A stretch of DNA of 64,000 nucleotides from Flavobacteriaceae bacterium. Lineage in GTDB: Bacteria > Bacteroidota > Bacteroidia > Flavobacteriales > Flavobacteriaceae. The notes beneath the pieces are model-generated. The model saw only the letters and a program-made list of their open reading frames with translations. It was not told the origin of the DNA and did not search any database. Made by a program: the position numbers and the translations under genes. Position 1 is the first letter of the stretch; each line of letters opens with the position of its first letter. The stretch is from positions 2,495,127 to 2,559,126 of the forward strand of contig OZ244589.1 of assembly GCA_965218065.1 (NCBI GenBank). The letters are read 5' to 3'. Positions 1 through 64,000 of the stretch are shown here, one piece after another.

Positions 1-3000
1 ATCTTAAAAATAGATGCTTCTATGTCACTTTTATCTTGTTTGTTGTTTTGTGCATTAAAATGTGTTCCATTTGTATGGATCACTTTTTTCTGCGTATTCT
101 CTTGTAATGCTTTAAAATCTATCTTACCATTAGGTAATTTTGGGATTTCTACTACGTCATATATAAAAGAAGGAATCATATACTTCGGTAATTCCTGGCT
201 CAACGCTCTTTTCAAGTCATCAACATTTATACTGACATCAGAAACGATTAGTGCATTTAATCGTTCGTCATGTATATCCATTGTGTTCTTATAGGCAACA
301 GCTTGTCTTACTCCAGGATATTTCTGAATTGCCGATTCTATCTCTCCCAATTCCACACGATACCCTCTTATTTTTATTTGAGTATCATTTCTCCCATGAA
401 ATTCAAAATTCCCATCCATTAGCATTCTTCCTACGTCTCCTGTTTTATAAATAATCTTCGAGTCAATATCCTTAGAACCTGGAACGAAAGCATGATCTGT
501 TTGTTCTTTATTCTTCCAATAACCAGTTGCCAGAATATCTCCTCCTATGTACAAATGTCCGGGCACTCCTCTAGGTACTAATTGCAGATCATCATCCAGT
601 ACATACATCGCACTGTTATAAATAGGCCTTCCTATAGGTACATTACCATATTCTGAATGCTCTTCGCATCTGTGATGTGCCATAAAAATACTAGCCTCCG
701 TCGGTCCATATAAGTTATGTAGAGATCCTTGAAATTGTCGTGCTACTTCGTTTTTAAGATCGATAGGCAACTTTTCTCCTCCGCAAAACACTTTTTCTAA
801 AGAACGCACCGATGAAAACATATTCGCTTCTTGAAATAAGCGTAGACCAGAAGGTACGAATTGCGTAATAGTAATCTTGTACTCATTGATAATGGACGCA
901 ATCTGTTCAGGAGATTCCATATCGGATCTTTTCTTAAGTACAACCGTTCCTCCAGAAATTAAAGGCAAGAACAACTCCCACACCGAAATATCAAAACTAA
1001 TGGATGTTTTTGCCAGTATTTTAGATGTTGAATCAACATTAAAAGCATTTCGCATCCATAACAGGTAGTTTGCTACACCTTTATTGGGGACCATTACGCC
1101 CTTTGGTTTACCAGTAGATCCAGACGTGTAGATCAAATACAACAGATCTTCTTCTGCTACCCTAACATCATTCATTTTTTGACCTGTTGTCTTTTGAATT
1201 TCATCAACACAAACAATTTGTATCGTATCTTTTAAAAAGTCTATAGATTGATCAGAAGTAGTTAGTACACAACTCGTTTCTGCATGCTCAATAATATACT
1301 TGGTTCGATCGAACGGATATGTCGGATCTAAAGGTATATAAGGAATTCCTAACGCTGACATTGCTAACATAGCAACAATCATTTCTGGCGTATGATCCAT
1401 ATAGATCGCTGTTGGATTCTCCTTATTAAGTGCTACTTTCTGCAAGTATGCTATTGTACTGCCTACTTTTTCGATAAGCTGCTTGTAGGTCAAAACCGTA
1501 TCATAATATTGCACTGCAACCGCTTCTTGATGCTCATGACACGCCTTTTGAAACAGATCGAACAAAGTGAGTTTTGAATTAAAATTTATACTAGGTCCTG
1601 CGCCATTTCGTAAGATCATTTCCTTCTCTGACTTCCATATTTTAGGCGTACTTCCTATTTCGGCAGTAAAATCGTGAAGAACATCGTACAATGTCTGTTT
1701 TACTATTCGAACCATTTGTAATGCAAATGCTTCATTGGTTATACCTTTATCATAGGTTAGCTTCAGTGTAATTTCATCAGTATTATCAAAGCATTCGAAT
1801 TGTAGATCACATTTTGCGTTTCCGTTCGAAACCTCTTTGGTCTGGATGGACAAATCCTCATTATGATACGAGTATCTATCTGTTTGATGGTACGCAAACA
1901 ATAATCTAAAGGCGTTTAACGTAAAATTCACTCCTTCTTTCCGCAAGATCTTCATCAATTCATCTAAAGGGATTTGCTGATGATCCAATATTCGAATAGT
2001 ATCTGATTTAATTTCATTGACCAGCTTATCAAAGGGTTTATTTTTATCGCATTTAGTTCTTACAAAAAGCGTGTTAGAAAGATATCCTATGCTTTTTTGT
2101 TCGGCCTTGGTCAACCTATTTGCAAATGGCATAGCAATTAAATATTCCTCTTGATTACCTATTCGAAATAGTGTTGAGGCAAAAGCACTTAAGAATAACA
2201 TATTCAGTGTAACGTCTTTCTTTGCTGCTAAATGCCGCAATTTTTCTCGTAATCTGCTATCTATGTTAGCAAGCACTGTTCCTGATTCAAAAGAGTGGTA
2301 TTCTTTTGCTTTAAATATCTTCGGTAAACCGTGTATCGCTCTAACATCTTTTAAATATCGTTTCCAGAAACTTATACTCTCTTTATAACCTTCCGATTTT
2401 TCATACATCGCTCTGACCTGAGTAATTTCAGAAAACGATAATGACGGTAGTTGATCTTTATTTGATAAACCATTACTGTAAAAAGTAGCAAGTTGTTGAA
2501 TAAAATTGGGTAAGGATTCTCCATCAAAAATTAGATGATTCACCACAAATCCTAAGACGTATGTATCTTCGTCTACCTTGTATAATTTAGCCTTAAACAA
2601 ATCCCCATCAAAAGTAAATGGAACGGCTGCCATAGCAGAAATACTATCATCAACGAAGCGCTTTCTTTCTGAAAGGAGTATATCTTCTACTGTTTCTACA
2701 ACCAATCTAAAATCCTTCGTTTCTCGATTAAAATAAGGATGCCCATCTTCCACTTTAAGTCGTGCAGAAAGCAATTCGTTATTGTCAATAATATGCTGAA
2801 TTGTCTTTTCAAGTCGCTCTATATGTATTGCTCCTTTAATTGAGATCGAATACGCAATACTATAGGAGGTGTTTTGTGGATTTGCTTGTAGGAAAAAGAA
2901 CAATGCTTTTTGCGGAACGCTCAATTCCATTCTATCTGAACTTGTTTTTTCTAACTTATCAATTGGAGGTTTTCGTAACAATTCAAACGTAAAAGAACTT

Positions 3001-4730
3001 AATAATGCTTGGGGTGTTGGGTCTTTAAAAAAACGTTGGAAACTGATCTTGTGCCCAAATTCTTCCTCTACTTCAATCAACAAAGAGATCATCTTTAGAG
3101 AGTTTCCTCCCAGATCGAAAAAGTCATCATGCAACCCTACACTGTCAACTTGTAACACTTTTTCGAACAGCGCAATTATCTTTTGTTCCTTTTCCGTTGA
3201 TGGATGTATGTACTCCGTTTCCAATTCAGGCCTTGAAAAATTCATCTCAGGTAATTGATTTCTGTCGATCTTTCCATTTGCCAACGTCGGGAATTCATCA
3301 ACGAACACCCATTTTCCAGGAATTGCAACAGACGGTAAAAACTGTAGAAGATATGTCCTTAGTTCACCAATTGTTGGTTTTTGTTGTTCTTCACTTCGTA
3401 CATAGGCGATTACATTCGTTTCAGAAAATAACACCACACTTTTAGCAACGAATGCGTGATTTGTCAATACATTTTCTATCTCTCCCAACTCAATTCTTTG
3501 ACCATTGATCTTTACTTGCTGGTCTTTTCTGCCTAAGAATCGATATTCATTTTCTCCAATTCTAGTAACCACATCTCCCGTATTATATACCTCTACGACA
3601 CCATCATTTTCTGAGGCATAACTAAAAAAGGTTTCTTCCGTTAACTGTTTATTGTTTAAGTAACCATTCGAAATCCCAGGTCCTGATGCGTATAGGAATC
3701 CTTGCTCGCCTACAACAGCTTCATTACCATCTTCTTTTAGCACATAAAACTGCGTATCTGGTAGTGGTCCTCCCATAGAAATATCATCTGATGATTCAAC
3801 CTTCTTAAAACTTAAATTAGCTACCGCTTCCGTAGGTCCATATAGATTCCAAATGGGTAGTTGAGGAAATAATTCTTGCGTCTTTCGAATGAGGTTTTGG
3901 GAAATAGCTTCTCCGGAAAGAAACAATGCTTTTGGCGGATGCAAAACCTGACCATTTTTTCGTTTTGCAAACCATTCTAATGCCAAAGCCCAAACTGATG
4001 GCACACAATAGAGTCCAAATTCCGGTTGCTTGGTATACCACTGAAACAATTTTTCAGGATCGTTCAACAGGTCAGAAACAATATGCAAAGTTTCTCCAGC
4101 TGAAAGACAAGAGAAAATTTGAGATACAGCCGCTGCAAAATTGATATCGGAGGTTAATGGTAATTTATTCTGTATGGTTGTTTTAAAAAATTCTTGTGTC
4201 CAAGAAGTATAATAGGATAAGTTCTTATGATGTATTTTCACACCTTTAGGAACACCAGTAGATCCAGAGGTAAAAAGAACATAGGCCAGATCTTCTTCAT
4301 CTGCACTTACATCCGTTGTTGAAATCTGCATTGAAAAATCGAATGTATCATATACCAAACATTTATTTATCAACGAACCAACAATACTTGCATGCGCCGA
4401 ATCGGAAATCATCAACTTACTTCCGGTATTTTTTACAATATGTGCTATTCTTTCTTTAGGAAAATGAACAGATAGCGGTACATAAGCAGCTCCGGCCTTT
4501 AGTATTCCAAGTATGCTTACAATGAACTCAATACCTGGATCAAGTAATACAGGAACCATATCTCCCTTTTTGAGATTTTGTTCTCTAAGAGTACTAGCTA
4601 CAACATCTATACGTATTCGTAAATCTTGATAGGTGATTTTGGCATTACCGCATACAATTGCAGTTCGCAAAGGATGCAAATTGGCGTTTTCTAAAACGCT
4701 AGATAGTATTGGGGGATACCGTTTCTTCAA
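1..4730 (-). CDS. Non-ribosomal peptide synthetase, 3'-truncated by the window edge (A-PCP-C-A-...)
   Basis: Not in the ORF track because no stop codon lies inside the window. My reverse-strand translation is open from TTG 4730-4728 to position 1. Motifs read: A3 cores AYVLFTSGSTGVPKG (~4286-4242) and YLIYTSGSTGKPKG (~1139-1098); A8 GRKDQQVKINGQRIELGEIE; A10 PTLANGKIDR and LPNGKID; carrier motif FFDLGGNSL (Ser codon 3101-3099); condensation C1 LSVPQKALFF; active site VNHLIFDG (His codon 2537-2535). Confidence 0.9.
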   Translation of the reverse strand, partial: MKKRYPPILSSVLENANLHPLRTAIVCGNAKITYQDLRIRIDVVASTLREQNLKKGDMVPVLLDPGIEFIVSILGILKAGAAYVPLSVHFPKERIAHIVKNTGSKLMISDSAHASIVGSLINKCLVYDTFDFSMQISTTDVSADEEDLAYVLFTSGSTGVPKGVKIHHKNLSYYTSWTQEFFKTTIQNKLPLTSDINFAAAVSQIFSCLSAGETLHIVSDLLNDPEKLFQWYTKQPEFGLYCVPSVWALALEWFAKRKNGQVLHPPKALFLSGEAISQNLIRKTQELFPQLPIWNLYGPTEAVANLSFKKVESSDDISMGGPLPDTQFYVLKEDGNEAVVGEQGFLYASGPGISNGYLNNKQLTEETFFSYASENDGVVEVYNTGDVVTRIGENEYRFLGRKDQQVKINGQRIELGEIENVLTNHAFVAKSVVLFSETNVIAYVRSEEQQKPTIGELRTYLLQFLPSVAIPGKWVFVDEFPTLANGKIDRNQLPEMNFSRPELETEYIHPSTEKEQKIIALFEKVLQVDSVGLHDDFFDLGGNSLKMISLLIEVEEEFGHKISFQRFFKDPTPQALLSSFTFELLRKPPIDKLEKTSSDRMELSVPQKALFFFLQANPQNTSYSIAYSISIKGAIHIERLEKTIQHIIDNNELLSARLKVEDGHPYFNRETKDFRLVVETVEDILLSERKRFVDDSISAMAAVPFTFDGDLFKAKLYKVDEDTYVLGFVVNHLIFDGESLPNFIQQLATFYSNGLSNKDQLPSLSFSEITQVRAMYEKSEGYKESISFWKRYLKDVRAIHGLPKIFKAKEYHSFESGTVLANIDSRLREKLRHLAAKKDVTLNMLFLSAFASTLFRIGNQEEYLIAMPFANRLTKAEQKSIGYLSNTLFVRTKCDKNKPFDKLVNEIKSDTIRILDHQQIPLDELMKILRKEGVNFTLNAFRLLFAYHQTDRYSYHNEDLSIQTKEVSNGNAKCDLQFECFDNTDEITLKLTYDKGITNEAFALQMVRIVKQTLYDVLHDFTAEIGSTPKIWKSEKEMILRNGAGPSINFNSKLTLFDLFQKACHEHQEAVAVQYYDTVLTYKQLIEKVGSTIAYLQKVALNKENPTAIYMDHTPEMIVAMLAMSALGIPYIPLDPTYPFDRTKYIIEHAETSCVLTTSDQSIDFLKDTIQIVCVDEIQKTTGQKMNDVRVAEEDLLYLIYTSGSTGKPKGVMVPNKGVANYLLWMRNAFNVDSTSKILAKTSISFDISVWELFLPLISGGTVVLKKRSDMESPEQIASIINEYKITITQFVPSGLRLFQEANMFSSVRSLEKVFCGGEKLPIDLKNEVARQFQGSLHNLYGPTEASIFMAHHRCEEHSEYGNVPIGRPIYNSAMYVLDDDLQLVPRGVPGHLYIGGDILATGYWKNKEQTDHAFVPGSKDIDSKIIYKTGDVGRMLMDGNFEFHGRNDTQIKIRGYRVELGEIESAIQKYPGVRQAVAYKNTMDIHDERLNALIVSDVSINVDDLKRALSQELPKYMIPSFIYDVVEIPKLPNGKIDFKALQENTQKKVIHTNGTHFNAQNNKQDKSDIEASIFK

Positions 4731-4767
4731 GGCGGTGTTTTTTTTATATTATTTCTTCTTGCAATTA

Positions 4768-6258
4768 TTAAAACAAATTGAGCAATGTAAATTCGTTCAA
4801 TTCTTTCTCATTATTAGGTAATTCGCCTAACTTGAATTTTAGGCTTACATAATTTTTCCATATATCATACTTCAATGCATTCAACGACTTCATCGCCGTA
4901 AAATAATTATCAAAAGAGAGTGTGATATCAATTTGGGTGGAACTACCAAGTTTGAATTTTTCTTTTTCATCCAAATAGTTTTGCCTGGTTAATGCCGCGA
5001 TGTTCTTTGTCTGTTCAAATAGCTCTATTTTCTGCTCTAAAAGTGTAATGTTCAATTTTGCACTTACCACACTTTCAAAAACATATTGATCTAAGAAGGT
5101 TTTTGATCGATCTAACTCCGTTAGTTGCTCTAAATATGCACCTCGTTGTTTTTGGTTACTAATAGGTAAATTATGCGTTAACGAAACTAACACGCTATAT
5201 CCTGGATACGTACTCCTTAATGTATTGCTAAAGTTGTACCCACCATTTTGGATCATTCCAAACCTCGATACTTTTACGTCCAGATCGAGTTGATTCCTCT
5301 TTTGGTTTTTTGCATTTTTTAATAACAGTTCATTCTCATCAACTCTCAGAGCAATACTTTTGTACTGCGGTGTATTTTTAACCAGAGTTTCCAGATTGAA
5401 TTTTCTTTCTGAAATATATTTTATTACTTTTTTCTTGTCAGGATCAGGTATTGCATCCATCAAAAGAGGTACAGAATCTATCACTGCATCTACCTTGTTA
5501 CCCAACAACATTCTCGTGCTATAATACGTTCCTAAAGCATCAAGATTTGCAACTGTGAGCTGTTGTGTTTTTTGCTCTACAAAAGCATCAGCTCGATTCT
5601 TTTCTACTTGAGGAATTAAATCATTTTTCGCCAGGGAATAAATGTACTCATGGTATTTCTTTGCCTCTGCTAGTGTGTTTTGCTCGATCTTAAATTTTTG
5701 AGTGTTTTCTTGCAGGGTCAAATAAGTAAGTAACATATCGTTAAAATAGGTCAGTACCTGATTTGAAAACTGTTCTTTTATGGCTTGCTCATTTATCTTT
5801 GAGGTTTCAATAAATGTATTCGCAGAACTACTCTTCCCCAGATCTCTTAACAAAGGGATTTTCGCTCCAATCCATGCACCAGAGCTATTTAAAATAAAGC
5901 TCTCTTGTATAAGATCCGTTCTTTCTAAACGTGCTCCTGAGTACAGATCAATTCCGAACTTTGTGGGTACCACAAAATTGGTTTGAAAGTACTGGGTTCC
6001 ATTATTGGTAATCGTTGGATCTACACCAGATCCATATACAATTTCAGAATCTAAATAGGGATTTAAAAAACCGTTGGCCCTTAACAAAGTATACGTTGCC
6101 TTGTTTACATTTAAGTTTTCTAATTTGATAGCGTAGTTATTCTTAAAACCTTCGCGAAGTAATTCTTGAAAAGAGATTGCTCTCTTCTGGGCTTTTGACT
6201 GCGTAGTCAAAAACAATGAGATTAATACGATACATATCTTTACTCCTACTTTCATCAT
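4768..6258 (-). CDS. TolC-family outer-membrane efflux protein
   Basis: 496 aa with signal peptide MMKVGVKICIVLISLFLTTQSKAQ. Size and helical/beta pattern fit OEP/TolC proteins. Its ATG overlaps the stop of the upstream ABC gene by 1 nt (TAATG). Confidence 0.75.
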   Translation of the reverse strand: MMKVGVKICIVLISLFLTTQSKAQKRAISFQELLREGFKNNYAIKLENLNVNKATYTLLRANGFLNPYLDSEIVYGSGVDPTITNNGTQYFQTNFVVPTKFGIDLYSGARLERTDLIQESFILNSSGAWIGAKIPLLRDLGKSSSANTFIETSKINEQAIKEQFSNQVLTYFNDMLLTYLTLQENTQKFKIEQNTLAEAKKYHEYIYSLAKNDLIPQVEKNRADAFVEQKTQQLTVANLDALGTYYSTRMLLGNKVDAVIDSVPLLMDAIPDPDKKKVIKYISERKFNLETLVKNTPQYKSIALRVDENELLLKNAKNQKRNQLDLDVKVSRFGMIQNGGYNFSNTLRSTYPGYSVLVSLTHNLPISNQKQRGAYLEQLTELDRSKTFLDQYVFESVVSAKLNITLLEQKIELFEQTKNIAALTRQNYLDEKEKFKLGSSTQIDITLSFDNYFTAMKSLNALKYDIWKNYVSLKFKLGELPNNEKELNEFTLLNLF

Positions 6259-8507
6259 TAACTCATTTGATTCTTAACTAAGTTATAGAAAAATCCTTGC
6301 TTTTTTATCAGTGCATCATAGCTTCCTTTTTCCATGATCTCTCCTTTTTCCAATACTACAATCATATCAGCATCTTTTATGGTACTTAGTCTGTGCGCAA
6401 TGACCACTTTTGTAGCATTCAGTTCATTCAAGTTGTCTGTTACCGTTTTCTGCGTATCATTATCCAGAGCTGATGTTGCTTCATCAAACAAGATAAGCTT
6501 AGGCTTTTTGATCATCGCTCGTGCAATTACAATACGTTGTTGCTGGCCTCCAGAAAGGGTTCCTCCACCTGCCGGAAGGTACGTATTCATTTTATCCTCT
6601 AGATCTTCTATTTCCTGATCACATCCTGCCATTCTTGCTGCCTCCCATGCTTCCTCTTCTGTATAATTAGAGGTCCCTATGATATTATACAGCACAGTAC
6701 CTTCCATGATCTTTCCATTCTGCAACACCACTCCCGTTTGATCACGAATGGTTCTGATATCTAATTCTTTCATATCCATCCCGTTAAATAGAATCGTACC
6801 TTTCTCATATTCTTCAAAACCGAGCAATACTCGAAATAGGGTAGATTTACCTGAGCCTGAGCCTCCAACTATAGCAACAAATTGGCCTTCTTCTATAGTC
6901 AAACTAAGGTCTTTGAGAATTAGCGTATCGGTATCTTTATACTTAAAATGAAGGTTCGATATTTCAATTTTACCCGTTAGTTTTCCAACATCTTTTTTAT
7001 TGTCATAATCTTCCGTTTCGGCCTCTAACAAAGGTCTCAACAATTCTAATGTTGGTTTAATGCTCATTACAGGCACAGTTACCATAAATGCACTGATCAA
7101 TGCTCCTTGAAAACTTAAATAGGCCGAGTTAAAAGCAATAAAATCACCTATACTAAAATTAGAACCGGGTAATGTTAGCAGGTCATAAATACGAATGTAG
7201 ATCAATAGCGTCGCCAAAATGGGGAAGCCATAGGTAAATACAGATGCAACAATGATCAATTTTTGTTTATCTGCATAATGTTTTTTCTGCTGAGAGAATT
7301 TATCTGCCCAAATATTGAATACCTTATCTTCGGAAGCTGTCATTCTCACTTTTTTTATTCCTCCCATCATCATCATCATAAATCCAGAAATAATAGCTTG
7401 CAAACGCATCGTTCCAGCAACATGTTTATAGGCCAACTTACTAATGGTCAATGTAAATCCGGCTACTACTACCCCAAGCAGTAAAGCCAGAATCGTAAGT
7501 TTAACATCATAATAGAACATTAACGCCAAATAGAAAATGGAGAAAATAGCTGCCACTAAAGCGCTCATCACATTTGCCGAGAGAATGGTTCGTATCTTTT
7601 CTATTCCCAAACTTCTTTCTGCCAAATTTCCGGCATCATATTTATTAAAAAACGGCACTTTTAACGATAATATTCTATCCCAAACAGCCGATTGTAATTT
7701 ATAGCTTGACTTCCCTTCGAAACGAAGCACTGCAATAGATTTCGCCAGGTTAAGAACTCCAAGTATTAAGACTAATGTCAGGATCACATACCCTATTTCG
7801 AATAAGCTGTTTTGTTCTCCGCCAGGAATAATCACATTAAAAATATACCCGGACATGATTGGGATAAACAATGACAACAATGCTCCGACAATACCTAAAA
7901 CAAAAAAGAAAACAACATCCTTTTTGGTAAAAGCAAGTGTAAACTTCAACAGTCCTAATTGCGTAATTTTTCCCTTGGGTAAAGGAGAGAAAAAGGAATG
8001 TACCATAGGCTCAATACTATTCGCTATAGAAGTATTTACAACAGTATCCTTTCCTGTTTTTATATTTTTAAGAATGTACTTTTTGTTTTTTCTTACTAAT
8101 GCTACCGGGGAATTGTCTTCCTTTAAGAAGGCAAGTAATGGTCCATGGTCATACTTCCACCACTCTTTTTCCAATCGAATTTTTCTGGATCTAATATTCG
8201 AAGCTCTTAAGATCTTTTTTAACGGACTCCATACTTCTGATGCGTTTTCAAATCCTGCCACGAACTCAATACGCTCTATATCTCCAATAAGTTTACACGT
8301 TTTCAATAATAGAGAATCGTACGATTCTTTCGGATCATAACTGTATTTCGATTTCTTATTGTCTTTTGGGAATAGAACTTCATTCAGCTTAGTATAGCCT
8401 CCATCGTGAGAAAGCTTCCTAAAGAAATAGGAAGTTTTCACCTGTCGAATCGCTTTTTCATAGAAAAGCTTCTTGGAGTCTTTATGTTCTGACGAATTTT
8501 CTCCCAT
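6258..8507 (-). CDS. ABC exporter permease/ATPase, non-peptidase partner of a dual-ABC (NHLP/NHLM-type) export system
   Basis: 749 aa. TM exporter core plus NBD with Walker A GGSGSGKST, signature LSGGQQQR, Walker B ILFDEATSALD and H-loop IAHRLST. A ~190-aa N-terminal extension has no protease catalytic residues. Confidence 0.85.
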   Translation of the reverse strand: MGENSSEHKDSKKLFYEKAIRQVKTSYFFRKLSHDGGYTKLNEVLFPKDNKKSKYSYDPKESYDSLLLKTCKLIGDIERIEFVAGFENASEVWSPLKKILRASNIRSRKIRLEKEWWKYDHGPLLAFLKEDNSPVALVRKNKKYILKNIKTGKDTVVNTSIANSIEPMVHSFFSPLPKGKITQLGLLKFTLAFTKKDVVFFFVLGIVGALLSLFIPIMSGYIFNVIIPGGEQNSLFEIGYVILTLVLILGVLNLAKSIAVLRFEGKSSYKLQSAVWDRILSLKVPFFNKYDAGNLAERSLGIEKIRTILSANVMSALVAAIFSIFYLALMFYYDVKLTILALLLGVVVAGFTLTISKLAYKHVAGTMRLQAIISGFMMMMMGGIKKVRMTASEDKVFNIWADKFSQQKKHYADKQKLIIVASVFTYGFPILATLLIYIRIYDLLTLPGSNFSIGDFIAFNSAYLSFQGALISAFMVTVPVMSIKPTLELLRPLLEAETEDYDNKKDVGKLTGKIEISNLHFKYKDTDTLILKDLSLTIEEGQFVAIVGGSGSGKSTLFRVLLGFEEYEKGTILFNGMDMKELDIRTIRDQTGVVLQNGKIMEGTVLYNIIGTSNYTEEEAWEAARMAGCDQEIEDLEDKMNTYLPAGGGTLSGGQQQRIVIARAMIKKPKLILFDEATSALDNDTQKTVTDNLNELNATKVVIAHRLSTIKDADMIVVLEKGEIMEKGSYDALIKKQGFFYNLVKNQMS

Positions 8508-8513
8508 ATATAC

Positions 8514-10667
8514 TTATGAATTCTGTATCAGGTTATAATACAATCCGCTTGTATCTTTCATTAATTCTTCGTGATTTCCTTGCTGTATCACTTTTCCTTT
8601 TTCTAAGACGATGATCTCATCAAAGTCCTTAATGGTACTTAATCTGTGCGCTATGGTTATCGTAGTACAATTCCTTTTGCGGAAATTGTTCATGACCAAT
8701 TTCTCTGTTTCTGTATCTAATGCTGAAGTAGCTTCATCTAAAAACAAAATGCTCGGATTTGTTATGAGTGCTCTAGCAATTTCTAAACGCTGTCTTTGTC
8801 CACCACTAAAGTTTCTTCCGGCTGGAGCCACCTTTGCCTGATACCCTCCATCTCTTTCCGAAACAACTTCATGTATTTCTGCATCTTTTGCAGAAGCAAT
8901 AACCTCTGCATTTGGAATTGCTCTATTCCACATGGTTATATTATCAGAAATGGTTCCTGTAAAAAAGAAAGTCTCCTGATCTACCATGGACAAAGAATTT
9001 CTTAAGACATCCTTATTGATAGAATTAAGAGGCTTATCATCATAGGTAATTTCTCCTGATAGCGGTGGATATAATCCTGACATTACCTTTAATAGGGTAG
9101 ATTTTCCAGATCCGGAACCACCTACGATGGCAATTCTTTTCCCTGGATGTGCGCTCAAAGAAAAATTTTGGATAATTGGTTCGCTAAACTTGTTATATCC
9201 AAAAGAGATATTTTTTACTTCAAAAGCTCCTGTGAGCTTTGCATTTAGTGGAGTTACTGTGCCAATCGCTTCTCTTGCTTCATTATTACAGAAAGGATCA
9301 ATAGGTTCATCTAGAGAGTCTACCAGATTATTGATATTACCTCTATTTAATTGCATGTTACCGGTAAAATCAACCAGGTTTTTAACCGGGTCTGAGAAGT
9401 TTGCAATAAAACTTTGCAGTGCAATAAACACTCCAATAGTTAGTTCTCCCCGAATGATCAATAACCCTCCTAACAGTAAAATTACCACATTATTTAGTTG
9501 AGAAATAAAGTCGGGTAAAACCGTAAGGATCCTCGAAGTCACCCCTAGTTTCTGATTGTTATTAATAGCTGCTATTAGGTGACTTGACCATAGGGCAAAG
9601 AAATCATTCTCTGCTCCGGAAGCCTTAAGGGTTTCTATCTGTTCTATTCCTGTTGTAGCAATACTAAATGTTGCTTGTTCTTTTTGAAACAAAGCCTGAT
9701 TTAATGCGGTTCTTTTTGCTGAGAAATATCGTAAGGCAAAAATATTTATGAGCATGATGGTTATCCCTACTAAAGATAAGATCCAGTTGTATTTTAACAT
9801 AACGAATCCGTAAAAGAACACCGTTAAAAAACTCAGTATCATAGCGGCAAAATCTCTTGTCAACAAAGTAGCGATAGCATCATTAAGCCCAATTCTCTTT
9901 ACGGTTTCTCCTGTAGGATGATTTTGAAAATATTTATATGGAACTTTGAATATATGCATCACAAATTTGGCTGATTCTACCAAACTTGATTTTAGTTCTA
10001 CACGCAGCAATATCCATTGTTGCAAGTATACCAATAGACATCCAAATATCAGAAAAGCCACTAATGCGGTGAGCATTGGATGAAACCATTGCGACTGGGA
10101 CAACAGAATAATATCGTCAAAGAACAATTTGTTAAGGGAAGGAATGACAATAGCAGGAATCAACAAAATAACGCCGGCAATTAAAACATAGAGCATTCCT
10201 TTAAAATTGGGAGCAACACGTTTCTTTAGTTCATTATAGAAAGAGGAGCTCTCTTGTATTTTTTCAAAATCTTTACCGGGAGAAACTATAAGAGCCCATC
10301 CTCCATACTTTTCATCAAGTTCCTTTTTGGGGATTTTCTCTTTTCCTTTTTCAGGATCATGCACATAGTAATGGTCTTTTCCTGTTTTTACAAGAACGAT
10401 ATACTTTCCTGAATTGGTCTTCAGAATAACCGGAGATGCTTTAGGCAATTGCTCCAACGATTTGGCAGATTGCTCAGCGTTACATCCAAAACGTTCAGCT
10501 GTCTTATGAAGATTTTCGGGAGCTATTTCATCATTACCTACATTACACGCATTTTTAACGGTATTTAGTTTTGGAAAGGAACCATAATACCCCAAAAGCA
10601 TTGCCAAGCAAATTGCTCCGGACTCGCCTTGATTAGATTGTAATAAAACGGGGATTTTCCTCTTCAT
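8514..10667 (-). CDS. C39-peptidase-like-domain ABC exporter (PCAT-type architecture)
   Basis: 717 aa. N-terminal C39-like domain (LLQSNQGESGAICLAMLLGYYG ... GKYIVLVKTGKDHYYVHDP), TM exporter core, and NBD with GGSGSGKST, FSGGQRQR, LFLDEATSALD and IAHRLST. Confidence 0.85.
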   Translation of the reverse strand: MKRKIPVLLQSNQGESGAICLAMLLGYYGSFPKLNTVKNACNVGNDEIAPENLHKTAERFGCNAEQSAKSLEQLPKASPVILKTNSGKYIVLVKTGKDHYYVHDPEKGKEKIPKKELDEKYGGWALIVSPGKDFEKIQESSSFYNELKKRVAPNFKGMLYVLIAGVILLIPAIVIPSLNKLFFDDIILLSQSQWFHPMLTALVAFLIFGCLLVYLQQWILLRVELKSSLVESAKFVMHIFKVPYKYFQNHPTGETVKRIGLNDAIATLLTRDFAAMILSFLTVFFYGFVMLKYNWILSLVGITIMLINIFALRYFSAKRTALNQALFQKEQATFSIATTGIEQIETLKASGAENDFFALWSSHLIAAINNNQKLGVTSRILTVLPDFISQLNNVVILLLGGLLIIRGELTIGVFIALQSFIANFSDPVKNLVDFTGNMQLNRGNINNLVDSLDEPIDPFCNNEAREAIGTVTPLNAKLTGAFEVKNISFGYNKFSEPIIQNFSLSAHPGKRIAIVGGSGSGKSTLLKVMSGLYPPLSGEITYDDKPLNSINKDVLRNSLSMVDQETFFFTGTISDNITMWNRAIPNAEVIASAKDAEIHEVVSERDGGYQAKVAPAGRNFSGGQRQRLEIARALITNPSILFLDEATSALDTETEKLVMNNFRKRNCTTITIAHRLSTIKDFDEIIVLEKGKVIQQGNHEELMKDTSGLYYNLIQNS

Positions 10668-10693
10668 GATACCTAAAATTAAACGTGCTTCTT

Positions 10694-11935
10694 TTATTTA
10701 AAGTAATCTTTAAATATGGGCAGTAGATAGTCAATAGGTGCTTTCTCTTTAACATTAACAAAAGCACGGGTCATCTGGCCTGGGTATATTTTAAACGGAG
10801 GCCCTTTCTTATTGGACCAATCGAAACCACTGATCGTATTCGGGTCTGAATTTAATTGTACAACCACTTTATAAACAGCTCCTTTAGACTCTATCATACT
10901 TACCAGATCACCATTTTGCAGATCATTGACCAAGCTTTTAGAAGAAGAAACAAATGGACTAACATCCTTCACCGTTCCTTTTAACCATCCGTATAAATTA
11001 TAGTCTACATTAAAAGGCTGTATATCTACTTCCATATCTTTTGTAATAAGCTCGTTCGAGCTAAACGGTACATATAAGTTTAATATGTAACTCTTACTTG
11101 TTTTTTCATCTTCATTAATAACGGCCAAAATCAGGTCCGGAGAAATAATATCTCCTTCTTTTGCATTTATCTGTCGCACAACACCGGTTGTCTTAGCCTT
11201 AACTTCGGTTCGTAATTTATATTCCTTATTTAGGTCTTCAAGTTCCTTTTCTAGAATAGCTACCTGATCTACAATATCTTTCTCTGTAATATTTTTTCCC
11301 AAATTCCATTCCTGAGAATTCAGTGTAATTAAATTGAGCTGTTCATTCAACCCAATCCTTTCCGTTTTTACATCGGTAAGATTGCTCTGAGTAGAAAAAT
11401 ATTGAGAGTATGTGATCAAACCTTTATCGTACAACTCTTTTTCCTGAGAAACCTTCTTTTCTAAAAAATCAATGGTTTTTTGATTTTCCGAAAGTTTTTC
11501 CCGAAGTCTGGATTCACCAAGATTATCTACCTGATTTTTAAGAGATGCGTTCTTTGTATTTCCAGAGAGAATTAACGTTCTTTTTGCCTTCAATTGTTTG
11601 ACCGATGCTTCGAGTTCTCTAACCTTACTTTCCATTTCCGGTTGTCTAACTACAAAAATGACATCTCCTTTTCGCACAGCGTCATTAATACTGGCATTTA
11701 CTTGAGTTAATTGTCCACCGTACAGCGCATTAACCCTGTGTAATCCACCTTCGGTGCTTATCTCACCAATTCCTTCAATTTTTTGTGGAATAGCACCAAA
11801 AATACCCCAGCCTATCGTAATAACTGCGGCCACAACGAACGCGATTAAAACGTAGGAATACATAGGGCGCGTAATGACAAGCGCCTTTAATAGCAAATTA
11901 TCTCCACTATTAGAATTGCCCTGAGATTCTTGCAT
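10694..11935 (-). CDS. HlyD-family membrane-fusion / secretion adaptor protein
   Basis: 413 aa. One N-terminal TM helix (YVLIAFVVAAVITIGWGIFGAI), a long coiled-coil centre and barrel-sandwich ends. It lies 26 nt upstream of the ABC gene. Confidence 0.85.
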   Translation of the reverse strand: MQESQGNSNSGDNLLLKALVITRPMYSYVLIAFVVAAVITIGWGIFGAIPQKIEGIGEISTEGGLHRVNALYGGQLTQVNASINDAVRKGDVIFVVRQPEMESKVRELEASVKQLKAKRTLILSGNTKNASLKNQVDNLGESRLREKLSENQKTIDFLEKKVSQEKELYDKGLITYSQYFSTQSNLTDVKTERIGLNEQLNLITLNSQEWNLGKNITEKDIVDQVAILEKELEDLNKEYKLRTEVKAKTTGVVRQINAKEGDIISPDLILAVINEDEKTSKSYILNLYVPFSSNELITKDMEVDIQPFNVDYNLYGWLKGTVKDVSPFVSSSKSLVNDLQNGDLVSMIESKGAVYKVVVQLNSDPNTISGFDWSNKKGPPFKIYPGQMTRAFVNVKEKAPIDYLLPIFKDYFK

Positions 11936-11963
11936 AAATTTTAGAAATTAATAAGGTAATGCC

Positions 11964-12257
11964 TTAGTGCATTCCCTTTGCTTTCAATGCATCTCGCTCT
12001 TCCTGAGATACCGGGCATGTGATTTTCCCGTTTGCGTCTCTATATTGATCAATATCGTGCTCGTCAATAAATTTTTGAATTTGTCCTTTAGAAAGACCCA
12101 TAGACGCAAATCTTTCCATCATATTTCCCATTCCCGGGATACTGCTCATATCTGGAGCACCATTACCTCCTGAAGAAGGCATGCTTTTTGGACTTGGTGC
12201 TGAGGGTGCAGAAGGTGCACTCGGAGGACTAGGGATGTTAAATTTTGATTTTTTCAT
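11964..12257 (-). CDS. Small Pro/Ser/Ala-rich peptide with internal Gly-Gly; candidate exported substrate or precursor
   Basis: 97 aa with no Sec signal. The N-terminus reads MKKSKFNIPSPPSAPSAPSAPSPKSMPSSGG, followed by a charged helical C-terminal part with one Cys. It heads the operon, 28 nt upstream of the HlyD gene. Confidence 0.55.
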   Translation of the reverse strand: MKKSKFNIPSPPSAPSAPSAPSPKSMPSSGGNGAPDMSSIPGMGNMMERFASMGLSKGQIQKFIDEHDIDQYRDANGKITCPVSQEERDALKAKGMH

Positions 12258-12315
12258 GAGGTGTTAGATTAATTAATATTTTGGTTTAGGATGTTTAAAT
12301 ATAACCAAAAAAAAC

Positions 12316-12323
12316 CAAAAATA
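12316..12323 (-). promoter_or_regulatory. Candidate Bacteroidota -7 box (TATTTTTG) for the export/NRPS operon
   Basis: On the minus strand this reads TATTTTTG, matching TAnnTTTG, about 58 nt upstream of ATG 12257. Confidence 0.3.
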
Positions 12324-12610
12324 AGCGCGAACCACTAAATTTAACTACGTAGTAACACTTAGATACGTCTTACCAACACACCCTTAACGCTTATGTATTA
12401 TTCGGTAAAATAATGTAAAATTCATGGTTGCTCGTAACTTATTTCATGACCAGAACAGCGATTCTTATTTTTTAAAGGATACAAGAAACGACATTAGGGA
12501 ACGAGCAGTACCGAAGTGTTAAAGTTTTCTAAATCCACTCACTGATATTTTTATTATTAAACAAATAGTACTATACTTGTAGTATACTACTTTTAAAAAC
12601 CTTAATTTCA

Positions 12611-12976
12611 ATGAATTACAAATCAAATCTTTTAGAGAAATGGGAAGAAGTTTATAAAAAAGGACTCTTAACATTTTGGGTTTTACTTTCACTAAAAGAT
12701 AAATCCTTATACGCTCACGAAATACAAGAATTCATTAAAACAATTACCAATCATACTATTTCTTGTGAAGATCAGAGTCTATATAGATCTCTCCGAAAGT
12801 ATTATGATCTTGAGATTGTTGATTATGAGTTAAGAGAAGGAAACAAAGGACCGAAGAGAAAGTATTATTTTCTTACAGACATTGGCAAAGAGCTACTTGT
12901 CGATTTCACTAACAGGAATATCAGTTTGTTTTTTCAGAACGAAGTGGTAGACATAATTTATAATAAACCATCATGA
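12611..12976 (+). CDS. PadR-family transcriptional regulator
   Basis: 121 aa with a winged-helix PadR pattern (GLLTFWVLLSLKDKSLYAHEIQEFI ... SLYRSLRKY ... KGPKRKYYFLTDIGKELL). ATGA overlap with the next ORF. Confidence 0.8.
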   Translation: MNYKSNLLEKWEEVYKKGLLTFWVLLSLKDKSLYAHEIQEFIKTITNHTISCEDQSLYRSLRKYYDLEIVDYELREGNKGPKRKYYFLTDIGKELLVDFTNRNISLFFQNEVVDIIYNKPS

Positions 12977-13380
12977 AAACAATTTCAAATAACTTAAAGT
13001 ACTTTGCTTTATTCACTCTTATTTTATCCATTCTTTTTTTTAACTATCTATATTCTTCGTTAGAAAAGGGTTTATATAATAACATCGTACTATTTGCCAT
13101 TCTATATGGAGCAAGCGTTTTTATTTCTGGATTAATCTATGGTTTCAGAGAAAAAGTTCGTCATACCAGAGGAGATATCGAGTTTCGATATCATCTTGTT
13201 ACATTTAGCATTGTAAATAGTGTAGGCATTACTTTTTTAATTATCTATATGGACTTGAATTTTAAAAATGTATTGATTATTTCCAGTCAACTATTTTTCT
13301 GGGGGATAGGTCTTCTAGTGCATTATTATTTCAGTTCAAGATCTATTAAAGGTATGGAAGCCGGCGAAATCTTTAAATAG
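12973..13380 (+). CDS. PadR-associated integral membrane protein
   Basis: 135 aa with about four hydrophobic helices. Translationally coupled to the PadR gene. Confidence 0.6.
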   Translation: MKTISNNLKYFALFTLILSILFFNYLYSSLEKGLYNNIVLFAILYGASVFISGLIYGFREKVRHTRGDIEFRYHLVTFSIVNSVGITFLIIYMDLNFKNVLIISSQLFFWGIGLLVHYYFSSRSIKGMEAGEIFK

Positions 13381-13465
13381 TGTCGTTTTGTTTTTATAAA
13401 ATTAGAACTCCAAGCTCTTGTTTTAGCATACAGCTACCAACCTTAGTATAAACAAACTTATAATT

Positions 13466-14470
13466 TCACTTAGTTCGTTCGTTCAGAATGGAAGTTTTAT
13501 AAATAATCCTCCCTTTCCAATCGACAATTTGCACGAACATTTCTTTCTCCGTTAGCGAAACAATCATAAACCCCTGAATGGATTTTGCAAACTTTGTATA
13601 ATTTGCATAACTCGTTGGTCTAACCTGAGATCCAGCTCCAGATACAAAATGATGAGTTTTAACGTTTTGAGGTTTTTGATATTGTAGATCATGCTCATGC
13701 CCTGCGAAGTAAGCATTCACTCTATATTTCTCGAACAAATATTCTAAATGTTTTTTCACGTTATTGGGTCGATCTTTTCTTTTTCCTGACGTATACAATG
13801 GATGATGTCCGATAACTATATTCCATGTGGCCGTAGATTCCTTAAGGTTCTTCTCTATCCATTTCTTTTGAGCCAGAGAATCTTGACTTTGAATATTCTT
13901 CTGATACTTTTCATCTAAATAGTAAAAATCTTCAAAAGGGTTCGTATCTAAGAAAAGAAACCTAATCGACGCGTCTCCCTTTCCGTATTTTTTATCCAAT
14001 TTGAAATACCTTTCAGGCATGTTCCATCTTTGGCTGACTTTCGTATATTCAACTTGCGCCTGTGGATTCCCTCTATATCCATGGTTTCCAAGAACTACAT
14101 ACCAAGGACAAAATAAATTATAGCCAGAGTAAACATCTTCAAAACTACTTTTTATATACGGGTCTGACTTACTAGCTATACCATTTGGATAAAAATTATC
14201 TCCAGTTGAAATAATAAATTCTGGTTCTATTAAAAATGCAGCTTGATGCATAATACTAGCGACGTTCTTCTGAAGAAAATACCCATTTCTACCCCAATCG
14301 CCAATTACGTAAAAATGAAATGCATTTTCTAAAATTTCTAATTTCTCTAAGTTTCTATTATTACTTTTATTATGGTATTCAGTAAAGTGCTCTCTTGAAC
14401 TTTGGCATGCAACAAACAAGACAAATGAGACATATAATACTGAGATGTTAACAGGCAACCTTCTCATCAA
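13466..14470 (-). CDS. Metallophosphoesterase, purple/tartrate-resistant acid-phosphatase-like lipoprotein
   Basis: 334 aa with lipoprotein signal FVLFVAC. Motifs GDWG, GDNFY, GNHG, GHHP and GHEHDLQY. Confidence 0.8.
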   Translation of the reverse strand: MMRRLPVNISVLYVSFVLFVACQSSREHFTEYHNKSNNRNLEKLEILENAFHFYVIGDWGRNGYFLQKNVASIMHQAAFLIEPEFIISTGDNFYPNGIASKSDPYIKSSFEDVYSGYNLFCPWYVVLGNHGYRGNPQAQVEYTKVSQRWNMPERYFKLDKKYGKGDASIRFLFLDTNPFEDFYYLDEKYQKNIQSQDSLAQKKWIEKNLKESTATWNIVIGHHPLYTSGKRKDRPNNVKKHLEYLFEKYRVNAYFAGHEHDLQYQKPQNVKTHHFVSGAGSQVRPTSYANYTKFAKSIQGFMIVSLTEKEMFVQIVDWKGRIIYKTSILNERTK

Positions 14471-14481
14471 TACGCGTGTTG

Positions 14482-15537
14482 TTAATTGGTTTTGTTTTTT
14501 TCGATAGCTCTTAAAATTGCTTTTTTCACATTGCCCTTACCGCCCGTATATTTCAACGCTCGTTTGTAATACTTGTCGGCTTTTTTGTACAGCTTTTTAT
14601 AGGAAAAGTACAAACCAGCGGCATAATTTGATTCCCATGTTTTTGGGTTCTTCTTTAGATTAGAATCGTTCAGTTCTTCGATGATCTTTAATGCGTCTTT
14701 TTTTCTATACCTATAAATGTAACTATAGGCTTCATACGCAGTTGCGGACGCTATCAACTCTTTCTTTACCTCGTTGAACTTCTCTGTCTGTTCAGTTTTA
14801 AGTAGCAACTGTGCCTTAACTAAATAATTATTAAATGTTTTTTCATTGTTTAATGCTCTGTCAATCCAATCGAGTCCTTGAGTATAGTTCATGTTGTTAT
14901 TTAGGCAGTACGAGGCAGCATTATACCAGCCGTCCGGAGTAAAAGCTGCATCTGATCTTAGTTGTTGTTTTATATGATTCAAAGTAGTTAGTACATCTAC
15001 CTCAATCTTAAATGGAATTTTATATTCACCCCATTTTAAGGACAAAACCACATGGTTTTTTTCTCGGATCTCAAAATCGTATGTTAACCACTCTCTATGA
15101 GGAATTTTTTCTTTTTTCACAGTCACCCTTAAAACATCTTCGTTTTTATCGTAGAAAAAGCTTCCCCATGAAGTAGTGTTTTTCGAAAAAATAATAGTCA
15201 CATCATCCTCTGCAGCAATTACATGAAACCCGTAGATTCCCGCAGCCATTTTCTTTCCTTCAATTCTGACGCTATCGGAAAAAGAAATAGTGGTATTTTC
15301 ATTAGCTCCTGCTCTCCAGGGAAAGGGCTTCCCTCCTTTAGGCATAATTCTAGCATTCCCCCAAACTTTTCTTCCTCTGGTTGCCGGACTATGATAATTA
15401 ACAACAATATCTGTAAAACCAACCCGTTGCATTGTACTAGATTTCTGACTTTTTTTAGGTATTTCAAGTGCTCTAGGTATTTGTGAGAAGCCGTTGAAAA
15501 CAAACATAGAACAGATTAAAATGATTACTTTTTTCAT
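14482..15537 (-). CDS. Secreted DUF2911-like protein with TPR-like C-terminal half
   Basis: Signal peptide MKKVIILICSMFVFNGFSQ starts at ATG 15537; the track start at 15564 is 9 codons further upstream. FTDIVVNYHSPATRGRKVWG ... PWRAGANENT resembles DUF2911. Confidence 0.6.
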   Translation of the reverse strand: MKKVIILICSMFVFNGFSQIPRALEIPKKSQKSSTMQRVGFTDIVVNYHSPATRGRKVWGNARIMPKGGKPFPWRAGANENTTISFSDSVRIEGKKMAAGIYGFHVIAAEDDVTIIFSKNTTSWGSFFYDKNEDVLRVTVKKEKIPHREWLTYDFEIREKNHVVLSLKWGEYKIPFKIEVDVLTTLNHIKQQLRSDAAFTPDGWYNAASYCLNNNMNYTQGLDWIDRALNNEKTFNNYLVKAQLLLKTEQTEKFNEVKKELIASATAYEAYSYIYRYRKKDALKIIEELNDSNLKKNPKTWESNYAAGLYFSYKKLYKKADKYYKRALKYTGGKGNVKKAILRAIEKNKTN

Positions 15538-15664
15538 ATTGAATATCTTTAAATTAAAACACATGTTGATTATTTAAAACTGTCTAACTTGAGACTTATC
15601 TTACATTCTGCATAAGAGTATACCGATTTTGAAGATCCATAACTTAAATCATAGATTATATGAA

Positions 15665-16984
15665 CTATGCGCCCTGAACAACTTTAAAAACATTCCCAAA
15701 TGGATCTGTCAAATACAAAATCGGTATACCTGTTTCAGGGTTTGTTGTTATTTTCATTTGGGACCCAACTTTATCTTTTAATTTTTCAGATAAGCTTTTG
15801 ATGTTTGGTACGCTAAAAACCATCATTAATTGAGTTTCCTCTATATTATATGTAGCTGGGATCACGCTTTTTTTATGTAGCATAAATGCAAAATTCCCAT
15901 CAGCGTACCCAAGAGGTAGCGCCGGTAAAAACTTTGTCGAACGAACCGTAAAGCCCAAAATATCACAATAGAATGCTTTCGCTTTCTCCAAATTATTCAC
16001 AGACAATCCGACATTATAGATCATTGGTTCTTTGAATCTGGGCACGGGAAATTTTGACTGCTCCATGAAATTAATTTTATTTCCAAACGGATCTTGATAT
16101 GTAGCAGCATATCCTACCCCATTTTCAACTTTCCCGGCAACAAGGGTAATACCTTTTGCTTTGTAATCTGCCATTAAACTATCTAAGTCATTCGTATGAA
16201 AAGACAGCGACGTCCTTGTTTCTTTAGGAAATTGATCTTTCCTTAATTTCGATACTTTATAAAGTAGTAGTTTAATTCCCTTATTATCTAATTCGGCGTA
16301 CTGATCTGTTTTAGATTTTACCTTAAACCCTATTTTTTTTGAATAAAAACGTACCGCCTTATCCATATGTAAAACGTTAATTTGAATTGCATAAACCTTT
16401 AGTCCATTTTTCTTCTTGTTCATTAGAAATTCCTTTTCTCGTTGTTGCTTTAAGGTTCTTACCCCGTGTATTACTCTCTCTTCATCTGTAATCTTTGTTG
16501 TATCTATCCTATATCTTTCCCAAGGGCTTTGAGCATTCTTTCTTATAAACTGAGTGCCAAAAATTTGTGGTTTATTTTTTCTCATTAAATCTCTATCAAT
16601 AGCTGCTGCTAAGAGCCATTTATCAGTCATTGAATCCAACTCAACAGCTTTTCTCATCATTTTTACAGCCATAGTAGATGAAACGGTATCATTTCCATGT
16701 TGAAATATCATTGCTGCACGATAATGATCTAAAGAGGTCTTTATTTTATTTGTATTTAAAAGCTGCCTCACTCTGGCTCGTCTATCGGAGTCATTCTTAC
16801 TTACAGTACTCCAATCAATAGGATCCTTAGACCGATCAGCTTGATCTTCATTATACATTTTCAGCATTTCCATGTTGTCATGACTTTCTACAGATGTCGT
16901 TTTATTGGTCTTCTTTCCGATGCAAGAATTAAAAACGCATATCATTATGAGAGGTACGGCAATAATATTTTTAATACGAATCAT
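15665..16984 (-). CDS. Lipoprotein with tandem VOC/glyoxalase-like domains
   Basis: 439 aa with lipobox VFNSC. Two VOC-like modules are visible (LHMDKAVRFYSKKIGFKV and VNNLEKAKAFYCDILGFTV). Confidence 0.6.
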   Translation of the reverse strand: MIRIKNIIAVPLIMICVFNSCIGKKTNKTTSVESHDNMEMLKMYNEDQADRSKDPIDWSTVSKNDSDRRARVRQLLNTNKIKTSLDHYRAAMIFQHGNDTVSSTMAVKMMRKAVELDSMTDKWLLAAAIDRDLMRKNKPQIFGTQFIRKNAQSPWERYRIDTTKITDEERVIHGVRTLKQQREKEFLMNKKKNGLKVYAIQINVLHMDKAVRFYSKKIGFKVKSKTDQYAELDNKGIKLLLYKVSKLRKDQFPKETRTSLSFHTNDLDSLMADYKAKGITLVAGKVENGVGYAATYQDPFGNKINFMEQSKFPVPRFKEPMIYNVGLSVNNLEKAKAFYCDILGFTVRSTKFLPALPLGYADGNFAFMLHKKSVIPATYNIEETQLMMVFSVPNIKSLSEKLKDKVGSQMKITTNPETGIPILYLTDPFGNVFKVVQGA

Positions 16985-17158
16985 ACATTTTATTTAATAG
17001 TAGTTCTTAACTGAGTGGACGATTTTATAATTGCTACTTCAAGAGTTGCATGATATTTATTGGTATCAGAGTTGGTACATATCTTTATTCGTTTTGCTAA
17101 CATTGTTGCTTGGCATTTAGTTTCGGTATAGTTCAGTGCATTATTAATTAGCCAATGA

Positions 17159-18010
17159 CTATTTTAAAAAACTCGCTATTTCGGTATAGTTCAGGTCACT
17201 TCTATTATTTACGAAATCCTTAATCACAGCCCGATGAGCAGCTCCGATAATGACAAGTGCATTATCTCTATCTTCAATTACTTTATCTATATTCCTTAAG
17301 ATCATCATATTTCTTTTATACCATTTCGAAGATAGCTCTGCCCCTACTTCATTGGCTGTATTTCCAAAATTTAAAATGGTGCTCAAATAAGTTTCATTGG
17401 TAAATTGGTCCATTTTGTTCGTATTATTGTCCTTCAAAAAATTAGCTAACGTTGTGTTCGAAAGTTCTTTTGTTTTACTTCCCGTAAACTCAAATACTTT
17501 CTTCATCATCAGATTTAACTCATCCATTCTATTATTTTGCTGACAAAATTTGGAAATAGCATCAAAAGGTAAGGGCAACTTACTGTCAATTGCATAGACT
17601 TTCTTATGCCCTAGTAGCTTTGCCAGTCTAAACCCGATCTGGTATTTTTCCTTTTTCGGAAGTTTAAATTCACCTTTTAAGTATTTTTTATAATCTACAT
17701 TTAAGGAGCTATCCAAATGAACACTATGTTCAACCAATACTTTGGTAGGCTTATAACTTGCAAGTTTCTGAACCACCTCTTTAATTTCAGATTGTCTTTT
17801 CTTTCCTAGAACATCTTTCATTACAATAGCTCCCACATCATTCGTTGCACCAAAATGAAACATCCCAAGCATCGCTATTTTTGCTTTTTTACTTTTTTTG
17901 TTGTTTTGAGATTGTGCATTTTGAAACTGAAACACTATGACTAGAGCAGTCATCAAAAACGCGTAATTTAAGCCAGGCAATCCGAGTTTTTTATTTGTAT
18001 TTATTTTCAT
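17159..18010 (-). CDS. Secreted hypothetical protein (DUF5694 / TraB-GumN-like pattern)
   Basis: 283 aa with a signal peptide. The AMLGMFHFG ... KRQSEI pattern is the only family hint. Confidence 0.45.
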   Translation of the reverse strand: MKINTNKKLGLPGLNYAFLMTALVIVFQFQNAQSQNNKKSKKAKIAMLGMFHFGATNDVGAIVMKDVLGKKRQSEIKEVVQKLASYKPTKVLVEHSVHLDSSLNVDYKKYLKGEFKLPKKEKYQIGFRLAKLLGHKKVYAIDSKLPLPFDAISKFCQQNNRMDELNLMMKKVFEFTGSKTKELSNTTLANFLKDNNTNKMDQFTNETYLSTILNFGNTANEVGAELSSKWYKRNMMILRNIDKVIEDRDNALVIIGAAHRAVIKDFVNNRSDLNYTEIASFLK

Positions 18011-18022
18011 AAATGACTATTG

Positions 18023-18433
18023 TTATTGTTTTTCTTTCTTTGAAAAAGTAGCTTTTGCTGTTGTCTTTTTCGGTTGCGTTTTATCTTTTGCGTCAATAGC
18101 CTTTGCTGAAATTTTATTGCTAGATTCTTCTTTAGAAAAAACAGCTGTAGCACCCTTCTTCTGAGCCAAAGTAATTTTTGATTCTGTGGTTCCTCTTGCC
18201 ACCATACTTTGAAACTCATTTTCCTCTTTATCGAAAACGGCCGATGCGCTACGATCATTGGTTGAAAGAGATGCTTCGATAATTCGTTTGAGTGAAACGT
18301 CTTGTTTTTTGTCTTTCTCTTTTGCTTCGATCGAAGTTGAACGAATTGTCTCTTCATTTTGAACTTCTTCCTGGCAACCATTTAGCAATAGACAAAACAA
18401 AATGATTACGCTATTTATAAAATAATTTTTCAT
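18023..18433 (-). CDS. Small lipoprotein, function unknown
   Basis: 136 aa with lipobox LLLNGC and three A-x-A-(V/T)-F-x-K-E-E repeats. Preferred over the overlapping same-strand ORF 18007..18381. Confidence 0.5.
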   Translation of the reverse strand: MKNYFINSVIILFCLLLNGCQEEVQNEETIRSTSIEAKEKDKKQDVSLKRIIEASLSTNDRSASAVFDKEENEFQSMVARGTTESKITLAQKKGATAVFSKEESSNKISAKAIDAKDKTQPKKTTAKATFSKKEKQ

Positions 18434-18457
18434 GATATATATAATTAAATTAGTACA

Positions 18458-19147
18458 CTACTGTTTCTGTTTTCTGTTTTTCAATCTTCCTAGCCAAACA
18501 TCTATCCATGTCTTATTCCATTGGTCCGGGATGAGTTTGTCTTTTTGAGTTTTTTCTTCGTACAACTTTTTTGCTCTTTCCAAAATAGTCTTACCCATAA
18601 CAATTTTGGATAGATCTGGTGATGGTTTGGCTCTGAATCCTTCGTTTAGGGTTTTAGTTCCCAACATTGCTAAAACTAATGGATGATCGCTATGAGCTGC
18701 TAATCCTTTATTTATAGCTTCTTTTTCATCTTTTGCCAATTGAATCCCCTTCTTAGTATTACCCATGGCAAAATTTGGTCCTTGTGATAGATTGGAGAGA
18801 AGCGCTTTTAAAGCCATTAGATAGACCACTTGCTTCTTTGAAGGAGTGCCCATATTTTTTTTCGATCGTGCATAATAGTCAAAAGCAATCTTATAATATT
18901 TTAGTTTATCCTTTGTAAGCCTACCTGCTTGCGAGTACAGAAACGACGTCCAATACGCTGGCAACCATTCATTTGGGTTTGAATCACTAATCTTTTTAAA
19001 ACTTTGAGCAGAAGTCAACTCTTCTTCAAAGGTTGTTGCTCTTTCATGAATCTCTAATGCTTGTAGCATTTTCGTGTTCATATTCTGGCTAAATGACGTT
19101 GTGAAACCAGCGATTGTCAGTAAAATCAACAAATAATATTTTCTCAT
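18458..19147 (-). CDS. Secreted hypothetical protein
   Basis: 229 aa with signal peptide MRKYYLLILLTIAGFTTSFSQ. No domain recognised. Confidence 0.45.
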   Translation of the reverse strand: MRKYYLLILLTIAGFTTSFSQNMNTKMLQALEIHERATTFEEELTSAQSFKKISDSNPNEWLPAYWTSFLYSQAGRLTKDKLKYYKIAFDYYARSKKNMGTPSKKQVVYLMALKALLSNLSQGPNFAMGNTKKGIQLAKDEKEAINKGLAAHSDHPLVLAMLGTKTLNEGFRAKPSPDLSKIVMGKTILERAKKLYEEKTQKDKLIPDQWNKTWIDVWLGRLKNRKQKQ

Positions 19148-19234
19148 TTTTAATGTTTTTTATTGTTTATATGGTTTTCAAAATTTTTCTATATCCGAAG
19201 CAATCTTTGATGTTATTCTATGAACGGAGCCGCA

Positions 19235-20212
19235 TTAATCGCTTAGCCATTTTTTAATTATTTCCGTAACCTTTTTGGGAGCCTCTTGCTGAATGAAATG
19301 CCCTTTATTGGGGATCGTATGAATCGTAACCTCATTATCTATCCAATCCCAGGTATTGTTTAACATTGCAGTGGGCAACGCTTTATCAAGCATACCATGG
19401 ATCAACAGTACAGGGCATTTCACTTTTTGTATTGGGGGCTTAATTCGTTTTGTCTTTTGAACGGAAGACGTATTATTCTTTGTTTCTTGCTTCTCGGGCT
19501 TTGGGTAATTCGCCTTGTAATAATTAAGCATTCCCGGAATAGATGAGTTTTTAAATGCATTTACATAGAGCTCTCGATCAACAAGTGTAAGACTCTTATG
19601 AGCGTTTGTCATATTTTCTGGAGTTAATGCACTTTTTGCTTCATCCTTTTTAAAATCTTGTGCATACTTGCCTGTCTTTGGATGGTCACGCAAATATTGG
19701 ATCAGACCGTTAGAATGAGGAATATTACAGGCAACCAATTTTTCAACTCTTTTCGGGTAATACGTAGCTAAATTCCACCCTATGGCACCTCCCCAATCAT
19801 TTGCAATTATAGTTGCCTTATCTATTTTTAGGTCGTCAATCACGGCAATGATGTCTTTCATGAGTACACGCATCTTGTAATTTTCAACACCTTTTGGCTT
19901 ATCACTCTTGTTGTAGCCTCTTAAGTCAACTGCAACAACTTTATAATCTTTTGACAAGGTTTCCATTTGATTACGCCAGGTATACCAAAAATCAGGAAAG
20001 CCATGAAGCATTATAAGAACTGGCCCTTTTCCTAGTACAACATAATGTATTTTTACACCATTGTTATTCGCAAAGTGATGTTCTACTTTATCAAAGACAG
20101 TTACTTTATGATTTTGAGCTTGCAATTCAAATCCTGGAAAAATTGCACAAAAAATCACACTCATAAGCAGCAGCCAGCCCTTATAAATACTTTTGTTATT
20201 CTTAATGATCAT
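19235..20212 (-). CDS. Alpha/beta hydrolase, epoxide-hydrolase / dehalogenase-like
   Basis: 325 aa. HGFPDFWYTWRNQ and the Asp-nucleophile elbow ANDWGG, with a C-terminal GHF His motif. Confidence 0.8.
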   Translation of the reverse strand: MIIKNNKSIYKGWLLLMSVIFCAIFPGFELQAQNHKVTVFDKVEHHFANNNGVKIHYVVLGKGPVLIMLHGFPDFWYTWRNQMETLSKDYKVVAVDLRGYNKSDKPKGVENYKMRVLMKDIIAVIDDLKIDKATIIANDWGGAIGWNLATYYPKRVEKLVACNIPHSNGLIQYLRDHPKTGKYAQDFKKDEAKSALTPENMTNAHKSLTLVDRELYVNAFKNSSIPGMLNYYKANYPKPEKQETKNNTSSVQKTKRIKPPIQKVKCPVLLIHGMLDKALPTAMLNNTWDWIDNEVTIHTIPNKGHFIQQEAPKKVTEIIKKWLSD

Positions 20213-20215
20213 CGA

Positions 20216-21115
20216 TTAGTTTTTATTCTTCGTTTCTATCTTTAGCACTTCAATTTCGGATTTCTCTCCTCCTCGCCATTTTCCATTGATTCTTGTCACA
20301 AACAGATTTCCTTTGGGATCTACTGCGATGCCATTAGGTCGGTTAATAACCTTCTCGTTGTTAATTGTATTTTTCACAGGGCTTCCATCACCTGCCATAA
20401 GTTCAGTAGCCCCGGTTAATGAAACTTTGTAGATCTGATTTGTGTTTATTTTTGCCACAAACAGATGGTTCTTATGAAATACGATATGCGCATTTCCAGA
20501 CCCTGTACCTACTGTGGCAAGCACGCTCGGTTTTCCTTCTATTGGTATTTTTATAATGTTATCATTCAGGAAGTTAACCACATACATATTCCCGTCTTTA
20601 TCAATAGCTACACCATTTGGACAGGCAAATAGATTACCATAAGCCAGGTACTCTTTTTCTTTCTTGGCTGTTATTTTTAAAATAGAGTTGTTCCTACAGT
20701 TGCATACTATAAGCTCATTTTTTTTATTGAACAGTATCCCTACAGGTCCTGTCAGATCTTTTGCAAATAGTTCTTTCTTTCCATCTCGATCGATCTTCAC
20801 AATGGTATTTCCGTAAAAATTTGACTGAATTAAATTACCCTCAGCATCTATCGTATTGCCAGAAGCACCATATAAACCATTTGAAAAAAGTTCGACTTCT
20901 CCAATTGGCGATACTCTATACACGCTATTCATAAAATTTGCAACATACAGATACCCTAGTTTATCTATGGTTATACCTCCGGTTCTGCCAATAGATTCAA
21001 TGGGTTTATTTAATGGCAATTTGGATATCTTAATAGTCGGTTTTTCCTGACCATGTATCACGGTCATTTGCAATACGACAAGTAGTAGTGTGCTTAATAG
21101 ATTCTTTAAATTCAT
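20216..21115 (-). CDS. Secreted NHL / SMP-30-like beta-propeller protein
   Basis: 299 aa with a signal peptide. Repeated blades of the form G..YV.NF and PNG(I/V)A(I/V)D..GN(L/M)(F/Y)V. Confidence 0.65.
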   Translation of the reverse strand: MNLKNLLSTLLLVVLQMTVIHGQEKPTIKISKLPLNKPIESIGRTGGITIDKLGYLYVANFMNSVYRVSPIGEVELFSNGLYGASGNTIDAEGNLIQSNFYGNTIVKIDRDGKKELFAKDLTGPVGILFNKKNELIVCNCRNNSILKITAKKEKEYLAYGNLFACPNGVAIDKDGNMYVVNFLNDNIIKIPIEGKPSVLATVGTGSGNAHIVFHKNHLFVAKINTNQIYKVSLTGATELMAGDGSPVKNTINNEKVINRPNGIAVDPKGNLFVTRINGKWRGGEKSEIEVLKIETKNKN

Positions 21116-21457
21116 TCCTTTTTAACTTCTGGTTTAATTGTTATGTGTGAAGTAAAAGTATAAAGGGCTATATCAGGAAATCTTATAAAAATGTTATAAT
21201 TCTGAACAACAAGTCTAATCTTGTAAGAATTGACTTTAACACCTAAAACCAAGGGTGAAAACTGGTCGAATCAATTCGTAAATAAAGAAAAGGGTGAAAA
21301 CCAAAAAGGTCGTATCGCATCATTGAATAGCGAAGAACATACACGGTAGTAACGTTCATATAAACAAGAAAACTACATGCTCTTAGTAGTTTAGTATGGA
21401 AGTTGATATCACTTTATTACCCAGATTGAAAATCAGAGGTCTTGCTAAGACTTCAAC

Positions 21458-22585
21458 TTAGCTGGTGTGCTTTCGATTATCTGAATTCTTAAATTCGGTT
21501 GGTGTCATTCCTACATGTTTTTTAAATGCATTGTAGAATGACGCTTTATTTCGAAACCCGGAGTCCATAGCAATGGCTACAATACTATAGTGTCTGTATT
21601 TTTCGTCAAATAATCGTTCTTTAACCTCCTCGATTCGATATTTATTCACCAAATCATTAACTCCAAAACCAAACTTTGTGTTGACTACTTGAGAAACATA
21701 ATTTGTAGGTATGTCGATCTGAGAGGAGATGGCATTCAGACTTACATTAGGGTCTCTGTAGTTGTTCTTTGAAAGTATAAAATCAAGAACTTTCTGCTCA
21801 ATATCATTTATTCTTCTAGGACTTAATTTATTCTTTGCATATTTAACTATATCCTTATTCATTATTTTTTGAGGATACAGCATCAAGTAATACGATAAAG
21901 AGTAAATTAAGACACTACTTATGAGTAAAATAAATGATCCAAATTTTGCTAAAAAATGAATATCGAAATATTTAACATTTACCATATGGATTACTGGAAC
22001 AAAAGCAAACATGGTAAGGCTTGTTATCATAATCTTTATCATTAACCTCTTCGATTGCTGAATTCTTTTCAACAAATTAAATGTCAAGATCAAATAAATG
22101 AATAGCTGACATGCTCCCAGCAAAGCGAAAATATAATACTCATCGGTATAATTGGGTTTCGAAGTGTACACCACTCTATTTAAAATCGCTATTTTTTCAC
22201 TTTCTGTTTTTAATATCAGCGGTAGGTAGAAACCAAATCGAATTAAAAACGGCACGAAATGCAATAATTGGCTTTTCTTCAATATTGCCTCATCATTTAC
22301 AAAGCTTTTTGCGAATAAATATAAAAGAGGTCCAAAAAGCCAAGGGAGTGGTTTTGATAAAAACATTAAATGCGGAAATTCCATCATATACGGACTCCAA
22401 TAGGCTCCGAATTCTGCTACCCATAATGAAAAACAAATGGTGAGTAAGGCAAAATAAAATCGCTTTAACTTATTAAGTTTTTTATTAAACAGAAGAACTA
22501 GCCCTACAAAAAAACCCTGAGCGGCAGCGATAATAGCAATAAAGAACCATATTTGTGTAGGTATCATAGTAAAAATGTTACTCAA
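21458..22585 (-). CDS. Membrane-anchored AraC-family transcriptional regulator
   Basis: 375 aa with multiple N-terminal TM helices. C-terminal AraC HTH (IAMDSGFRNKASFYNAFKKHVGMTPTEFK). Confidence 0.8.
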   Translation of the reverse strand: MSNIFTMIPTQIWFFIAIIAAAQGFFVGLVLLFNKKLNKLKRFYFALLTICFSLWVAEFGAYWSPYMMEFPHLMFLSKPLPWLFGPLLYLFAKSFVNDEAILKKSQLLHFVPFLIRFGFYLPLILKTESEKIAILNRVVYTSKPNYTDEYYIFALLGACQLFIYLILTFNLLKRIQQSKRLMIKIMITSLTMFAFVPVIHMVNVKYFDIHFLAKFGSFILLISSVLIYSLSYYLMLYPQKIMNKDIVKYAKNKLSPRRINDIEQKVLDFILSKNNYRDPNVSLNAISSQIDIPTNYVSQVVNTKFGFGVNDLVNKYRIEEVKERLFDEKYRHYSIVAIAMDSGFRNKASFYNAFKKHVGMTPTEFKNSDNRKHTS

Positions 22586-22830
22586 AAATAGGAAATTATC
22601 CGGTTGAAAAAGTTAATCTTTTACTAACTAACCGGTTTAGAAAAGAGTTCATCTGTTCTAGGGACTATATAAAGTAAATGGCATAAAAAAAAGCAACCAT
22701 TTCTGATTGCTCTTGTTGTAATGGGAATCTTTAAATTATCGAACCTAAATGAAGTGATTAATGATTTTATGAAGGTTATTGAATCTTGTGAAATTTGTAA
22801 CTATTATTTCTGAATCCTGTAATGTAAAAG

Positions 22831-23376
22831 TTAATTCAGTAATTGAGATATAGGTAACACACTAAATATAGTTAACATAAACCAACCAATAAAGCCTTGA
22901 ATGATTGCTAAATACCGCGGCAAACCTTTTATTGGAATTTCTCCAAAGCCTAAGGTTGTAAAAGTGTTAATGGATAGCATTAATTCGTTTAGTATTTTGA
23001 TCAAAATATCGTAACAAATAGCAACTGTAAAAGCGCTAATTAGTAAAAATGATTTCCATCTACTTTTTTTGGATGGTAAATCATTCCAGACACCTTTCAT
23101 AATATCTATACGTTTTACGATACTAGGAGAAAACTTAGTTCCTGAAATTGCCCATTTGTATAGTGGTAATGCCGTTGTTGTAAAAAACTTTGGAGCCGTT
23201 TTTCCTTGCTGGGTTACCAAGGTTTTAAATTCATCATACTCTAATAAGTCTTCTTTTTGATTATCTAAATACACTTCATGAATTCCAGATTTTTTATTCA
23301 TATACGTAAAGAAAAAAGCATATCGATTCATAATTCGTTTTCCACCATGAGCATCCCAAGAATTAGAAAATAACAA
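22831..23376 (-). CDS. 2-TM ion-channel-like protein (variant filter TTLGFGE)
   Basis: C-terminal TM1, pore helix, TTLGFGEIP and TM2. The track start is a TTG; the ATG of MNRYAFFF may be the true start. Confidence 0.5.
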   Translation of the reverse strand: MLFSNSWDAHGGKRIMNRYAFFFTYMNKKSGIHEVYLDNQKEDLLEYDEFKTLVTQQGKTAPKFFTTTALPLYKWAISGTKFSPSIVKRIDIMKGVWNDLPSKKSRWKSFLLISAFTVAICYDILIKILNELMLSINTFTTLGFGEIPIKGLPRYLAIIQGFIGWFMLTIFSVLPISQLLN

Positions 23377-23636
23377 ATAGATAAAAACAAATAATAGAAT
23401 AACATACCGCTCACTTAGGACGATATATTCTATTAAATATACTGATTTTCAATAATCAGAGCTGTTTTAAAATCATAAGAGTCATTTTAGGGCACTATCC
23501 ATAAATACCACCCTTTTTAGAACTACATCTTTATATAGTTTATAGATTTAAAACTATTCATTTTATCAGTTGCCAATATGAGACATTATCTAATAACTCA
23601 ACATTGTACAATCACATTTCTAGTCACAAGTATTAT

Positions 23637-24302
23637 TTAAATCTCCCTAAGAAATTTAATTAAAACATCTACTTCGCTATAACTTTCAATGACTCCTATA
23701 CCCAAGTCTTTGAACTTTTTTTCTCTTTTGAAGTCTACACCTATAAAATTAATTCCGAGTCGCTTTGCTGCTATAAAATCCCATATATCTTTACCAAAAT
23801 ATATGATAGATTGAAAATTATCATCATTCTTATTGACCGCTTCTTCAATTAATAGTTGTATTATTTTAGTTCTATGGAAATGGTCATTTGAAGATTTAAA
23901 CACATAGTTTTCTAAATCCAAACCTATCTTACTAGATTTTAATTCTGCAATTTCTTTCCAACGACTAGTTGCAAAAGCAATTTTAAAACCAGGTTCTCTC
24001 TTAAGTATTTTTATAAAAAAAAGAGCCTTATAAACTTCCCTAAATTCACAACTTCCATTTTCTAGTAGTTCCTTAAAATGTGTTTTTATCTTTTCAACCT
24101 CTTTTTGCTTAGGCAATCTACTCATAAAATTTCTAAAAATCTCAATCGTTAAACCAGTGTCCGTTATATTGTCAAAAGCACTCCAAGACACACTATCTAA
24201 ATTAACACTATACAAATCTTGAAATGTTTGAATAAAATATTTATTATCTGGCTTTATTACATCAGTAATTACACCATCAATATCAAATATTATTAGTTTC
24301 AT
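23637..24302 (-). CDS. HAD-superfamily hydrolase
   Basis: 221 aa with motif I IIFDIDGVITD. Confidence 0.75.
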   Translation of the reverse strand: MKLIIFDIDGVITDVIKPDNKYFIQTFQDLYSVNLDSVSWSAFDNITDTGLTIEIFRNFMSRLPKQKEVEKIKTHFKELLENGSCEFREVYKALFFIKILKREPGFKIAFATSRWKEIAELKSSKIGLDLENYVFKSSNDHFHRTKIIQLLIEEAVNKNDDNFQSIIYFGKDIWDFIAAKRLGINFIGVDFKREKKFKDLGIGVIESYSEVDVLIKFLREI

Positions 24303-24535
24303 GGGAGGTAAGGGTATTATATATTACTATTCGTTTTTATTTATCAACTAAGGGAAATATGAATATCTAAAAGATAATATAAAGCCAAACTCTAAGGGAA
24401 TAAAGCAAAGAATAACCTATAAATTAGATTTAATTATACTTACATCATAAAACCGCAGTTCTTTTTTCTACTTGACTTGGCAGGTATATGATATCTATTA
24501 ATCTTAAAAAGGTATTAACTCATTATATCGAAAAA

Positions 24536-24838
24536 TCAGATAACTAAATTTCTTTGGATTTCAAGCCAAATCTCATTATTTATTCTTCTTAATTTTTCTT
24601 TGCTAAACCTCTTAGCATCTTTTAAAAATTTAATATATAACCTTAAAGAAAAAAGAATAATTAATATTATTGAAAGACTAATGAATTTATTTTCTTGTAA
24701 AACTAAAACAAGAATGATCCCAATATAGAACACAGTATATGAGGCTCTTAAAATGTTTAGTAAAAAAATATATTTCTTTACGTTTTTTCGATAAAACTGT
24801 TTTCTTTTCTCCAAATAAAGTATTCTTTCTGATGTCAT
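24536..24838 (-). CDS. Small 2-TM hypothetical protein
   Basis: 100 aa with two hydrophobic helices in an AT-rich region. No other support. Confidence 0.3.
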   Translation of the reverse strand: MTSERILYLEKRKQFYRKNVKKYIFLLNILRASYTVFYIGIILVLVLQENKFISLSIILIILFSLRLYIKFLKDAKRFSKEKLRRINNEIWLEIQRNLVI

Positions 24839-24872
24839 TTTTAACTATTTATAAAATAAAAATTACAATGTG

Positions 24873-24905
24873 AAAAAGAGAGAATCTAGGCTAATAGACT
24901 CTCTC
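24873..24905 (-). terminator. Rho-independent terminator downstream of the T9SS surface-protein operon
   Basis: The minus strand reads GAGAGAGTCTA-TTAGCC-TAGATTCTCTC, an 11-bp stem with one G-U pair, followed by TTTTT. Confidence 0.6.
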
Positions 24906-25103
24906 AACTTCAAACTATTCTCTTAACTAAGTACTAAAATATCCCCTGATATTTTGCTATATTCGTTTAGCACTAAGCAGAAAATAATTGGACGTTCCAC
25001 CAATACGCTTTTACTCCATTTTAATTCTGAAACTTATACTGTCAAGTTTTTACTTTTTATTTAAACATCCCAATAAAGCAATAAGGGTTAAATTCATAAA
25101 AAG

Positions 25104-28100
25104 TTAAGGCTTGTATACTTTTTTGCTTAACCTAACATGCTTGTAATTAAGTGTTAAAATATAAATCCCTCCTTTTAAAAGGCTTGGTATTTCTATGTTA
25201 TCATTACCCGATAAATTCATTTTTGATTTGAACATCTGCTTTCCTAAAAGATTATATACTTTTATAAATACATTATCTTCATAAATACCCGCAATATTTA
25301 AGGTATTCTCTGATTTAAAATATGCCTCAAAAGATGAGAGGGGTTCTTCTTCAGTTGTTGATAGAGTACCATATGTAGTATGCAAATAAAACCTTCCCGC
25401 TCCATTATACTCCTCATTAAATGTAACTTCATACTCAGAGCCTTCATCTTCTAAGAGTATAAACGTGTTTAACTCTCTATCTTCTATATAGACATTAACA
25501 TCTTCTGGAAAATTCTGTTTACCTACACTAAATGTTACTGTGGAGCTTGATGGAATATTAACTCCGATTGGAATAATTAGAGCCTCATAGTCCTTGGATA
25601 CAGATTGAATAGCATAGGAGTTGTCAGAACTATTACTTACGAGTTTAGTATATATGTACAATTGGTCTAAACTAGCTCCAAAAAGCGAGCTATCTCTACC
25701 ATTGTCAAAATCAGAAGTCGCATCATCCGAGTAAAATACTGTTGTAGATTTTACCGAGGTAGTATCAGATACTTTTATCTTGATATTTGGGTTTAGTTGG
25801 CTTTCAGCATTTCTATTAAATACATCTGTTTGATGACTTTGCATAAGCTTGGTATATGAAAAAACACCGTTATTGAGGTTTTCTTTCGCTCGAACGAAGA
25901 ACCCTTGAGACGGGGCCAAATGTCTAGAGCTTGTTTCATGATTTATGACCAAATATTCTGATGTGGCTTGATCCCATACCCAAATTGTCATCTCATCGAG
26001 CTGATCTTCATTTATTCTTAAAATATTATTGATATTATCCGCATTTTCATTTGCGGGAATATAGGATGTATAAGGGTTTCCGATAAAATTATAATCATTT
26101 ACACTACCATTAGATATATTAATATCGGTATCGTTAAAGACTCCAGACCCTTCAAAACGAATTGTACCAGGGTCATTCAGCTTAACGCCATACCCTATAG
26201 CATTATCCATTGGTCCAGTAGAAGATGGATCGTAAAAATGCCACCCTTCACCATCATAACCTGGACTGCTATTATCAAAATAAATGATTCCCACAAATCC
26301 ATTTCCAGTAGCAATGTCATTATTTCTAATGAGAAAATCCTCAACTGTATCTCCAGATATTACAGGAGTGATTAAATGCCAATTACTAGATGGTAACGTT
26401 CGAGAATATGATATTTTACTATCTACACCGTTTATAGCCGTGCCGTTAACGATTAGCGAACCGCCAGATTGCATAGAGATTGTACCATTATTATTCAACT
26501 CCGTTTCAATGGTAATTGAGCCTCCAGGATTAATAACGAGCCCATTAACGGTAGCTCCCGGTTCAATGAATAATTTATTTATGCTCACATCAGTATCTAA
26601 AACAGCAAGGCTTGATGCGTTAATATGTACTTCATCATATGGCTCAGGAGTTCTAACATGATCCCAGTTATTACTATCTGACCATGACCCAAAATTAGTT
26701 GGATTACTAAATGTTATGATACCATCATAAGTGGTGAAGGTTTGAGAAAGTCCATATACCGTCCCTCCTTGGTTTATAGCATAAGCCTTCACAACATATT
26801 CGGTATCTAACTCCAGTTCAATGCCTTGTGTAAAAGCACCTAAACCTACTCCTAATACTTGCTCACTGACATTGCTACCTCCAATCTCTGGATTTGTATT
26901 CAGAGATGTAGGCGCATATACTATGCCTCTTTGTATAATGGTGTCTCCACCATCCTCAGTTATATTTCCTCCCAAACTTGTCATATTGGTGGTTGTTTCT
27001 GTAATTTCTGTCGATAGTTCTATTATTTTTCTGGTTGTAATACTATCTAGAGCTCCATAGGAAATAGTATATGCATTGACAGCATAAGATCTATAATAAT
27101 ACTTTGTTTCAGGAGATAGGTTAGATATTGTTGTGGTAAAATCTCCTAATGAAACTGTATTTACTGCTTTATCTACGCCAAGGCTATCAATCAGAGGATT
27201 GCTATTTGTATCAGAAAATACAATTCCACTTTCAATAATGCTAAGTTCTCCATTACTTGAAATAGTCGCTTCTATGGTTCCTGAACTAAATGTTCTCTCT
27301 GTAATCTGCTTTGTATTTACAACAGGAAAAGAGGGGACTGTATAATAGTAAACAGAACCTAAATCTGTACCATTTAAAAATTCACGGGGGTCTGCTAGAC
27401 CAAGTAATGTACCTTCTTTACTGATTCTTGCTGTTGGAGATGTAAGTATCCCTGATGTACTTAAAGATGTATCTAAGGTCAAGGCACCTTCTCCTACAAA
27501 TCTTGCCCAAGTTTCACCCATTGGATCGTAATCGTATATATATGTATCATTACTTTCATAATGACCGTCATTGCTATTATCTTCATCACCAAAACTCATA
27601 GTCACTAACCTTCTACCAGATCCATCGATTGAAACAGAAGCTCCAAAATTTTCATCGCTTTCTGGCCCCATTAAGGGTGTACCCATAAGTTGCCAGTTAG
27701 ATGTTTCTGAATTAAAACTATAGTTATATATGGCACCTCTTCCGTTGTTTTCTGGGGCGCCAACACTAAGAATAGATCCTGCCGAATTTAAATCTAATGA
27801 ATGACCAAAAAGATCTCCTGAAGTCTCTCCCATAAATTGCACTTCTTCTATCCATGCAGATCCATTATATCTATAAACACGAACCTCTCCTGCAGCAGCA
27901 GTATTAAATGGAGCTCCAATAGCAATTACATCTCCTACGTCATTTAACCTCACAAGACTATTTAGGGAGATATTGAGATTTCCAGAGCTTTCTCCAAAAC
28001 TAATGTCATTCCCGAGTTGTTCCCAAGAACCACTGACGTTATTATACTGATATACCTGAACCAATTGAGAATTGCGATTTCCAATAGCAACAATGTCACC

Positions 28101-31100
28101 ACTAGCGTTTAAATCTAAGCCCAATCCCATAGTATCATCGCTGTCGGCAATGGCATCAATACTCTGTCCGATTCTACTCCAGCTAGTTCCATTATATTCA
28201 TAGACTCTTATATTACCAGTTTCTGTTCTAAAAACAAATGGACCTACATTAGGAAGTCCAATCGCAATGCGGGTTCCATCGGCATTTAAGCTTATAGTTC
28301 CTCCTGATTCAATCACCGAATTTTCTCCGGGTAATGTTGGTCCTACTGGATTCCAATCTCCGGCAGTATTTGTGAAAACATAAACATTTGGGGTAGAAGT
28401 TGGAGGCACTCCTTGGTTCCCGTCGCCTGTGGTAATGGCAACAATTGATCCATCTGTATTAATATCGTGCGAAGCGCCGAAGTATTCATTATTATGAGCA
28501 CCAATAGGGTTGCTCCCGTTTGGTAAAATGGATGTGATGAAAGATTGAGTATCTCCGTATGTAATACCATTTGCGTTCTTGGCATAAGCTCTATAGTAGT
28601 AATAATTACTGAACAACAAAGGAAATACAGCAGTATTGTATGATCCTACTTCAGAACTGCCACCTGATAATGCAACTACCTCTACTATCACATCAAAACC
28701 ATTAATAGTAGGATTCTGATTGGTTTGAGAGTATACAAATCCCTTTTCAGTGACAGCTCCATCAGATACATCAGTAATGGTTCCGTTTAAAACGGCAGAA
28801 GTGAGTGTTAGATTAGATTCAGATGCCGTTAGTATACCAAGTGAACCATTAAGTGTTGTAAATTGCTTTACCTCTCCATAATAGGTTATACTGTTTGAGA
28901 TTGCATAAGCTCTTGCATAATAAGTAGTAAAGGTTTCTAAAGAAGTGATCGTTTCCAAAAAAGTGTTCAATCCGGAGTTATTGATTTCCTTTGCAACCCC
29001 TGTTTCGCCTATTTCTGGAGTGCTATCTATTGAAGAATACACCATTCCACGTTCTTCAATTGTAGCGCCTCCAGTATCGGAAATGACCCCACCTAATAAA
29101 GCAGAATTTATGGTAACGGAATTTATGTTTGAAGTACTTATAACAACTGGGCCATATGTAGTAAATTGTTTTACCTCTCCATAGTAAGTACCCGTATTGT
29201 TGATTCCATATGCTTTGTAATAGTAGGTCGTACTATTTGACAGTCCTGTCAATTCTAGACTATAACTTCCCAAACCAACCAAGGCATCACTCTGATTAAT
29301 TACATCTGCACTGCCAAGCTCAGGATCCATGTTTGTTGATGAATACACAACACCTCTTGTTGTTATGGAATTTCCTCCATTATCAGAAATGTTTCCTCCG
29401 ATAGTAACTGAATTAATTGTTAGATCTGAAGAATCATTTGTAGAAATGTTTATTAAATTAGTCGTAAAAGAATCTACGCTAGAATAATATGTTTCTGAAG
29501 TATTTAAGGTTATGTACGCCTTCACATAAAATGTGGTTCCAAAAGTAAGCGCCGCTATTGTATTACTAATGGTTATGCTACCAGCCTGCTCATTTCCATT
29601 AATAATAGTAATAACACCGGGGGCTGCTATTTCTGGATTACTGTCTGTACTGCTGTAGACAAAACCTGTTGCTTCTATTTCAACATCGTTAGATGAGATT
29701 ATAGAAGCATGTAATGTTGCTGAGTTACTTGTGATTTGAGTAGTTGGATTTAAGGTTAGTTCAGGTGCATCTCCTGTTGTAAAAGAAACTGTACTTCCGT
29801 AGGTTGTACCACTTCCATTTACAATATATGCTTTGGTATAATAAGTAGTTCCTGATAATAAAGACGTGATTGTTTGACTATAGTTACTGTTTGATGAATC
29901 AATTACAACTTTAGTAACGCCACTTCCGTTTATCTCAGGATTAGTATTTGTTTGAGAATAAACGATACCTCTTTCTATAGGCGTATCTCCATTATCATCT
30001 AGAATTGTGCCTCCAATATTGGCAGTACCAGAGGTGGTATTGTTTACATTGGTTGTTAGTGAGTTAGAATTGCCTGTTAAGTACGTGTAAACTTTACTGT
30101 AAGAGGTTCCTACATTATTTATGCCATAAGCTCTTATTGAATATTCAGTGTTAGCTGTTAAGTTATAAATAATATTGGTATCAAAGTCGTCTTCTCCTGA
30201 CCCTAAAGGAATCTGAATAACATCTGGCAACCCTATCTCTGGGTTTTCTTCTTCAGCAGAATAGACAATCCCTTTTTCTGTAATATCATCCCAACCGTTA
30301 AATGCAATTTGTCCATTAAAGGTTGCTGCCTGAGATAAGGGTTGTGTATTTACCAGGGGTAATTGACTAGAAGCATAGACTGCAACATACCCTCTACCAC
30401 GTCTTCCCAATATACCTCCGCCCGCAGTATTGGGAGAGGGGGCACCAATGATAAATCTAGATCCGTCCCTACTTATAGAGGTGGCAGTACCAAAAACATT
30501 TTCTGGAGCGTCTCCCTGAATGTTAAGTGAAATACTACTCCAATCAGAATATTCATAGAAAAAATATTCTACCATTCCTGTTTTACTAGAAAAATCAGGA
30601 GCCCCTGCCACCAGTTCATTTCCGTTTCCAGAAATACTGACCGAATATCCAAAGAGGTCATTGTTATTCTTACCCTCAAGGGCTACTCCTTTTTGTTGCC
30701 ACGTAGAATTGTATTCATAAATCTTTACAGCTCCTCTATCTGTGCCTGATATATCATCATATGGTGCTCCTATTGCTATGACGTTTCCCGAACTATCCAT
30801 AGAAACACTATGCCCAAATTGATCTCCTGCACTGTCCCCGTTTATTGTACTACCATACTGTGTCCACTGACTTCCTGTATATTGATAGGTTTGAATGTAT
30901 CCTGAATCTGTTCCGTTGTTACTGCCAGAAGGGGCGCCTACAATAAGCTTTTCTCCCAATGAATCCATTTTAATAGCACTTCCAAATAGGTCTGAGGCTC
31001 CTCCGTTAAGAGTAGCTCCCAACTGAACCCAACTAGTTCCGTTGTATTCATAAACTATCACTGCTCCGCTACCAGAAGCTCCTTTTGCACCTACAGCAAT

Positions 31101-31979
31101 TCTTGATCCCGTGGCATTTATATCTACTGAAGATCCGAATAGATCCCCAGAGGACCCCAAAAGAGCACTCCCAAGCTGAATCCATTCATCTCCAACACTA
31201 TCATATTCAAAAACATATACTTTTCCAGCATCAGTGCCATTAGTATCTTCTGATGGAGCCCCTATTACAATAATATCTCCTAATGAGTTAATTGCTATTG
31301 AAGATCCAAAACTTTCTCCTCCAGAACCCCCAGTAATTTCATCTCCTAATCTCGACCAGCCTGTATTAAAGTGATACACTTCAACAAATCCATCATTACT
31401 AGTACCTCCCTCTGCGCTGCTAACCACAACTCTACTTCCGTCATCATTTATATCTACTGATGTCCCAAGACGCTGATCATTATCATTTCCTTGTACTTCA
31501 TTACCTATTATACCTTCATTTATTGATTTCGTTGTAAATGTTGTCACTGTGCTATATGTGATACCCGAAGCATTGATTGCATAAGAACTCACATAATAAC
31601 CTGTTGAAGGAGTCAATGGAGCTATATAGCCTTGAAATACCCCTAATTGTATAGGGTTTATGACTACTTGAATCACATTGTTTTCTCCTATGGAAGGTGA
31701 AGAATCTGTACTCGAATATACAAAGCCTACTTCAGTTATTTCTTCACCTCCATTACTAATTACATTCCCTATAAGAAAAGCGGAATAATACGTAATATTT
31801 TGATTGGAAAGCATCTCAATAGAAACAGAAGGAAGAGAAAATAGGTCGTTAGAATATGATTCTTTGTCTTTTTTTAAAGGAGAAAAACTAAAGTAAAGTA
31901 AAACAATTAGGGGAATACAAATTCTTTTACCAATCCTTTTGATAGTACTATTTGTATATATAATCATCTTATTTAGCAT
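25104..31979 (-). CDS. Giant T9SS-sorted surface protein (FG-GAP-like propellers plus about nine Ig/Fn3-like repeats)
   Basis: 2291 aa. Two FG-GAP-like blocks (FGSSVDINATGSRIAVGA, FGHSVSMDSSGNVIAIGAPYDD and similar). At least nine ~95-aa repeats carry the signature (R/K)G(F/I/V)VYS..NPEIG. C-terminal T9SS sorting domain KVYNLLGKQMF...GIYILTLNY...KKVYKP. Confidence 0.9.
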   Translation of the reverse strand: MLNKMIIYTNSTIKRIGKRICIPLIVLLYFSFSPLKKDKESYSNDLFSLPSVSIEMLSNQNITYYSAFLIGNVISNGGEEITEVGFVYSSTDSSPSIGENNVIQVVINPIQLGVFQGYIAPLTPSTGYYVSSYAINASGITYSTVTTFTTKSINEGIIGNEVQGNDNDQRLGTSVDINDDGSRVVVSSAEGGTSNDGFVEVYHFNTGWSRLGDEITGGSGGESFGSSIAINSLGDIIVIGAPSEDTNGTDAGKVYVFEYDSVGDEWIQLGSALLGSSGDLFGSSVDINATGSRIAVGAKGASGSGAVIVYEYNGTSWVQLGATLNGGASDLFGSAIKMDSLGEKLIVGAPSGSNNGTDSGYIQTYQYTGSQWTQYGSTINGDSAGDQFGHSVSMDSSGNVIAIGAPYDDISGTDRGAVKIYEYNSTWQQKGVALEGKNNNDLFGYSVSISGNGNELVAGAPDFSSKTGMVEYFFYEYSDWSSISLNIQGDAPENVFGTATSISRDGSRFIIGAPSPNTAGGGILGRRGRGYVAVYASSQLPLVNTQPLSQAATFNGQIAFNGWDDITEKGIVYSAEEENPEIGLPDVIQIPLGSGEDDFDTNIIYNLTANTEYSIRAYGINNVGTSYSKVYTYLTGNSNSLTTNVNNTTSGTANIGGTILDDNGDTPIERGIVYSQTNTNPEINGSGVTKVVIDSSNSNYSQTITSLLSGTTYYTKAYIVNGSGTTYGSTVSFTTGDAPELTLNPTTQITSNSATLHASIISSNDVEIEATGFVYSSTDSNPEIAAPGVITIINGNEQAGSITISNTIAALTFGTTFYVKAYITLNTSETYYSSVDSFTTNLINISTNDSSDLTINSVTIGGNISDNGGNSITTRGVVYSSTNMDPELGSADVINQSDALVGLGSYSLELTGLSNSTTYYYKAYGINNTGTYYGEVKQFTTYGPVVISTSNINSVTINSALLGGVISDTGGATIEERGMVYSSIDSTPEIGETGVAKEINNSGLNTFLETITSLETFTTYYARAYAISNSITYYGEVKQFTTLNGSLGILTASESNLTLTSAVLNGTITDVSDGAVTEKGFVYSQTNQNPTINGFDVIVEVVALSGGSSEVGSYNTAVFPLLFSNYYYYRAYAKNANGITYGDTQSFITSILPNGSNPIGAHNNEYFGASHDINTDGSIVAITTGDGNQGVPPTSTPNVYVFTNTAGDWNPVGPTLPGENSVIESGGTISLNADGTRIAIGLPNVGPFVFRTETGNIRVYEYNGTSWSRIGQSIDAIADSDDTMGLGLDLNASGDIVAIGNRNSQLVQVYQYNNVSGSWEQLGNDISFGESSGNLNISLNSLVRLNDVGDVIAIGAPFNTAAAGEVRVYRYNGSAWIEEVQFMGETSGDLFGHSLDLNSAGSILSVGAPENNGRGAIYNYSFNSETSNWQLMGTPLMGPESDENFGASVSIDGSGRRLVTMSFGDEDNSNDGHYESNDTYIYDYDPMGETWARFVGEGALTLDTSLSTSGILTSPTARISKEGTLLGLADPREFLNGTDLGSVYYYTVPSFPVVNTKQITERTFSSGTIEATISSNGELSIIESGIVFSDTNSNPLIDSLGVDKAVNTVSLGDFTTTISNLSPETKYYYRSYAVNAYTISYGALDSITTRKIIELSTEITETTTNMTSLGGNITEDGGDTIIQRGIVYAPTSLNTNPEIGGSNVSEQVLGVGLGAFTQGIELELDTEYVVKAYAINQGGTVYGLSQTFTTYDGIITFSNPTNFGSWSDSNNWDHVRTPEPYDEVHINASSLAVLDTDVSINKLFIEPGATVNGLVINPGGSITIETELNNNGTISMQSGGSLIVNGTAINGVDSKISYSRTLPSSNWHLITPVISGDTVEDFLIRNNDIATGNGFVGIIYFDNSSPGYDGEGWHFYDPSSTGPMDNAIGYGVKLNDPGTIRFEGSGVFNDTDINISNGSVNDYNFIGNPYTSYIPANENADNINNILRINEDQLDEMTIWVWDQATSEYLVINHETSSRHLAPSQGFFVRAKENLNNGVFSYTKLMQSHQTDVFNRNAESQLNPNIKIKVSDTTSVKSTTVFYSDDATSDFDNGRDSSLFGASLDQLYIYTKLVSNSSDNSYAIQSVSKDYEALIIPIGVNIPSSSTVTFSVGKQNFPEDVNVYIEDRELNTFILLEDEGSEYEVTFNEEYNGAGRFYLHTTYGTLSTTEEEPLSSFEAYFKSENTLNIAGIYEDNVFIKVYNLLGKQMFKSKMNLSGNDNIEIPSLLKGGIYILTLNYKHVRLSKKVYKP

Positions 31980-32020
31980 TTAGTTTTTCTCAGATTAAAA
32001 ATTGGGGGTCAAGTGATACG

Positions 32021-34396
32021 TTAATCATTGATAATTTTTACTGTCGTTATCCTTTCTTTTTCTATGAAATTGACGATATATATTCCATGCTTGTAGGAAG
32101 ACAAACTTGATTCATATCTTTCTGTACCGCTTACATAAGATGTAAAAATCCGTTTTCCAGTGATGTCAAAAATTTCTACAGTTCCATTTAGACTCTTTGC
32201 TGACTTAATAATCAGATTTTTGCCTGAAGTAAAAAGGCGAAGGTGGTTGTTTTCTATACCATCACCAATCTCTAACGTACCGGAAGTAGTATGTATGAAG
32301 AAGCGGCTACCTCCCCGTATCTCATCGTTCGCAGTGAAAGTATAGCTACTATTTGTTTCATTTAATTTTGTAAAAGTATTATTCTCCCTGTCTTCCAGAT
32401 AAACATTTACATTTTCGGGAAAATCTATAAGTGATGCACTAAATGTTATTTCTGAACCTGAGGGTACGTTTAAACCAACAGGCACTATTATGTTCTCATA
32501 ATCTTCAGGAACTGACTGAATGGCAAAAGGTTCTTCATTACTGTTGTTTACTAAGAACGTATATACAGCTAAATTACTGTCTACGCCGGCTCCAGCGAAC
32601 ATAGGCCCATCATAACCATCGTCTAATCCCAACGAAGCGTTATTAGTGTAAAAAATTTTAGCAGGCGCTGCAAGGTTTTGAGTGTCATTCTGTATTGATA
32701 GCTCAATTTTTGATAAGTTGTTATTGCTATTTCTTGCAAATGTGTCAGTTGATTGATGACTTGTCCAGCTTTCTAAATAAGTAAAAATATCAGAAAAAAT
32801 AGCTCCTGATTTGGCCCTAACAAAGAATGCCTGACCGGGCGCTAATTGAAATTGTTCTGCAGCCACATGCGTTACATAAGCACCTCCATTCCATACCCAA
32901 ATTGTTTGAGTATCTATTAAACCAACTACTCCAGAAATGGTTCCGGTTGTTGTAGACAATGATTCTAGCATCAATTTACTGTCTAAATAAGATGGAAAGG
33001 GATTTCCAATCAGACTAAATCGATCTCCAACAAATCCATTAATTAGACTACTAGAAGACACATCTGAATCCGGGAAGCTTCCAATAACAGTAAAATCGGT
33101 TGCTCCATCCGACAATCTAACAGCATATGAAAAATTGAGTTCAGTATCTACTCCATTACCTCCTGGTTGAAGTTGGTTTTGAGTATAATAAACCCACTCA
33201 GAATTAATCCCATTGTACCTTCCTAGGGCAACATTTGGACTTGTTTGACCTTCTAAGGTACTGCCCGTTCTAAGGTTATTGTTTGTATAAATATCTCCCA
33301 ACGTTTCGCCCGCTACAGGTGCACTCATTAAATACCACCTAGAAGAATCTAGGGTTCTTGTATAGCTAAGTGTTCCGCCACCTGATGATGTGCCTATAAG
33401 ACGAATTGAACTTCCTGACTTTCCAGTTAAACCACCTTCATTGTTTAGATTTCCATTAATCGTTAACGCATTTCCTGTATCTATAATTAACTCAGCTCCA
33501 TTTTGGATTTTAAGATTATTAATAACTTCTGTACTTGACCCTCCAGTGATAGTAGCAGTATTATTTGTGCTGGAAAGAATTCTTATATTACTAGCTGGCA
33601 CAGGTTGTACCCCATTTACCCAGTTTGCAGCATTGGACCAATTGGAATTTGAACCGCTGTCTCCTTCCCAAACACAGTTTTCAGAATATGTGTATTTAAT
33701 GCTATTTACTTTTACCATAGTGAAAACTGTTGTAGAATTTATTGTGGTATCTGAATAAATTGAAAACGCGTTGATGTTTGTGTTGTTTAATGTGATTAGG
33801 TCTGTTTGGGTCACATCTACCGTGCTATTTGATGGGTCTATACTAGCCATTCTTTCTATGGTTACATTCATAGTGGTAGTAGTAATAAGTTCAAACCGCA
33901 GCCTGAATCGTATTGCACTGGTCGTATTATTGGAGGTAGAGGAGGTAATAATTCCTCCAGTGGAAACAATCTCCCATGCACCATTGGTACCATCCGTCCC
34001 ATCTAGGTTTACCTGAACAGCATAATTATTTGTTCTATCTGCATAAGAGGCTGTTACTGAAGGTGAAGAAAGTAGTGCAACTCCAATTTGGTTGGTCTCA
34101 TTCTGTATAACCTCTATATCAGTTTCAAAAACATCACCTATATCCATAGATATTTGGAGAGCATTACTAGCATTACCATTAGAATTCAAATCTTTCCAAA
34201 TTGCCACTTCAGAGTTTATAGCACCATTCTGATTATCTAACAAATAAAGAAAGCCACCAGAATTAATTGTAAGAGCATTACTGACATGTTTTGTATAAGC
34301 AGATTCGTCTAAATTATAAGAAACTTCCAATTGCCCATGAATTTTGATGCTTAAAAAGAAAACTACAATGAGTAGATATATATACTTTGCCTTCAT
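32021..34396 (-). CDS. T9SS-sorted surface protein, C-terminal paralogue of the 2291-aa neighbour
   Basis: 791 aa with a signal peptide. T9SS CTD VEIFDITGKRIF...GIYIVNFIE...VKIIND. Shared blocks with the neighbour include APGQAFFVRAK and FAIQSVPEDYENIIVPVGLNVPSGSEITFS...NVNVYLEDRENNTF. Confidence 0.85.
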   Translation of the reverse strand: MKAKYIYLLIVVFFLSIKIHGQLEVSYNLDESAYTKHVSNALTINSGGFLYLLDNQNGAINSEVAIWKDLNSNGNASNALQISMDIGDVFETDIEVIQNETNQIGVALLSSPSVTASYADRTNNYAVQVNLDGTDGTNGAWEIVSTGGIITSSTSNNTTSAIRFRLRFELITTTTMNVTIERMASIDPSNSTVDVTQTDLITLNNTNINAFSIYSDTTINSTTVFTMVKVNSIKYTYSENCVWEGDSGSNSNWSNAANWVNGVQPVPASNIRILSSTNNTATITGGSSTEVINNLKIQNGAELIIDTGNALTINGNLNNEGGLTGKSGSSIRLIGTSSGGGTLSYTRTLDSSRWYLMSAPVAGETLGDIYTNNNLRTGSTLEGQTSPNVALGRYNGINSEWVYYTQNQLQPGGNGVDTELNFSYAVRLSDGATDFTVIGSFPDSDVSSSSLINGFVGDRFSLIGNPFPSYLDSKLMLESLSTTTGTISGVVGLIDTQTIWVWNGGAYVTHVAAEQFQLAPGQAFFVRAKSGAIFSDIFTYLESWTSHQSTDTFARNSNNNLSKIELSIQNDTQNLAAPAKIFYTNNASLGLDDGYDGPMFAGAGVDSNLAVYTFLVNNSNEEPFAIQSVPEDYENIIVPVGLNVPSGSEITFSASLIDFPENVNVYLEDRENNTFTKLNETNSSYTFTANDEIRGGSRFFIHTTSGTLEIGDGIENNHLRLFTSGKNLIIKSAKSLNGTVEIFDITGKRIFTSYVSGTERYESSLSSYKHGIYIVNFIEKERITTVKIIND

Positions 34397-34426
34397 TTCG
34401 CGTTTTATTTTTAGTTTAATAATTGT

Positions 34427-34582
34427 TTAAAAGCCAGTACCAGGATTAGTTGGGCTAGAAGCTTGTGCCTTTTTTGGCTGCAATAAGATGTAAGTTCCCA
34501 ATGCAGTTAACATAGCATACTTGGAATAGCAACCAATTTTCTTCATTGCTTCAGATCTTGAGATGTTTTCCTCTTTTATCAT
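34427..34582 (-). CDS. Possible 51-aa single-TM peptide upstream of the T9SS genes
   Basis: Own translation: MIKEENISRSEAMKKIGCYSKYAMLTALGTYILLQPKKAQASSPTNPGTGF. It lies 30 nt upstream of the 791-aa gene on the same strand and is below the track size cut-off. Confidence 0.3.
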   Translation of the reverse strand: MIKEENISRSEAMKKIGCYSKYAMLTALGTYILLQPKKAQASSPTNPGTGF

Positions 34583-34596
34583 AATTGTTTCATATG

Positions 34597-34618
34597 TTCG
34601 CAAATTTTATCTTGCGAA
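34597..34618. promoter_or_regulatory. Inverted repeat TTCGCAA-N8-TTGCGAA, candidate operator
   Basis: A perfect 7-bp inverted repeat lies just upstream of the small ORF and T9SS operon on the minus strand. A third TTGCGAA half-site is at 34651-34657. Confidence 0.3.
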
Positions 34619-34866
34619 TTGTTATCCATGATGTCTTCACAAAAATAGATTTGCGAATATGTATTTACGCCTTATGATGGGTAGACAAATAGGGGGACAT
34701 ACGAATAAAGCCTTTAAAAACAAGAGGTCAAAACAATCTCTTTATTCTGGCGTTAAGGAATTTTAGCGCATATTTAGCGCATTTGAGGTCTTTTTTTAAG
34801 TTTCTAAGTCATTTCAAACGAGTAAAAAACACGAATCGTTTCGAAAAAGAAGTATATCGCTACTAT

Positions 34867-36606
34867 TTAATTGGAAGTAATATCATTGATTCTTTGATAT
34901 TGATCTAGAAAGTTTTTAAGGGAAATATCTTTATTGAGATTAAGCTTTTTGCGCACTCTATATCTATGCTTTTTTACAGAATCTTGCGTAATACTTTTAA
35001 GTTCACTAATTTCTCTAGATGTGATATCTAGAATCATAAGTGTACAAAGTTCTAAATCATTTTCTGTTAGGCTAGGAAATTCTTCTTTTAATTTAGCAAT
35101 TAAGTCGTACCTTTTCTTATCAAGTTGCTCTCTAATTAACAACTTTCTCCTATTCCCATTATTGCTTGCTCTAAGCTCTAGCAGTACTTTGAAAAAATTG
35201 AAATTTTTGGTCTTCTTATATATTTCAGAAATTTTTTGTGCTATTTGCTCCTTTTCTTTCATTAATCTGGTAGATTCAACAAGTAACGATATTGATTCTT
35301 TATCCTTATCATAGAGTCTATTCTCAATATTAATTACCTTATTTGATAATTCAAAACTTTCTTTTCTACTATTATTCAGCGCTACGTAGTTTATTAATAT
35401 TTGAATTAAAATAATGAGTAATGTAGCAATGTTAGAAAACATTTGTCCCCCAATAGATAATTCTAATTCAATAAAAAAGTCTAAGAAGAAGAGTGCAGAT
35501 ACAATAAATGTATTGACAAGTACTAATTTAGAATACGGTTTGTTTCCTATGGTGGCTTTGATGGAAAGGTAAATAATGTATACAAGTACAATCATTGTAG
35601 ATACATTATAAACAAGTAAAGAGTGTACAACCAAACTTGAAGAAACTAGCAGTGTATAAACAAAACAAGATGTATTTAAAATCATGACTAGGTTTCTGAT
35701 CCAGTTTTTTCTTTCTTTAGCAAGTATCTCTTTGTAATAAAATAGAAAAATGACAGGGGTAAAATACATGGTTATATACCTCCACATTAAAATAATATCG
35801 AAATTGATACCTGGAAATAACTCATAGATAACAGTTTGATCTACAAATAACTGCCTAGAACCAATAAACAAGCAAAAAAGGACAAAGTAGATTAATACTC
35901 TTTTTTTACTAATAAATAAATACACAAATAAGTGAATGAGAGCAATCATCAACATAAAAAAGCTCAGGGAAAATTCTAAGAGTCTATCTATTCTTTGTTC
36001 TTTAGTAAACGTTTCAATAGTAGAGAAGTAAGTATCGTATATAATTCCACCACCATATCTTTGATGATTATTAACAATAGATATTACAAGATCTATCTCT
36101 TTTTCTCTAGGTAATGCAAAAAATAGTGGTTTGCCATCGGGCACAGATTCTATATAATTTTTAGAAAAAGTCCCATGTTCTAATAATTTCTCCCCATTAG
36201 CCCATATAATACAGGCCGAAGAGACCCTTTTTATCTTCATAGCTAAGTTTAAATTAGTTGCCTGATTATTGATTTTTAATCGGAATGTCCCATAGCCTTT
36301 TGGAGGGTGACCATACTTAGACCATGAATCGTCCTTCATGGATATAAACTCTGCATCTGTTAAAAACTCAGCATTATAACTATTAACCGAGTCTAGTGGT
36401 AATTGATTCCAGAAAAAGAGCCATGCTCCTTGAAGTTTCTTAATCTTGAAATTATCAATCTCTTCTTCAAGAACTAGAATTTCTCCCTCCTTTTGTTCTT
36501 GGTTTGAAATATTTTTAGGTTGGCAAGCCCAAAAAAACACTCCAGCAACTAAAAACAACAGAGCTTTTACCGTGCACATGTAATAACATGACCATTTTGT
36601 ATACAT
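34867..36606 (-). CDS. 7TM sensor fused to a LuxR/GerE-type HTH (one-component regulator, 7TM-DISM-like)
   Basis: 579 aa. An N-terminal periplasmic domain and about seven TM helices, then a coiled coil. C-terminal HTH LTENDLELCTLMILDITSREISELKSITQDSVKKHRYRVRKKLNL. Confidence 0.75.
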   Translation of the reverse strand: MYTKWSCYYMCTVKALLFLVAGVFFWACQPKNISNQEQKEGEILVLEEEIDNFKIKKLQGAWLFFWNQLPLDSVNSYNAEFLTDAEFISMKDDSWSKYGHPPKGYGTFRLKINNQATNLNLAMKIKRVSSACIIWANGEKLLEHGTFSKNYIESVPDGKPLFFALPREKEIDLVISIVNNHQRYGGGIIYDTYFSTIETFTKEQRIDRLLEFSLSFFMLMIALIHLFVYLFISKKRVLIYFVLFCLFIGSRQLFVDQTVIYELFPGINFDIILMWRYITMYFTPVIFLFYYKEILAKERKNWIRNLVMILNTSCFVYTLLVSSSLVVHSLLVYNVSTMIVLVYIIYLSIKATIGNKPYSKLVLVNTFIVSALFFLDFFIELELSIGGQMFSNIATLLIILIQILINYVALNNSRKESFELSNKVINIENRLYDKDKESISLLVESTRLMKEKEQIAQKISEIYKKTKNFNFFKVLLELRASNNGNRRKLLIREQLDKKRYDLIAKLKEEFPSLTENDLELCTLMILDITSREISELKSITQDSVKKHRYRVRKKLNLNKDISLKNFLDQYQRINDITSN

Positions 36607-37063
36607 AAGGGACTAAAAAATTGCTTAGGAGGAGGAATATCAAATATAAGCTGAATTAATTAAAAAAGTGATTATTTCTAACATTTTAGAACTGAAAAAT
36701 AAGGGTATCCCTCTGTTAAAAGAATCAAAACGGTTGTTCTATTACATTTTGGACATAGCAATTTCTCCATGTCCTAATTTACTGCATTAAACGTTAACAA
36801 ACCCTGCTGCAATAATAACTTCTATGATCTTCTCAACGCTCTCAACATATGAAATAACTTAGAAAACCAGCAACTAAAATATTTTCTAACTACTGGTCAT
36901 CTACTATTTAAAAGCATCACTCCTAAAATGACATAGTTTACTACATTACCTGATGCTATATAAATTTTTGGGTCAGAATACCGTCGTTTCAAAGTTAAAT
37001 CGTGTTCCTGATTGTGTTCAGTTTCGTGTTCTAAGGTAAGGTATTGTTCAGTAATAGATATAA

Positions 37064-37100
37064 AAACAAACGGTTTAGAAGTGAACTAAACCGTTTGTTT
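37064..37100. terminator. Strong 15-bp perfect hairpin, possible bidirectional terminator
   Basis: AAACAAACGGTTTAG-aagtgaa-CTAAACCGTTTGTTT. T-runs flank it on both strands. Confidence 0.5.
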
Positions 37101-37250
37101 ATCTACTTTTTTATTTTGCAGCATGAATAGGATTTATTCATTCATTTCATTTCGGAATGGGCCTAAGAGACTGCAGCCCAACGAAGCTTATTTACAAAGC
37201 AAATTGCTCTTTTATTTTGTCTTGAATTTTGATGTAAACATCAATTAAAT

Positions 37251-37284
37251 CCAAAATAAAAGCTCCTTGAGAAATCAAGGAGCT
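37251..37284 (-). terminator. Native tRNA terminator now following the orphan tRNA 3' fragment
   Basis: The minus strand has the 10-bp perfect stem AGCTCCTTGA/TCAAGGAGCT with a 4-nt loop, then TTTATTTTGG. It sits directly downstream of the 28-nt repeat. Confidence 0.7.
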
Positions 37285-37286
37285 TC

Positions 37287-37314
37287 TTTGTAGCGGGAAC
37301 AGGACTCGAACCTG
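37287..37314 (-). repeat. Distal att repeat of the island: orphan 3' fragment of the tRNA-Met gene
   Basis: TTTGTAGCGGGAACAGGACTCGAACCTG is identical to 44892-44919. Confidence 0.85.
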
Positions 37315-37360
37315 CCTTGAAATCTTTAGCTACTATAGTACTTCAAGCAAATAATATTAA

Positions 37361-37384
37361 AAAGTACTCCTAAAAGTACACCTA
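37361..37384. repeat. Tandem 12-mers AAAGTACTCCTA / AAAGTACACCTA near the distal island end, candidate integrase arm sites
   Basis: They share the core TAC(A/T)CCT with the repeats at 44726-44759, in the same orientation. Confidence 0.35.
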
Positions 37385-37385
37385 T

Positions 37386-38093
37386 TTATGCGTACTCCCA
37401 TTTATACCCTCCACTACTCTTTCTTTCATTTCTACAAACTTTTGAGATAGATGATTTATTGATTTTTGTCTCTTTAGAAGCTAAAGAAACTGATTCGTAT
37501 TCTTTCAACAACTCACCTTCCATAGAATATTGATACACTTTCTTTTTTCTCAAATCTTTAGTGGGTTTAAACTTCTCAACATAATCATACGTCCAGTAAT
37601 AATCACCTAGTTTCTTATTAACACTAAGGCATACCTTACTTAACTGTTTTTTTGATGTTTTAATCGATTCTCCAGCACTTTTTAATGAATCATAAGTATT
37701 CACTAATTTCCCTTCAAGATTATACTGATATATAGGTTTCTTAATCCCTCCCCCTATATCAGAATTCAATCCTTTCTCCTTAGAATTATATGCTCTGATA
37801 TAATCTCTTTCTTTCTTTGCTAATTCTTCTATCGAGTTCGCAGTATCAATTTGCTCCCATTTGAAATTATCAGCTCCAAAAGTTGCTATTGCACTATAAA
37901 ATTTTGTTTTCTTATCAGATTTAGACTTCAATATTTGGTCAGATTTTCTAACTAAAATACTATTAGTTGTAATACCTATGTAAATCTCTTTTGTTTCTTG
38001 ATTTGTTACTTTGTACACTATATTTAAAATACCTTTCTTCATAATTTTTTTAATTTTTCTTTTAGGGAACATCCTCTCAACCCCTTTATTCAT
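37386..38093 (-). CDS. GIY-YIG nuclease with two NUMOD1/IENR1-like DNA-binding repeats (homing-endonuclease-like)
   Basis: IVYKVTN..KEIYIGIT, a downstream Arg, KKERDYIRAYNS and GLNS align by eye with the I-TevI catalytic core. Two C-terminal repeats are present: YQYNLEGKLVNTYDSLKSAGE...YYWTY and YQYSMEGELLKEYESVSLASKE...YKWEY. The true start may be the MKKG Met. Confidence 0.75.
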   Translation of the reverse strand: MNKGVERMFPKRKIKKIMKKGILNIVYKVTNQETKEIYIGITTNSILVRKSDQILKSKSDKKTKFYSAIATFGADNFKWEQIDTANSIEELAKKERDYIRAYNSKEKGLNSDIGGGIKKPIYQYNLEGKLVNTYDSLKSAGESIKTSKKQLSKVCLSVNKKLGDYYWTYDYVEKFKPTKDLRKKKVYQYSMEGELLKEYESVSLASKETKINKSSISKVCRNERKSSGGYKWEYA

Positions 38094-38140
38094 AAGCGTT
38101 TAATTAATGAATGAGCCAGTCAAATTGGCTCATTTTAAAT

Positions 38141-39445
38141 CTAAGCTATTTTAAGGTTCGTTTTGTCTTCTACATTTAAAAGGAATTCTCCATCTAGCCA
38201 CTTATATAATAAACTCCTCATTCTGTAGCTAGGAATAAATAAATTCATTTCCTTGCTATCTCTTATGCATCCTCTCCAAACCCATTGTAGTAACTCTCCC
38301 AATGACCATAAATCTTGGTTTAATTCTACATCACGCTCTCTAAAAAAACTGGTTATCTGTGGTGTGAAATATCGATTAGCAAAATATGCCATAGATTTTA
38401 TATTTCTATATTCATTTGTTGCTCTAGAGTTAACAGGAATGAACCCTCTTCTATAACTATTTCCAGAAAATTTAGATTTATAATTTTTGAATGTTGTAAA
38501 TGCATTTTCTTTTGAAGATGTTTTAAATCTTCGTTTAAAAATGTTTGTTGCTTTTTTACTCATTTTCTTAGCAGTACTCTTATTTACCTTTTTACACCAA
38601 GATTCACTAAATGATACCATTGAGTGCTTAGATTGATTCGCTCTACCTTCATAAACATTTAATAGTTTTTTAATCTTCTCCAGTTCAAGGGTTTCATCGC
38701 TTCTAATCAACGTATAATCTATATTAAAAACTTTAAAATAAGCACAAAGTAAGCTCCCTTCAAATAAGTAAGTTAATATCTCTACTTCTTTTAATTCTTT
38801 AAAAATTTCTATAGGGAATACCCAAACAAAAAAGTATTGGTCTAACAAGAATACGGTAAAGCTATTTAGCATGTACTTTATTTGCTTGAAGAGAGGGTCT
38901 GAATATTCATCCTTAACAAATCTCACTTCATTTGTTTTTTCATCAACAGAGATTAAATTTTGCTCTATCATGATGTTAATATCCTGCTCTCCTATATATT
39001 CAGCTTTTAGTGGTGTAACAACTTCATCAAGGATTAATATATAATCACTGAAAAAGCTATAATCTTCTTTCTTTAATCCTAGAAATAGAGAGTGAGTAGA
39101 AACAACACATTTACCTTCACTTAGAAGCCTAAAAAAATGCTCTCTTTTATTTATTCTTTTAATTAGTGGTTCTTTATTCAAATCTATCTGTCCATTTGAA
39201 TCTATAAGGTTTGTGTCATAATTTAGAATGGCTTTCCCACTATCATCTTCTCCTGTAGGAGCATATACAGTTCCATCAGGTAATCTTTCAATAATTCTAT
39301 CAACCTCTGATAGAAATGGTGTGATGTAAATAAACTTTTTCTCACTCTTAACATATTTCTTCATTCTCTCAATAGCATTATAGGTTTTACCACTACCCAT
39401 AATAGCATCATAAACTTTAATTTTTTTCATATCTAACAATGTCAC
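38141..39445 (-). CDS. P-loop NTPase, minimal SF2-helicase-like
   Basis: 434 aa. Walker A MGSGKTY, ITP, Walker B/DExx LILDEVV and a motif-VI-like QWVWRGCIR. No further family assignment is possible by eye. Confidence 0.6.
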   Translation of the reverse strand: MTLLDMKKIKVYDAIMGSGKTYNAIERMKKYVKSEKKFIYITPFLSEVDRIIERLPDGTVYAPTGEDDSGKAILNYDTNLIDSNGQIDLNKEPLIKRINKREHFFRLLSEGKCVVSTHSLFLGLKKEDYSFFSDYILILDEVVTPLKAEYIGEQDINIMIEQNLISVDEKTNEVRFVKDEYSDPLFKQIKYMLNSFTVFLLDQYFFVWVFPIEIFKELKEVEILTYLFEGSLLCAYFKVFNIDYTLIRSDETLELEKIKKLLNVYEGRANQSKHSMVSFSESWCKKVNKSTAKKMSKKATNIFKRRFKTSSKENAFTTFKNYKSKFSGNSYRRGFIPVNSRATNEYRNIKSMAYFANRYFTPQITSFFRERDVELNQDLWSLGELLQWVWRGCIRDSKEMNLFIPSYRMRSLLYKWLDGEFLLNVEDKTNLKIA

Positions 39446-39880
39446 TAATACCCAAAATGAATATTTTCTAAGGTGACTAACTCTTTAAATTTTTTGTAAT
39501 TAATAATAGAAGGACTCTATTATTTTGATTTACAACAATATACTAAAAATGAGTCCATTTGTCAAGTTTTTGATCATTAGCTAATAGCTATTTTTTGCTC
39601 AGGAATTTGTTTAAAACCTCCAATTATGAATGATAATTTTTAAAAGAAAGCTATATTATATTTATGTCCATATAATTATCTAGATAGAATTATCCTTCCA
39701 AATCTTGAGTTCATAATATACTGGTGTGCGTTTTCATGTTTTATTTTAGAACGGATTCTTTTATTCAAATAAAAATTTCTTTTAGGGTAGGGGTACCAAG
39801 GCAAAAGAAAAAGAGAGTGGGGGGTGATATTAGATTAACCTGCATTCAACTCTAAAAATAAAAATTTATATACTAAATGC

Positions 39881-40330
39881 TTATTCATCTAGAATTCCAA
39901 CTAAACCATTATCTATTGAATAGTTAGTGTAAACTTTTATGTTCTCGTATGAAACAGGTTTTGATTCAGGGATTTTCTTAGAGTACAATTTAATTTTAAG
40001 GTAATTACCATTTTTTACAATTAGAGTTAAAGATTCATCTCTACTTATAAAATTATAAATTGTCTTATCATTTGAACTATTATTGTTCAATTCAATACTT
40101 ATAAAATTAAAGCTATTTTTAATCCTGTTAGTTGAATAACTAATTTTTTTATTAGCCATATCAAAACTCCATGTCATAAAGAGATCTTCATGTTCAAACT
40201 CTCCTAAACTGGCAGATGTTTTAACTTCATATTCCTCGGTTGTTTTAATGGTAAACTTATTTTGGGCCTGAACATTATAAAATGTTAATCCAATAAAAAC
40301 CATAATTATAAATCTAATAAGTGTTTTCAT
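39881..40330 (-). CDS. Secreted beta-rich hypothetical protein (island cargo)
   Basis: 149 aa with signal peptide MKTLIRFIIMVFIGLTFYNVQAQ. Confidence 0.5.
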   Translation of the reverse strand: MKTLIRFIIMVFIGLTFYNVQAQNKFTIKTTEEYEVKTSASLGEFEHEDLFMTWSFDMANKKISYSTNRIKNSFNFISIELNNNSSNDKTIYNFISRDESLTLIVKNGNYLKIKLYSKKIPESKPVSYENIKVYTNYSIDNGLVGILDE

Positions 40331-40367
40331 TTTTATCGTTTAATGATGAGTTTAAATTTATAAAAAA

Positions 40368-40385
40368 TAACGCATACATGCGTTA
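40368..40385. promoter_or_regulatory. Perfect palindrome TAACGCAT-AC-ATGCGTTA, candidate XRE operator
   Basis: It lies in the 88-nt divergent intergenic region, 34 nt upstream of the XRE gene start. Confidence 0.5.
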
Positions 40386-40418
40386 ATATATTACATGTTG
40401 ATTCTTGAATTTTACTAA

Positions 40419-40643
40419 GTGATAAATATTAAGAATCAAGAATTTATTTCTGCCTTTGGTGGAAATCTTAGAAAATTAAGATTAGGAGCTAAAATGTCTC
40501 AAGAAGATTTAGCAAATGATTCGGATATTCCACTTTCTCAAATTGGAAGAATTGAAAGAGGTGAAATTAACACAACCATCTCTACTGTCTATGCATTAGC
40601 AAAAGCTTTAAACATCAATACTTCTACCCTTTTTACATTTTAA
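40419..40643 (+). CDS. XRE-family helix-turn-helix regulator
   Basis: 74 aa with a GTG start. LRKLRLGAKMSQEDLANDSDIPLSQIGRIERGEINTTISTVYALAKAL. Confidence 0.8.
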   Translation: MINIKNQEFISAFGGNLRKLRLGAKMSQEDLANDSDIPLSQIGRIERGEINTTISTVYALAKALNINTSTLFTF

Positions 40644-40797
40644 TTTTACATTATTTCAACCACACTAAAGCTATGAGTCTGCTGTGTACTCATAATTTGA
40701 GTTTTAAACCAAAGAAATAACTGATATAGTCCTTTTATTGCAATACACAAAGTAAATAACATATTAATGATTACATTTATGAAAATATTATTGTGTT

Positions 40798-41505
40798 GTG
40801 GAAAATAATCGTACTAATAACATTTTATTTAATAATAAGTTAGCTGAATTTCAAGCTAATAAAAGAAAAGATGGTTATATAAATTTTGAAGGATATTATG
40901 ATTTAAAAGAAATTTTTTTCTTGTATTCCAAAGTACTTCATCTAAAGTCAAAAAATTACAATTTACTAAGCATTCAAACCATAAATACCTTAACTGAGGG
41001 ATTCACAATAAATCAACAAATAGAATTATATGAATATTTGATAAAATGTTTGATTTCTGAGGTTCATATAGAGGAGTCTAAAAAGGTGTCTATAGAACTC
41101 AAAAAACTAAAAATTAAAAAATGTTCTAAAAAAATTAAGTCGTTTAAATCTCCAATAAAGGAATTTTTCCGATTGCTTTTATTATGTAGTTCTTATAATA
41201 TTGCTTCACTACTTTTAAGTCTACTTATAGTATTACTTTTTTCTACAATAATCTATTCCACAGCTCCAATAGATTCTATGGCAATAATCAATGTTGAGTT
41301 TAAAGAAATTACTTCAAATACGTTTATCAATTCTTTTTTAAATGTTCTACTTTATATCCTAGATTTTGACTATAAGATGAGTGTTGAGCCAATAAATGCA
41401 TCTGGAGTTTTGTTAATGATTTTCTTAAAATGTATTTTCTATCTGGTCATTATAAATTATATTGTTGTTGAAATTCAAAAAAAATTAAAATATTATGACC
41501 GTTAA
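40798..41505 (+). CDS. Membrane protein with a C-terminal 2-TM, pore-loop-like module
   Basis: 235 aa with a GTG start. A soluble ~125-aa N-terminus is followed by TM1, FINSFLNVLLYILDFDYKMSVEP (pore-helix-like with a degenerate filter) and TM2. It overlaps the next gene by 11 nt. Confidence 0.5.
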   Translation: MENNRTNNILFNNKLAEFQANKRKDGYINFEGYYDLKEIFFLYSKVLHLKSKNYNLLSIQTINTLTEGFTINQQIELYEYLIKCLISEVHIEESKKVSIELKKLKIKKCSKKIKSFKSPIKEFFRLLLLCSSYNIASLLLSLLIVLLFSTIIYSTAPIDSMAIINVEFKEITSNTFINSFLNVLLYILDFDYKMSVEPINASGVLLMIFLKCIFYLVIINYIVVEIQKKLKYYDR

Positions 41506-43168
41506 GAATTTGGATTTTCACTTACGCAAAGGAAACTCTTTTGTTTGGCGTTTTTTATTATTAATAATTCTTATTGTTGGAGTTTCTACTGATAAAAATA
41601 ATCTTCCTCTAAGCAATTACTTTTATATAGGAGCACCTTTTCTTTATTTGATTTTGTTGATAATTCATTTAAGGCTAAAAGCAAATATTAAAGCCCTTTT
41701 TAGGTTATTATTAGATCTATCCATTATTATTTTGTTTAGTTATGAGAGAAATTTAAATAATGTAATTATATTTCTTCCATATCTTATCTTAATTATAAAT
41801 TCAGTTAACTTCTCTGGTACTAAAAATAGATATTTATTATTCTTTTTATTGGTAAATGTTGCTTTGGTAATCTCTAGTAAGTTCGAAATAAATTGGATTC
41901 TACACTTTTCATTATTTATTCTGTCAGTCTTGATGCTGATTTTCAATTTTAGGAAGGTTATTTTTGAATTTAATAATATGGTCAATGATGATATTGGCGA
42001 AATATTTTTCAAAAGTTTTGATAATGGAGATGAGCATAAAATCCTAATTTCTATTAAGGATAGAATTAATAAAGCTAAAACTTTTGCCAAGATTAATGAA
42101 ATTTTCATTTTCACAAGAAGAGATGAAAATCTAATTTTGATAAAAGGAACTAAATATATTTACTCAAATCCCACAATTGGAGAGGATACTCTAAATAAAA
42201 TTAAAACTAATAAAGGTAACTTTGAGGTGCTTAAGGATGAGATAATAATTGATGATATCTCATATCGTAATACTTTTTGGATAAAACTGAATATAGCTGA
42301 TATTGATTACTTTTTCATGGTATCATCTGGAAGGGGGGAAACTTCGAACTGGAGTGATTCTATGATACTTAATGCTTGTAGACCAATATTTAATCAACTT
42401 GCCCGAGTTTATCAAATAGCATATGTTCTCAAAAATCTAAGAAAAGATGAAACTGAACTCATAAAAAATAAAATCTCTTATGTTTTTGACTCTATAAATG
42501 CACTTCATTTTGTAAAGAATAAACTCTCACCTGTTTCTCTAAAATTAGATTTGATTGATAGGTATATGAATAAAAGAGATGATTATTCAGATTCTCAATT
42601 AAGCGAAATCAAGAAAGAATTATCAAAATCTGACCCTCAGATATTAAGGAATATTTTTGATAGAGCAGAAGTTCTAATCAGAGGTGTTGATAATATAATT
42701 TTAAAGGAAGATGGCTTATTTAAACTAGGTAGAATAATTGATTTAGTTAAAGATGAGTGGATATATCAATTCAATAATTGGAATGGATTGAAAATTAATA
42801 TTGAGCGACCTCAAGATTATGAAATTCATACTAACTTAGAAGTATTAGGATATATATTTGGAGATTTAATTGCTAACATTGAGAACTATTCCGATAGCAG
42901 AAGAGAGTTAAATATTTTTCTTTCTGAATTAAAGGACTATGTTGTTTTTGAGTTTTTAAATGATACTAAAGATTATAATAAATCTATTTCAGAACTTATT
43001 GAAATAGCTAGAATCTATAATGAAGAAAATAATGATGAAATCTATAATAGAACAACAAAAGGTCTAAGTCTCGTTCGTAGATTATCTAGATATAAGCAAA
43101 TAAAGACTGAGATTATTATTGATACTGATAATAAACTTTATAAATTCTATATTCACCTTAAAACCTAG
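41495..43168 (+). CDS. LytS-like membrane sensor histidine-kinase-like protein
   Basis: 557 aa with about six N-terminal TM helices. H-box-like SINALHFVKNKLSPV (compare PHFLFN of the His_kinase family), N-box-like GDLIANIENYS and G-box-like TTKGLSLVRRL. Confidence 0.6.
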   Translation: MTVKNLDFHLRKGNSFVWRFLLLIILIVGVSTDKNNLPLSNYFYIGAPFLYLILLIIHLRLKANIKALFRLLLDLSIIILFSYERNLNNVIIFLPYLILIINSVNFSGTKNRYLLFFLLVNVALVISSKFEINWILHFSLFILSVLMLIFNFRKVIFEFNNMVNDDIGEIFFKSFDNGDEHKILISIKDRINKAKTFAKINEIFIFTRRDENLILIKGTKYIYSNPTIGEDTLNKIKTNKGNFEVLKDEIIIDDISYRNTFWIKLNIADIDYFFMVSSGRGETSNWSDSMILNACRPIFNQLARVYQIAYVLKNLRKDETELIKNKISYVFDSINALHFVKNKLSPVSLKLDLIDRYMNKRDDYSDSQLSEIKKELSKSDPQILRNIFDRAEVLIRGVDNIILKEDGLFKLGRIIDLVKDEWIYQFNNWNGLKINIERPQDYEIHTNLEVLGYIFGDLIANIENYSDSRRELNIFLSELKDYVVFEFLNDTKDYNKSISELIEIARIYNEENNDEIYNRTTKGLSLVRRLSRYKQIKTEIIIDTDNKLYKFYIHLKT

Positions 43169-43171
43169 AGA

Positions 43172-43540
43172 ATGAATGTTTTAATTTTTGAAAATGAAAT
43201 CAAAGAAGTTGATAGAAGTTTTGAGCTTTGTAATTCTTTAGATTTTGGAAATAAATTAAATTTTAATTGGGTTACCAAATCTCAAGATTTTGAAGACTTA
43301 TCAAAAGTGCATGAATATGATGTGGTAATAATTGATATAGATTTGTCAACTAAAAGTGCATTAGATGGTTATGCTTTACTAAATTTAATTATCAATGAAC
43401 AAGGTCATGAAAATGTCTTTGTAATGAGTGGTCATGAGGTTGAAAATGAATTGAAAAAAAGAGGGCTCGGAAAAATTGATTTTTTAAAGAAACCTATTAT
43501 TCTTGATGAATTATCACATCTGTTAAAGAGTTATTTATAG
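43172..43540 (+). CDS. Stand-alone receiver (REC) domain protein
   Basis: 122 aa. MNVLIFENE, YDVVIIDIDL (candidate acceptor Asp), VFVMSGH and FLKKP. There is no output domain. It starts 3 nt after the kinase gene. Confidence 0.65.
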   Translation: MNVLIFENEIKEVDRSFELCNSLDFGNKLNFNWVTKSQDFEDLSKVHEYDVVIIDIDLSTKSALDGYALLNLIINEQGHENVFVMSGHEVENELKKRGLGKIDFLKKPIILDELSHLLKSYL

Positions 43541-44709
43541 AGTCTCCTTATTTCATCACTTATTCTCTTCTTTACAACTTCACCATAATGTTTCTGTGTG
43601 GTTTGTATTTTGGAGTGTCCTAATAACTTGGATACAACTTCAATAGAAATATTATTACTTAACAAAACAGTAGTTGCAAAAGTTTTCCTAGCTATATGAT
43701 GTGTAAGATTCTTCTCAATCCCTACGATATGAGCAATTTCTTTTAAATAAGAGTTAAACTTTTGATTAGATATTTTAGGCAACTCATAATTATATTTATT
43801 TAAAATGATTTTGGCATTGTTCAAAAGTGGAATGGATAGACTTGATTTTGTCTTTTTCCTATACATTTCTATCCAATCATTATTATCAAAACCTACAACT
43901 ATGTTATTTTTAGTAAAACTATTCATTTCTTGATATGCTAACCCTGTGTAACAGCAGAAAATAAACAAGTCTTTAACATGCTGTAATCTGTTTTGCTTAA
44001 AATTGTATTCTTCTAAGTTCTTTAATTCATCTTTTGTCAAGTATATCAAATTATTAATCACTCTTTTGGGTTTATATAATATAAACGGGTCTGTCGTTAT
44101 ATACCCCTCCGCCAATGCTATCTTAATTATTTTTCTAATTCTTTGAATGGTTTTATTAATAGTTATTTGTTTATGATTTAACTCTGATTTCAAATAAAAG
44201 TCCAAATCATCGATGAATTTTAAGGTTATCTTTTCAAGAAGAATATCATTTCTTTTATATGAACTCTTGAAAAAGTTTAATAGATGCTTTTTAGCTTCTT
44301 TAAACTTGTTTAATGTAGATCTAGAATATTCCTTTCCAATAAGTTTCTCCATTCTATTATTATGCAAATCAAAGACTTCTAAGAGGGTTTTATCACTCTT
44401 TACCCCATTACCTCTATAAAGTGAATAAACATCTCTTACATCGAAGTTTTCATCATTCATTTTTAGGTATAAAAAAGCCTGATTAAGTTCTTGTCTAATC
44501 AGGCTAATTTGATTGTTTGTATAATCATTATCATCAGGTATATAGGCTTTTTGTTTTTTACTTTTCCAATGATTAGGATTAATAAATAATCCTGTGGAAA
44601 ATTCCTTCCTACGGCTATTAAATGTTATCCTACATCTTATTGGGCATTTATGTTTTTTGTTAATTCTACTTTTTTGAAGATAAAATAAGACTCTTAATTT
44701 AACACTCAT
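43531..44709 (-). CDS. Tyrosine-type site-specific integrase (Bacteroidota phage-integrase family)
   Basis: 392 aa. N-terminal arm-binding-type region (FYLQKSRINKKHKCPIRCRITF) and C-terminal catalytic HIARKTFAT ... LLGHSKIQTTQKHY. It sits next to the tRNA. Confidence 0.9.
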   Translation of the reverse strand: MSVKLRVLFYLQKSRINKKHKCPIRCRITFNSRRKEFSTGLFINPNHWKSKKQKAYIPDDNDYTNNQISLIRQELNQAFLYLKMNDENFDVRDVYSLYRGNGVKSDKTLLEVFDLHNNRMEKLIGKEYSRSTLNKFKEAKKHLLNFFKSSYKRNDILLEKITLKFIDDLDFYLKSELNHKQITINKTIQRIRKIIKIALAEGYITTDPFILYKPKRVINNLIYLTKDELKNLEEYNFKQNRLQHVKDLFIFCCYTGLAYQEMNSFTKNNIVVGFDNNDWIEMYRKKTKSSLSIPLLNNAKIILNKYNYELPKISNQKFNSYLKEIAHIVGIEKNLTHHIARKTFATTVLLSNNISIEVVSKLLGHSKIQTTQKHYGEVVKKRISDEIRRLYK

Positions 44710-44725
44710 ATTACATAACTTTTAA

Positions 44726-44759
44726 AATGATACACCTTAATAATTGGAATGATACACCT
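44726..44759. repeat. Two copies of AATGATACACCT spaced 22 nt start to start, candidate integrase arm-type sites
   Basis: The copies are at 44726-44737 and 44748-44759, between the integrase start and the att core. Confidence 0.4.
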
Positions 44760-44853
44760 AAAGGAGTACCAAAATTTAAATACTCAGAGAAAAAATGAAG
44801 GTGAGATAAATCTTAGTAGAATACTTAAGATACTGCTAGCATTAGACTAAATG

Positions 44854-44886
44854 AAAAAATCCATCTATCTAATTGATAAATGGATT
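44854..44886 (-). terminator. Island-borne terminator of the reconstituted tRNA-Met gene
   Basis: The minus strand has a hairpin AATCCAT..TATC-loop-GATA..ATGGATT followed by TTTT, immediately 3' of the tRNA. Confidence 0.6.
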
Positions 44887-44895
44887 CTCATTTTG

Positions 44896-44968
<73 letters not shown>

Positions 44969-44978
44969 ATTTGGACTG

Positions 44979-44986
44979 CAAATATA
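44979..44986 (-). promoter_or_regulatory. -7 box TATATTTG for the tRNA-Met gene
   Basis: A perfect TAnnTTTG on the minus strand, 10 nt upstream of the tRNA 5' end. Confidence 0.6.
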
Positions 44987-45086
44987 CAGCTTTTAATAAC
45001 TTCTGACCAAATAATTCGGGAATTATTTTAACATTTTCTCCTTAACAACTTTATCATCTTTACTGCGAGTACATTAAAAAAGAAAG

Positions 45087-45094
45087 TATCTTTG
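45087..45094 (+). promoter_or_regulatory. -7 box TATCTTTG upstream of era
   Basis: A perfect TAnnTTTG ending 4 nt before ATG 45099. Confidence 0.5.
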
Positions 45095-45098
45095 TCCC

Positions 45099-45980
45099 AT
45101 GACACATAAGGCAGGATTTGTAAATATTATTGGCAATCCAAACGTTGGAAAATCAACCTTAATGAATGCACTGGTTGGTGAAAAATTATCCATTATAACT
45201 TCGAAAGCACAAACGACTAGACATCGTATTCTGGGAATCGTAAATGGAGATGATTATCAGATCGTTTTTTCAGATACTCCGGGTATTATAAAACCTGCTT
45301 ATGAGTTACAAGAATCCATGATGGGTTTTGTAAAATCTGCTTTTGAAGATGCAGATGTGCTGATCTACATGGTAGAAGTGGGCGAAAAAGAACTGAAAAA
45401 TGAGGCTTTCTTTAACAAGATCATACAAAGTAAGATCCCAGTCATCCTCCTACTTAATAAGATTGATAAATCGACACAAGAAGAAGTAGACGAAAAAATC
45501 GCCTATTGGCGCAACAAAGTGCCTAATTCTTTTGCCTATGTGATCTCTGCGTTAGAGCGTTTTAATGTAGATGCCGTATTCTATAAGATCATTGAGCTGC
45601 TTCCAGATGCTCCTCCCTTTTATCCAAAAGATCAATTAACCGATAAACCTGAACGCTTTTTCGTAAACGAAAAAATTCGAGAACGTATTTTAGTACACTA
45701 CAAAAAAGAAATCCCTTATGCTGTAGAAGTTGAAACGGAAAGCTTTGTTGAAGAAGAAAACATTATTAAAATTCGCTCCGTAATTATGGTAGAACGTGAT
45801 ACACAGAAAGGTATTATTATCGGCCATAAAGGTTCAGCTATTAAACGTGTGGGTGCTGAAGCTCGTAAAGATCTTGAGTATTTCTTCGGCAAGAAGGTTT
45901 TTCTAGAGTTATTCGTGAAGGTGAACAAAAACTGGCGTTCTAATGAAAACCAACTCAAAAGATTTGGTTATAAGGACTAA
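45099..45980 (+). CDS. era: GTPase Era
   Basis: 293 aa. G1 GNPNVGKST, DTPG, NKID and a C-terminal KH domain. Confidence 0.95.
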   Translation: MTHKAGFVNIIGNPNVGKSTLMNALVGEKLSIITSKAQTTRHRILGIVNGDDYQIVFSDTPGIIKPAYELQESMMGFVKSAFEDADVLIYMVEVGEKELKNEAFFNKIIQSKIPVILLLNKIDKSTQEEVDEKIAYWRNKVPNSFAYVISALERFNVDAVFYKIIELLPDAPPFYPKDQLTDKPERFFVNEKIRERILVHYKKEIPYAVEVETESFVEEENIIKIRSVIMVERDTQKGIIIGHKGSAIKRVGAEARKDLEYFFGKKVFLELFVKVNKNWRSNENQLKRFGYKD

Positions 45981-46486
45981 TCGTTCATAGATAAAGCATC
46001 CATTAAAAGACGGTGCAGGTCTTTCATCTGTTTTTTTCCGGTATCTCTTCCCAACCTACCAAAAACATATAACAATACCCATACAATGGGCAGTGCAATG
46101 GTCATTACTAAAGGAAATACCAAAGATTCTCCTAAAGAATACTTGATATACAACATCGATACAAAGGTGATAAAAGCACCGCCTACAATAAAGTGCAAAA
46201 ACATAAACAAGGTCCAAACCTGAGGTTTTGGTCCGAACAATCCTTTTACAGTTGCTTCGTTTTCTGATTTTTCTACAATTTCAATATGTAATTGAGGAGA
46301 CCAAAAATGCGCTTCTTTATCCGGAATATCTATGAAAATATGTTGATCCACGATCTTACTCTTGTACTTTTTCTCTGTCTTATTTAAAAATTTTCGCATT
46401 TTTTCGACAACATTATTCGCATTTCCCTGAATATCAAAGGAAAATCTGGGTCTTAAAAAAATAGGATTATTGGTTTCTTCTTTCAA
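45977..46486 (-). CDS. Conserved membrane protein between era and der
   Basis: 169 aa with two C-terminal TM helices. Confidence 0.6.
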   Translation of the reverse strand: MKEETNNPIFLRPRFSFDIQGNANNVVEKMRKFLNKTEKKYKSKIVDQHIFIDIPDKEAHFWSPQLHIEIVEKSENEATVKGLFGPKPQVWTLFMFLHFIVGGAFITFVSMLYIKYSLGESLVFPLVMTIALPIVWVLLYVFGRLGRDTGKKQMKDLHRLLMDALSMND

Positions 46487-46546
46487 TGGACCATGTAGAA
46501 TTACAACTTAAACACCCCAAATTACAATAAAATCGTTGCTTAAATT

Positions 46547-46554
46547 GTATCTTT
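46547..46554 (+). promoter_or_regulatory. -7 box TATCTTTG upstream of der
   Basis: A perfect TAnnTTTG 17 nt upstream of ATG 46572. It lies inside the longer track ORF, which argues for the shorter start. Confidence 0.5.
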
Positions 46555-46571
46555 GCGCAAAATTTCAGAAC

Positions 46572-47885
46572 ATGAACAGTATTGTAGCCATTGTAGGACG
46601 ACCTAATGTAGGGAAATCTACTTTTTTTAACAGACTAGTGCAGCGACGAGAAGCGATTGTAGATTCTGTTAGTGGAGTGACTCGAGACAGACATTATGGT
46701 AAATCTGACTGGAATGGAAAGGAGTTTTCTGTAATCGATACCGGAGGATATGTAGTTGGATCTGAAGATATTTTTGAAGGAGAGATTCGAAAACAAGTAC
46801 AATTAGCTATTGACGAAGCAGATATTATCATTTTTGTTGTAGATGTGGAAGACGGAATAACACCTATGGATTCTGAAGTAGCTAGAATACTACGCAAGGT
46901 TAAAAAACCTGTTTTTACCGCTGTAAACAAGGTAGATAATGCCATGCGCGCGGCTGATGCTGTGGAGTTCTACAATTTAGGATTGGGTGATTATCATACG
47001 ATTTCTTCTATTAATGGAAGTGGTACAGGAGAGATCTTAGATGCTATTACTGAGATCATGCCTGAACCTGAAGCTGAGGAAGAAGTTGTAAAAGAAGAAT
47101 TACCCAGATTTGCTGTGGTTGGAAGGCCAAATGCAGGAAAGTCTTCTTTTATTAATGCACTCATTGGAGAGGATCGAAATATTGTAACTGATATCGCCGG
47201 AACTACAAGAGATTCTATTGACACCAAATACAATCGTTTTGGTTTTGATTTCAATCTGGTAGATACGGCCGGCATTCGAAAGAAATCCAAAGTAAAAGAA
47301 GATCTCGAATTCTATTCGGTAATGCGTGCCGTTAGAACTATAGAATATTCAGATGTGGTGATATTGATGGTAGATGCCACTCGTGGATTTGAAAATCAAG
47401 ATCAAAATATATTCTGGTTAGCAGAAAAGAACAGAAAAGGAATTGTGGTTTTGATCAATAAATGGGATCTGGTCGAAAAAGAAACCAATACCCTTCGTGA
47501 TTTTGAAGCAGAGATCAAAAAACAAATTGCTCCATTTACAGATGTCCCTGTTGTTTTCATTTCAGTATTGAACAAGCAACGTATTTTTAAAGCGATCGAA
47601 ACGGCTGTTGAAGTTTTCGAGAACAGAAAAAGAAGAATTGCAACCAGTAAATTCAACGAAACCATGCTAGAAGTGATCAAAAACAATCCGCCTCCGGCAA
47701 CGAAAGGAAAGTTTGTAAAGATCAAATACTGTATGCAATTACCTACTAAAACTCCTCAATTTGCATTCTTTTGTAATTTACCTCAGTATGTTAAGGATCC
47801 TTATAAGCGATATGTAGAGAATCAGTTACGTTCACATTACGATTTTACCGGAGTACCTATTACCATTTACTTCAGACAGAAGTAG
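46572..47885 (+). CDS. der: Ribosome-associated GTPase Der (EngA)
   Basis: Two G domains (GRPNVGKST and GRPNAGKSS) plus a KH-like C-terminus. The start is set at MNSIVAIVG rather than the track start at 46536. Confidence 0.95.
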
Positions 47886-47996
47886 TTTTAACAGTGTTTA
47901 ACACTTTTTAATAGTTGGCTGTACTTATTTTTCTTTTTTTTGTGACACATTAAAAAGATTCAAGTCTATTATTTGTAACGACTGATAAGAAACCTA

Positions 47997-50780
47997 ATGA
48001 CTATGAAAAAAGTGATTTTCGCACTCCTATTACTCATCTCTTCTTTTGCACTTTCTCAATCCAAAAATTATACGATCGAAGGGCAACTAAAATCCAAAAC
48101 AGATTCCACATTTTTAGAGTCTGCCACCATTCATTTAGAAAAGATCAAGGATAGCTCAGTAGTGTCCTATACCATATCTGACAAACAGGGAAAGTTCAAA
48201 CTAGAAGGAAAGACCTTTGAAAAAGAATTACGACTCGTTGTTTCTTATATAGGCTATGCCTCCTATAGTAAACGCATTACTTTTGATAAAAACTCCTTTC
48301 AATTAGGTACCCTAATATTGCAACCCAACGAGAATGTTTTGGATGAAGTTGTCGTAAGATCCAGAGCTCCTATTACCATTAAAAAAGACACCTTAGAATT
48401 TAACGTAAAATCCTTTAAAACCAAGAAAGAGGCAACCGTAGAAGACCTCCTAAAGAAACTACCAGGTGTAGAAGTAGACGAGGAAGGAAGAATTACCGTT
48501 AATGGTAAAAGTGTAAATAAGATCCTGGTAAATGGCAAGCCTTTCTTTGGAAACGATCCTACGATCACTACCAAAAATTTATCCAAAGAGATCATCGAAA
48601 AAGTTCAAATCACAGATACCAAAACAAAAGCGCAGGCATTTGCAGGAGAAAAAGGAGATGATCAAAACAAAACGATCAACCTTACCATAAAAAAAGAGAA
48701 TAATAAAGGAGTTTTTGGACGAGTCGCCGCTGGAAAAGGAACCGAAGACCTGTATGAGTATGCCGGTATTGTCAATATGTTCGATAACAACAGGCGTGTT
48801 AGTTTTCTCGGTGGAGGAAATAATATCAACTCTCCGGGTTTTAGTTTTGGTGAGATAAGAGATATGTTTGGAGGTGGTAACAGTATATCCGTAAGTAGTA
48901 ATGGTGCTTTCAGTATTGATGGACTTTCCTTTGGTAGTGGAAGCGGTATCACAACCTCTAATAATTTTGGCGGTACCTATGCAGATAAGCTCGGAAAAGG
49001 TATAGACATTAATGGAGACTATTTTTATGCCGGTACGGAGACAGAAACACAATCTATCAGAGATCGGGAAACTATCTTACCCGATGGCAGCTCCTTCTTT
49101 ACCAAATCAAATAGTTCTGGTTCCAATGAAAATAGGAATCATCGAGCAAATATGGATTTTGATATTGAAATAGATTCTACTTTTTTGATCAATATAAGAC
49201 CTTCATTTGTAAGAAATAAAAGAGAAAGTTTTAACAATCAATTTGATGAATCTTCAGACAGTAACGCTAATTTGATCAATACTTCTACCAGTAATAATTT
49301 TAGTGAATCGACAGCGAATAATTTTGCTAATAATCTAGATATCACAAAAAGGTTAAATAACAAAGGTTCTTTTATAAAATTCGGGCTAGACAATCAAATA
49401 GATAAGACAGAAACCAATACACGATTCAATTCCGATTTGGAGATTTTTGGAGCAGCGCCATCACAAGAATTAAGAAATCAAATTAGCGACCAGGAAATCA
49501 CTTTTAATAGTTTAAGAACTAATATTAGCTATCGATACGCCATCGTTTCTAAAAAGTTCTTTATCGATTTCAAATACGCGTACAGAAAAGACAAACGCGT
49601 AAGCGAACGAAATACCTATGACATCGATCCTGTAACAAATCAACAAACTTTCAATACAGATCTCAGTACCGATTTTACGTTTGACAATATTCGTTCTACA
49701 CCAAGTATAGACCTAACCTACAGAAGAGAAAAATGGTCTACAAGTTTTGAAATCGGTCATGTTTCAAGAACCTTAGAAAACAGAGATGTGTTACGTCCAA
49801 TTCAGAGTTTAAAGCGAGATTTTAATGCGATAGAACTCAATGGAAATTTCAACTATCGATTTAGTCCAAAGTCATCCATGTATTCTGGATATCGTTTATC
49901 GAATAGACCTCCGCAGTTAAATCAGTTGCAGCCTTTTACAGACATTTCAAATCCACTAAACATTATCACAGGTAATCCTGCATTAAAACCTGCAAACAAC
50001 AGTAGAATCTACATGGGGTTCAACAATTTCAATTTTCAAAAAGGCACCGGGTTTTACAGCTACTTTAGTGCAAATTTCACAGACAATCAAGTAGTTTCTA
50101 AAACGACTATTGACGAGAACCTGATCAGAAATACAACCTACGAAAATGTAAATGGTAACTACAGGTATTTCTTAAGTGCAACCTATAGTAAAAGTTTAAA
50201 ATTGGACACGATTAGAAAGATCAAACTTCGCATCGGTCTTTCAACAAATAAAAACAGGTCAGTTAATTTTTATAATGATGTAAAGTACAATTCTATTAAC
50301 GAAGCAATTTCTCCGAATCTTGGATTTACATTTACCTGGAAAGATGCCTTCGAAATATCTCCAAGATATACATTATCATTTAGCAAGACAGATTTCGATT
50401 TGGATCAGTTCACCAATCAAAACTTCACCCGTCATACCTTGCGCATTAGAACCAGAACGTTTGCTCCTAAAAAATTAGAATGGCGCAATAATATCAGCTT
50501 TCAATACAATCCTAATGTGGCAGATGGCTTTCAAAAAACAGCTTGGTTTTGGAATTCCACGCTGGCCTACAGTGTTTTAAAAGATAAAGGAACCATTAGT
50601 TTAAAAGCATTTGACCTATTAAACCAAAACACCAACGCACGTAGAAGAGCAACAGCAAATTATATAGAAGATTCGGAGAGTATTGTATTAAAACAATATT
50701 TTATGCTAAGCTTCAGTTGGAAGTTTAATACACTTGGTACCAAGAAGAAAAAATATGGAGGGGATATCTTCTTTTTCTAG
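47997..50780 (+). CDS. Outer-membrane beta-barrel protein with a CarboxypepD_reg-like N-domain (TonB-dependent-receptor-like)
   Basis: 927 aa with a signal peptide. YTIEGQLKSKTD...DKQGKFKL and LPGVEVDEEGRITVNGKSVNKILVNGKPFF are present. It has a long beta-strand-rich barrel ending in an aromatic residue. Confidence 0.75.
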   Translation: MTMKKVIFALLLLISSFALSQSKNYTIEGQLKSKTDSTFLESATIHLEKIKDSSVVSYTISDKQGKFKLEGKTFEKELRLVVSYIGYASYSKRITFDKNSFQLGTLILQPNENVLDEVVVRSRAPITIKKDTLEFNVKSFKTKKEATVEDLLKKLPGVEVDEEGRITVNGKSVNKILVNGKPFFGNDPTITTKNLSKEIIEKVQITDTKTKAQAFAGEKGDDQNKTINLTIKKENNKGVFGRVAAGKGTEDLYEYAGIVNMFDNNRRVSFLGGGNNINSPGFSFGEIRDMFGGGNSISVSSNGAFSIDGLSFGSGSGITTSNNFGGTYADKLGKGIDINGDYFYAGTETETQSIRDRETILPDGSSFFTKSNSSGSNENRNHRANMDFDIEIDSTFLINIRPSFVRNKRESFNNQFDESSDSNANLINTSTSNNFSESTANNFANNLDITKRLNNKGSFIKFGLDNQIDKTETNTRFNSDLEIFGAAPSQELRNQISDQEITFNSLRTNISYRYAIVSKKFFIDFKYAYRKDKRVSERNTYDIDPVTNQQTFNTDLSTDFTFDNIRSTPSIDLTYRREKWSTSFEIGHVSRTLENRDVLRPIQSLKRDFNAIELNGNFNYRFSPKSSMYSGYRLSNRPPQLNQLQPFTDISNPLNIITGNPALKPANNSRIYMGFNNFNFQKGTGFYSYFSANFTDNQVVSKTTIDENLIRNTTYENVNGNYRYFLSATYSKSLKLDTIRKIKLRIGLSTNKNRSVNFYNDVKYNSINEAISPNLGFTFTWKDAFEISPRYTLSFSKTDFDLDQFTNQNFTRHTLRIRTRTFAPKKLEWRNNISFQYNPNVADGFQKTAWFWNSTLAYSVLKDKGTISLKAFDLLNQNTNARRRATANYIEDSESIVLKQYFMLSFSWKFNTLGTKKKKYGGDIFFF

Positions 50781-50829
50781 TCGATCTTAGCCTGAATTTC
50801 CAAAACATGACCAATCGTTTATTATTTCG

Positions 50830-50837
50830 TAAATTTG
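50830..50837 (+). promoter_or_regulatory. -7 box TAAATTTG
   Basis: A perfect TAnnTTTG 20 nt upstream of ATG 50858. Confidence 0.45.
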
Positions 50838-50857
50838 CATACTAAATCGGTTGAATC

Positions 50858-53242
50858 ATGAAAATAGTAAAGTCAAACTTGAACGAGGATATGGAGTTGC
50901 CCATGCAGCTAAACATTTCTTTTAAGAAGGTTTTTGCTGTGTTCGAAAAATATGCCACACCAGAATTCAGGGAACATCCTTACCATAAATCTGCTATTGA
51001 GATGGTAAAAGAGTTCAAAAAATATCCTGAATTATTTGAAGGCTTTTCCGATTTTTCCTTATTAGATAAATATAAGGAACAGGTAGAATTATTATTAGAA
51101 CCTTTATTTCCGGAGCCATTGCTTTTAAATGAAATTAAAGCAGCCAGTGTTCCCTTCTCATTTACCTCATTTAAATTCACTACTCGTTTTGAAAACATAT
51201 TGAATAATGCAGGTGAAGATTACGAGTTGAATGTGCGTAATTTCGAAGAAGATTCCATGTATATTATGGCTTGTACGTTCATTATGAACTATTATTACGG
51301 CTATACAATGGATCTAAAAAGACCTTTCTTTTTTGATATTCCAGATCAGAACTCAGGAATCACAAGACATTACAGAGCCGCATTTAATGGTGATTTTTCT
51401 GAGGTTATTCCTACTGAAAACGCACCAAAGATTACGGAAGAAGATTATAAAGAACTACTTGACAACTTTGATAACCTGGAAGTATGGAAAGAGAAATTTC
51501 CGCCAAACAGCTATATATTCAAAGGATTCGGTATCATGAACCTTTTTGATGTTACCGCTGATCAAACCATTTCTTCTATTCGAACGAACCTCCTGCGAAG
51601 TGGAGATAATCTTAATCAGGAGCTACAACATAATTTGCGCGAATTCTTTGCTATTAAAGATTTAATGCTTGGATTCTCTGTGTTCAATATCAGTGACGAT
51701 TTAAATAAAGCCAGAATAAAGATCTCGGAAAGCTTATTATTTAATAATACAGATGCCGTTTCTTGTTCAGATTATTTTTGTCATCATGTGATTGGAAAAA
51801 TATTCAATGAATATGAAACCATTGCCATTTCTGATGTCGAGAAATATGGTCGAATGTCAGGTAAGAATCCTTTTTATGATCAACTGAAAAAAGTTGGAGT
51901 TGGAAGTATTATTCTAATTCCAATTAAAGCCTCTAATGGTAAAGATTTAGCGGTTCTGGAGATTGCTTCGCCCAGACCTTTTGAGCTGAATTCCATCAAT
52001 CAAAACAAATTAAAAGATATTCTACCTGCTTTCGAAGCAGCAGTGGAAAGAGCTACGGAAGAAATGCAGAATGTGATTGAAGCTACTATTCAGGAGCATT
52101 ATACAACATTGCACGATTCTGTAAAATGGAGGTTTATCGAGGCTGCCGAAAAATACCAGCAGGAACTTCAAAATCATAAAGAAGATATTAAACCCGACCA
52201 AATCGTGTTTAACGATGTATATCCTTTATTCGGACAAGCGGATATCAAAGGCTCTTCTACGGCAAGAAATGAAGCAATTAAAGAAGATCTAACTACACAA
52301 CTTACGCTGGCGATCAATGTATTAAAGCATGCTTGCGAGACAGAGAATTTACCGATCTACAAAGAACTAATGTTTAGAGTAGACGGATATTTATCCAATG
52401 TTAAGGATGGATTAAATGCAGGAGATGAAGTTGGTATTCTAGATTTCTTAAAGAGAGAAATTTATCCGGTGTTTAAGCATATAAAAGACCTTAACAAGAC
52501 GTTAGCCAATGAAGTTGATGTGTATATGAATCGTCTGGATAAAGACTTACATGTGGTGTACGAAAGAAGAAAGGCCTATGAAGATAGTGTTTCGCTACTA
52601 AACGATAAGCTGGGTAAGTTTATAGATACCAAACAGCTAGAAGCGCAAGAAATGTTTCCACATTATTTTGAAAGATATAAAACCGATGGTGTGGAGCACG
52701 ATATGTATATTGGTCAGTCCTTGGTAAAGAACAAGACCTTTGATCCATTATACCTCTACAATTTACGATTGTGGCAATTACAATTGATGTGCGAAATGGA
52801 AAATGTTGCCTTTGCCATCAGAAAGTGTATGAGCCACGACCTACGTGTTGCTTCACTGATCTTGGTGCATAGTAATCCGTTAGCCATCCGATTTAGAATG
52901 GATGAAAAGCAATTTGATGTTGATGGAGCTTATAATATTCGTTATGAGATCATCAAAAAACGAATTGATAAAGCCCACATTAAAGGTACGGACGAACGTT
53001 TAACAGTACCTGGTAAGATCTCTATCGTATATTCTCAGGATAAGGATGCCATGGAGTATTTAAAGTATATCAAATATCTCCAATCTAAGAACTTCTTGGG
53101 TAAAGTGGAAAAATTAGAACTAGAAGACCTACAAGGAGTTTCCGGTTTAAAAGCGCTACGTGCCGAGGTAGTGTATCAGGAAAATTTTGATGAATCAAAT
53201 ACGATCACCCTACAAGATCTTATTAAAGAAATTGCGTCGTAA
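50858..53242 (+). CDS. Large cytoplasmic protein with a GAF-like domain, function unknown
   Basis: 794 aa. The segment GVGSIILIPIKASNGKDLAVLEIASPRPF looks GAF-like. No other motif recognised. Confidence 0.5.
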   Translation: MKIVKSNLNEDMELPMQLNISFKKVFAVFEKYATPEFREHPYHKSAIEMVKEFKKYPELFEGFSDFSLLDKYKEQVELLLEPLFPEPLLLNEIKAASVPFSFTSFKFTTRFENILNNAGEDYELNVRNFEEDSMYIMACTFIMNYYYGYTMDLKRPFFFDIPDQNSGITRHYRAAFNGDFSEVIPTENAPKITEEDYKELLDNFDNLEVWKEKFPPNSYIFKGFGIMNLFDVTADQTISSIRTNLLRSGDNLNQELQHNLREFFAIKDLMLGFSVFNISDDLNKARIKISESLLFNNTDAVSCSDYFCHHVIGKIFNEYETIAISDVEKYGRMSGKNPFYDQLKKVGVGSIILIPIKASNGKDLAVLEIASPRPFELNSINQNKLKDILPAFEAAVERATEEMQNVIEATIQEHYTTLHDSVKWRFIEAAEKYQQELQNHKEDIKPDQIVFNDVYPLFGQADIKGSSTARNEAIKEDLTTQLTLAINVLKHACETENLPIYKELMFRVDGYLSNVKDGLNAGDEVGILDFLKREIYPVFKHIKDLNKTLANEVDVYMNRLDKDLHVVYERRKAYEDSVSLLNDKLGKFIDTKQLEAQEMFPHYFERYKTDGVEHDMYIGQSLVKNKTFDPLYLYNLRLWQLQLMCEMENVAFAIRKCMSHDLRVASLILVHSNPLAIRFRMDEKQFDVDGAYNIRYEIIKKRIDKAHIKGTDERLTVPGKISIVYSQDKDAMEYLKYIKYLQSKNFLGKVEKLELEDLQGVSGLKALRAEVVYQENFDESNTITLQDLIKEIAS

Positions 53243-54458
53243 ATACTTCGAGCACTTGTGCTGTTTTTTCTTGCATTTTAAAGGAAAGTGCAAAAGCGAT
53301 TACAGAAACAACTATTCCAATAATGAATACGGTATAGGTAGTTCTTAAGATACTGTACTTTCTATTCAACACTTTTCCCAGAAAATACAGATCCTTGGTC
53401 ATCGAACCATACAGATAGTCTTTGTCTTGCATTAATTCGTTCATGGCCCACTCGAACTCATCCAATTTCATTTTGTGAAAGTTTCCGAAGAACAACAAAT
53501 TTACTTTCTTGTTCTCTACATCTTGTTTTGAGAATTTTCCGCTGGTAACATTAGGTCTTGTCGCTAAAACAGAAAGTACCATTGACACAATGGTAAACAA
53601 CACAAAAATAATTGTAGGGACGATCAAATAACTATTAGAAGGATTGTCCAATTTTGGTAATAAGTTCGAAAGTGCTAAAGAAACGATAATGGCATTTACA
53701 GATAGTAAGATATTCGCTTTCGTATCCGCTATATCACTTAAAGTAATATGATTTCGTAAGGTCACTCTGAACATGGTCTCAATTCCACGTTCCGGTAACT
53801 TAGCTTTATTCTTTTTCAGTGCAAGTTCTTCCGCTTGTTTTTTTGCCTTCTTTTCTTCTTTCTCCTGTTTCGATAATGATTTGAACAAAGAAGCTAAATT
53901 CTTATCCTTTCCCGATTGCCAGTTCTCTAAAGCATAATCTGTATAGAACCTATGATGCTTCGTAAAGAACGAGATGTTCTCTTGTATCCATTCAATATTT
54001 GTATACTTTTTATTCTGAACCACCTCCCATTCTCTTCGTAGCAATTCGCTTATTTCAGAATAGTTCTTTTCCGGAAAATGAGCACAATCTGCATCTCGGA
54101 TGATCTTTTCCATTTTATTCAAAGGCTCATAACCCATTTTCGTTGCCATGATCAGATGAGAAATCTCATCGATAAGCGTATCCGAAACATCATGATCCTT
54201 TAAAAATGCCTTAGCTATAGCCACGCTGGCTTCTTCATGATTATCTTTTCCCTTCGTATATCCAGTATCATGAAACCAGGCGGTTAAGATCAATTTTTGA
54301 GCTTGTTCTTCCGCTACAGATTCACCTTCTATAATTTGCTTGGTTGCAGCTACTACACGCTGTGTATGACTTAAGTTATGATATACAAACTCGCGTGGAA
54401 GGTCGTCATTTAATAATGACGAAACATATTTTTCTGTTTCTAAAATAAGCTGCTCCAT
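53223..54458 (-). CDS. HD-domain phosphohydrolase fused to a DUF5706 / Pycsar-effector-like TM domain
   Basis: 411 aa. The N-terminus carries HNLSH ... WFHDTGY ... RDADCAHF. The C-terminus carries MFRVTLRNHITLSDIADTKANILLSVNAIIVSLAL plus further TM helices. Confidence 0.65.
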   Translation of the reverse strand: MEQLILETEKYVSSLLNDDLPREFVYHNLSHTQRVVAATKQIIEGESVAEEQAQKLILTAWFHDTGYTKGKDNHEEASVAIAKAFLKDHDVSDTLIDEISHLIMATKMGYEPLNKMEKIIRDADCAHFPEKNYSEISELLRREWEVVQNKKYTNIEWIQENISFFTKHHRFYTDYALENWQSGKDKNLASLFKSLSKQEKEEKKAKKQAEELALKKNKAKLPERGIETMFRVTLRNHITLSDIADTKANILLSVNAIIVSLALSNLLPKLDNPSNSYLIVPTIIFVLFTIVSMVLSVLATRPNVTSGKFSKQDVENKKVNLLFFGNFHKMKLDEFEWAMNELMQDKDYLYGSMTKDLYFLGKVLNRKYSILRTTYTVFIIGIVVSVIAFALSFKMQEKTAQVLEVFTTQFL

Positions 54459-54592
54459 AAAAAAGTATTTATGCTAAATTAAAAATAAAATATTTGATAG
54501 TTTCTATATGTAAGGAAACAGGGTCTTTAACGTCTAAAGTTAGGTTAATATTGCCACATTTAATTAGTAACTTAGTATAAAATAAAAAGTGT

Positions 54593-55048
54593 ATGATCAC
54601 CTGGAAAAATGTCATTGATTTTGCTGTGAATGGAAACCCAACTCCGTCAAAAAGAGTGGAAAAAACAGAAACTGAATGGAAAGCTTTGCTTACTCCAGAG
54701 CAGTTCAGGATTACCAGACTTAAAGGAACTGAAAGGCCTCATAGTGGAGCACTGTGTTCTATTTTTGATGAGGGAACCTATCAATGTGTTTGTTGTCAAA
54801 CGGATCTGTTTGATTCAACTATTAAGTTTAATTCAAGTTCCGGTTGGCCGAGCTTTACACAACCCATCGAAGAGAATGCCATCCAATATATAAAAGACAC
54901 CTCTTACGGAATGGTACGTATGGAAGTGCTCTGTAATACCTGTGATGCCCATTTAGGGCACGTATTTCCAGATGGGCCCGAGCCCAGTGGATTGCGTTAT
55001 TGTATCAATTCTGAATCTATGACTCTTAAAACGGAAAGTAATGTCTAA
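54593..55048 (+). CDS. msrB: Peptide-methionine (R)-S-oxide reductase MsrB
   Basis: CVCCQTDLF, SGWPSF, CNTCDAHLGHVF and RYCINS. Confidence 0.95.
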   Translation: MITWKNVIDFAVNGNPTPSKRVEKTETEWKALLTPEQFRITRLKGTERPHSGALCSIFDEGTYQCVCCQTDLFDSTIKFNSSSGWPSFTQPIEENAIQYIKDTSYGMVRMEVLCNTCDAHLGHVFPDGPEPSGLRYCINSESMTLKTESNV

Positions 55049-55577
55049 GAATATTCAAGTAGCCACTGTAGGAGGCGGTTGTTTTTGGTGCACGGAAGCC
55101 GTCTTTTTGGAAGTAAAAGGAGTTGAAAGCGTAGTGTCTGGTTATTCTGGAGGAACTGCTCCGGGTAAACCGACATATCGAGAAGTTTGTTCAGGATTGA
55201 CGGGCCACGCAGAAGTTGTTCAAATAACGTTTGACGCTGACGTCATATCTTATGAAGATATATTGATCATTTTTATGACCACGCATGACCCTACTCAATT
55301 GAATAGACAAGGAGCAGATGTAGGAACTCAATATAGGTCTGTGATATACTATCATAATGATCAACAAAGGAGCATAGCAAACAAAGTAGTTACTGCCTTG
55401 GAATCTGTTTTTGATGCGAAAATAGTGACTGAGGTCAGTTCCTTAGACATCTTCTATAGAGCAGAAGATGATCATCAAGATTATTACAGAAATAATCAGG
55501 AGAAAGGGTATTGTAGTTTTGTAATTACTCCAAAACTGCAAAAGCTCAGAAAGTTGCATGCAGATAAATTAAAGTAA
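55041..55577 (+). CDS. msrA: Peptide-methionine (S)-S-oxide reductase MsrA
   Basis: GGGCFWCTE, GYSGG, TGHAEVVQITFD and DHQDYY. It overlaps msrB by 8 nt. Confidence 0.95.
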   Translation: MSKNIQVATVGGGCFWCTEAVFLEVKGVESVVSGYSGGTAPGKPTYREVCSGLTGHAEVVQITFDADVISYEDILIIFMTTHDPTQLNRQGADVGTQYRSVIYYHNDQQRSIANKVVTALESVFDAKIVTEVSSLDIFYRAEDDHQDYYRNNQEKGYCSFVITPKLQKLRKLHADKLK

Positions 55578-55819
55578 TGAACATCAAGTTATATGGAGCG
55601 GATAGATGTCACAAAACGCAACATTATATCCGCTTCTTTCAAGATCGTGGTTTAGAATTCGTATTTTTAGATGTAGAGAAAAATGAAGACAGTGCCAATG
55701 AATTGCGGAGTTTATACACCAATGGAAAGTTGAATTTCCCAACGATCACATTAAATCATAAAAAGTTGAGAAATCCATCGGATGCAGCATTGTTAAAATG
55801 GATAGACAAATTAACATGA
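55577..55819 (+). CDS. Glutaredoxin-like thioredoxin-fold protein (single Cys, CHKT)
   Basis: 80 aa. IKLYGADRCHKTQ ... NFPTI. TAATG overlap with msrA and ATGA overlap with selO. Confidence 0.6.
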   Translation: MNIKLYGADRCHKTQHYIRFFQDRGLEFVFLDVEKNEDSANELRSLYTNGKLNFPTITLNHKKLRNPSDAALLKWIDKLT

Positions 55820-57372
55820 AACTAAACCTTAAAAATATATTTATATCAGAACTTCCCTCCGACCCTGTTTTGGAGAATACAAGAAGACAGGTTAGAGAGG
55901 CTTGTTTTTCTTTTGCGCAACCTAAGAAGACAGCAAAACCGTCTTTAATTCATGCTTCAAAAGAAATGGCTGAATTGCTGGGGATTTCTGAAAAAGATAT
56001 ATCCTCGAAAGCATTTCTTGATATCATGACGGGGAATACCTTGCTACCAAATACACGTCCTTATGCTATGTGTTATGGCGGACATCAATTTGGGCATTGG
56101 GCCGGGCAGTTGGGAGATGGTAGAGCCATTAACCTTACCGAAATTGAACACAAGGATAAAACATGGATGTTACAACTAAAAGGCGCTGGAGAAACACCCT
56201 ATTCCAGAACTGCCGATGGACTTGCTGTGCTCCGATCTTCTATACGAGAATATTTATGTAGTGAAGCTATGCATCACCTAGGGGTACCTACTACCAGAGC
56301 TTTGTCGTTGAGTTTAACAGGTGATCAGGTATTGCGAGATATGATGTACGACGGGAATTCCGCATACGAAAAAGGAGCCATTGTTTCCAGAGTTGCAGAA
56401 TCATTTTTACGTTTCGGAAACTATGAGATCTTCGCTGCAAGAAATGACATAAAAAACCTCAAAATTCTGGTCGATTATACCATCAGACATCATTTCCCGG
56501 AATTAGGATCTCCTTCCAAAGACACCTATGTGGCATTCTTTAAAGAAGTAGCCGACCGTACCTTAGACATGATCATTCACTGGCAGCGTGTGGGGTTTGT
56601 TCATGGTGTTATGAATACAGATAACATGTCCATTTTAGGGTTAACTATCGATTATGGCCCCTATGGATGGCTAGAAGGATTCGATGTTGGTTGGACACCA
56701 AATACTACCGACAGACAACACAAAAGATATCGGTATGGAAATCAGCCCAATATTGGATTATGGAACCTGTACCAGCTAGCAAATGCCTTATACCCTTTAA
56801 TTGAAGCAGCAAAGCCACTAGAGGATGTTTTAGAGGGATATAAAATAGATTTCGAGAAAAGATCATTGGAAATGATGCGAGCTAAATTAGGTTTACAGGA
56901 GAAAGACGAAAAAGATCTATTGTTAATCCAGGAACTGGAAGACTTGTTGCAAACAGCAGAAACGGATATGACCATCTTCTTCAGAAACCTATCAAAGTTT
57001 CAAAAGAACGGCAACGTACCATTTGAGATCATCAAAGATGCTTTTTATGATGAACAACTTCCAGAGGACCTGGTTTCAACATGGAAGAATTGGTTAGACG
57101 CTTACAAGGAACGTTTGCAACTTGAAAGTATATCGGATGTTGAACGTCAAAAGAAGATGAACGCTGTCAATCCAAAGTATGTTTTGCGTAATTATATGGC
57201 TCAGTTAGCTATTGACGATGCAGATCAAGGTAATTATGGATTGATCGATGAGTGCTATCAATTATTAAAAAAACCATACGATGAGCAACCTGAATATGAA
57301 AAGTGGTTTGCCAAAAGGCCTGAATGGGCCAGAACCAAAGTAGGCTGTTCAATGTTATCATGTAGTTCATAA
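55816..57372 (+). CDS. selO: Protein adenylyltransferase SelO (YdiU/UPF0061)
   Basis: GGHQFGHWAGQLGDGRA, LKGAGETPYSR, SSIREYLCSEAMHHLGVPTTRAL and HGVMNTDNMSILGLTIDYGP. The start is set at the ATGA overlap; the track start at 55798 is 6 codons upstream in frame. Confidence 0.9.
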   Translation: MKLNLKNIFISELPSDPVLENTRRQVREACFSFAQPKKTAKPSLIHASKEMAELLGISEKDISSKAFLDIMTGNTLLPNTRPYAMCYGGHQFGHWAGQLGDGRAINLTEIEHKDKTWMLQLKGAGETPYSRTADGLAVLRSSIREYLCSEAMHHLGVPTTRALSLSLTGDQVLRDMMYDGNSAYEKGAIVSRVAESFLRFGNYEIFAARNDIKNLKILVDYTIRHHFPELGSPSKDTYVAFFKEVADRTLDMIIHWQRVGFVHGVMNTDNMSILGLTIDYGPYGWLEGFDVGWTPNTTDRQHKRYRYGNQPNIGLWNLYQLANALYPLIEAAKPLEDVLEGYKIDFEKRSLEMMRAKLGLQEKDEKDLLLIQELEDLLQTAETDMTIFFRNLSKFQKNGNVPFEIIKDAFYDEQLPEDLVSTWKNWLDAYKERLQLESISDVERQKKMNAVNPKYVLRNYMAQLAIDDADQGNYGLIDECYQLLKKPYDEQPEYEKWFAKRPEWARTKVGCSMLSCSS

Positions 57373-57376
57373 TCTC

Positions 57377-57904
57377 ATGGAAAAAATAGGTTTAGGCGGA
57401 GGATGTCATTGGTGCACCGAGGCGGTTTTTCAATCTCTTAAAGGAGTATCGAATGTAGCACAAGGGTATCTAAACTCAAGAGAATATTCTTCTTCATTTT
57501 CAGAAGGTGTTATTGTTGAATTTGACCCAACGATCATTCCCTTGCATCTCTTGTTAGAGATCCATGTTTTGACCCATAAAAGTCAGAGCGATCATTCGAT
57601 GCGTCCTAAATACAGATCTGCAGTATATGTATTCTCCGATGCACAACAAAAGGATGTCGAGGAGATCCTGCGAAAGTTAGACAGGAACGCTTCGTCAAAG
57701 ATTATAACCGAAATACTCTCTTATAATGACTTTAAATCGTCGCGAGAGGATATTCTAAATTATTATTACAACAATCCGGAAAAGCCGTTTTGTACAACAT
57801 ATATCGATCCAAAGATCAAGATCTTACAAAGACAGTTCTCAGATCATGTGGACACACAAAAAATATCACATTTATTAAAAATCGATGAAGAGTATAAAGC
57901 TTAG
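57377..57904 (+). CDS. Divergent MsrA-like protein
   Basis: 175 aa. [12 protein letters not shown] is retained, but the TGHAEVV-type segment is not recognisable. Confidence 0.7.
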
Positions 57905-59102
57905 TATTCAAAATAGAAAAGGAATCACACTAAACGCACATTTAGAGTTGCCTGCTAATCAAAGACCAAATTATTATGCCATTTTCGCGCATTGTTTTAC
58001 CTGTAGCGCCAGTTTATCTGCGGTGAGAAATGTTAGTAGAACTTTAACCCAAGATGGTTTTGGTGTCGTACGTTTCGACTTTACAGGCTTAGGAAGAAGT
58101 GAAGGTGAATTTGCCGACAGTTATTTTTCTGCAAATGTGGATGACCTCTTAGATGTGCATAACTATATTTCACAGGAGTACCAAGCTCCATCCTTATTGG
58201 TTGGACATTCGCTAGGAGGTGCAGCTGTTTTAGTAGCTGCTTCGCTACTGAAAGACATAAAAGCAGTTGCAACTATAGGAGCCCCAGCGACGGTAAGCCA
58301 TGTTAAACATTTATTTTCTCATGGTATTGAAGAAATTCCAGAGAAAGGAAATGTAGAAGTAAACATTGGAGGGAGACCCTTCCGCATTAACAAAGATTTT
58401 GTGGAAGATTTTGACAAAACAGACCTCCCTACCATTGTAAAAAATTTACGCAAACCACTGCTTATCATGCACGCGCCTTTCGATAAAACCGTAGGTATAG
58501 AAAATGCACAACAGTTGTATATGAGTGCTCATCATCCAAAGAGTTTTGTCTCCTTAGATGGAGCAGATCACTTACTTATGGATCCTCAGGACAGTCGATA
58601 TGTTGGAAATGTAATTGGCACCTGGGTGCAGCGTTATTTTCCTCAGCAAGAAAACAAAATGCTGGATACCGAAGGTGAAAAACTAGTAGGGCATTTGAAT
58701 CTTGTCGAGGATAATTTCACCTCTTATCTACAAACAAAAAATCATTCCATTGTTGCTGACGAGCCCATCGGAATTGGAGACGATTTCGGTCCTTCTCCAT
58801 ACGATCTGTTAAACGCATCTCTTGCCGCTTGTACTATGATGACCTTAAAGATGTATGCGCAGCGCAAAAAATGGGATCTAAAAGAAGTGTTTGTCTACAT
58901 TACAAATTCGAAAAAACACAGTGATGATCTAGAGATTGAAACTGAAAATCCCGGATATTTAGACCATATTAGTAAAAAATTAAAATTTGTTGGTAACTTA
59001 GATGCTAGCCAACAACAACGTTTGAAAGAGATCGCATCGAGATGCCCCGTGCATAGAACATTAGAAAGAGGTGTTATCTTTGATACAGAAATTATCGCAT
59101 AA
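57885..59102 (+). CDS. Alpha/beta hydrolase fused to an OsmC-family domain
   Basis: 405 aa. GHSLGG nucleophile elbow. C-terminal OsmC pattern [20 protein letters not shown] ... CPVHRTL. Confidence 0.8.
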
Positions 59103-59130
59103 ATACGGGTATAAAACATCAACCAACACT

Positions 59131-62100
59131 ATGAAGTATTTACAAAGAATAGCTTTCTCAGCATTAGCCCTACTTTTCTCTGCTTGTGCCACATATAATG
59201 CTCAATTTGCAACCAACAGTTCGACCATGGATGGCTCTCCCAAAGAGGTTTCTCATACATTCTATTTAATTGGTGATGCAGGAAATGCAAACATGAATGA
59301 AAGCACAAAGGCATTGGACGTTCTAACTAAAGAAATAGAGACGGCAACTAACAATTCGACATTACTTTTTTTGGGTGATAATGTATATCCATTAGGTATT
59401 CCACCAAAAAACTCAAAAGACTATGAGTTGGCCAAATATAGAATGGAAGCGCAGACCAACATTGCTAAAAACTTTAAAGGAAATACTTATGTGATTCCTG
59501 GCAATCATGATTGGTATCATGGTTTAGACGGTTTAAAAAGACAAGAAAAATTGGTAGAAAAAGCGCTTGGAAAAAATACCTTTTTACCCGAAAACGGCTG
59601 CCCATTAGAACGTGTCAAAATTTCGAAAGATATTGACATGATTATTATCGATACTCATTGGTACGTCACAAATTGGGATAATCATCCGAAGATCAATGAC
59701 AATTGCGAAATAAAAACCAGGGCCAAATTCTATGACGAATTAGAAGGTTTGATCAAAAAAGCACGAGGTAAAACCACCATCATAGCCATGCATCATCCTA
59801 TGTTTACTCAGGGACCTCATGCAGGAAAATACTCTTTTAAAAGTCACATGACTCCTGCACCGGTACTAGGAACTTTAAAAAACGTATTGAGAAAAACGAC
59901 AGGAGTTTCGAATGCCGATCAACAAAACAAGAGATATAACGAACTTAAAAAGAGGGTTGTTACCTTATCTCAGGAAAATGATAAAACCATTTTCGTTTCG
60001 GGCCATGAGCATAGTTTACAGTATATAGTTCAGGATAACATTCCTCAAATTGTAAGTGGGTCAGGGTCGAAAACAAGTGCTACTAAACTTTCTGGTGGAG
60101 GATTATTTGCATATGGTGAACAAGGTTTTGCAAAATTGATCGTGTACAAGGATGGATCGTCCAAAGTGCAGTTCTTCACCTTGGATGACGCAAATCCGGT
60201 ATTTGAAAGCCATGTTCTAAAAGCAAATAAAGCGCAAACGTTAATCCAATATCCTACCGATTTTCCTGAAACTGTGGAGGCTCCTATTTACTCAAAAGAG
60301 GAAACCACAAAAGGAAACACATATAAATTCTTTTGGGGTGATCGTTATAGGTCCTATTATAGTAAGAATGTACTTGCCCCGACAGTGCGATTAGATACCT
60401 TATTTGGAGGTTTAACGCCTGTGCGCAAAGGTGGAGGGCATCAATCTAAATCATTACGACTGGAAGATGCTCAGGGAAGAGAATACGTAATGCGTGCATT
60501 GCGCAAGAATGCTCTGCAATACCTGCAAGCAGTAGCCTTTAAAGATCAATATATTGAAGGTCAATTTAACGATACATATACTCAAAAATTGCTGCTGGAT
60601 GTTTTTACAGGAGCACATCCGTATGCTCCGTTTACCATAGGAACTTTAGCCGATGCTGTAGGAGTATTCCACACAAACCCTGTGTTGTATTATATTCCAA
60701 AACAAGAACGATTAGGAGTATATAATAATGAATTTGGCGATGCCTTGTACATGATCGAAGAACGCGCAGCGTCCGGTCATGGCGATAAGAAGAGTTTTGG
60801 ATTTTCGAATAAACTGATCAGTACGGACGACCTTTTAAAGAAGATCCATTCAGACGAAGATCATGAAGTGGATGAGCAGGCATACATCAGGGCACGTTTA
60901 TTCGACATGCTCATTGGTGACTGGGATCGTCATGAAGATCAATGGCGTTGGGCGGTTTTTAAAGAGAACGGGAAGACCGTTTATAGACCTGTCCCCAGGG
61001 ATAGGGATCAAGCTTTTTCCATTATGGCAGATGGATTCTTACTGAATTTCGCAACCAAGGTAATTACGAACTTATCCTTAATGCAGTCCTATGACGAGGA
61101 TATTCGTAACGTAGCCGGATTTAATTTGGAACCGTATCCATTAGATATGGCGCTGATCAATGAGTCAACTAAAAAAGATTGGGATGCGCAGGTTTCACAT
61201 ATTGTTACCAATCTTACAGATGATGTGATCGAAAAAGCATTTGCTTTTTTCCCTCCGGAAGTCAATGATGAAACCATTAACGACATCAAAAGAAAATTAG
61301 AGGGTAGGCGCAAAAACCTTCAGCATATCTCGGATACTTATTTTAAACATATCAATCGATTTCAGGTAGTAAAAGGAACCGATAAAGATGATTGGTTCGA
61401 TATTGAACGTATGCAAAATGGTCAAACAAAAGTCACTGGATACCGTATTAAAAAAGGGAAGAAAGCCGATATCTTTCATCAAAAAACCTATTCAAGAGCT
61501 CACACCAAAGAGATCTGGATCTATGGATTGGACGACGACGATATGTTTGTGGTGCAAGGTGATGGAAACAACATGATCAAAGTAAGAATCATTGGAGGTC
61601 AGAACAAGGACACCTATGATATTCGAAACGGAAAGAAAGTTATCGTATATGATTATAAGTCTAAGAAAAGTGAATTCTTGACCAACAAAGGAAGAAAACG
61701 GTTGACAGATGATTACGAAACGAATATTTACGATCATAAAAAACTGAAGAACAATGCCGTCCAATATTTACCCGCCATTGGTGGTAATCCCGATGATGGT
61801 TTAAGCATAGGAATGGCCAATACCTTTATAGCGAATGGTTTTGAACGCAATCCATTTACCTATAAACACACCATTTATGGTGCGTATTATTTAGCGACCA
61901 ATGGTTTTCAATTGAATTATAATGGCGAATTCGCAAACGTGGTAGGAAGGGCTAATTTAGGGATAGACGTTGCCTTTACCAGTCCTAACTTTGCAACCAA
62001 TTTCTTTGGATACGGAAATCAATCTATCAATTTAGAACCCGATAACGACGCTATTGAAAGAGATTATAACCGTGTAAAGATGAGACAACTTCATTTCGGC

Positions 62101-62802
62101 ACATCCCTACTTTGGAAAGGTGATCTAGGTTCTCTAGTAAAGCTTTCAGCCAACTATCAGGCAATTGAAGTAGATAATACTCAAGGGCGATTTGTAAATG
62201 TAACTACACAATTACCTGCTCGGGTCTTTACCAATCAAAATTTTATCAATGGGGAATTAAGTTATCATTTCAAAAACACAGATAATGCTGCCTTTTCTAC
62301 CATGGGAATGGAAACGCATTTGATCTTTGGATATACCTCCAATTTAGATGCGTCAACAGGGTTTGGTTATTTTAAACCATCCATATCTTTTGACTATAAA
62401 CTTTCGAACAGTGGTAATATCGTTTTTGCAACAAAATTAGCCGGACAGATGAACTTTGGTGATGATTTTGAATTTTATCAAGCGGCTCGATTAGGTGCAA
62501 GAAACGGGTTACGTGCCTATCGTTTTGATCGATTCTTAGGTAAAAGTGCATTCTATCAAAGTTCTGATATTAGAGTCAACTTGAAAAAAGTAAAAACCGG
62601 ATTGCTTCCATTATCGATTGGTATTTTTGGTGGATTCGATTACGGAAAGGTTTGGATCGATAACTTCCCGACAGGTGACTGGAACACTTCTGTGGGAGGT
62701 GGTGTTTTCTTTGATGCTGCCGATATGCTCTCTGCCCGAATTTCTGCTTTTAATGGAGATGATGGTTTGCGTATCGCATTTGGTGTAGGATTCGGATTTT
62801 AA
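59131..62802 (+). CDS. Calcineurin-like metallophosphoesterase fused to an Omp85/surface-antigen-like beta-barrel
   Basis: The start is set at MKYLQRIAFSALALLFSAC (lipobox); the track start at 59071 lies inside the upstream gene. GDAGN, GDNVYP, GNHDW and GHEHSLQ are present. The C-terminal barrel ends ...GLRIAFGVGFGF. Confidence 0.8.
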   Translation: MKYLQRIAFSALALLFSACATYNAQFATNSSTMDGSPKEVSHTFYLIGDAGNANMNESTKALDVLTKEIETATNNSTLLFLGDNVYPLGIPPKNSKDYELAKYRMEAQTNIAKNFKGNTYVIPGNHDWYHGLDGLKRQEKLVEKALGKNTFLPENGCPLERVKISKDIDMIIIDTHWYVTNWDNHPKINDNCEIKTRAKFYDELEGLIKKARGKTTIIAMHHPMFTQGPHAGKYSFKSHMTPAPVLGTLKNVLRKTTGVSNADQQNKRYNELKKRVVTLSQENDKTIFVSGHEHSLQYIVQDNIPQIVSGSGSKTSATKLSGGGLFAYGEQGFAKLIVYKDGSSKVQFFTLDDANPVFESHVLKANKAQTLIQYPTDFPETVEAPIYSKEETTKGNTYKFFWGDRYRSYYSKNVLAPTVRLDTLFGGLTPVRKGGGHQSKSLRLEDAQGREYVMRALRKNALQYLQAVAFKDQYIEGQFNDTYTQKLLLDVFTGAHPYAPFTIGTLADAVGVFHTNPVLYYIPKQERLGVYNNEFGDALYMIEERAASGHGDKKSFGFSNKLISTDDLLKKIHSDEDHEVDEQAYIRARLFDMLIGDWDRHEDQWRWAVFKENGKTVYRPVPRDRDQAFSIMADGFLLNFATKVITNLSLMQSYDEDIRNVAGFNLEPYPLDMALINESTKKDWDAQVSHIVTNLTDDVIEKAFAFFPPEVNDETINDIKRKLEGRRKNLQHISDTYFKHINRFQVVKGTDKDDWFDIERMQNGQTKVTGYRIKKGKKADIFHQKTYSRAHTKEIWIYGLDDDDMFVVQGDGNNMIKVRIIGGQNKDTYDIRNGKKVIVYDYKSKKSEFLTNKGRKRLTDDYETNIYDHKKLKNNAVQYLPAIGGNPDDGLSIGMANTFIANGFERNPFTYKHTIYGAYYLATNGFQLNYNGEFANVVGRANLGIDVAFTSPNFATNFFGYGNQSINLEPDNDAIERDYNRVKMRQLHFGTSLLWKGDLGSLVKLSANYQAIEVDNTQGRFVNVTTQLPARVFTNQNFINGELSYHFKNTDNAAFSTMGMETHLIFGYTSNLDASTGFGYFKPSISFDYKLSNSGNIVFATKLAGQMNFGDDFEFYQAARLGARNGLRAYRFDRFLGKSAFYQSSDIRVNLKKVKTGLLPLSIGIFGGFDYGKVWIDNFPTGDWNTSVGGGVFFDAADMLSARISAFNGDDGLRIAFGVGFGF

Positions 62803-62811
62803 ATAAACAGT

Positions 62812-63483
62812 ATGTATAAGATATTACATAAGTATCGGTTTATCATTTTCTTTGGCACTCAACTCGCCATTTTATTTGGTTCCTTAATTATTCATACCGC
62901 TGTTTTTACAGAAAAAGTAGTTCCTGTCCTGTTTTTGATAAATATTGCTAGCGGATTGCTAATGATCTCCCATAAAAAGATCCTTGCCTGGTTCTATACC
63001 ATCTTGTTTGTTCTATCGCTCATTTTCTTTGGCATGGATATTATCAAAGATAGTGGTATCGGGCCTAATTTGACCAAACGCTTTTTTGTGTATTTCTTGT
63101 TTTATGCCTCAGTGACCTACGGTATCATACATCAGGTGTGGCAATCAAAAAAAGTAAACAGTAAGGTAATGATCGGTTTGATCAGTGGTTATATTTCTAT
63201 CGGATTTATTGCGTTCTTTCTATTTTCTACATTGGAGATCTATAACTCAGATTCTTTTGTAGGTCAGCTATTCACTCCAGAATTTACGATTGCAGAGCGA
63301 TTAGATGCTTTACTATATTTTAGCTATGTTACGATTTTAACCATTGGATATGGAGATATTGTTCCGGCAACTCCTATGGCTCAAAAAGCAGTCGTTCTAG
63401 TAGGTTTAGCAGGGCAATTTTATACACTTATCGTTACCGCGGTAGTGCTCGAAAAGTATATTCGACATTCAAAGAAAGAATAA
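62812..63483 (+). CDS. Potassium-channel-family membrane protein
   Basis: 223 aa with several TM helices and the canonical filter TILTIGYGDIVP. Confidence 0.8.
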   Translation: MYKILHKYRFIIFFGTQLAILFGSLIIHTAVFTEKVVPVLFLINIASGLLMISHKKILAWFYTILFVLSLIFFGMDIIKDSGIGPNLTKRFFVYFLFYASVTYGIIHQVWQSKKVNSKVMIGLISGYISIGFIAFFLFSTLEIYNSDSFVGQLFTPEFTIAERLDALLYFSYVTILTIGYGDIVPATPMAQKAVVLVGLAGQFYTLIVTAVVLEKYIRHSKKE

Positions 63484-63564
63484 TGTTATTCATATGATTT
63501 AACTCATAAAAAAAGAAGCAGTTCTTTAAGATCTTTGTATTAGAAACTATGTAACATATAACAA

Positions 63565-63906
63565 ATGGAAACAGCATCTCTTTATAAAGATCTTGAATAC
63601 AATGCAACCAAACCCATCATCAACGTATTATTGGATACTCCCTTTACCAAAGAAATTAGAATAGCTATGCAAGAAGGAACCATCATGAAAGAACATAAAA
63701 CTCCATTTCCTATAGTGGTGCAGGTAGTTGAAGGAGCTATCACTTTCGGGGTACAAGGAAGTTCTTTGAAAATGAAAACCGGAGACCTGATCGCTTTAGA
63801 AGGCGATATCTATCATGATCTCACAGCTACTAAAAATAGTATAGTTCGTCTAACGTTAACCAAACAAGATAATACCAACCGTGTAAAAAATGTCGCAGAA
63901 AATTAG
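63565..63906 (+). CDS. Cupin-domain protein
   Basis: 113 aa, beta-rich. The GD..AL.GD..H pattern is consistent with a small cupin. Confidence 0.55.
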   Translation: METASLYKDLEYNATKPIINVLLDTPFTKEIRIAMQEGTIMKEHKTPFPIVVQVVEGAITFGVQGSSLKMKTGDLIALEGDIYHDLTATKNSIVRLTLTKQDNTNRVKNVAEN

Positions 63907-64000
63907 AACTTCGATCAAAATTAGTATTCCCGTAATTTCTTTTATATGGGTCGGGATGGTTTTGGGTATCTCTTTTTTAGAGGCTCCTCTAAAATTTCAA
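63890..64000 (+). CDS. 5' part of a membrane protein gene truncated by the window edge
   Basis: Own translation: MSQKIRTSIKISIPVISFIWVGMVLGISFLEAPLKFQ. It is open to the window end and overlaps the cupin stop. Confidence 0.35.
   Translation, partial: MSQKIRTSIKISIPVISFIWVGMVLGISFLEAPLKFQ

Follow-up and report, generated by a model that had tools for sequence, protein, structure and literature searches.

The analysed window, a 64-kb stretch of a marine Flavobacteriaceae genome, carries six tightly spaced genes of the minus strand, which run from position 12257 to the window edge according to the list of open reading frames. In the order of reading from 12257, they encode a 97-aa small protein, a HlyD adaptor, two ABC transporter proteins (ABC1 and ABC2), a TolC-family channel (OMF) and an NRPS. 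The features of the locus are as follows.

12258..12372, minus strand: conserved region at the operon head, putative promoter and 5'-leader (near-identity in the window, L008 and L001)
11964..12257, minus strand: small protein of 97 aa, unannotated family (motif conservation, dN/dS)
10694..11935, minus strand: HlyD-type periplasmic adaptor (membrane-fusion protein) of the NHLM type, 413 aa (TIGR03794, Pfam HlyD_3)
8514..10667, minus strand: ABC1, half-transporter with an N-terminal C39-like domain, followed by a membrane domain of six helices and a nucleotide-binding domain of canonical type, 717 aa (TIGR03796, Pfam)
10263..10667, minus strand: C39-like domain of ABC1, residues 1–135 (aligned with the protease domains of LahT, 6mpz, and ComA)
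6258..8507, minus strand: ABC2, half-transporter without a peptidase domain, 749 aa (TIGR03797)
4768..6258, minus strand: OMF of a divergent TolC/OEP family, 496 aa, with a signal-peptide-like N-terminal hydrophobic segment (Pfam OEP)
1..4730, minus strand: NRPS1, incomplete at the window edge, with 1576 codons open from a TTG start at 4730 (Pfam: A1-PCP-C-A2 and the start of PCP2)

The intergenic junctions, recomputed from the coordinates, are 28, 26, 6, −1 and 37 nt, exactly the values reported for this six-gene run in the initial annotation; the −1 nt junction, between ABC2 and OMF at 6258, is TAATGATG. The window, L008 and L001 share approximately 115 nt of almost unchanged sequence 5' of the ATG of the 97-aa protein gene, and the sequences further upstream are unrelated. 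This region contains the Bacteroidota-type −7 box TATTTTTG at 12323–12316 and, further upstream than the box, the palindrome CTACGTAG; it may act as the promoter. A sigma-70 promoter scan, which is inapplicable to Bacteroidota promoters, returned fewer sites than shuffled sequence, and a search for TAnnTTTG was used instead. In the 200 nt preceding each of the six starts, TAnnTTTG occurs just once, 66 nt before the first gene, and no terminator-like hairpin was found between the six genes on the minus strand. Together with the tight spacing, this agrees with the single transcript proposed initially, and co-transcription of the six genes is probable. A chance run of open reading frames is unlikely, because the cassette recurs with the same order and similarly short junctions in independent genomes and metagenomes.

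The export genes were assigned to the NHLM trio lineage, as the initial annotation had supposed. The HlyD adaptor scored 206.7 bits with TIGR03794 and ABC2 756.9 bits with TIGR03797, exceeding the NCBIfam cutoffs of 156.2 and 709.4, respectively; the best match of ABC1, by a wide margin, was TIGR03796, with 779.1 bits, yet this is under the cutoff of 853.3. Placement of the ABC proteins in generic drug-efflux families was not obtained with these models. ABC1 contains the Pfam domains Peptidase_C39 (79 bits), ABC_membrane and ABC_tran, and the Walker A, signature, Walker B and H-loop motifs can be read from its translation; the nucleotide-binding domains of both ABC1 and ABC2 are canonical. ABC2 is 28% identical to ABC1 across the membrane and nucleotide-binding domains, and its N-terminal extension of approximately 190 aa (193 aa searched) gave no Pfam match. 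Because the NHLM trio encodes its ABC subunits as a gene pair, ABC1 and ABC2 probably form a heterodimer.

The OMF matches Pfam OEP with 28.3 bits (gathering score 22), and the profile of its orthologues matches, over the full length, the OEP encoded beside a canonical NHLM system (hhalign 98.85%, E 4e-17, 454 columns); among PDB sequences no significant match was obtained, TolC having E 0.26. A TolC-family partner of the trio's own, as initially described, is supported by both matches. Its presence is not special: the canonical system, with catalytic Cys and His intact, also has its own OEP, and no NRPS or PKS adjoins it.

The position of the NRPS directly after the exporter, pointed out from the start, proved to be a genuine link, conserved across relatives. 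A stop codon lies upstream of the TTG start of NRPS1, and the full-length orthologue comprises 1669 aa with the domain order A-T-C-A-T. In relatives, a hybrid cluster of approximately 23 kb continues past the position of the window edge: NRPS1 is followed by genes for PKS (KS-AT-KR-DH-ACP), enoyl reductase, NRPS2 (C-A-T-TE) and PPTase, and finally by genes for a membrane protein and an O-methyltransferase. Hallmarks of a hybrid NRPS-PKS, in collinear genes, were found as A-PCP-C-A in the window and as KS, AT, KR, DH, ER, TE and PPTase in the orthologous loci. The term 'multimodular NRPS' is incomplete, since in relatives the assembly line is a hybrid NRPS-PKS-NRPS. The database entries P0271 (the 97-aa protein), P0125 (ABC1, 100% identical) and P0006 (PKS) are each assigned to a contig of 3,083,864 bp, P0006 being 92% identical to the PKS of Asprobacillus argus. 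The genome of the window itself would carry this PKS, and the arrangement to the left of position 1 is reconstructed from the orthologous loci and these protein records.

Codes of the adenylation domains of NRPS1, AASYFSLANK for A1, in which Asp235 is absent, and DIWQFGLIFK for A2, are nearly identical across phyla. Judged by such codes, NRPS1 would load a starter that is not an alpha-amino acid, together with a small residue resembling Gly or Gln, the PKS module (KR, DH) and the separate enoyl reductase would add one fully reduced C2 unit, NRPS2 would add an Asp-like residue, and the TE domain would release the chain, which may be tailored by the O-methyltransferase. The predicted product of the line is a small hybrid molecule, in which a gamma-amino acid, formed from the Gly/Gln-like residue and the C2 unit, would follow the starter acid and precede Asp.

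Representatives of Bacteroidota, Paraburkholderia and other proteobacterial relatives possess the cassette, the nearest named relative being A. argus. The full cluster is present in A. argus, in a Bacteroidota MAG (PKS 45% identical to that of A. argus) and in Paraburkholderia humisilvae; in four further lineages it can be followed up to the NRPS or PKS. The gene of the 97-aa protein is located directly upstream of the HlyD gene in 7 of the 9 evaluable lineages, and the flanks are unrelated. In lineage L015 the exporter, NRPS and PKS are kept, no homologue of the 97-aa protein is present, and a B12-radical-SAM gene and an unrelated 98-aa open reading frame lie between the HlyD and ABC1 genes. 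In L020 there is no small open reading frame before HlyD, and the contig is too short to reach an NRPS. The syntenic loci that are evaluable keep the NRPS, and most of them the peptide. The literature covered on NHLM/C39 exporters with NRPS/PKS and on Bacteroidetes clusters, which is incomplete, does not describe this cluster family.

The N-terminal domain of ABC1 retains the C39 fold (PF03412, 79.3 bits, model positions 2–132 of 133). Alignment to LahT and ComA, the catalytic residues of which were taken as reference (PMC6363468, PMC8277102), showed Ser16 (TCC, 10620–10622) in place of the catalytic Cys and Lys88 (10404–10406) in place of the catalytic His, while Asp104 and the oxyanion Gln10 are kept. 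The same columns were counted in 68 close homologues of ABC1 (at least 43% identity; clusters at 90% identity, three of them truncated at the N-terminus) and in 41 canonical homologues (at most 41% identity). Among the 65 close homologues with an N-terminus, the former Cys column contains Ser in 63, Thr in one, Ala in one and Cys in none. The former His column contains Lys in 48 of the 68 and His in one; the replacements in the other 19 are Asn (5), Arg (5), Gly (4), Thr, Ser, Glu and Val. The oxyanion Gln is replaced by Glu in about half of the close homologues. In the canonical NHLM homologues, Cys and His are both intact in 41 of 41. The clade of peptidase-dead ABC1 includes marine Flavobacteriaceae, Saprospiraceae-like MAGs, Paraburkholderia and other proteobacterial relatives, and wherever the downstream genes are readable in it, they encode a small NRPS-PKS-NRPS line.

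These replacements indicate that the C39 peptidase became a non-catalytic C39-like domain across this NHLM-derived lineage; the label 'peptidase-type ABC' was misleading in that ABC1 lacks the catalytic Cys and His. Selection has maintained the domain throughout the clade, pointing to a peptide ligand, and most likely the domain still binds such a ligand without cutting it.

The small protein encoded by the first gene has a Pro-rich N-terminus (MKxxKxxIPxxPxxP), a low-complexity Gly/Met-rich middle part and a conserved C-terminal motif D-x-Y-R-D-x-N-G-K-I-x-C-P-V-S-x-E-E-R (in short form, YRDxxGKIxCPVSxEER). Conservation is concentrated in the C-terminal 35 residues, where Y72, G77 and P82 are invariant and D74, C81, E86 and R88 are conserved in at least 90% of the family; the codon of Cys81 is located at 12015–12017, and in one member, P0249, this residue is replaced by Pro. 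Motif conservation and purifying selection (dN/dS 0.05–0.18) indicate that this is a real protein and not a spurious open reading frame. Profile searches revealed 25 credible related clusters (26 matches, one spurious), and the orthologue is annotated in NCBI as 'hypothetical protein'.

No NCBIfam model matched the protein at E ≤ 0.01, including those for NHLP and Nif11, and Pfam gave no match either; as initially remarked, the protein lacks a Sec signal and an obvious leader of either type. The designation 'Gly-Gly peptide' was not upheld. The GG at residues 30–31 of the window protein is not conserved (GS in P0003, unrelated residues in others), and an amphipathic leader helix is impossible, because the residues before G30-G31 are Pro-rich (Pro/Ser/Ala); the C39 domain that would cut there is the one without catalytic Cys and His. 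GG-leader-like small open reading frames were not found near the operon.

The protein is predicted to be largely disordered, including its N-terminal approximately 40 residues. AlphaFold2 models had low confidence (pLDDT 56 when built from 5 sequences, 62 when built from 27), a Foldseek search of the PDB with the predicted structure (pLDDT 56–62) gave no match, and a profile search of PDB sequences with the family gave only matches with E ≥ 0.33. A likeness to EF-hands was rejected, the matches to calmodulin loops (E of about 1) being not significant. The 2873-aa repeat protein P0257 was also rejected as a homologue, since it matched compositionally through DxDGDG repeats only. A metagenome scan with a 7-sequence alignment of the family returned only the known contig L001 and two spurious matches, one to a FabI-like C-terminus (L018) and one to a non-coding frame (L019).

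Based on gene content and comparison with relatives, the six genes of the window would be the 5' half of an operon-like biosynthetic cluster of approximately 23 kb and 12 genes. The first five would build a dedicated tripartite exporter consisting of the HlyD adaptor, the probable ABC1/ABC2 heterodimer and the TolC-family channel. This exporter, with its origin in the NHLM branch among the peptidase-containing ABC transporters, would be non-cleaving and type-I-like. The most likely ligand would be the 97-aa protein, recognised through its conserved regions as uncleaved cargo or as an adaptor, which may pass through the exporter or dock on it, together with the metabolite of the cluster or in its service. 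On balance, we lean towards this reading, in which a non-cleaving exporter of NHLM origin is dedicated to the NRPS-PKS cluster and the 97-aa protein serves as its uncleaved cargo or adaptor.

The exporter could instead carry the metabolite only, the 97-aa protein being a cytoplasmic regulator, assembly factor or gate of the transporter or the megasynthase. We consider this rather unlikely, though it accounts for several observations. The exporter, NRPS and PKS in L015 and the exporter genes in L020 occur without a homologue of the 97-aa protein, which also speaks against its role as cargo or adaptor; NRPS clusters commonly encode ABC exporters of the same fold along with an adaptor and OMF, and both nucleotide-binding domains have canonical motifs. 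Selection on the C39-like domain throughout the clade is harder to reconcile with export of the metabolite alone, as are the position of the 97-aa protein gene, first in the operon and, in 7 of 9 lineages, next to the gene of the adaptor, and the nature of the protein, for which disorder is predicted over most of its length and no signature of DNA binding or of an enzyme was found.

A distinctly less probable proposal is that the 97-aa protein is a ribosomally made scaffold or escort. It would take up the NRPS-PKS product, covalently via Cys81 or non-covalently, and be secreted whole, the peptidase having been inactivated so as not to cut it. If true, a class of hybrid ribosomal/non-ribosomal secretion not described before would be spread over Bacteroidota and Proteobacteria. 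Considered separately, a strictly covalent hybrid, in which the 97-aa protein is a scaffold or carrier joined to the NRPS-PKS product, for example through Cys81, and exported uncleaved, appears still more doubtful. The near-invariant Cys-Pro in the most conserved motif, the strict co-location of the gene with megasynthase and exporter and the non-cleaving C39-like domain, expected were the whole protein the product, are consistent with it, and the other small open reading frame, beside a radical-SAM enzyme, that replaces the gene in L015 hints at modification of peptides encoded at this position. However, a ligase, a transferase or a starter-condensation domain is not evident, the TE at the end of NRPS2 is an ordinary one, P0249 has Pro in place of Cys81, and no obvious electrophile is left for the thiol, because the PKS module is fully reducing.

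Residual, unconventional hydrolysis by the C39-like domain of ABC1 may occur, because Ser is nearly always the residue that replaces Cys and Lys often the one that replaces His. A Ser16/Lys88 dyad cutting at a site other than Gly-Gly would fit Ser in 63 of 65 and Lys in 48 of 68 homologues and the retained Asp104; it is very improbable, because a catalytic dyad would not tolerate the variability of the former His position in 19 homologues and the change of the oxyanion Gln to Glu in about half. Hardly credible is cleavage after G30-G31 by the C39 domain and export of a RiPP or bacteriocin by a pump shared with the NRPS product: despite the GG in the window protein, the lack of a Sec signal and the NHLM lineage of the transporter, it is largely refuted by sequence, namely by the missing catalytic Cys and His, the GG not kept in register, the Pro/Ser/Ala-rich residues before it, the failure of NHLP, Nif11 and other leader models to match, a conserved C-terminus opposite to the pattern of conserved leader and variable core, and the absence of a RiPP tailoring enzyme.

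Should the 97-aa protein be the ligand or cargo of the non-cleaving exporter, as in the preferred reading, the locus would offer a tractable system for studying how a type-I-like exporter handles non-ribosomal products. Peptidase-containing ABC transporters are usually assumed to cut leaders and export ribosomal peptides, and non-catalytic C39-like domains to serve giant RTX cargo; a 97-aa ligand or cargo would represent a third mode of use of the C39 fold. Genome-mining tools may label such loci 'RiPP-like/bacteriocin exporter' or 'NRPS-PKS', with the parts left unlinked.

Exporters composed of ABC transporter, adaptor and OMF sit in NRPS clusters, for example PvdRT-OpmQ for pyoverdine, and SyrD. 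Similar to PvdRT-OpmQ, the locus co-encodes a dedicated envelope-spanning pump with a non-ribosomal assembly line, but pumps of the PvdRT-OpmQ type are MacB-type and have neither a C39-derived domain nor a small ribosomal protein. In ZmaM of the zwittermicin cluster, as in ClbP-like proteins, an active S12 peptidase removes the N-acyl-D-Asn prodrug motif. ZmaM resembles ABC1 in the fusion of a peptidase-fold domain to an ABC exporter within an NRPS-PKS cluster, whereas the domain of ABC1 is C39-derived and has no catalytic residues.

With the NHLM (NHLP/Nif11) export trio defined by TIGR03794, TIGR03796 and TIGR03797 (Haft et al. 2010, PMC2887384), the locus shares the three-gene architecture and lineage, as well as a cognate OEP, which canonical systems also possess. 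It differs in that ABC1 does not reach the curated cutoff and no longer has the catalytic Cys and His, that there is no NHLP/Nif11 precursor and no conserved Gly-Gly site, and that the neighbours are NRPS and PKS rather than TOMM or lanthipeptide enzymes.

In secretion of the HlyB type, non-catalytic C39-like domains tether uncleaved cargo (PMC8277102, PMC6363468). Like HlyB/HlyD/TolC type I secretion, the locus combines ABC transporter, adaptor and channel with an N-terminal C39 fold without the catalytic Cys (PMC8277102), and export without leader cleavage is expected. In HlyB-type transporters, the C39-like domain keeps the His, stacked on a Trp, and the cargo consists of large RTX proteins that bear C-terminal signals (PMC8277102); in the locus studied the His is missing as well, two genes encode the transporter pair, and the candidate ligand, encoded in an NRPS-PKS cluster, has approximately 10 kDa. 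RTX or other large secreted proteins were not found in the operon or its conserved flanks. That the known transporters with C39-like domains carry large RTX proteins and not proteins of 10 kDa (PMC8277102) speaks against the 97-aa protein as cargo or adaptor. In terms of these systems, the locus is a variation on known exporters and not a Gly-Gly peptide system.

An adaptor, an ABC pair and an outer membrane factor (OMF) derived from the NHLM trio (the NHLP/Nif11 export trio TIGR03794/03796/03797), a peptidase-dead C39-like domain, a conserved small protein and a collinear NRPS-PKS-NRPS line move together across phyla. In the window, this cassette is represented by six consecutive minus-strand genes, confirmed by the ORF list and translations.

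Genes of the cassette (window positions)
11964-12257, minus strand: 97-aa protein (ORF list and translation)
10694-11935, minus strand: HlyD adaptor, 413 aa (TIGR03794, 206.7 bits against a cutoff of 156.2)
8514-10667, minus strand: ABC1, 717 aa (Pfam Peptidase_C39, ABC_membrane and ABC_tran)
6258-8507, minus strand: ABC2, 749 aa (TIGR03797, 756.9 bits against a cutoff of 709.4)
4768-6258, minus strand: OEP protein, 496 aa (Pfam OEP, 28.3 bits)
From TTG 4730 past the window edge, minus strand: NRPS1, open frame of 1576 codons (Pfam A-PCP-C-A)

The gene run and its junctions of 28, 26, 6, -1 and 37 nt, as described in the initial annotation, were reproduced. The assignment to the NHLM trio stood for the adaptor and ABC2, which exceed their cutoffs; for ABC1, TIGR03796 is far ahead as the best family, yet its 779.1 bits lie below the cutoff of 853.3 (NCBIfam). 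The 496-aa OEP protein had no significant sequence-level match among solved structures, but the profile of its orthologues aligned over the full length with the OEP protein beside a canonical NHLM system (hhalign 98.85%, E 4e-17), which justifies the earlier 'TolC-like' label. The genome belongs to the Flavobacteriaceae, with GC near 35% and sorting domains for type IX secretion close by; the nearest named genome is that of Asprobacillus argus S356.

No terminator-like hairpin was found between the six genes on the minus strand. The Bacteroidota -7 box TAnnTTTG occurs in 6 copies on the minus strand of positions 1-12700, against 6.6 expected by chance, and just one of these (12323-12316, 66 nt ahead of the first ATG) has a gene start within the 200 nt downstream of it. 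The single transcript proposed earlier agrees with this arrangement and with the tight spacing, and the six genes are presumably co-transcribed. The window, A. argus and one metagenome relative share the ~115 nt before the first ATG in near-identical form, while the sequence farther upstream is unrelated; this leader/promoter region (12258-12372, minus strand, in the window; ~3868-3982 in locus L008; ~9886-10000 in locus L001) is conserved although the upstream genes differ. Within it, ~25-35 nt upstream of the -7 box, lies the perfect palindrome CTACGTAG, possibly an operator. The cassette adjoins a divergent PadR gene in the window, a PTL_trimer (Fib_succ-like) protein and a type IX secretion (Por_Secre_tail) protein in L001, with era and der a few kb off, a two-component system in L004, and a thioredoxin-like gene in L008. 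Given these differing chromosomal contexts, the cassette behaves as a self-contained module.

The PadR gene occupies 12611-12976, and upstream of it a same-strand run of hydrolase/detoxification-type genes (13466-21115, minus strand) encodes a metallophosphoesterase, DUF2911, a double glyoxalase/bleomycin-resistance fold, DUF5694, an alpha/beta hydrolase and an NHL/virginiamycin-B-lyase-like beta-propeller. In relatives, none is kept beside the cassette. At 25104-34396 (minus strand), a 2291-aa FG-GAP repeat protein is followed by a 791-aa one that bears a C-terminal sorting domain for type IX secretion; both are large proteins of the surface or secreted, with no relation to the cassette finding. 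In L001 only ~5.5 kb separates the cassette from era/der; the corresponding interval in the window is therefore longer by ~27 kb. A low-GC stretch at 34000-44709 (24-30% against ~36% elsewhere) is probably an integrated island.

Genes of the low-GC stretch and adjoining era (window positions)
37386-38093: GIY-YIG/NUMOD1 gene
38141-39445: weak HEPN/Csm6-like ORF
40798-43168: unknown ORFs
43172-43540: receiver domain
43531-44709: tyrosine integrase, abutting era
45099-45980: era

Farther on, a 411-aa protein (53223-54458, minus strand) that combines an HD domain with a Pycsar effector transmembrane domain (PycTM, 131.7 bits) may be a Pycsar-type effector against phages, and an oxidative-damage repair run (54593-59102, plus strand) contains msrB, msrA, the SelO protein adenylyltransferase, a second msrA-like gene and an alpha/beta-hydrolase-OsmC fusion.

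The assembly line beyond the window edge was traced in A. argus, where NRPS1 (1669 aa, A-T-C-A-T) is overlapped at its end by the gene of an 1838-aa type I PKS (KS-AT-KR-DH-ACP), followed by genes for a stand-alone enoyl reductase, NRPS2 (C-A-T-TE, 1328 aa), a PPTase, a VC0807-family membrane protein and an O-methyltransferase. The window's own genome carries the PKS as well: P0006, a PKS 92% identical to that of A. argus, is listed on a contig of 3,083,864 bp, as are ABC1 (P0125, 100% identical to the window's) and the window's 97-aa protein. The same gene order was found in a Bacteroidota MAG, the PKS of which shares just 45% identity with that of A. argus, in Paraburkholderia humisilvae, and in several marine and other metagenome lineages. 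In the P. humisilvae locus (L012), a DDE transposase sits in the position of the Bacteroidota OMF gene and an Omp85/POTRA protein follows the PPTase (3494-4488 and 21530-23791); the OMF gene is absent from L016 too. Proteobacterial versions may borrow the chromosomal TolC.

The A-domain specificity codes are almost invariant across phyla. The A1 code, AAS[Y/H]FSLANK, lacks Asp235, the binder of the alpha-amino group, and so the NRPS1 starter is probably not an alpha-amino acid. The code of A2, the second A domain of NRPS1, is DIWQFGLIFK in the window, A. argus, L015 and L016, has Val at position 2 in P. humisilvae, and is DILQ[I/L]GL[I/V]YK (e.g., DILQLGLIYK) in L009 and L022; A3 has the code DLTKIGHIGK. 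Since A2 switches while A1 and A3 stay fixed, the codes suggest a product whose second residue varies among lineages and is otherwise conserved. The A3 code is one residue off what we take to be the Asp code of Stachelhaus et al. (1999), and A2 resembles what are presumably their Gly and Gln codes. The product would be a small molecule of the acyl-(gamma-amino acid)-Asp type that may carry O-methylation.

The initial annotation had regarded ABC1 as a peptidase-type transporter, and this does not hold. Catalytic residues are Cys27, His101, Asp117 and Gln21 in LahT, and Gln11, His96 and Asp112 in ComA (PMC6363468, PMC8277102). Alignment of the ABC1 N-terminal domain with the crystallised LahT protease domain and ComA placed Ser16 at the position of the nucleophilic Cys and Lys88 at that of His, while the catalytic Asp and oxyanion Gln are retained. 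The same loss extends across the clade in a census of ABC1 homologues from a database search, split at identities of at least 43% and at most 41%.

Residues at the former catalytic positions
Close homologues (at least 43% identity, n=68), former Cys: Ser 63, Thr 1, Ala 1, N-terminally truncated 3
Close homologues (at least 43% identity, n=68), former His: Lys 48, Asn 5, Arg 5, Gly 4, Thr 2, Ser, Glu, Val and His 1 each
Canonical NHLM-type homologues (at most 41% identity, n=41): Cys 41, His 41

The C39 fold is kept essentially at full length (79 bits); accordingly, retention of the fold with loss of catalytic residues indicates a non-catalytic C39-like domain under selection. HlyB-type transporters use such a domain to tether cargo that is not cleaved (PMC8277102). 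In the degenerate clade, the downstream genes were readable for seven of the members sampled, and all seven adjoin NRPS-PKS genes; a canonical member that was sampled, with Cys and His intact and an OEP of its own, has neither NRPS nor PKS alongside.

The 97-aa ORF is a real gene, as follows from its dN/dS against two orthologues (0.05-0.18; 0.007-0.15 in the C-terminal half), an exhaustive profile search that yielded 26 clusters at 50% identity, and its conserved position. The proteins are of 51-137 aa, except for a 2873-aa repeat protein (P0257), rejected as a spurious compositional match. In the window, L008, L001, L004, L013, L022 and L016, the gene immediately upstream of the adaptor gene encodes a homologue; the upstream side is outside the coverage of L009 and L012. 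Orthologues are annotated by NCBI as hypothetical proteins, no fold or sequence relative of known structure was found, and no NHLP, Nif11 or other model (NCBIfam, Pfam) matches, in line with the earlier remark that the peptide is not an obvious leader of either type. The family is conserved in its C-terminal ~35 residues, [F/D]-[P/D]-[I/L]-D-x-Y-R-D-x-x-G-K-[I/V]-x-C-P-V-S-x-E-E-R, with Y72, G77 and P82 invariant and D74, C81, E86 and R88 at least 90% conserved. No homologue is present in L020, which has no small ORF before the adaptor, or in L015 (ABC1 60% identical), where the order at 6508-12136 is HlyD, a B12-binding radical SAM enzyme (560 aa), an unrelated Gly-rich 98-aa ORF and ABC1. 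This radical SAM gene and small ORF hint that small peptides at this operon position may be enzyme-modified.

ABC1 and ABC2, both nucleotide-binding sites of which look canonical in the translations, would pair as a heterodimer and, with the adaptor and channel, span the envelope. The C39-like domain would still bind a peptide ligand but not cleave it; this ligand may be the small protein, as uncleaved cargo or adaptor, and the pump would thereby export the cluster's output. We lean towards this composite of heterodimeric envelope-spanning exporter, non-cutting C39-like domain and small-protein ligand; confidence is high in the description of the cluster and exporter and in the loss of protease chemistry, and much lower in the role of the small protein. 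A pump for the metabolite only, with a cytoplasmic small protein, is rather unlikely, and a covalent peptide-metabolite hybrid is improbable. An unconventional Ser-based protease is retained at a very low probability because Ser is near-invariant at the former Cys position, but the variable residue at the former His position speaks against a Ser/Lys dyad. Least probable is the Gly-Gly RiPP of the initial annotation: G30-G31 is not conserved in register, the predicted disordered N-terminus is Pro-rich (MKxxKxxIPxxPxxPxxP) and then low-complexity Gly/Met/Ser, conservation is C-terminal, and no canonical GG-leader ORF was found elsewhere near the operon.

To our knowledge, the well-known pumps of NRPS clusters are MacB-type or plain ABC exporters, and in the literature, with incomplete coverage, no account was found of this cluster family or of a link between the NHLM trio and NRPS/PKS. 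The exporter of the favoured composite works like the NHLM trio and type I secretion and descends from the former, but differs from it in the ABC1 score below the cutoff and in lacking an active peptidase and an NHLP/Nif11 Gly-Gly precursor. The dead-peptidase principle is shared with HlyB-type systems, which, unlike the window system, have RTX cargo and a retained His. This cluster family, widespread and uncharacterised, puts a peptide-processing exporter to a new use and also encodes a family of small proteins that lacks annotation.

What the first reader, a model, noticed from the sequence alone, without database searches (positions are those of the whole stretch)
40798..43540. Island cargo: coupled channel-like protein, LytS-like kinase and receiver-only protein
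Three plus-strand ORFs are joined by an 11-nt overlap and a 3-nt gap.
- The first is a 235-aa protein. Its C-terminus reads as TM1, pore-helix-like FINSFLNVLLYILDFDYKMSVEP and TM2, an ion-channel-like pore with a degenerate filter.
- The second is a 557-aa protein with about six TM helices, a LytS-type H-box (ALHFVKNKL) and HATPase-like N and G boxes.
- The third is a 122-aa receiver domain with no output domain.

No DNA-binding response regulator is present. The module rides on a small integrase-bearing island next to nuclease and NTPase genes. A kinase plus a receiver-only protein plus an effector is the logic of the Detocs defensive two-component system (DtcA kinase, DtcB receiver-only, DtcC receiver-effector). 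Here, however, the putative membrane effector shows no recognisable receiver domain. It could therefore be a distinct, undescribed phosphorelay-gated membrane effector, or simply an accessory signalling module.
Basis: inference. Interest (0 to 1): 0.72.

Follow-up and report, generated by a model that had tools for sequence, protein, structure and literature searches.

The report
Mobile kinase–receiver–membrane protein cassette
A 7.6-kb mobile island carries three tightly coupled genes: a membrane protein, a very divergent membrane sensor kinase and a receiver-only protein. The trio recurs as an unannotated cassette in Bacteroidota, usually beside anti-phage genes or on mobile elements, which makes it a good but untested candidate for a new two-component-type defence system.

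Summary
Three + strand ORFs, A (40798-41505), B (41495-43168) and C (43172-43540), are joined by an 11-nt overlap and a 3-nt gap. They lie on a 7.6-kb island bounded by a 28-nt direct repeat of the tRNA-Met 3' end.

- **C** is a genuine receiver with every phospho-acceptor residue invariant.
- **B** hits no kinase profile. Its AF2 model (6 TM, GAF-like, DHp, CA) retrieves almost only sensor histidine kinases, and the H-box His, N-box Asn and G2 Gly-Leu are invariant. It is not a PF06580/LytS member.
- **A** is a helical cytosolic domain plus TM1, short helix and TM2. Its likeness to K+-channel pores is non-significant, and the would-be filter is the loop's most variable part.

The A-B-C order is kept in all 17 distinct loci examined, including two distant ones. 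A's family has at least 278 clusters at 50% identity and no annotation. Neighbours include type I RM plus a Septu-like pair, Upx, PDC-S36, an LmuA/STAND protein, integrases, a relaxase and a prophage.

Best reading: a self-contained defensive phosphotransfer cassette, analogous to Detocs but not a member of it, with A as the likely membrane output. The function is inferred, not shown.

The parts
37287..37314 (.). Left island boundary (attL-like): 28-nt exact direct repeat of the tRNA-Met 3' end
   Evidence: TTTGTAGCGGGAACAGGACTCGAACCTG, 100% identical to 44892-44919
37386..38093 (-). GIY-YIG + 2x NUMOD1 homing-endonuclease-like gene (island cargo, not part of the triad)
   Evidence: NUMOD1 1.4e-14, GIY-YIG 5.4e-5, phrog_314 1.1e-17
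38141..39445 (-). 434-aa P-loop NTPase of phage family phrog_2467 (island cargo, not part of the triad)
   Evidence: phrog_2467 at 2.5e-65; 34% identity over 98% of its length to hypothetical proteins of SPbeta/phi3T-like phages.
40419..40643 (+). XRE/HTH_3 regulator 154 nt upstream of A; possible transcriptional control of the cassette, not a conserved member
   Evidence: HTH_3 at 8e-14. PADLOC HTH_VI and RM 'control protein' models at about 1e-11. HTH_3 genes also lie near the triad in L008, L019 and L022.
40798..41505 (+). Gene A: 235-aa inner-membrane protein. It has an N-terminal cytosolic helical domain (residues 1-131) and a membrane module of TM1, short helix and TM2 (residues 133-233). 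Candidate output/effector or co-sensor.
   Evidence: AF2 model with pLDDT 81.6. Topology by hydropathy and the positive-inside rule. The family has 278 representatives with no Pfam domain. Conserved residues: D35, K37, Y54, N178, N182, G203, K211, N220.
41173..41502 (+). Membrane module of A (residues 126-235): TM1, beta 164-167, amphipathic helix 175-187 with near-invariant N178/N182, beta 195-198, and TM2 with K211
   Evidence: Weak K+-channel-like fold matches only.
41495..43168 (+). Gene B: 557-aa divergent membrane sensor histidine kinase (6 TM, GAF-like, DHp, CA)
   Evidence: AF2 model. Foldseek PDB hits are almost all sensor kinases plus GAF domains, best E 1.9e-6. Invariant H338, N342, L344, P346, N461, N489, G523-L524. 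In-register weak profile hits to the SrrB and YycG CA domains.
42506..42508 (+). Codon of His338 of B, the predicted autophosphorylation site, in the invariant NALHFVKNKLSP motif
   Evidence: it lies on the long helix 317-358 of the model
43172..43540 (+). Gene C: 122-aa single-domain receiver (Response_reg)
   Evidence: PF00072 at 35.9 bits (cut-off 30.2); invariant E7-N8-E9, D55, T/S86-G87 and K107-P108 in 13 loci.
43334..43336 (+). Codon of Asp55 of C, the predicted phospho-acceptor
   Evidence: invariant; last residue of the VVIID strand
43531..44709 (-). Tyrosine integrase of the island (Arm-DNA-bind_5, SAM_5, Phage_integrase); its 3' end overlaps C by 10 nt, convergently
44892..44968 (-). 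tRNA-Met (44895-44968) and the right island boundary repeat (44892-44919)

Best explanation
A, B and C form a self-contained, horizontally mobile phosphotransfer cassette. It is most probably an anti-phage (abortive-infection or exclusion type) system of Bacteroidota.

**Shown**
- B has the fold and invariant motifs of a membrane sensor histidine kinase: 6 TM with no periplasmic domain, then GAF-like, DHp and CA domains.
- C is a catalytically complete receiver with no output domain.
- A is an inner-membrane protein with a cytosolic helical domain and a conserved two-TM module.
- The three genes are translationally coupled and always co-occur in this order.
- The cassette moves between unrelated sites, most of them mobile elements, defence islands or a prophage.

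**Inferred mechanism**
1. B senses a membrane or cytosolic perturbation caused by infection.
2. B autophosphorylates on His338 and transfers the phosphate to Asp55 of C.
3. A cassette that works in many genetic backgrounds must encode its own output, and C has none. C~P therefore most likely acts on the only remaining conserved partner, the cytosolic domain of A.
4. A's membrane module (Asn178/Asn182 helix, Lys211) then oligomerises or opens and dissipates the membrane potential, stopping phage replication.
For: **Kinase**
- Foldseek of the B model returns almost only sensor kinases: bacteriophytochrome HK 1.9e-6, WalK, NifL, YF1, HK853, DesK and AgrC, plus GAF domains.
- The H-box His, N-box Asn and G2 Gly-Leu stay invariant down to 19-20% identity.
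- The top two PDB profile hits are the SrrB and YycG CA domains, aligned in register.
- A distant member gives a weak, in-register HATPase_c hit.
- UniRef names one member a 'GHKL domain-containing protein'.

**Receiver**
- PF00072 scores above its cut-off.
- The catalytic residues are invariant in 13 loci.

**Cassette**
- The A-B-C order, with gaps or overlaps of -20 to +4 nt, is kept in every locus examined.
- This includes distant A homologues with E 4e-30 and 4e-14.

**Mobility and defence context**
- The window island has att repeats, an integrase and a tRNA target.
- L016: Dcm and Vsr upstream; HsdM, HsdS and a PtuA/PDC-M01B pair downstream; an integrase nearby.
- L008: Upx lies directly downstream.
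- L022: PDC-S36 (1e-93) lies directly upstream.
- L002: an integrase plus an LmuA/PDC-M54A STAND protein.
- L019: patatin, relaxase and NikA.
- L001: a PDC-S48-like gene.
- L024: inside a prophage.

**A as the output**
- The membrane module is the most conserved part of A, with polar near-invariant N178 and N182 (98%) and K211 (87%).
- A alone is knocked out in two loci, by a nonsense codon in L007 and by IS1595 in L020, while B and C stay intact. This is as expected for a costly effector.
- A cytosolic domain followed by C-terminal TM helices is the layout of several known membrane effectors. That last point is established knowledge, not something tested here.
Against: - There is no experimental or statistical proof of defence. 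The context survey covers only about 13 loci with enough flank, and three of them (L004, L011, L015) show no clear mobile or defence genes.
- No PADLOC, Pfam, NCBIfam or PHROG model hits A or B.
- No homologue was found in the viral-contig, phage or plasmid collections.
- The B model is of only moderate confidence (pLDDT 69, and below 50 around the H-box).
- The G1-box Asp is replaced by an invariant Asn (N489), so kinase activity is not assured.
- Nothing shows that C~P binds A.
- A's channel likeness is statistically non-significant, and its putative filter is variable.
- Charged TM residues in both A (K211) and B (R70, D74, R153) fit an A-B membrane complex, that is a co-sensor role, equally well.
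Confidence: 0.42

Rival explanations
1. A is not the effector. It is the accessory co-sensor of an intramembrane-sensing kinase, in the way LiaF, BceAB or YycHI serve their kinases. Its TPR-like cytosolic domain or small outer loop would detect the stimulus and control B through TM-TM contacts. C~P would then act on a target outside the cassette, a host or phage protein, as single-domain regulators such as CheY, DivK or Spo0F do. The system could still be defensive.
For: - B has no extracytoplasmic domain. Such kinases typically rely on accessory membrane proteins (established knowledge).
- Invariant charged residues lie inside the TM helices of both proteins: A K211; B R70, D74 and R153.
- The A/B overlap implies stoichiometric co-expression.
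- The N-terminal domain of A gives weak fold matches to SNAP/TPR/ARM-like helical repeats, a typical protein-recognition scaffold.
- That N-terminal domain is also the more variable part of A, as sensors tend to be.
Against: - A cassette found in different genera, in prophages and in integrative elements would need a universally available external target for C~P, and none is co-conserved.
- The most conserved polar residues of A are in the membrane module, not in a recognisable ligand site.
- The fold matches for the N-terminal domain are non-significant (E > 0.3).
Confidence: 0.25
2. The triad is an ordinary accessory signalling module with no role in defence. It could be an environmental or envelope-stress sensor, or a regulator of the mobile element's own maintenance, that happens to hitch-hike on mobile DNA.
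For: - Two-component genes are common cargo of islands.
- Three contexts show no mobile or defence genes close by: L004 (catabolic genes), L011 (next to a LytTR two-component system and BlaI/BlaR-like genes) and L015 (SDR, AraC).
- There are no hits to any defence model.
Against: - There is no DNA-binding or enzymatic output anywhere in the cassette.
- Its position is not conserved in any genome pair.
- It lies directly next to known or candidate defence genes in at least five independent loci, and inside a prophage in another.
- It is patchy and rare: 6 loci among 185,579 species genomes for the close family. That fits accessory conflict genes better than housekeeping signalling.
Confidence: 0.2
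3. The triad is a LytS/LytTR-type or Agr-type regulatory system. A would be a holin- or antiholin-like membrane protein whose activity or expression is under kinase control, with the cognate LytTR regulator encoded elsewhere.
For: - The multi-TM, GAF-like, DHp, CA architecture and the H-box pattern HF..N.L resemble LytS-type kinases (the motif comparison is from established knowledge).
- AgrC is among the fold hits.
- LytSR controls the holin-like lrgAB genes in staphylococci (established knowledge).
Against: - PF06580 and the 5TM-LYT domain are not detected in any of 12 members.
- hhalign against a verified PF06580 kinase is negative.
- The co-conserved partner is a receiver without a LytTR domain.
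- A LytTR system is adjacent in only one locus (L011). A lone LytTR regulator lies about 7 kb away in L022.
Confidence: 0.05
4. The triad is a divergent member of the Detocs family, with DtcA kinase, DtcB receiver-only buffer and DtcC receiver-effector.
For: - It has three genes, a histidine kinase and a standalone receiver.
- Some Detocs operons carry transmembrane effectors (bioRxiv 10.1101/2023.01.24.525353).
Against: - A has no receiver domain; its model is all-helical.
- The kinase is membrane-embedded and lacks the TPR sensor.
- No PADLOC model matches A or B at E <= 1. C's only hit is PDC-M60C at E 0.015.
- The gene order differs.
Confidence: 0.03

Closest known systems
Detocs (DtcA/DtcB/DtcC defensive two-component system; Rousset et al., bioRxiv 10.1101/2023.01.24.525353)
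   Same: - It is a three-gene operon built on His-to-Asp phosphotransfer and used as a stand-alone immune module.
- It contains a receiver-only protein.
- A minority of Detocs operons use transmembrane effectors.
- It is found as accessory cargo.
   Different: - Detocs' effector carries its own receiver domain, and DtcB is a phosphate buffer. Here the receiver-only protein is the sole acceptor, and the membrane protein has no receiver.
- DtcA is cytosolic with TPRs. B is a 6-TM kinase with a GAF-like domain.
- There is no detectable sequence homology.
- The phyla differ: all named members found here are Flavobacteriaceae or Bacteroidia.
LytS/YehU-type (PF06580) and AgrC-type membrane histidine kinases
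   Same: - The domain order is multi-TM sensor, (GAF), DHp, CA.
- The H-box pattern is H-F-x-x-N-x-L.
- There is no periplasmic sensor domain.
- AgrC, DesK and WalK are among the fold matches.
   Different: - There is no PF06580, 5TMR-LYT or HATPase_c profile match.
- hhalign against a verified PF06580 kinase is negative.
- An invariant Asn replaces the G1-box Asp.
- The partner is a receiver-only protein, not a LytTR regulator.
Gated membrane or ion-channel effectors of defence systems, e.g. Hailong HalA (DNA-gated tetrameric channel; reviewed in PMC13434031), and CBASS/Pycsar TM effectors (the latter from my own knowledge)
   Same: A small protein with a cytosolic regulatory domain plus a few TM helices. 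It is encoded next to its signal-generating partner, and its predicted output is membrane depolarisation.
   Different: - The gating signal here would be a phosphorylated receiver protein rather than a nucleotide or DNA ligand.
- No sequence or significant fold similarity to HalA or other effectors was found.
- Pore formation by A is not shown.
Pore-loop (K+-channel-like) cation channels: KcsA, Kir, viral Kcv
   Same: - The predicted topology is N-in, TM1, short helix in an outward-facing acidic loop, TM2, C-in.
- The only membrane-protein fold matches are Kir6.2 and small viral K+ channels.
   Different: - The matches are non-significant (E 0.4-2).
- hhalign gives a probability of 0.1%.
- There is no TxGYG-like filter, and the filter-equivalent segment is the least conserved part of the loop.
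- Two short beta strands flank the helix in the model.
Ambrosia (XRE + methylase + HATPase kinase + REC-wHTH + HNH; bioRxiv 10.1101/2025.09.30.679545)
   Same: A kinase-receiver pair embedded in a validated defence operon, with an XRE regulator nearby.
   Different: - Ambrosia's receiver has a DNA-binding domain and controls RM-like enzymes.
- It has no membrane protein.
- It is found in Gammaproteobacteria.

Membership tests
Two-component sensor histidine kinase (HisKA/DHp + HATPase_c superfamily) | Significant match to a DHp (HisKA, HisKA_3, His_kinase) or HATPase_c sequence profile | tested here: not met
   - Pfam, NCBIfam and PDB sequence searches of 12 members are all negative.
- The only matches are sub-threshold and in register: SrrB and YycG CA domains at E 0.2-0.3, and HATPase_c at E 0.21 in a distant member.
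Two-component sensor histidine kinase (HisKA/DHp + HATPase_c superfamily) | DHp helical hairpin followed by an alpha/beta Bergerat-fold CA domain | tested here: met
   - The AF2 model has helices 317-358 and 381-399, then an alpha/beta domain at 411-557.
- The 50 listed Foldseek PDB hits are nearly all sensor kinases or GAF domains, best E 1.9e-6, probability 0.97-1.0.
- Caveat: mean pLDDT is 69, and below 50 at 315-342 and 390-446.
Two-component sensor histidine kinase (HisKA/DHp + HATPase_c superfamily) | Conserved phospho-accepting His, N-box Asn, G1 Asp-x-Gly-x-Gly and G2 Gly-x-Gly-Leu | tested here: inconclusive
   - H338, N461 (with K464) and G523-L524 are invariant or nearly so down to 19% identity.
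- The G1 position aligned to the SrrB DtGtG motif is an invariant Asn (N489) with no glycines.
Two-component sensor histidine kinase (HisKA/DHp + HATPase_c superfamily) | Autophosphorylation and phosphotransfer to a cognate receiver | not testable with these tools
   This needs biochemistry. The only indirect support is the conserved operonic receiver.
Response regulator receiver domain (PF00072) | Profile match above the curated cut-off, and the acidic pocket, phospho-Asp, Thr/Ser and Lys quintet | tested here: met
   - PF00072 scores 35.9 bits against a 30.2 cut-off, and also hits in L022 and L024.
- E7-N8-E9, D55, T/S86 and K107-P108 are invariant in 13 loci.
- The acidic pair is E-x-E rather than D-D.
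LytS/YehU family (PF06580 His_kinase) | PF06580 DHp profile, 5TMR-LYT sensor, and a LytTR-type partner regulator | tested here: not met
   - There is no PF06580 or PF07694 hit in any member.
- hhalign of the DHp-CA profile against a verified PF06580 kinase (1.8e-26) gives a probability of 0.1%.
- The partner lacks a LytTR domain.
- Only the overall architecture and the HF..N.L pattern are alike.
Detocs | DtcC-type effector that carries its own N-terminal receiver domain | tested here: not met
   A is all-helical with no alpha/beta receiver, and has no Response_reg hit.
Detocs | Homology of the kinase and receivers to DtcA/DtcB/DtcC profiles, and a TPR sensor on the kinase | tested here: not met
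   - PADLOC-DB v2 has no hit for A or B at E <= 1. C's only hit is PDC-M60C at 0.015.
- B's N-terminus is 6 TM helices, not TPR.
- I could not confirm which Dtc models that release holds.
Detocs | Standalone receiver-only protein in the operon | tested here: met
   C is 122 aa and consists of a receiver only.
Pore-loop cation channels (Ion_trans_2 / K+-channel superfamily) | Sequence-profile match and a conserved selectivity-filter motif after the pore helix | tested here: not met
   - There is no Ion_trans_2 hit at E <= 1.
- hhalign against KcsA/NaK/Kcv gives a probability of 0.1%; those three sequences were recalled from memory.
- Segment 188-193 is variable across 54 members.
Pore-loop cation channels (Ion_trans_2 / K+-channel superfamily) | TM1, re-entrant pore helix, TM2 fold that assembles as a tetramer | tested here: inconclusive
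   - The monomer model has this order of elements.
- Its best membrane-protein matches are Kir6.2 and viral K+ channels, but at E 0.4-2.
Anti-phage defence system (generic, operational definition) | Enrichment next to known defence genes or on mobile elements | tested here: inconclusive
   - At least 8 of 13 loci with enough flank carry integrase, relaxase, IS, prophage or known/candidate defence genes within 10 kb.
- No background-corrected statistic could be computed.
Anti-phage defence system (generic, operational definition) | Protection against phage on heterologous expression | not testable with these tools
   This requires an experiment.

The most novel reading that the evidence does not exclude
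The cassette is a new class of immune module. In it a stand-alone phosphorylated receiver protein acts as a diffusible second messenger that gates a dedicated, previously unrecognised family of small pore-loop-like membrane channels (protein A). That would be a protein-phosphate-gated ion channel used for abortive infection, widespread in Bacteroidota (at least 278 clusters at 50% identity) yet absent from every domain and defence database searched.
Probability: 0.25. Interest if true: 0.85.

Novelty: new variant of a known kind. Interest (0 to 1): 0.62.

Why it matters
If it is defensive, this would be a second, independently evolved way of turning two-component signalling into immunity. Compared with Detocs it has three differences: a membrane-embedded kinase, a receiver-only protein as the sole transmitter, and a separate membrane output.

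It would add three unannotated protein families to the catalogue. One of them is a histidine kinase so divergent that no current profile detects it. It would also give an entry point to phage defence in Flavobacteriia and Bacteroidota, where few systems have been tested.

Whatever its function, the A and B families deserve profile models. At present hundreds of homologues are labelled 'hypothetical protein'.

Tried and rejected
- **Sequence profiles for B.** Pfam, NCBIfam, PADLOC, PHROGs, PDB phmmer and hmmsearch (with the full-length profile and the DHp-CA-only profile) gave no significant hit. The kinase assignment therefore rests on fold plus motifs.
- **hhalign of B's DHp-CA profile against a verified LytS-type kinase.** Negative, so LytS membership is rejected.
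- **Profile and fold searches for A.** Nothing was significant. Weak hits to the internalin LRR (E 0.08) and to an HNH-nuclease protein (E 0.06) in PDB profile searches were judged to be chance. The K+-channel matches are non-significant.
- **HPt-like role for A's helical domain.** Rejected, because no His is conserved in the family.
- **Word-index homologue searches.** These suggested a tiny family of 12 B and 2-11 A proteins. The exhaustive HMM search showed this was a sensitivity artefact, since A has at least 278 representatives.
- **Viral contigs, GenBank phages and PLSDB plasmids.** No B homologue was found. A broad A alignment was too divergent for the locus finder.
- **Structure and representative jobs with locus-derived sequences.** I redid them with database proteins.
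- **Sigma-70 promoter scan.** Uninformative: 25 sites against 26 expected, and Bacteroidota promoters differ from the consensus used.

Full report
**1. The observation**

The A/B overlap is 11 nt and the B/C gap is 3 nt. All quoted peptide strings are present.

The 'small integrase-bearing island' can now be delimited. An exact 28-nt direct repeat, TTTGTAGCGGGAACAGGACTCGAACCTG, occurs at 37287-37314 and at 44892-44919. The second copy is the 3' end of tRNA-Met, at 44895-44968 on the - strand. A tyrosine integrase (Arm-DNA-bind_5, SAM_5, Phage_integrase) lies at 43531-44709. GC falls to 0.24-0.29 inside the island against about 0.35 outside.

The 7.6-kb island holds these genes:
- a GIY-YIG/NUMOD1 homing-endonuclease-like gene;
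- a 434-aa P-loop protein of phage family phrog_2467;
- a 149-aa secreted-looking ORF;
- an XRE/HTH_3 gene;
- the triad A, B and C;
- the integrase.

**2. The three proteins**

*C is a receiver.* PF00072 scores 35.9 bits against a cut-off of 30.2. In an alignment of C from 13 loci, two of them distant, E7-N8-E9 (acidic pocket), D55 (acceptor), T/S86-G87 and K107-P108 are invariant. There is no output domain.

*B hits no kinase profile.* Pfam, NCBIfam, PADLOC, PHROGs and PDB sequence and profile searches are all negative for kinase domains.

The AF2 model, built on 12 homologues (mean pLDDT 69), has the following parts:
- six TM helices (3-177);
- an alpha/beta domain (181-314);
- two long helices (317-358, which carries His338, and 381-399);
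- an alpha/beta domain (411-557).

Foldseek against the PDB returns almost only sensor histidine kinases. These include bacteriophytochrome HK (E 1.9e-6), WalK, NifL, YF1, HK853, DesK, AgrC, CpxA and VanS. GAF domains (3ci6, 5hl6, 3e0y) match the middle domain.

When members at only 19-20% identity are included, H338, N342, L344 and P346 (H-box), N461 (N-box), N489, and G523-L524 (G2) remain invariant. A DHp-CA-only profile puts the SrrB and YycG CA domains first in the PDB. Their E values are 0.2-0.3, but the N-box and G2 are aligned in register. A distant member gives a weak, in-register HATPase_c hit.

I conclude that B is a very divergent membrane sensor kinase with the architecture 6TM, GAF-like, DHp, CA. 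It has one oddity: an invariant Asn stands where the G1-box Asp should be.

B is not a LytS-family member. PF06580 is not hit. hhalign against a verified PF06580 kinase from locus L011 (1.8e-26, with a LytTR partner) is negative.

*A has two parts.* The model has pLDDT 81.6. Residues 1-131 form a six-helix cytosolic domain. The rest is TM1 (135-152), beta 164-167, helix 175-187, beta 195-198 and TM2 (201-233). Charge distribution puts the N-terminus and the tail inside the cell and the acidic loop outside.

No significant fold or profile match exists for A. The only membrane-protein fold matches are K+-channel pores: Kir6.2 in the PDB, and three small viral K+ channels in BFVD. All have E 0.4-2. 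hhalign against KcsA/NaK/Kcv, whose sequences I recalled from memory, gives a probability of 0.1%.

Across 54 family members the would-be filter (188-193) is the most variable part of the loop. The near-invariant residues are:
- N178 and N182 (98%), on one face of the loop helix;
- K211 and N220 (87%), in TM2;
- G203;
- D35, K37 and Y54, in the cytosolic domain.

The 'channel' reading is therefore a topological resemblance, not a demonstrated membership.

**3. Distribution and conservation of the cassette**

Word-index searches found only 12 B and about a dozen A homologues, all in Flavobacteriaceae such as Flavobacterium, Kordia and Hyunsoonleella. Only 6 loci turned up among 185,579 species genomes, and one more in JGI metagenomes.

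The exhaustive HMM search with the A profile changed that picture. It found 278 representatives of 50%-identity clusters at E <= 1e-3, and 201 at E <= 1e-10. Nearly all are 235-260 aa long and matched over their full length. Ten distant members were checked and none has a Pfam domain.

Two distant members were looked up: P0033 (E 4e-30) and P0165 (E 4e-14). Each is again followed by a ~560-aa gene and a ~125-130-aa Response_reg gene.

In all 17 distinct loci the order is A-B-C, with junctions of -20 to +4 nt. The triad is therefore a conserved unit, and it is much more widespread than its annotation suggests.

**4. Genomic context**

The flanks differ in every locus.

| Locus | Context |
|---|---|
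| Window | tRNA-Met integrative island |
| L016 | Dcm and Vsr upstream; HsdM, HsdS and a PtuA (6e-49)/PDC-M01B pair downstream; integrase nearby |
| L008/L012 | Upx directly downstream, with DUF3871 and RadC genes |
| L022 | PDC-S36 (1e-93) directly upstream |
| L002 | Integrase directly upstream; a 1458-aa LmuA-like/PDC-M54A STAND protein nearby |
| L019 | Patatin upstream; HTH_17, NikA and relaxase downstream |
| L001 | PDC-S48-like DEDDh/GIY-YIG gene and a PIF1-type helicase |
| L024 | Inside a prophage: head-maturation protease, tape-measure-like protein, endonucleases |
| L020 | IS1595 has truncated A |
| L007 | A carries an in-frame stop; B and C are intact |
| L004, L011, L015 | No clear mobile or defence genes |

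No homologue was found in the viral-contig, phage or plasmid collections.

**5. Mechanism**

*What is shown.* The cassette contains a kinase-like protein with a conserved His, a complete receiver-only protein and a conserved membrane protein. The three are translationally coupled and move together as a unit.

*What is inferred.* A cassette that works in different genera, in prophages and in integrative elements should be self-sufficient, and C has no output. The simplest closed circuit is therefore:
1. B senses an infection-linked membrane or cytosolic cue.
2. His338 of B is phosphorylated.
3. The phosphate passes to Asp55 of C.
4. C~P binds the cytosolic domain of A.
5. A's membrane module oligomerises or opens, the membrane is depolarised, and infection aborts.

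Three things fit this reading. The conservation pattern of A favours its membrane module. A alone is lost in two loci. A's layout resembles known gated TM effectors such as Hailong HalA (PMC13434031).

*The main rival.* A could be the accessory co-sensor of an intramembrane-sensing kinase. Charged TM residues on both proteins (A K211; B R70, D74, R153) would suit a complex. C~P would then act on an external target.

*The other rivals.* A non-defence signalling role is possible, but it fits poorly with the missing output domain and with the contexts. Detocs membership is rejected because there is no receiver-effector fusion, no TPR sensor and no HMM hit.

**6. Comparison and novelty**

Two-component logic in defence is already known. 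Detocs is described in bioRxiv 10.1101/2023.01.24.525353, and Ambrosia in bioRxiv 10.1101/2025.09.30.679545. The kind is therefore not new.

This wiring is new as far as these libraries and the searchable literature go. It combines a membrane kinase, a sole receiver-only transmitter and a separate two-TM protein, and none of the three families is in any profile library.

I rate it a new variant of a known kind. Defence function has about 0.55-0.6 probability, and the specific 'C~P gates A' mechanism about 0.25-0.4.

**7. Verdict**

The kinase, the receiver, the island and the Detocs-like logic hold. LytS membership and the channel identity are not established.
- Interest is 0.62. This is a well-defined, widespread, wholly unannotated candidate immune cassette with clear point mutants to test, but it has no functional evidence yet.

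Noticed in passing
window 38141-39445 (-): A 434-aa P-loop protein (GSGKT, LILDEV) belongs to phage family phrog_2467 (2.5e-65). It is 34% identical over its full length to hypothetical proteins of SPbeta/phi3T-like Bacillus phages and of Acinetobacter phages. It also gives a weak Csm6-HEPN-like hit at residues 242-321. Its function is unknown; it may be the island's replication or mobilisation protein, or another defence gene.
   Followed up: partly
window 37386-38093 (-): A free-standing GIY-YIG + 2x NUMOD1 homing-endonuclease-like gene is the last gene before the left att repeat of the island.
   Followed up: partly
window 37287-37314 and 44892-44919: An exact 28-nt direct repeat of the tRNA-Met 3' end delimits a 7.6-kb integrative island.
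   Followed up: yes
window 34867-36606 (-): A 579-aa protein with a 7TMR-DISM 7TM domain and a C-terminal LuxR/GerE-type HTH, that is a one-component membrane sensor-regulator, lies just outside the island.
   Followed up: no
window 39881-40330 (-): A 149-aa ORF with a signal-peptide-like N-terminus has no family hit in any library. It is divergently oriented to the HTH gene.
   Followed up: no
L007 7286-7999 and L020 5612-5998: Gene A is specifically inactivated while B and C stay intact. In L007 there is an in-frame stop (…IFDLYS*TFHLKG…). In L020 an IS1595 transposase gene sits directly upstream of a truncated 128-aa A.
   Followed up: yes
L007 4761-6717 (-): QueC and a 439-aa nucleoside 2-deoxyribosyltransferase-domain protein lie next to the triad. 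This may be a 7-deazaguanine-related modification or defence module.
   Followed up: no
L015 5254-8817: A WYL/WCX regulator and an RtcB RNA ligase lie directly upstream of the triad in Flavobacterium ponti. C also gives a sub-threshold hit to the cREC_REC family (E 0.0034), which is probably just general receiver similarity.
   Followed up: no
L019 390-5171 (-) and L024 2632-6042 (+): Two very large neighbouring ORFs. The 1593-aa one has no Pfam or PADLOC hit. The 1136-aa one has no Pfam hit and only weak tape-measure-like PHROG hits.
   Followed up: no
B family, position N489 of window B (42959-42961): The residue that aligns with the G1-box Asp of classical kinases is an invariant Asn, and the flanking glycines are missing. 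This may mean altered nucleotide binding.
   Followed up: partly
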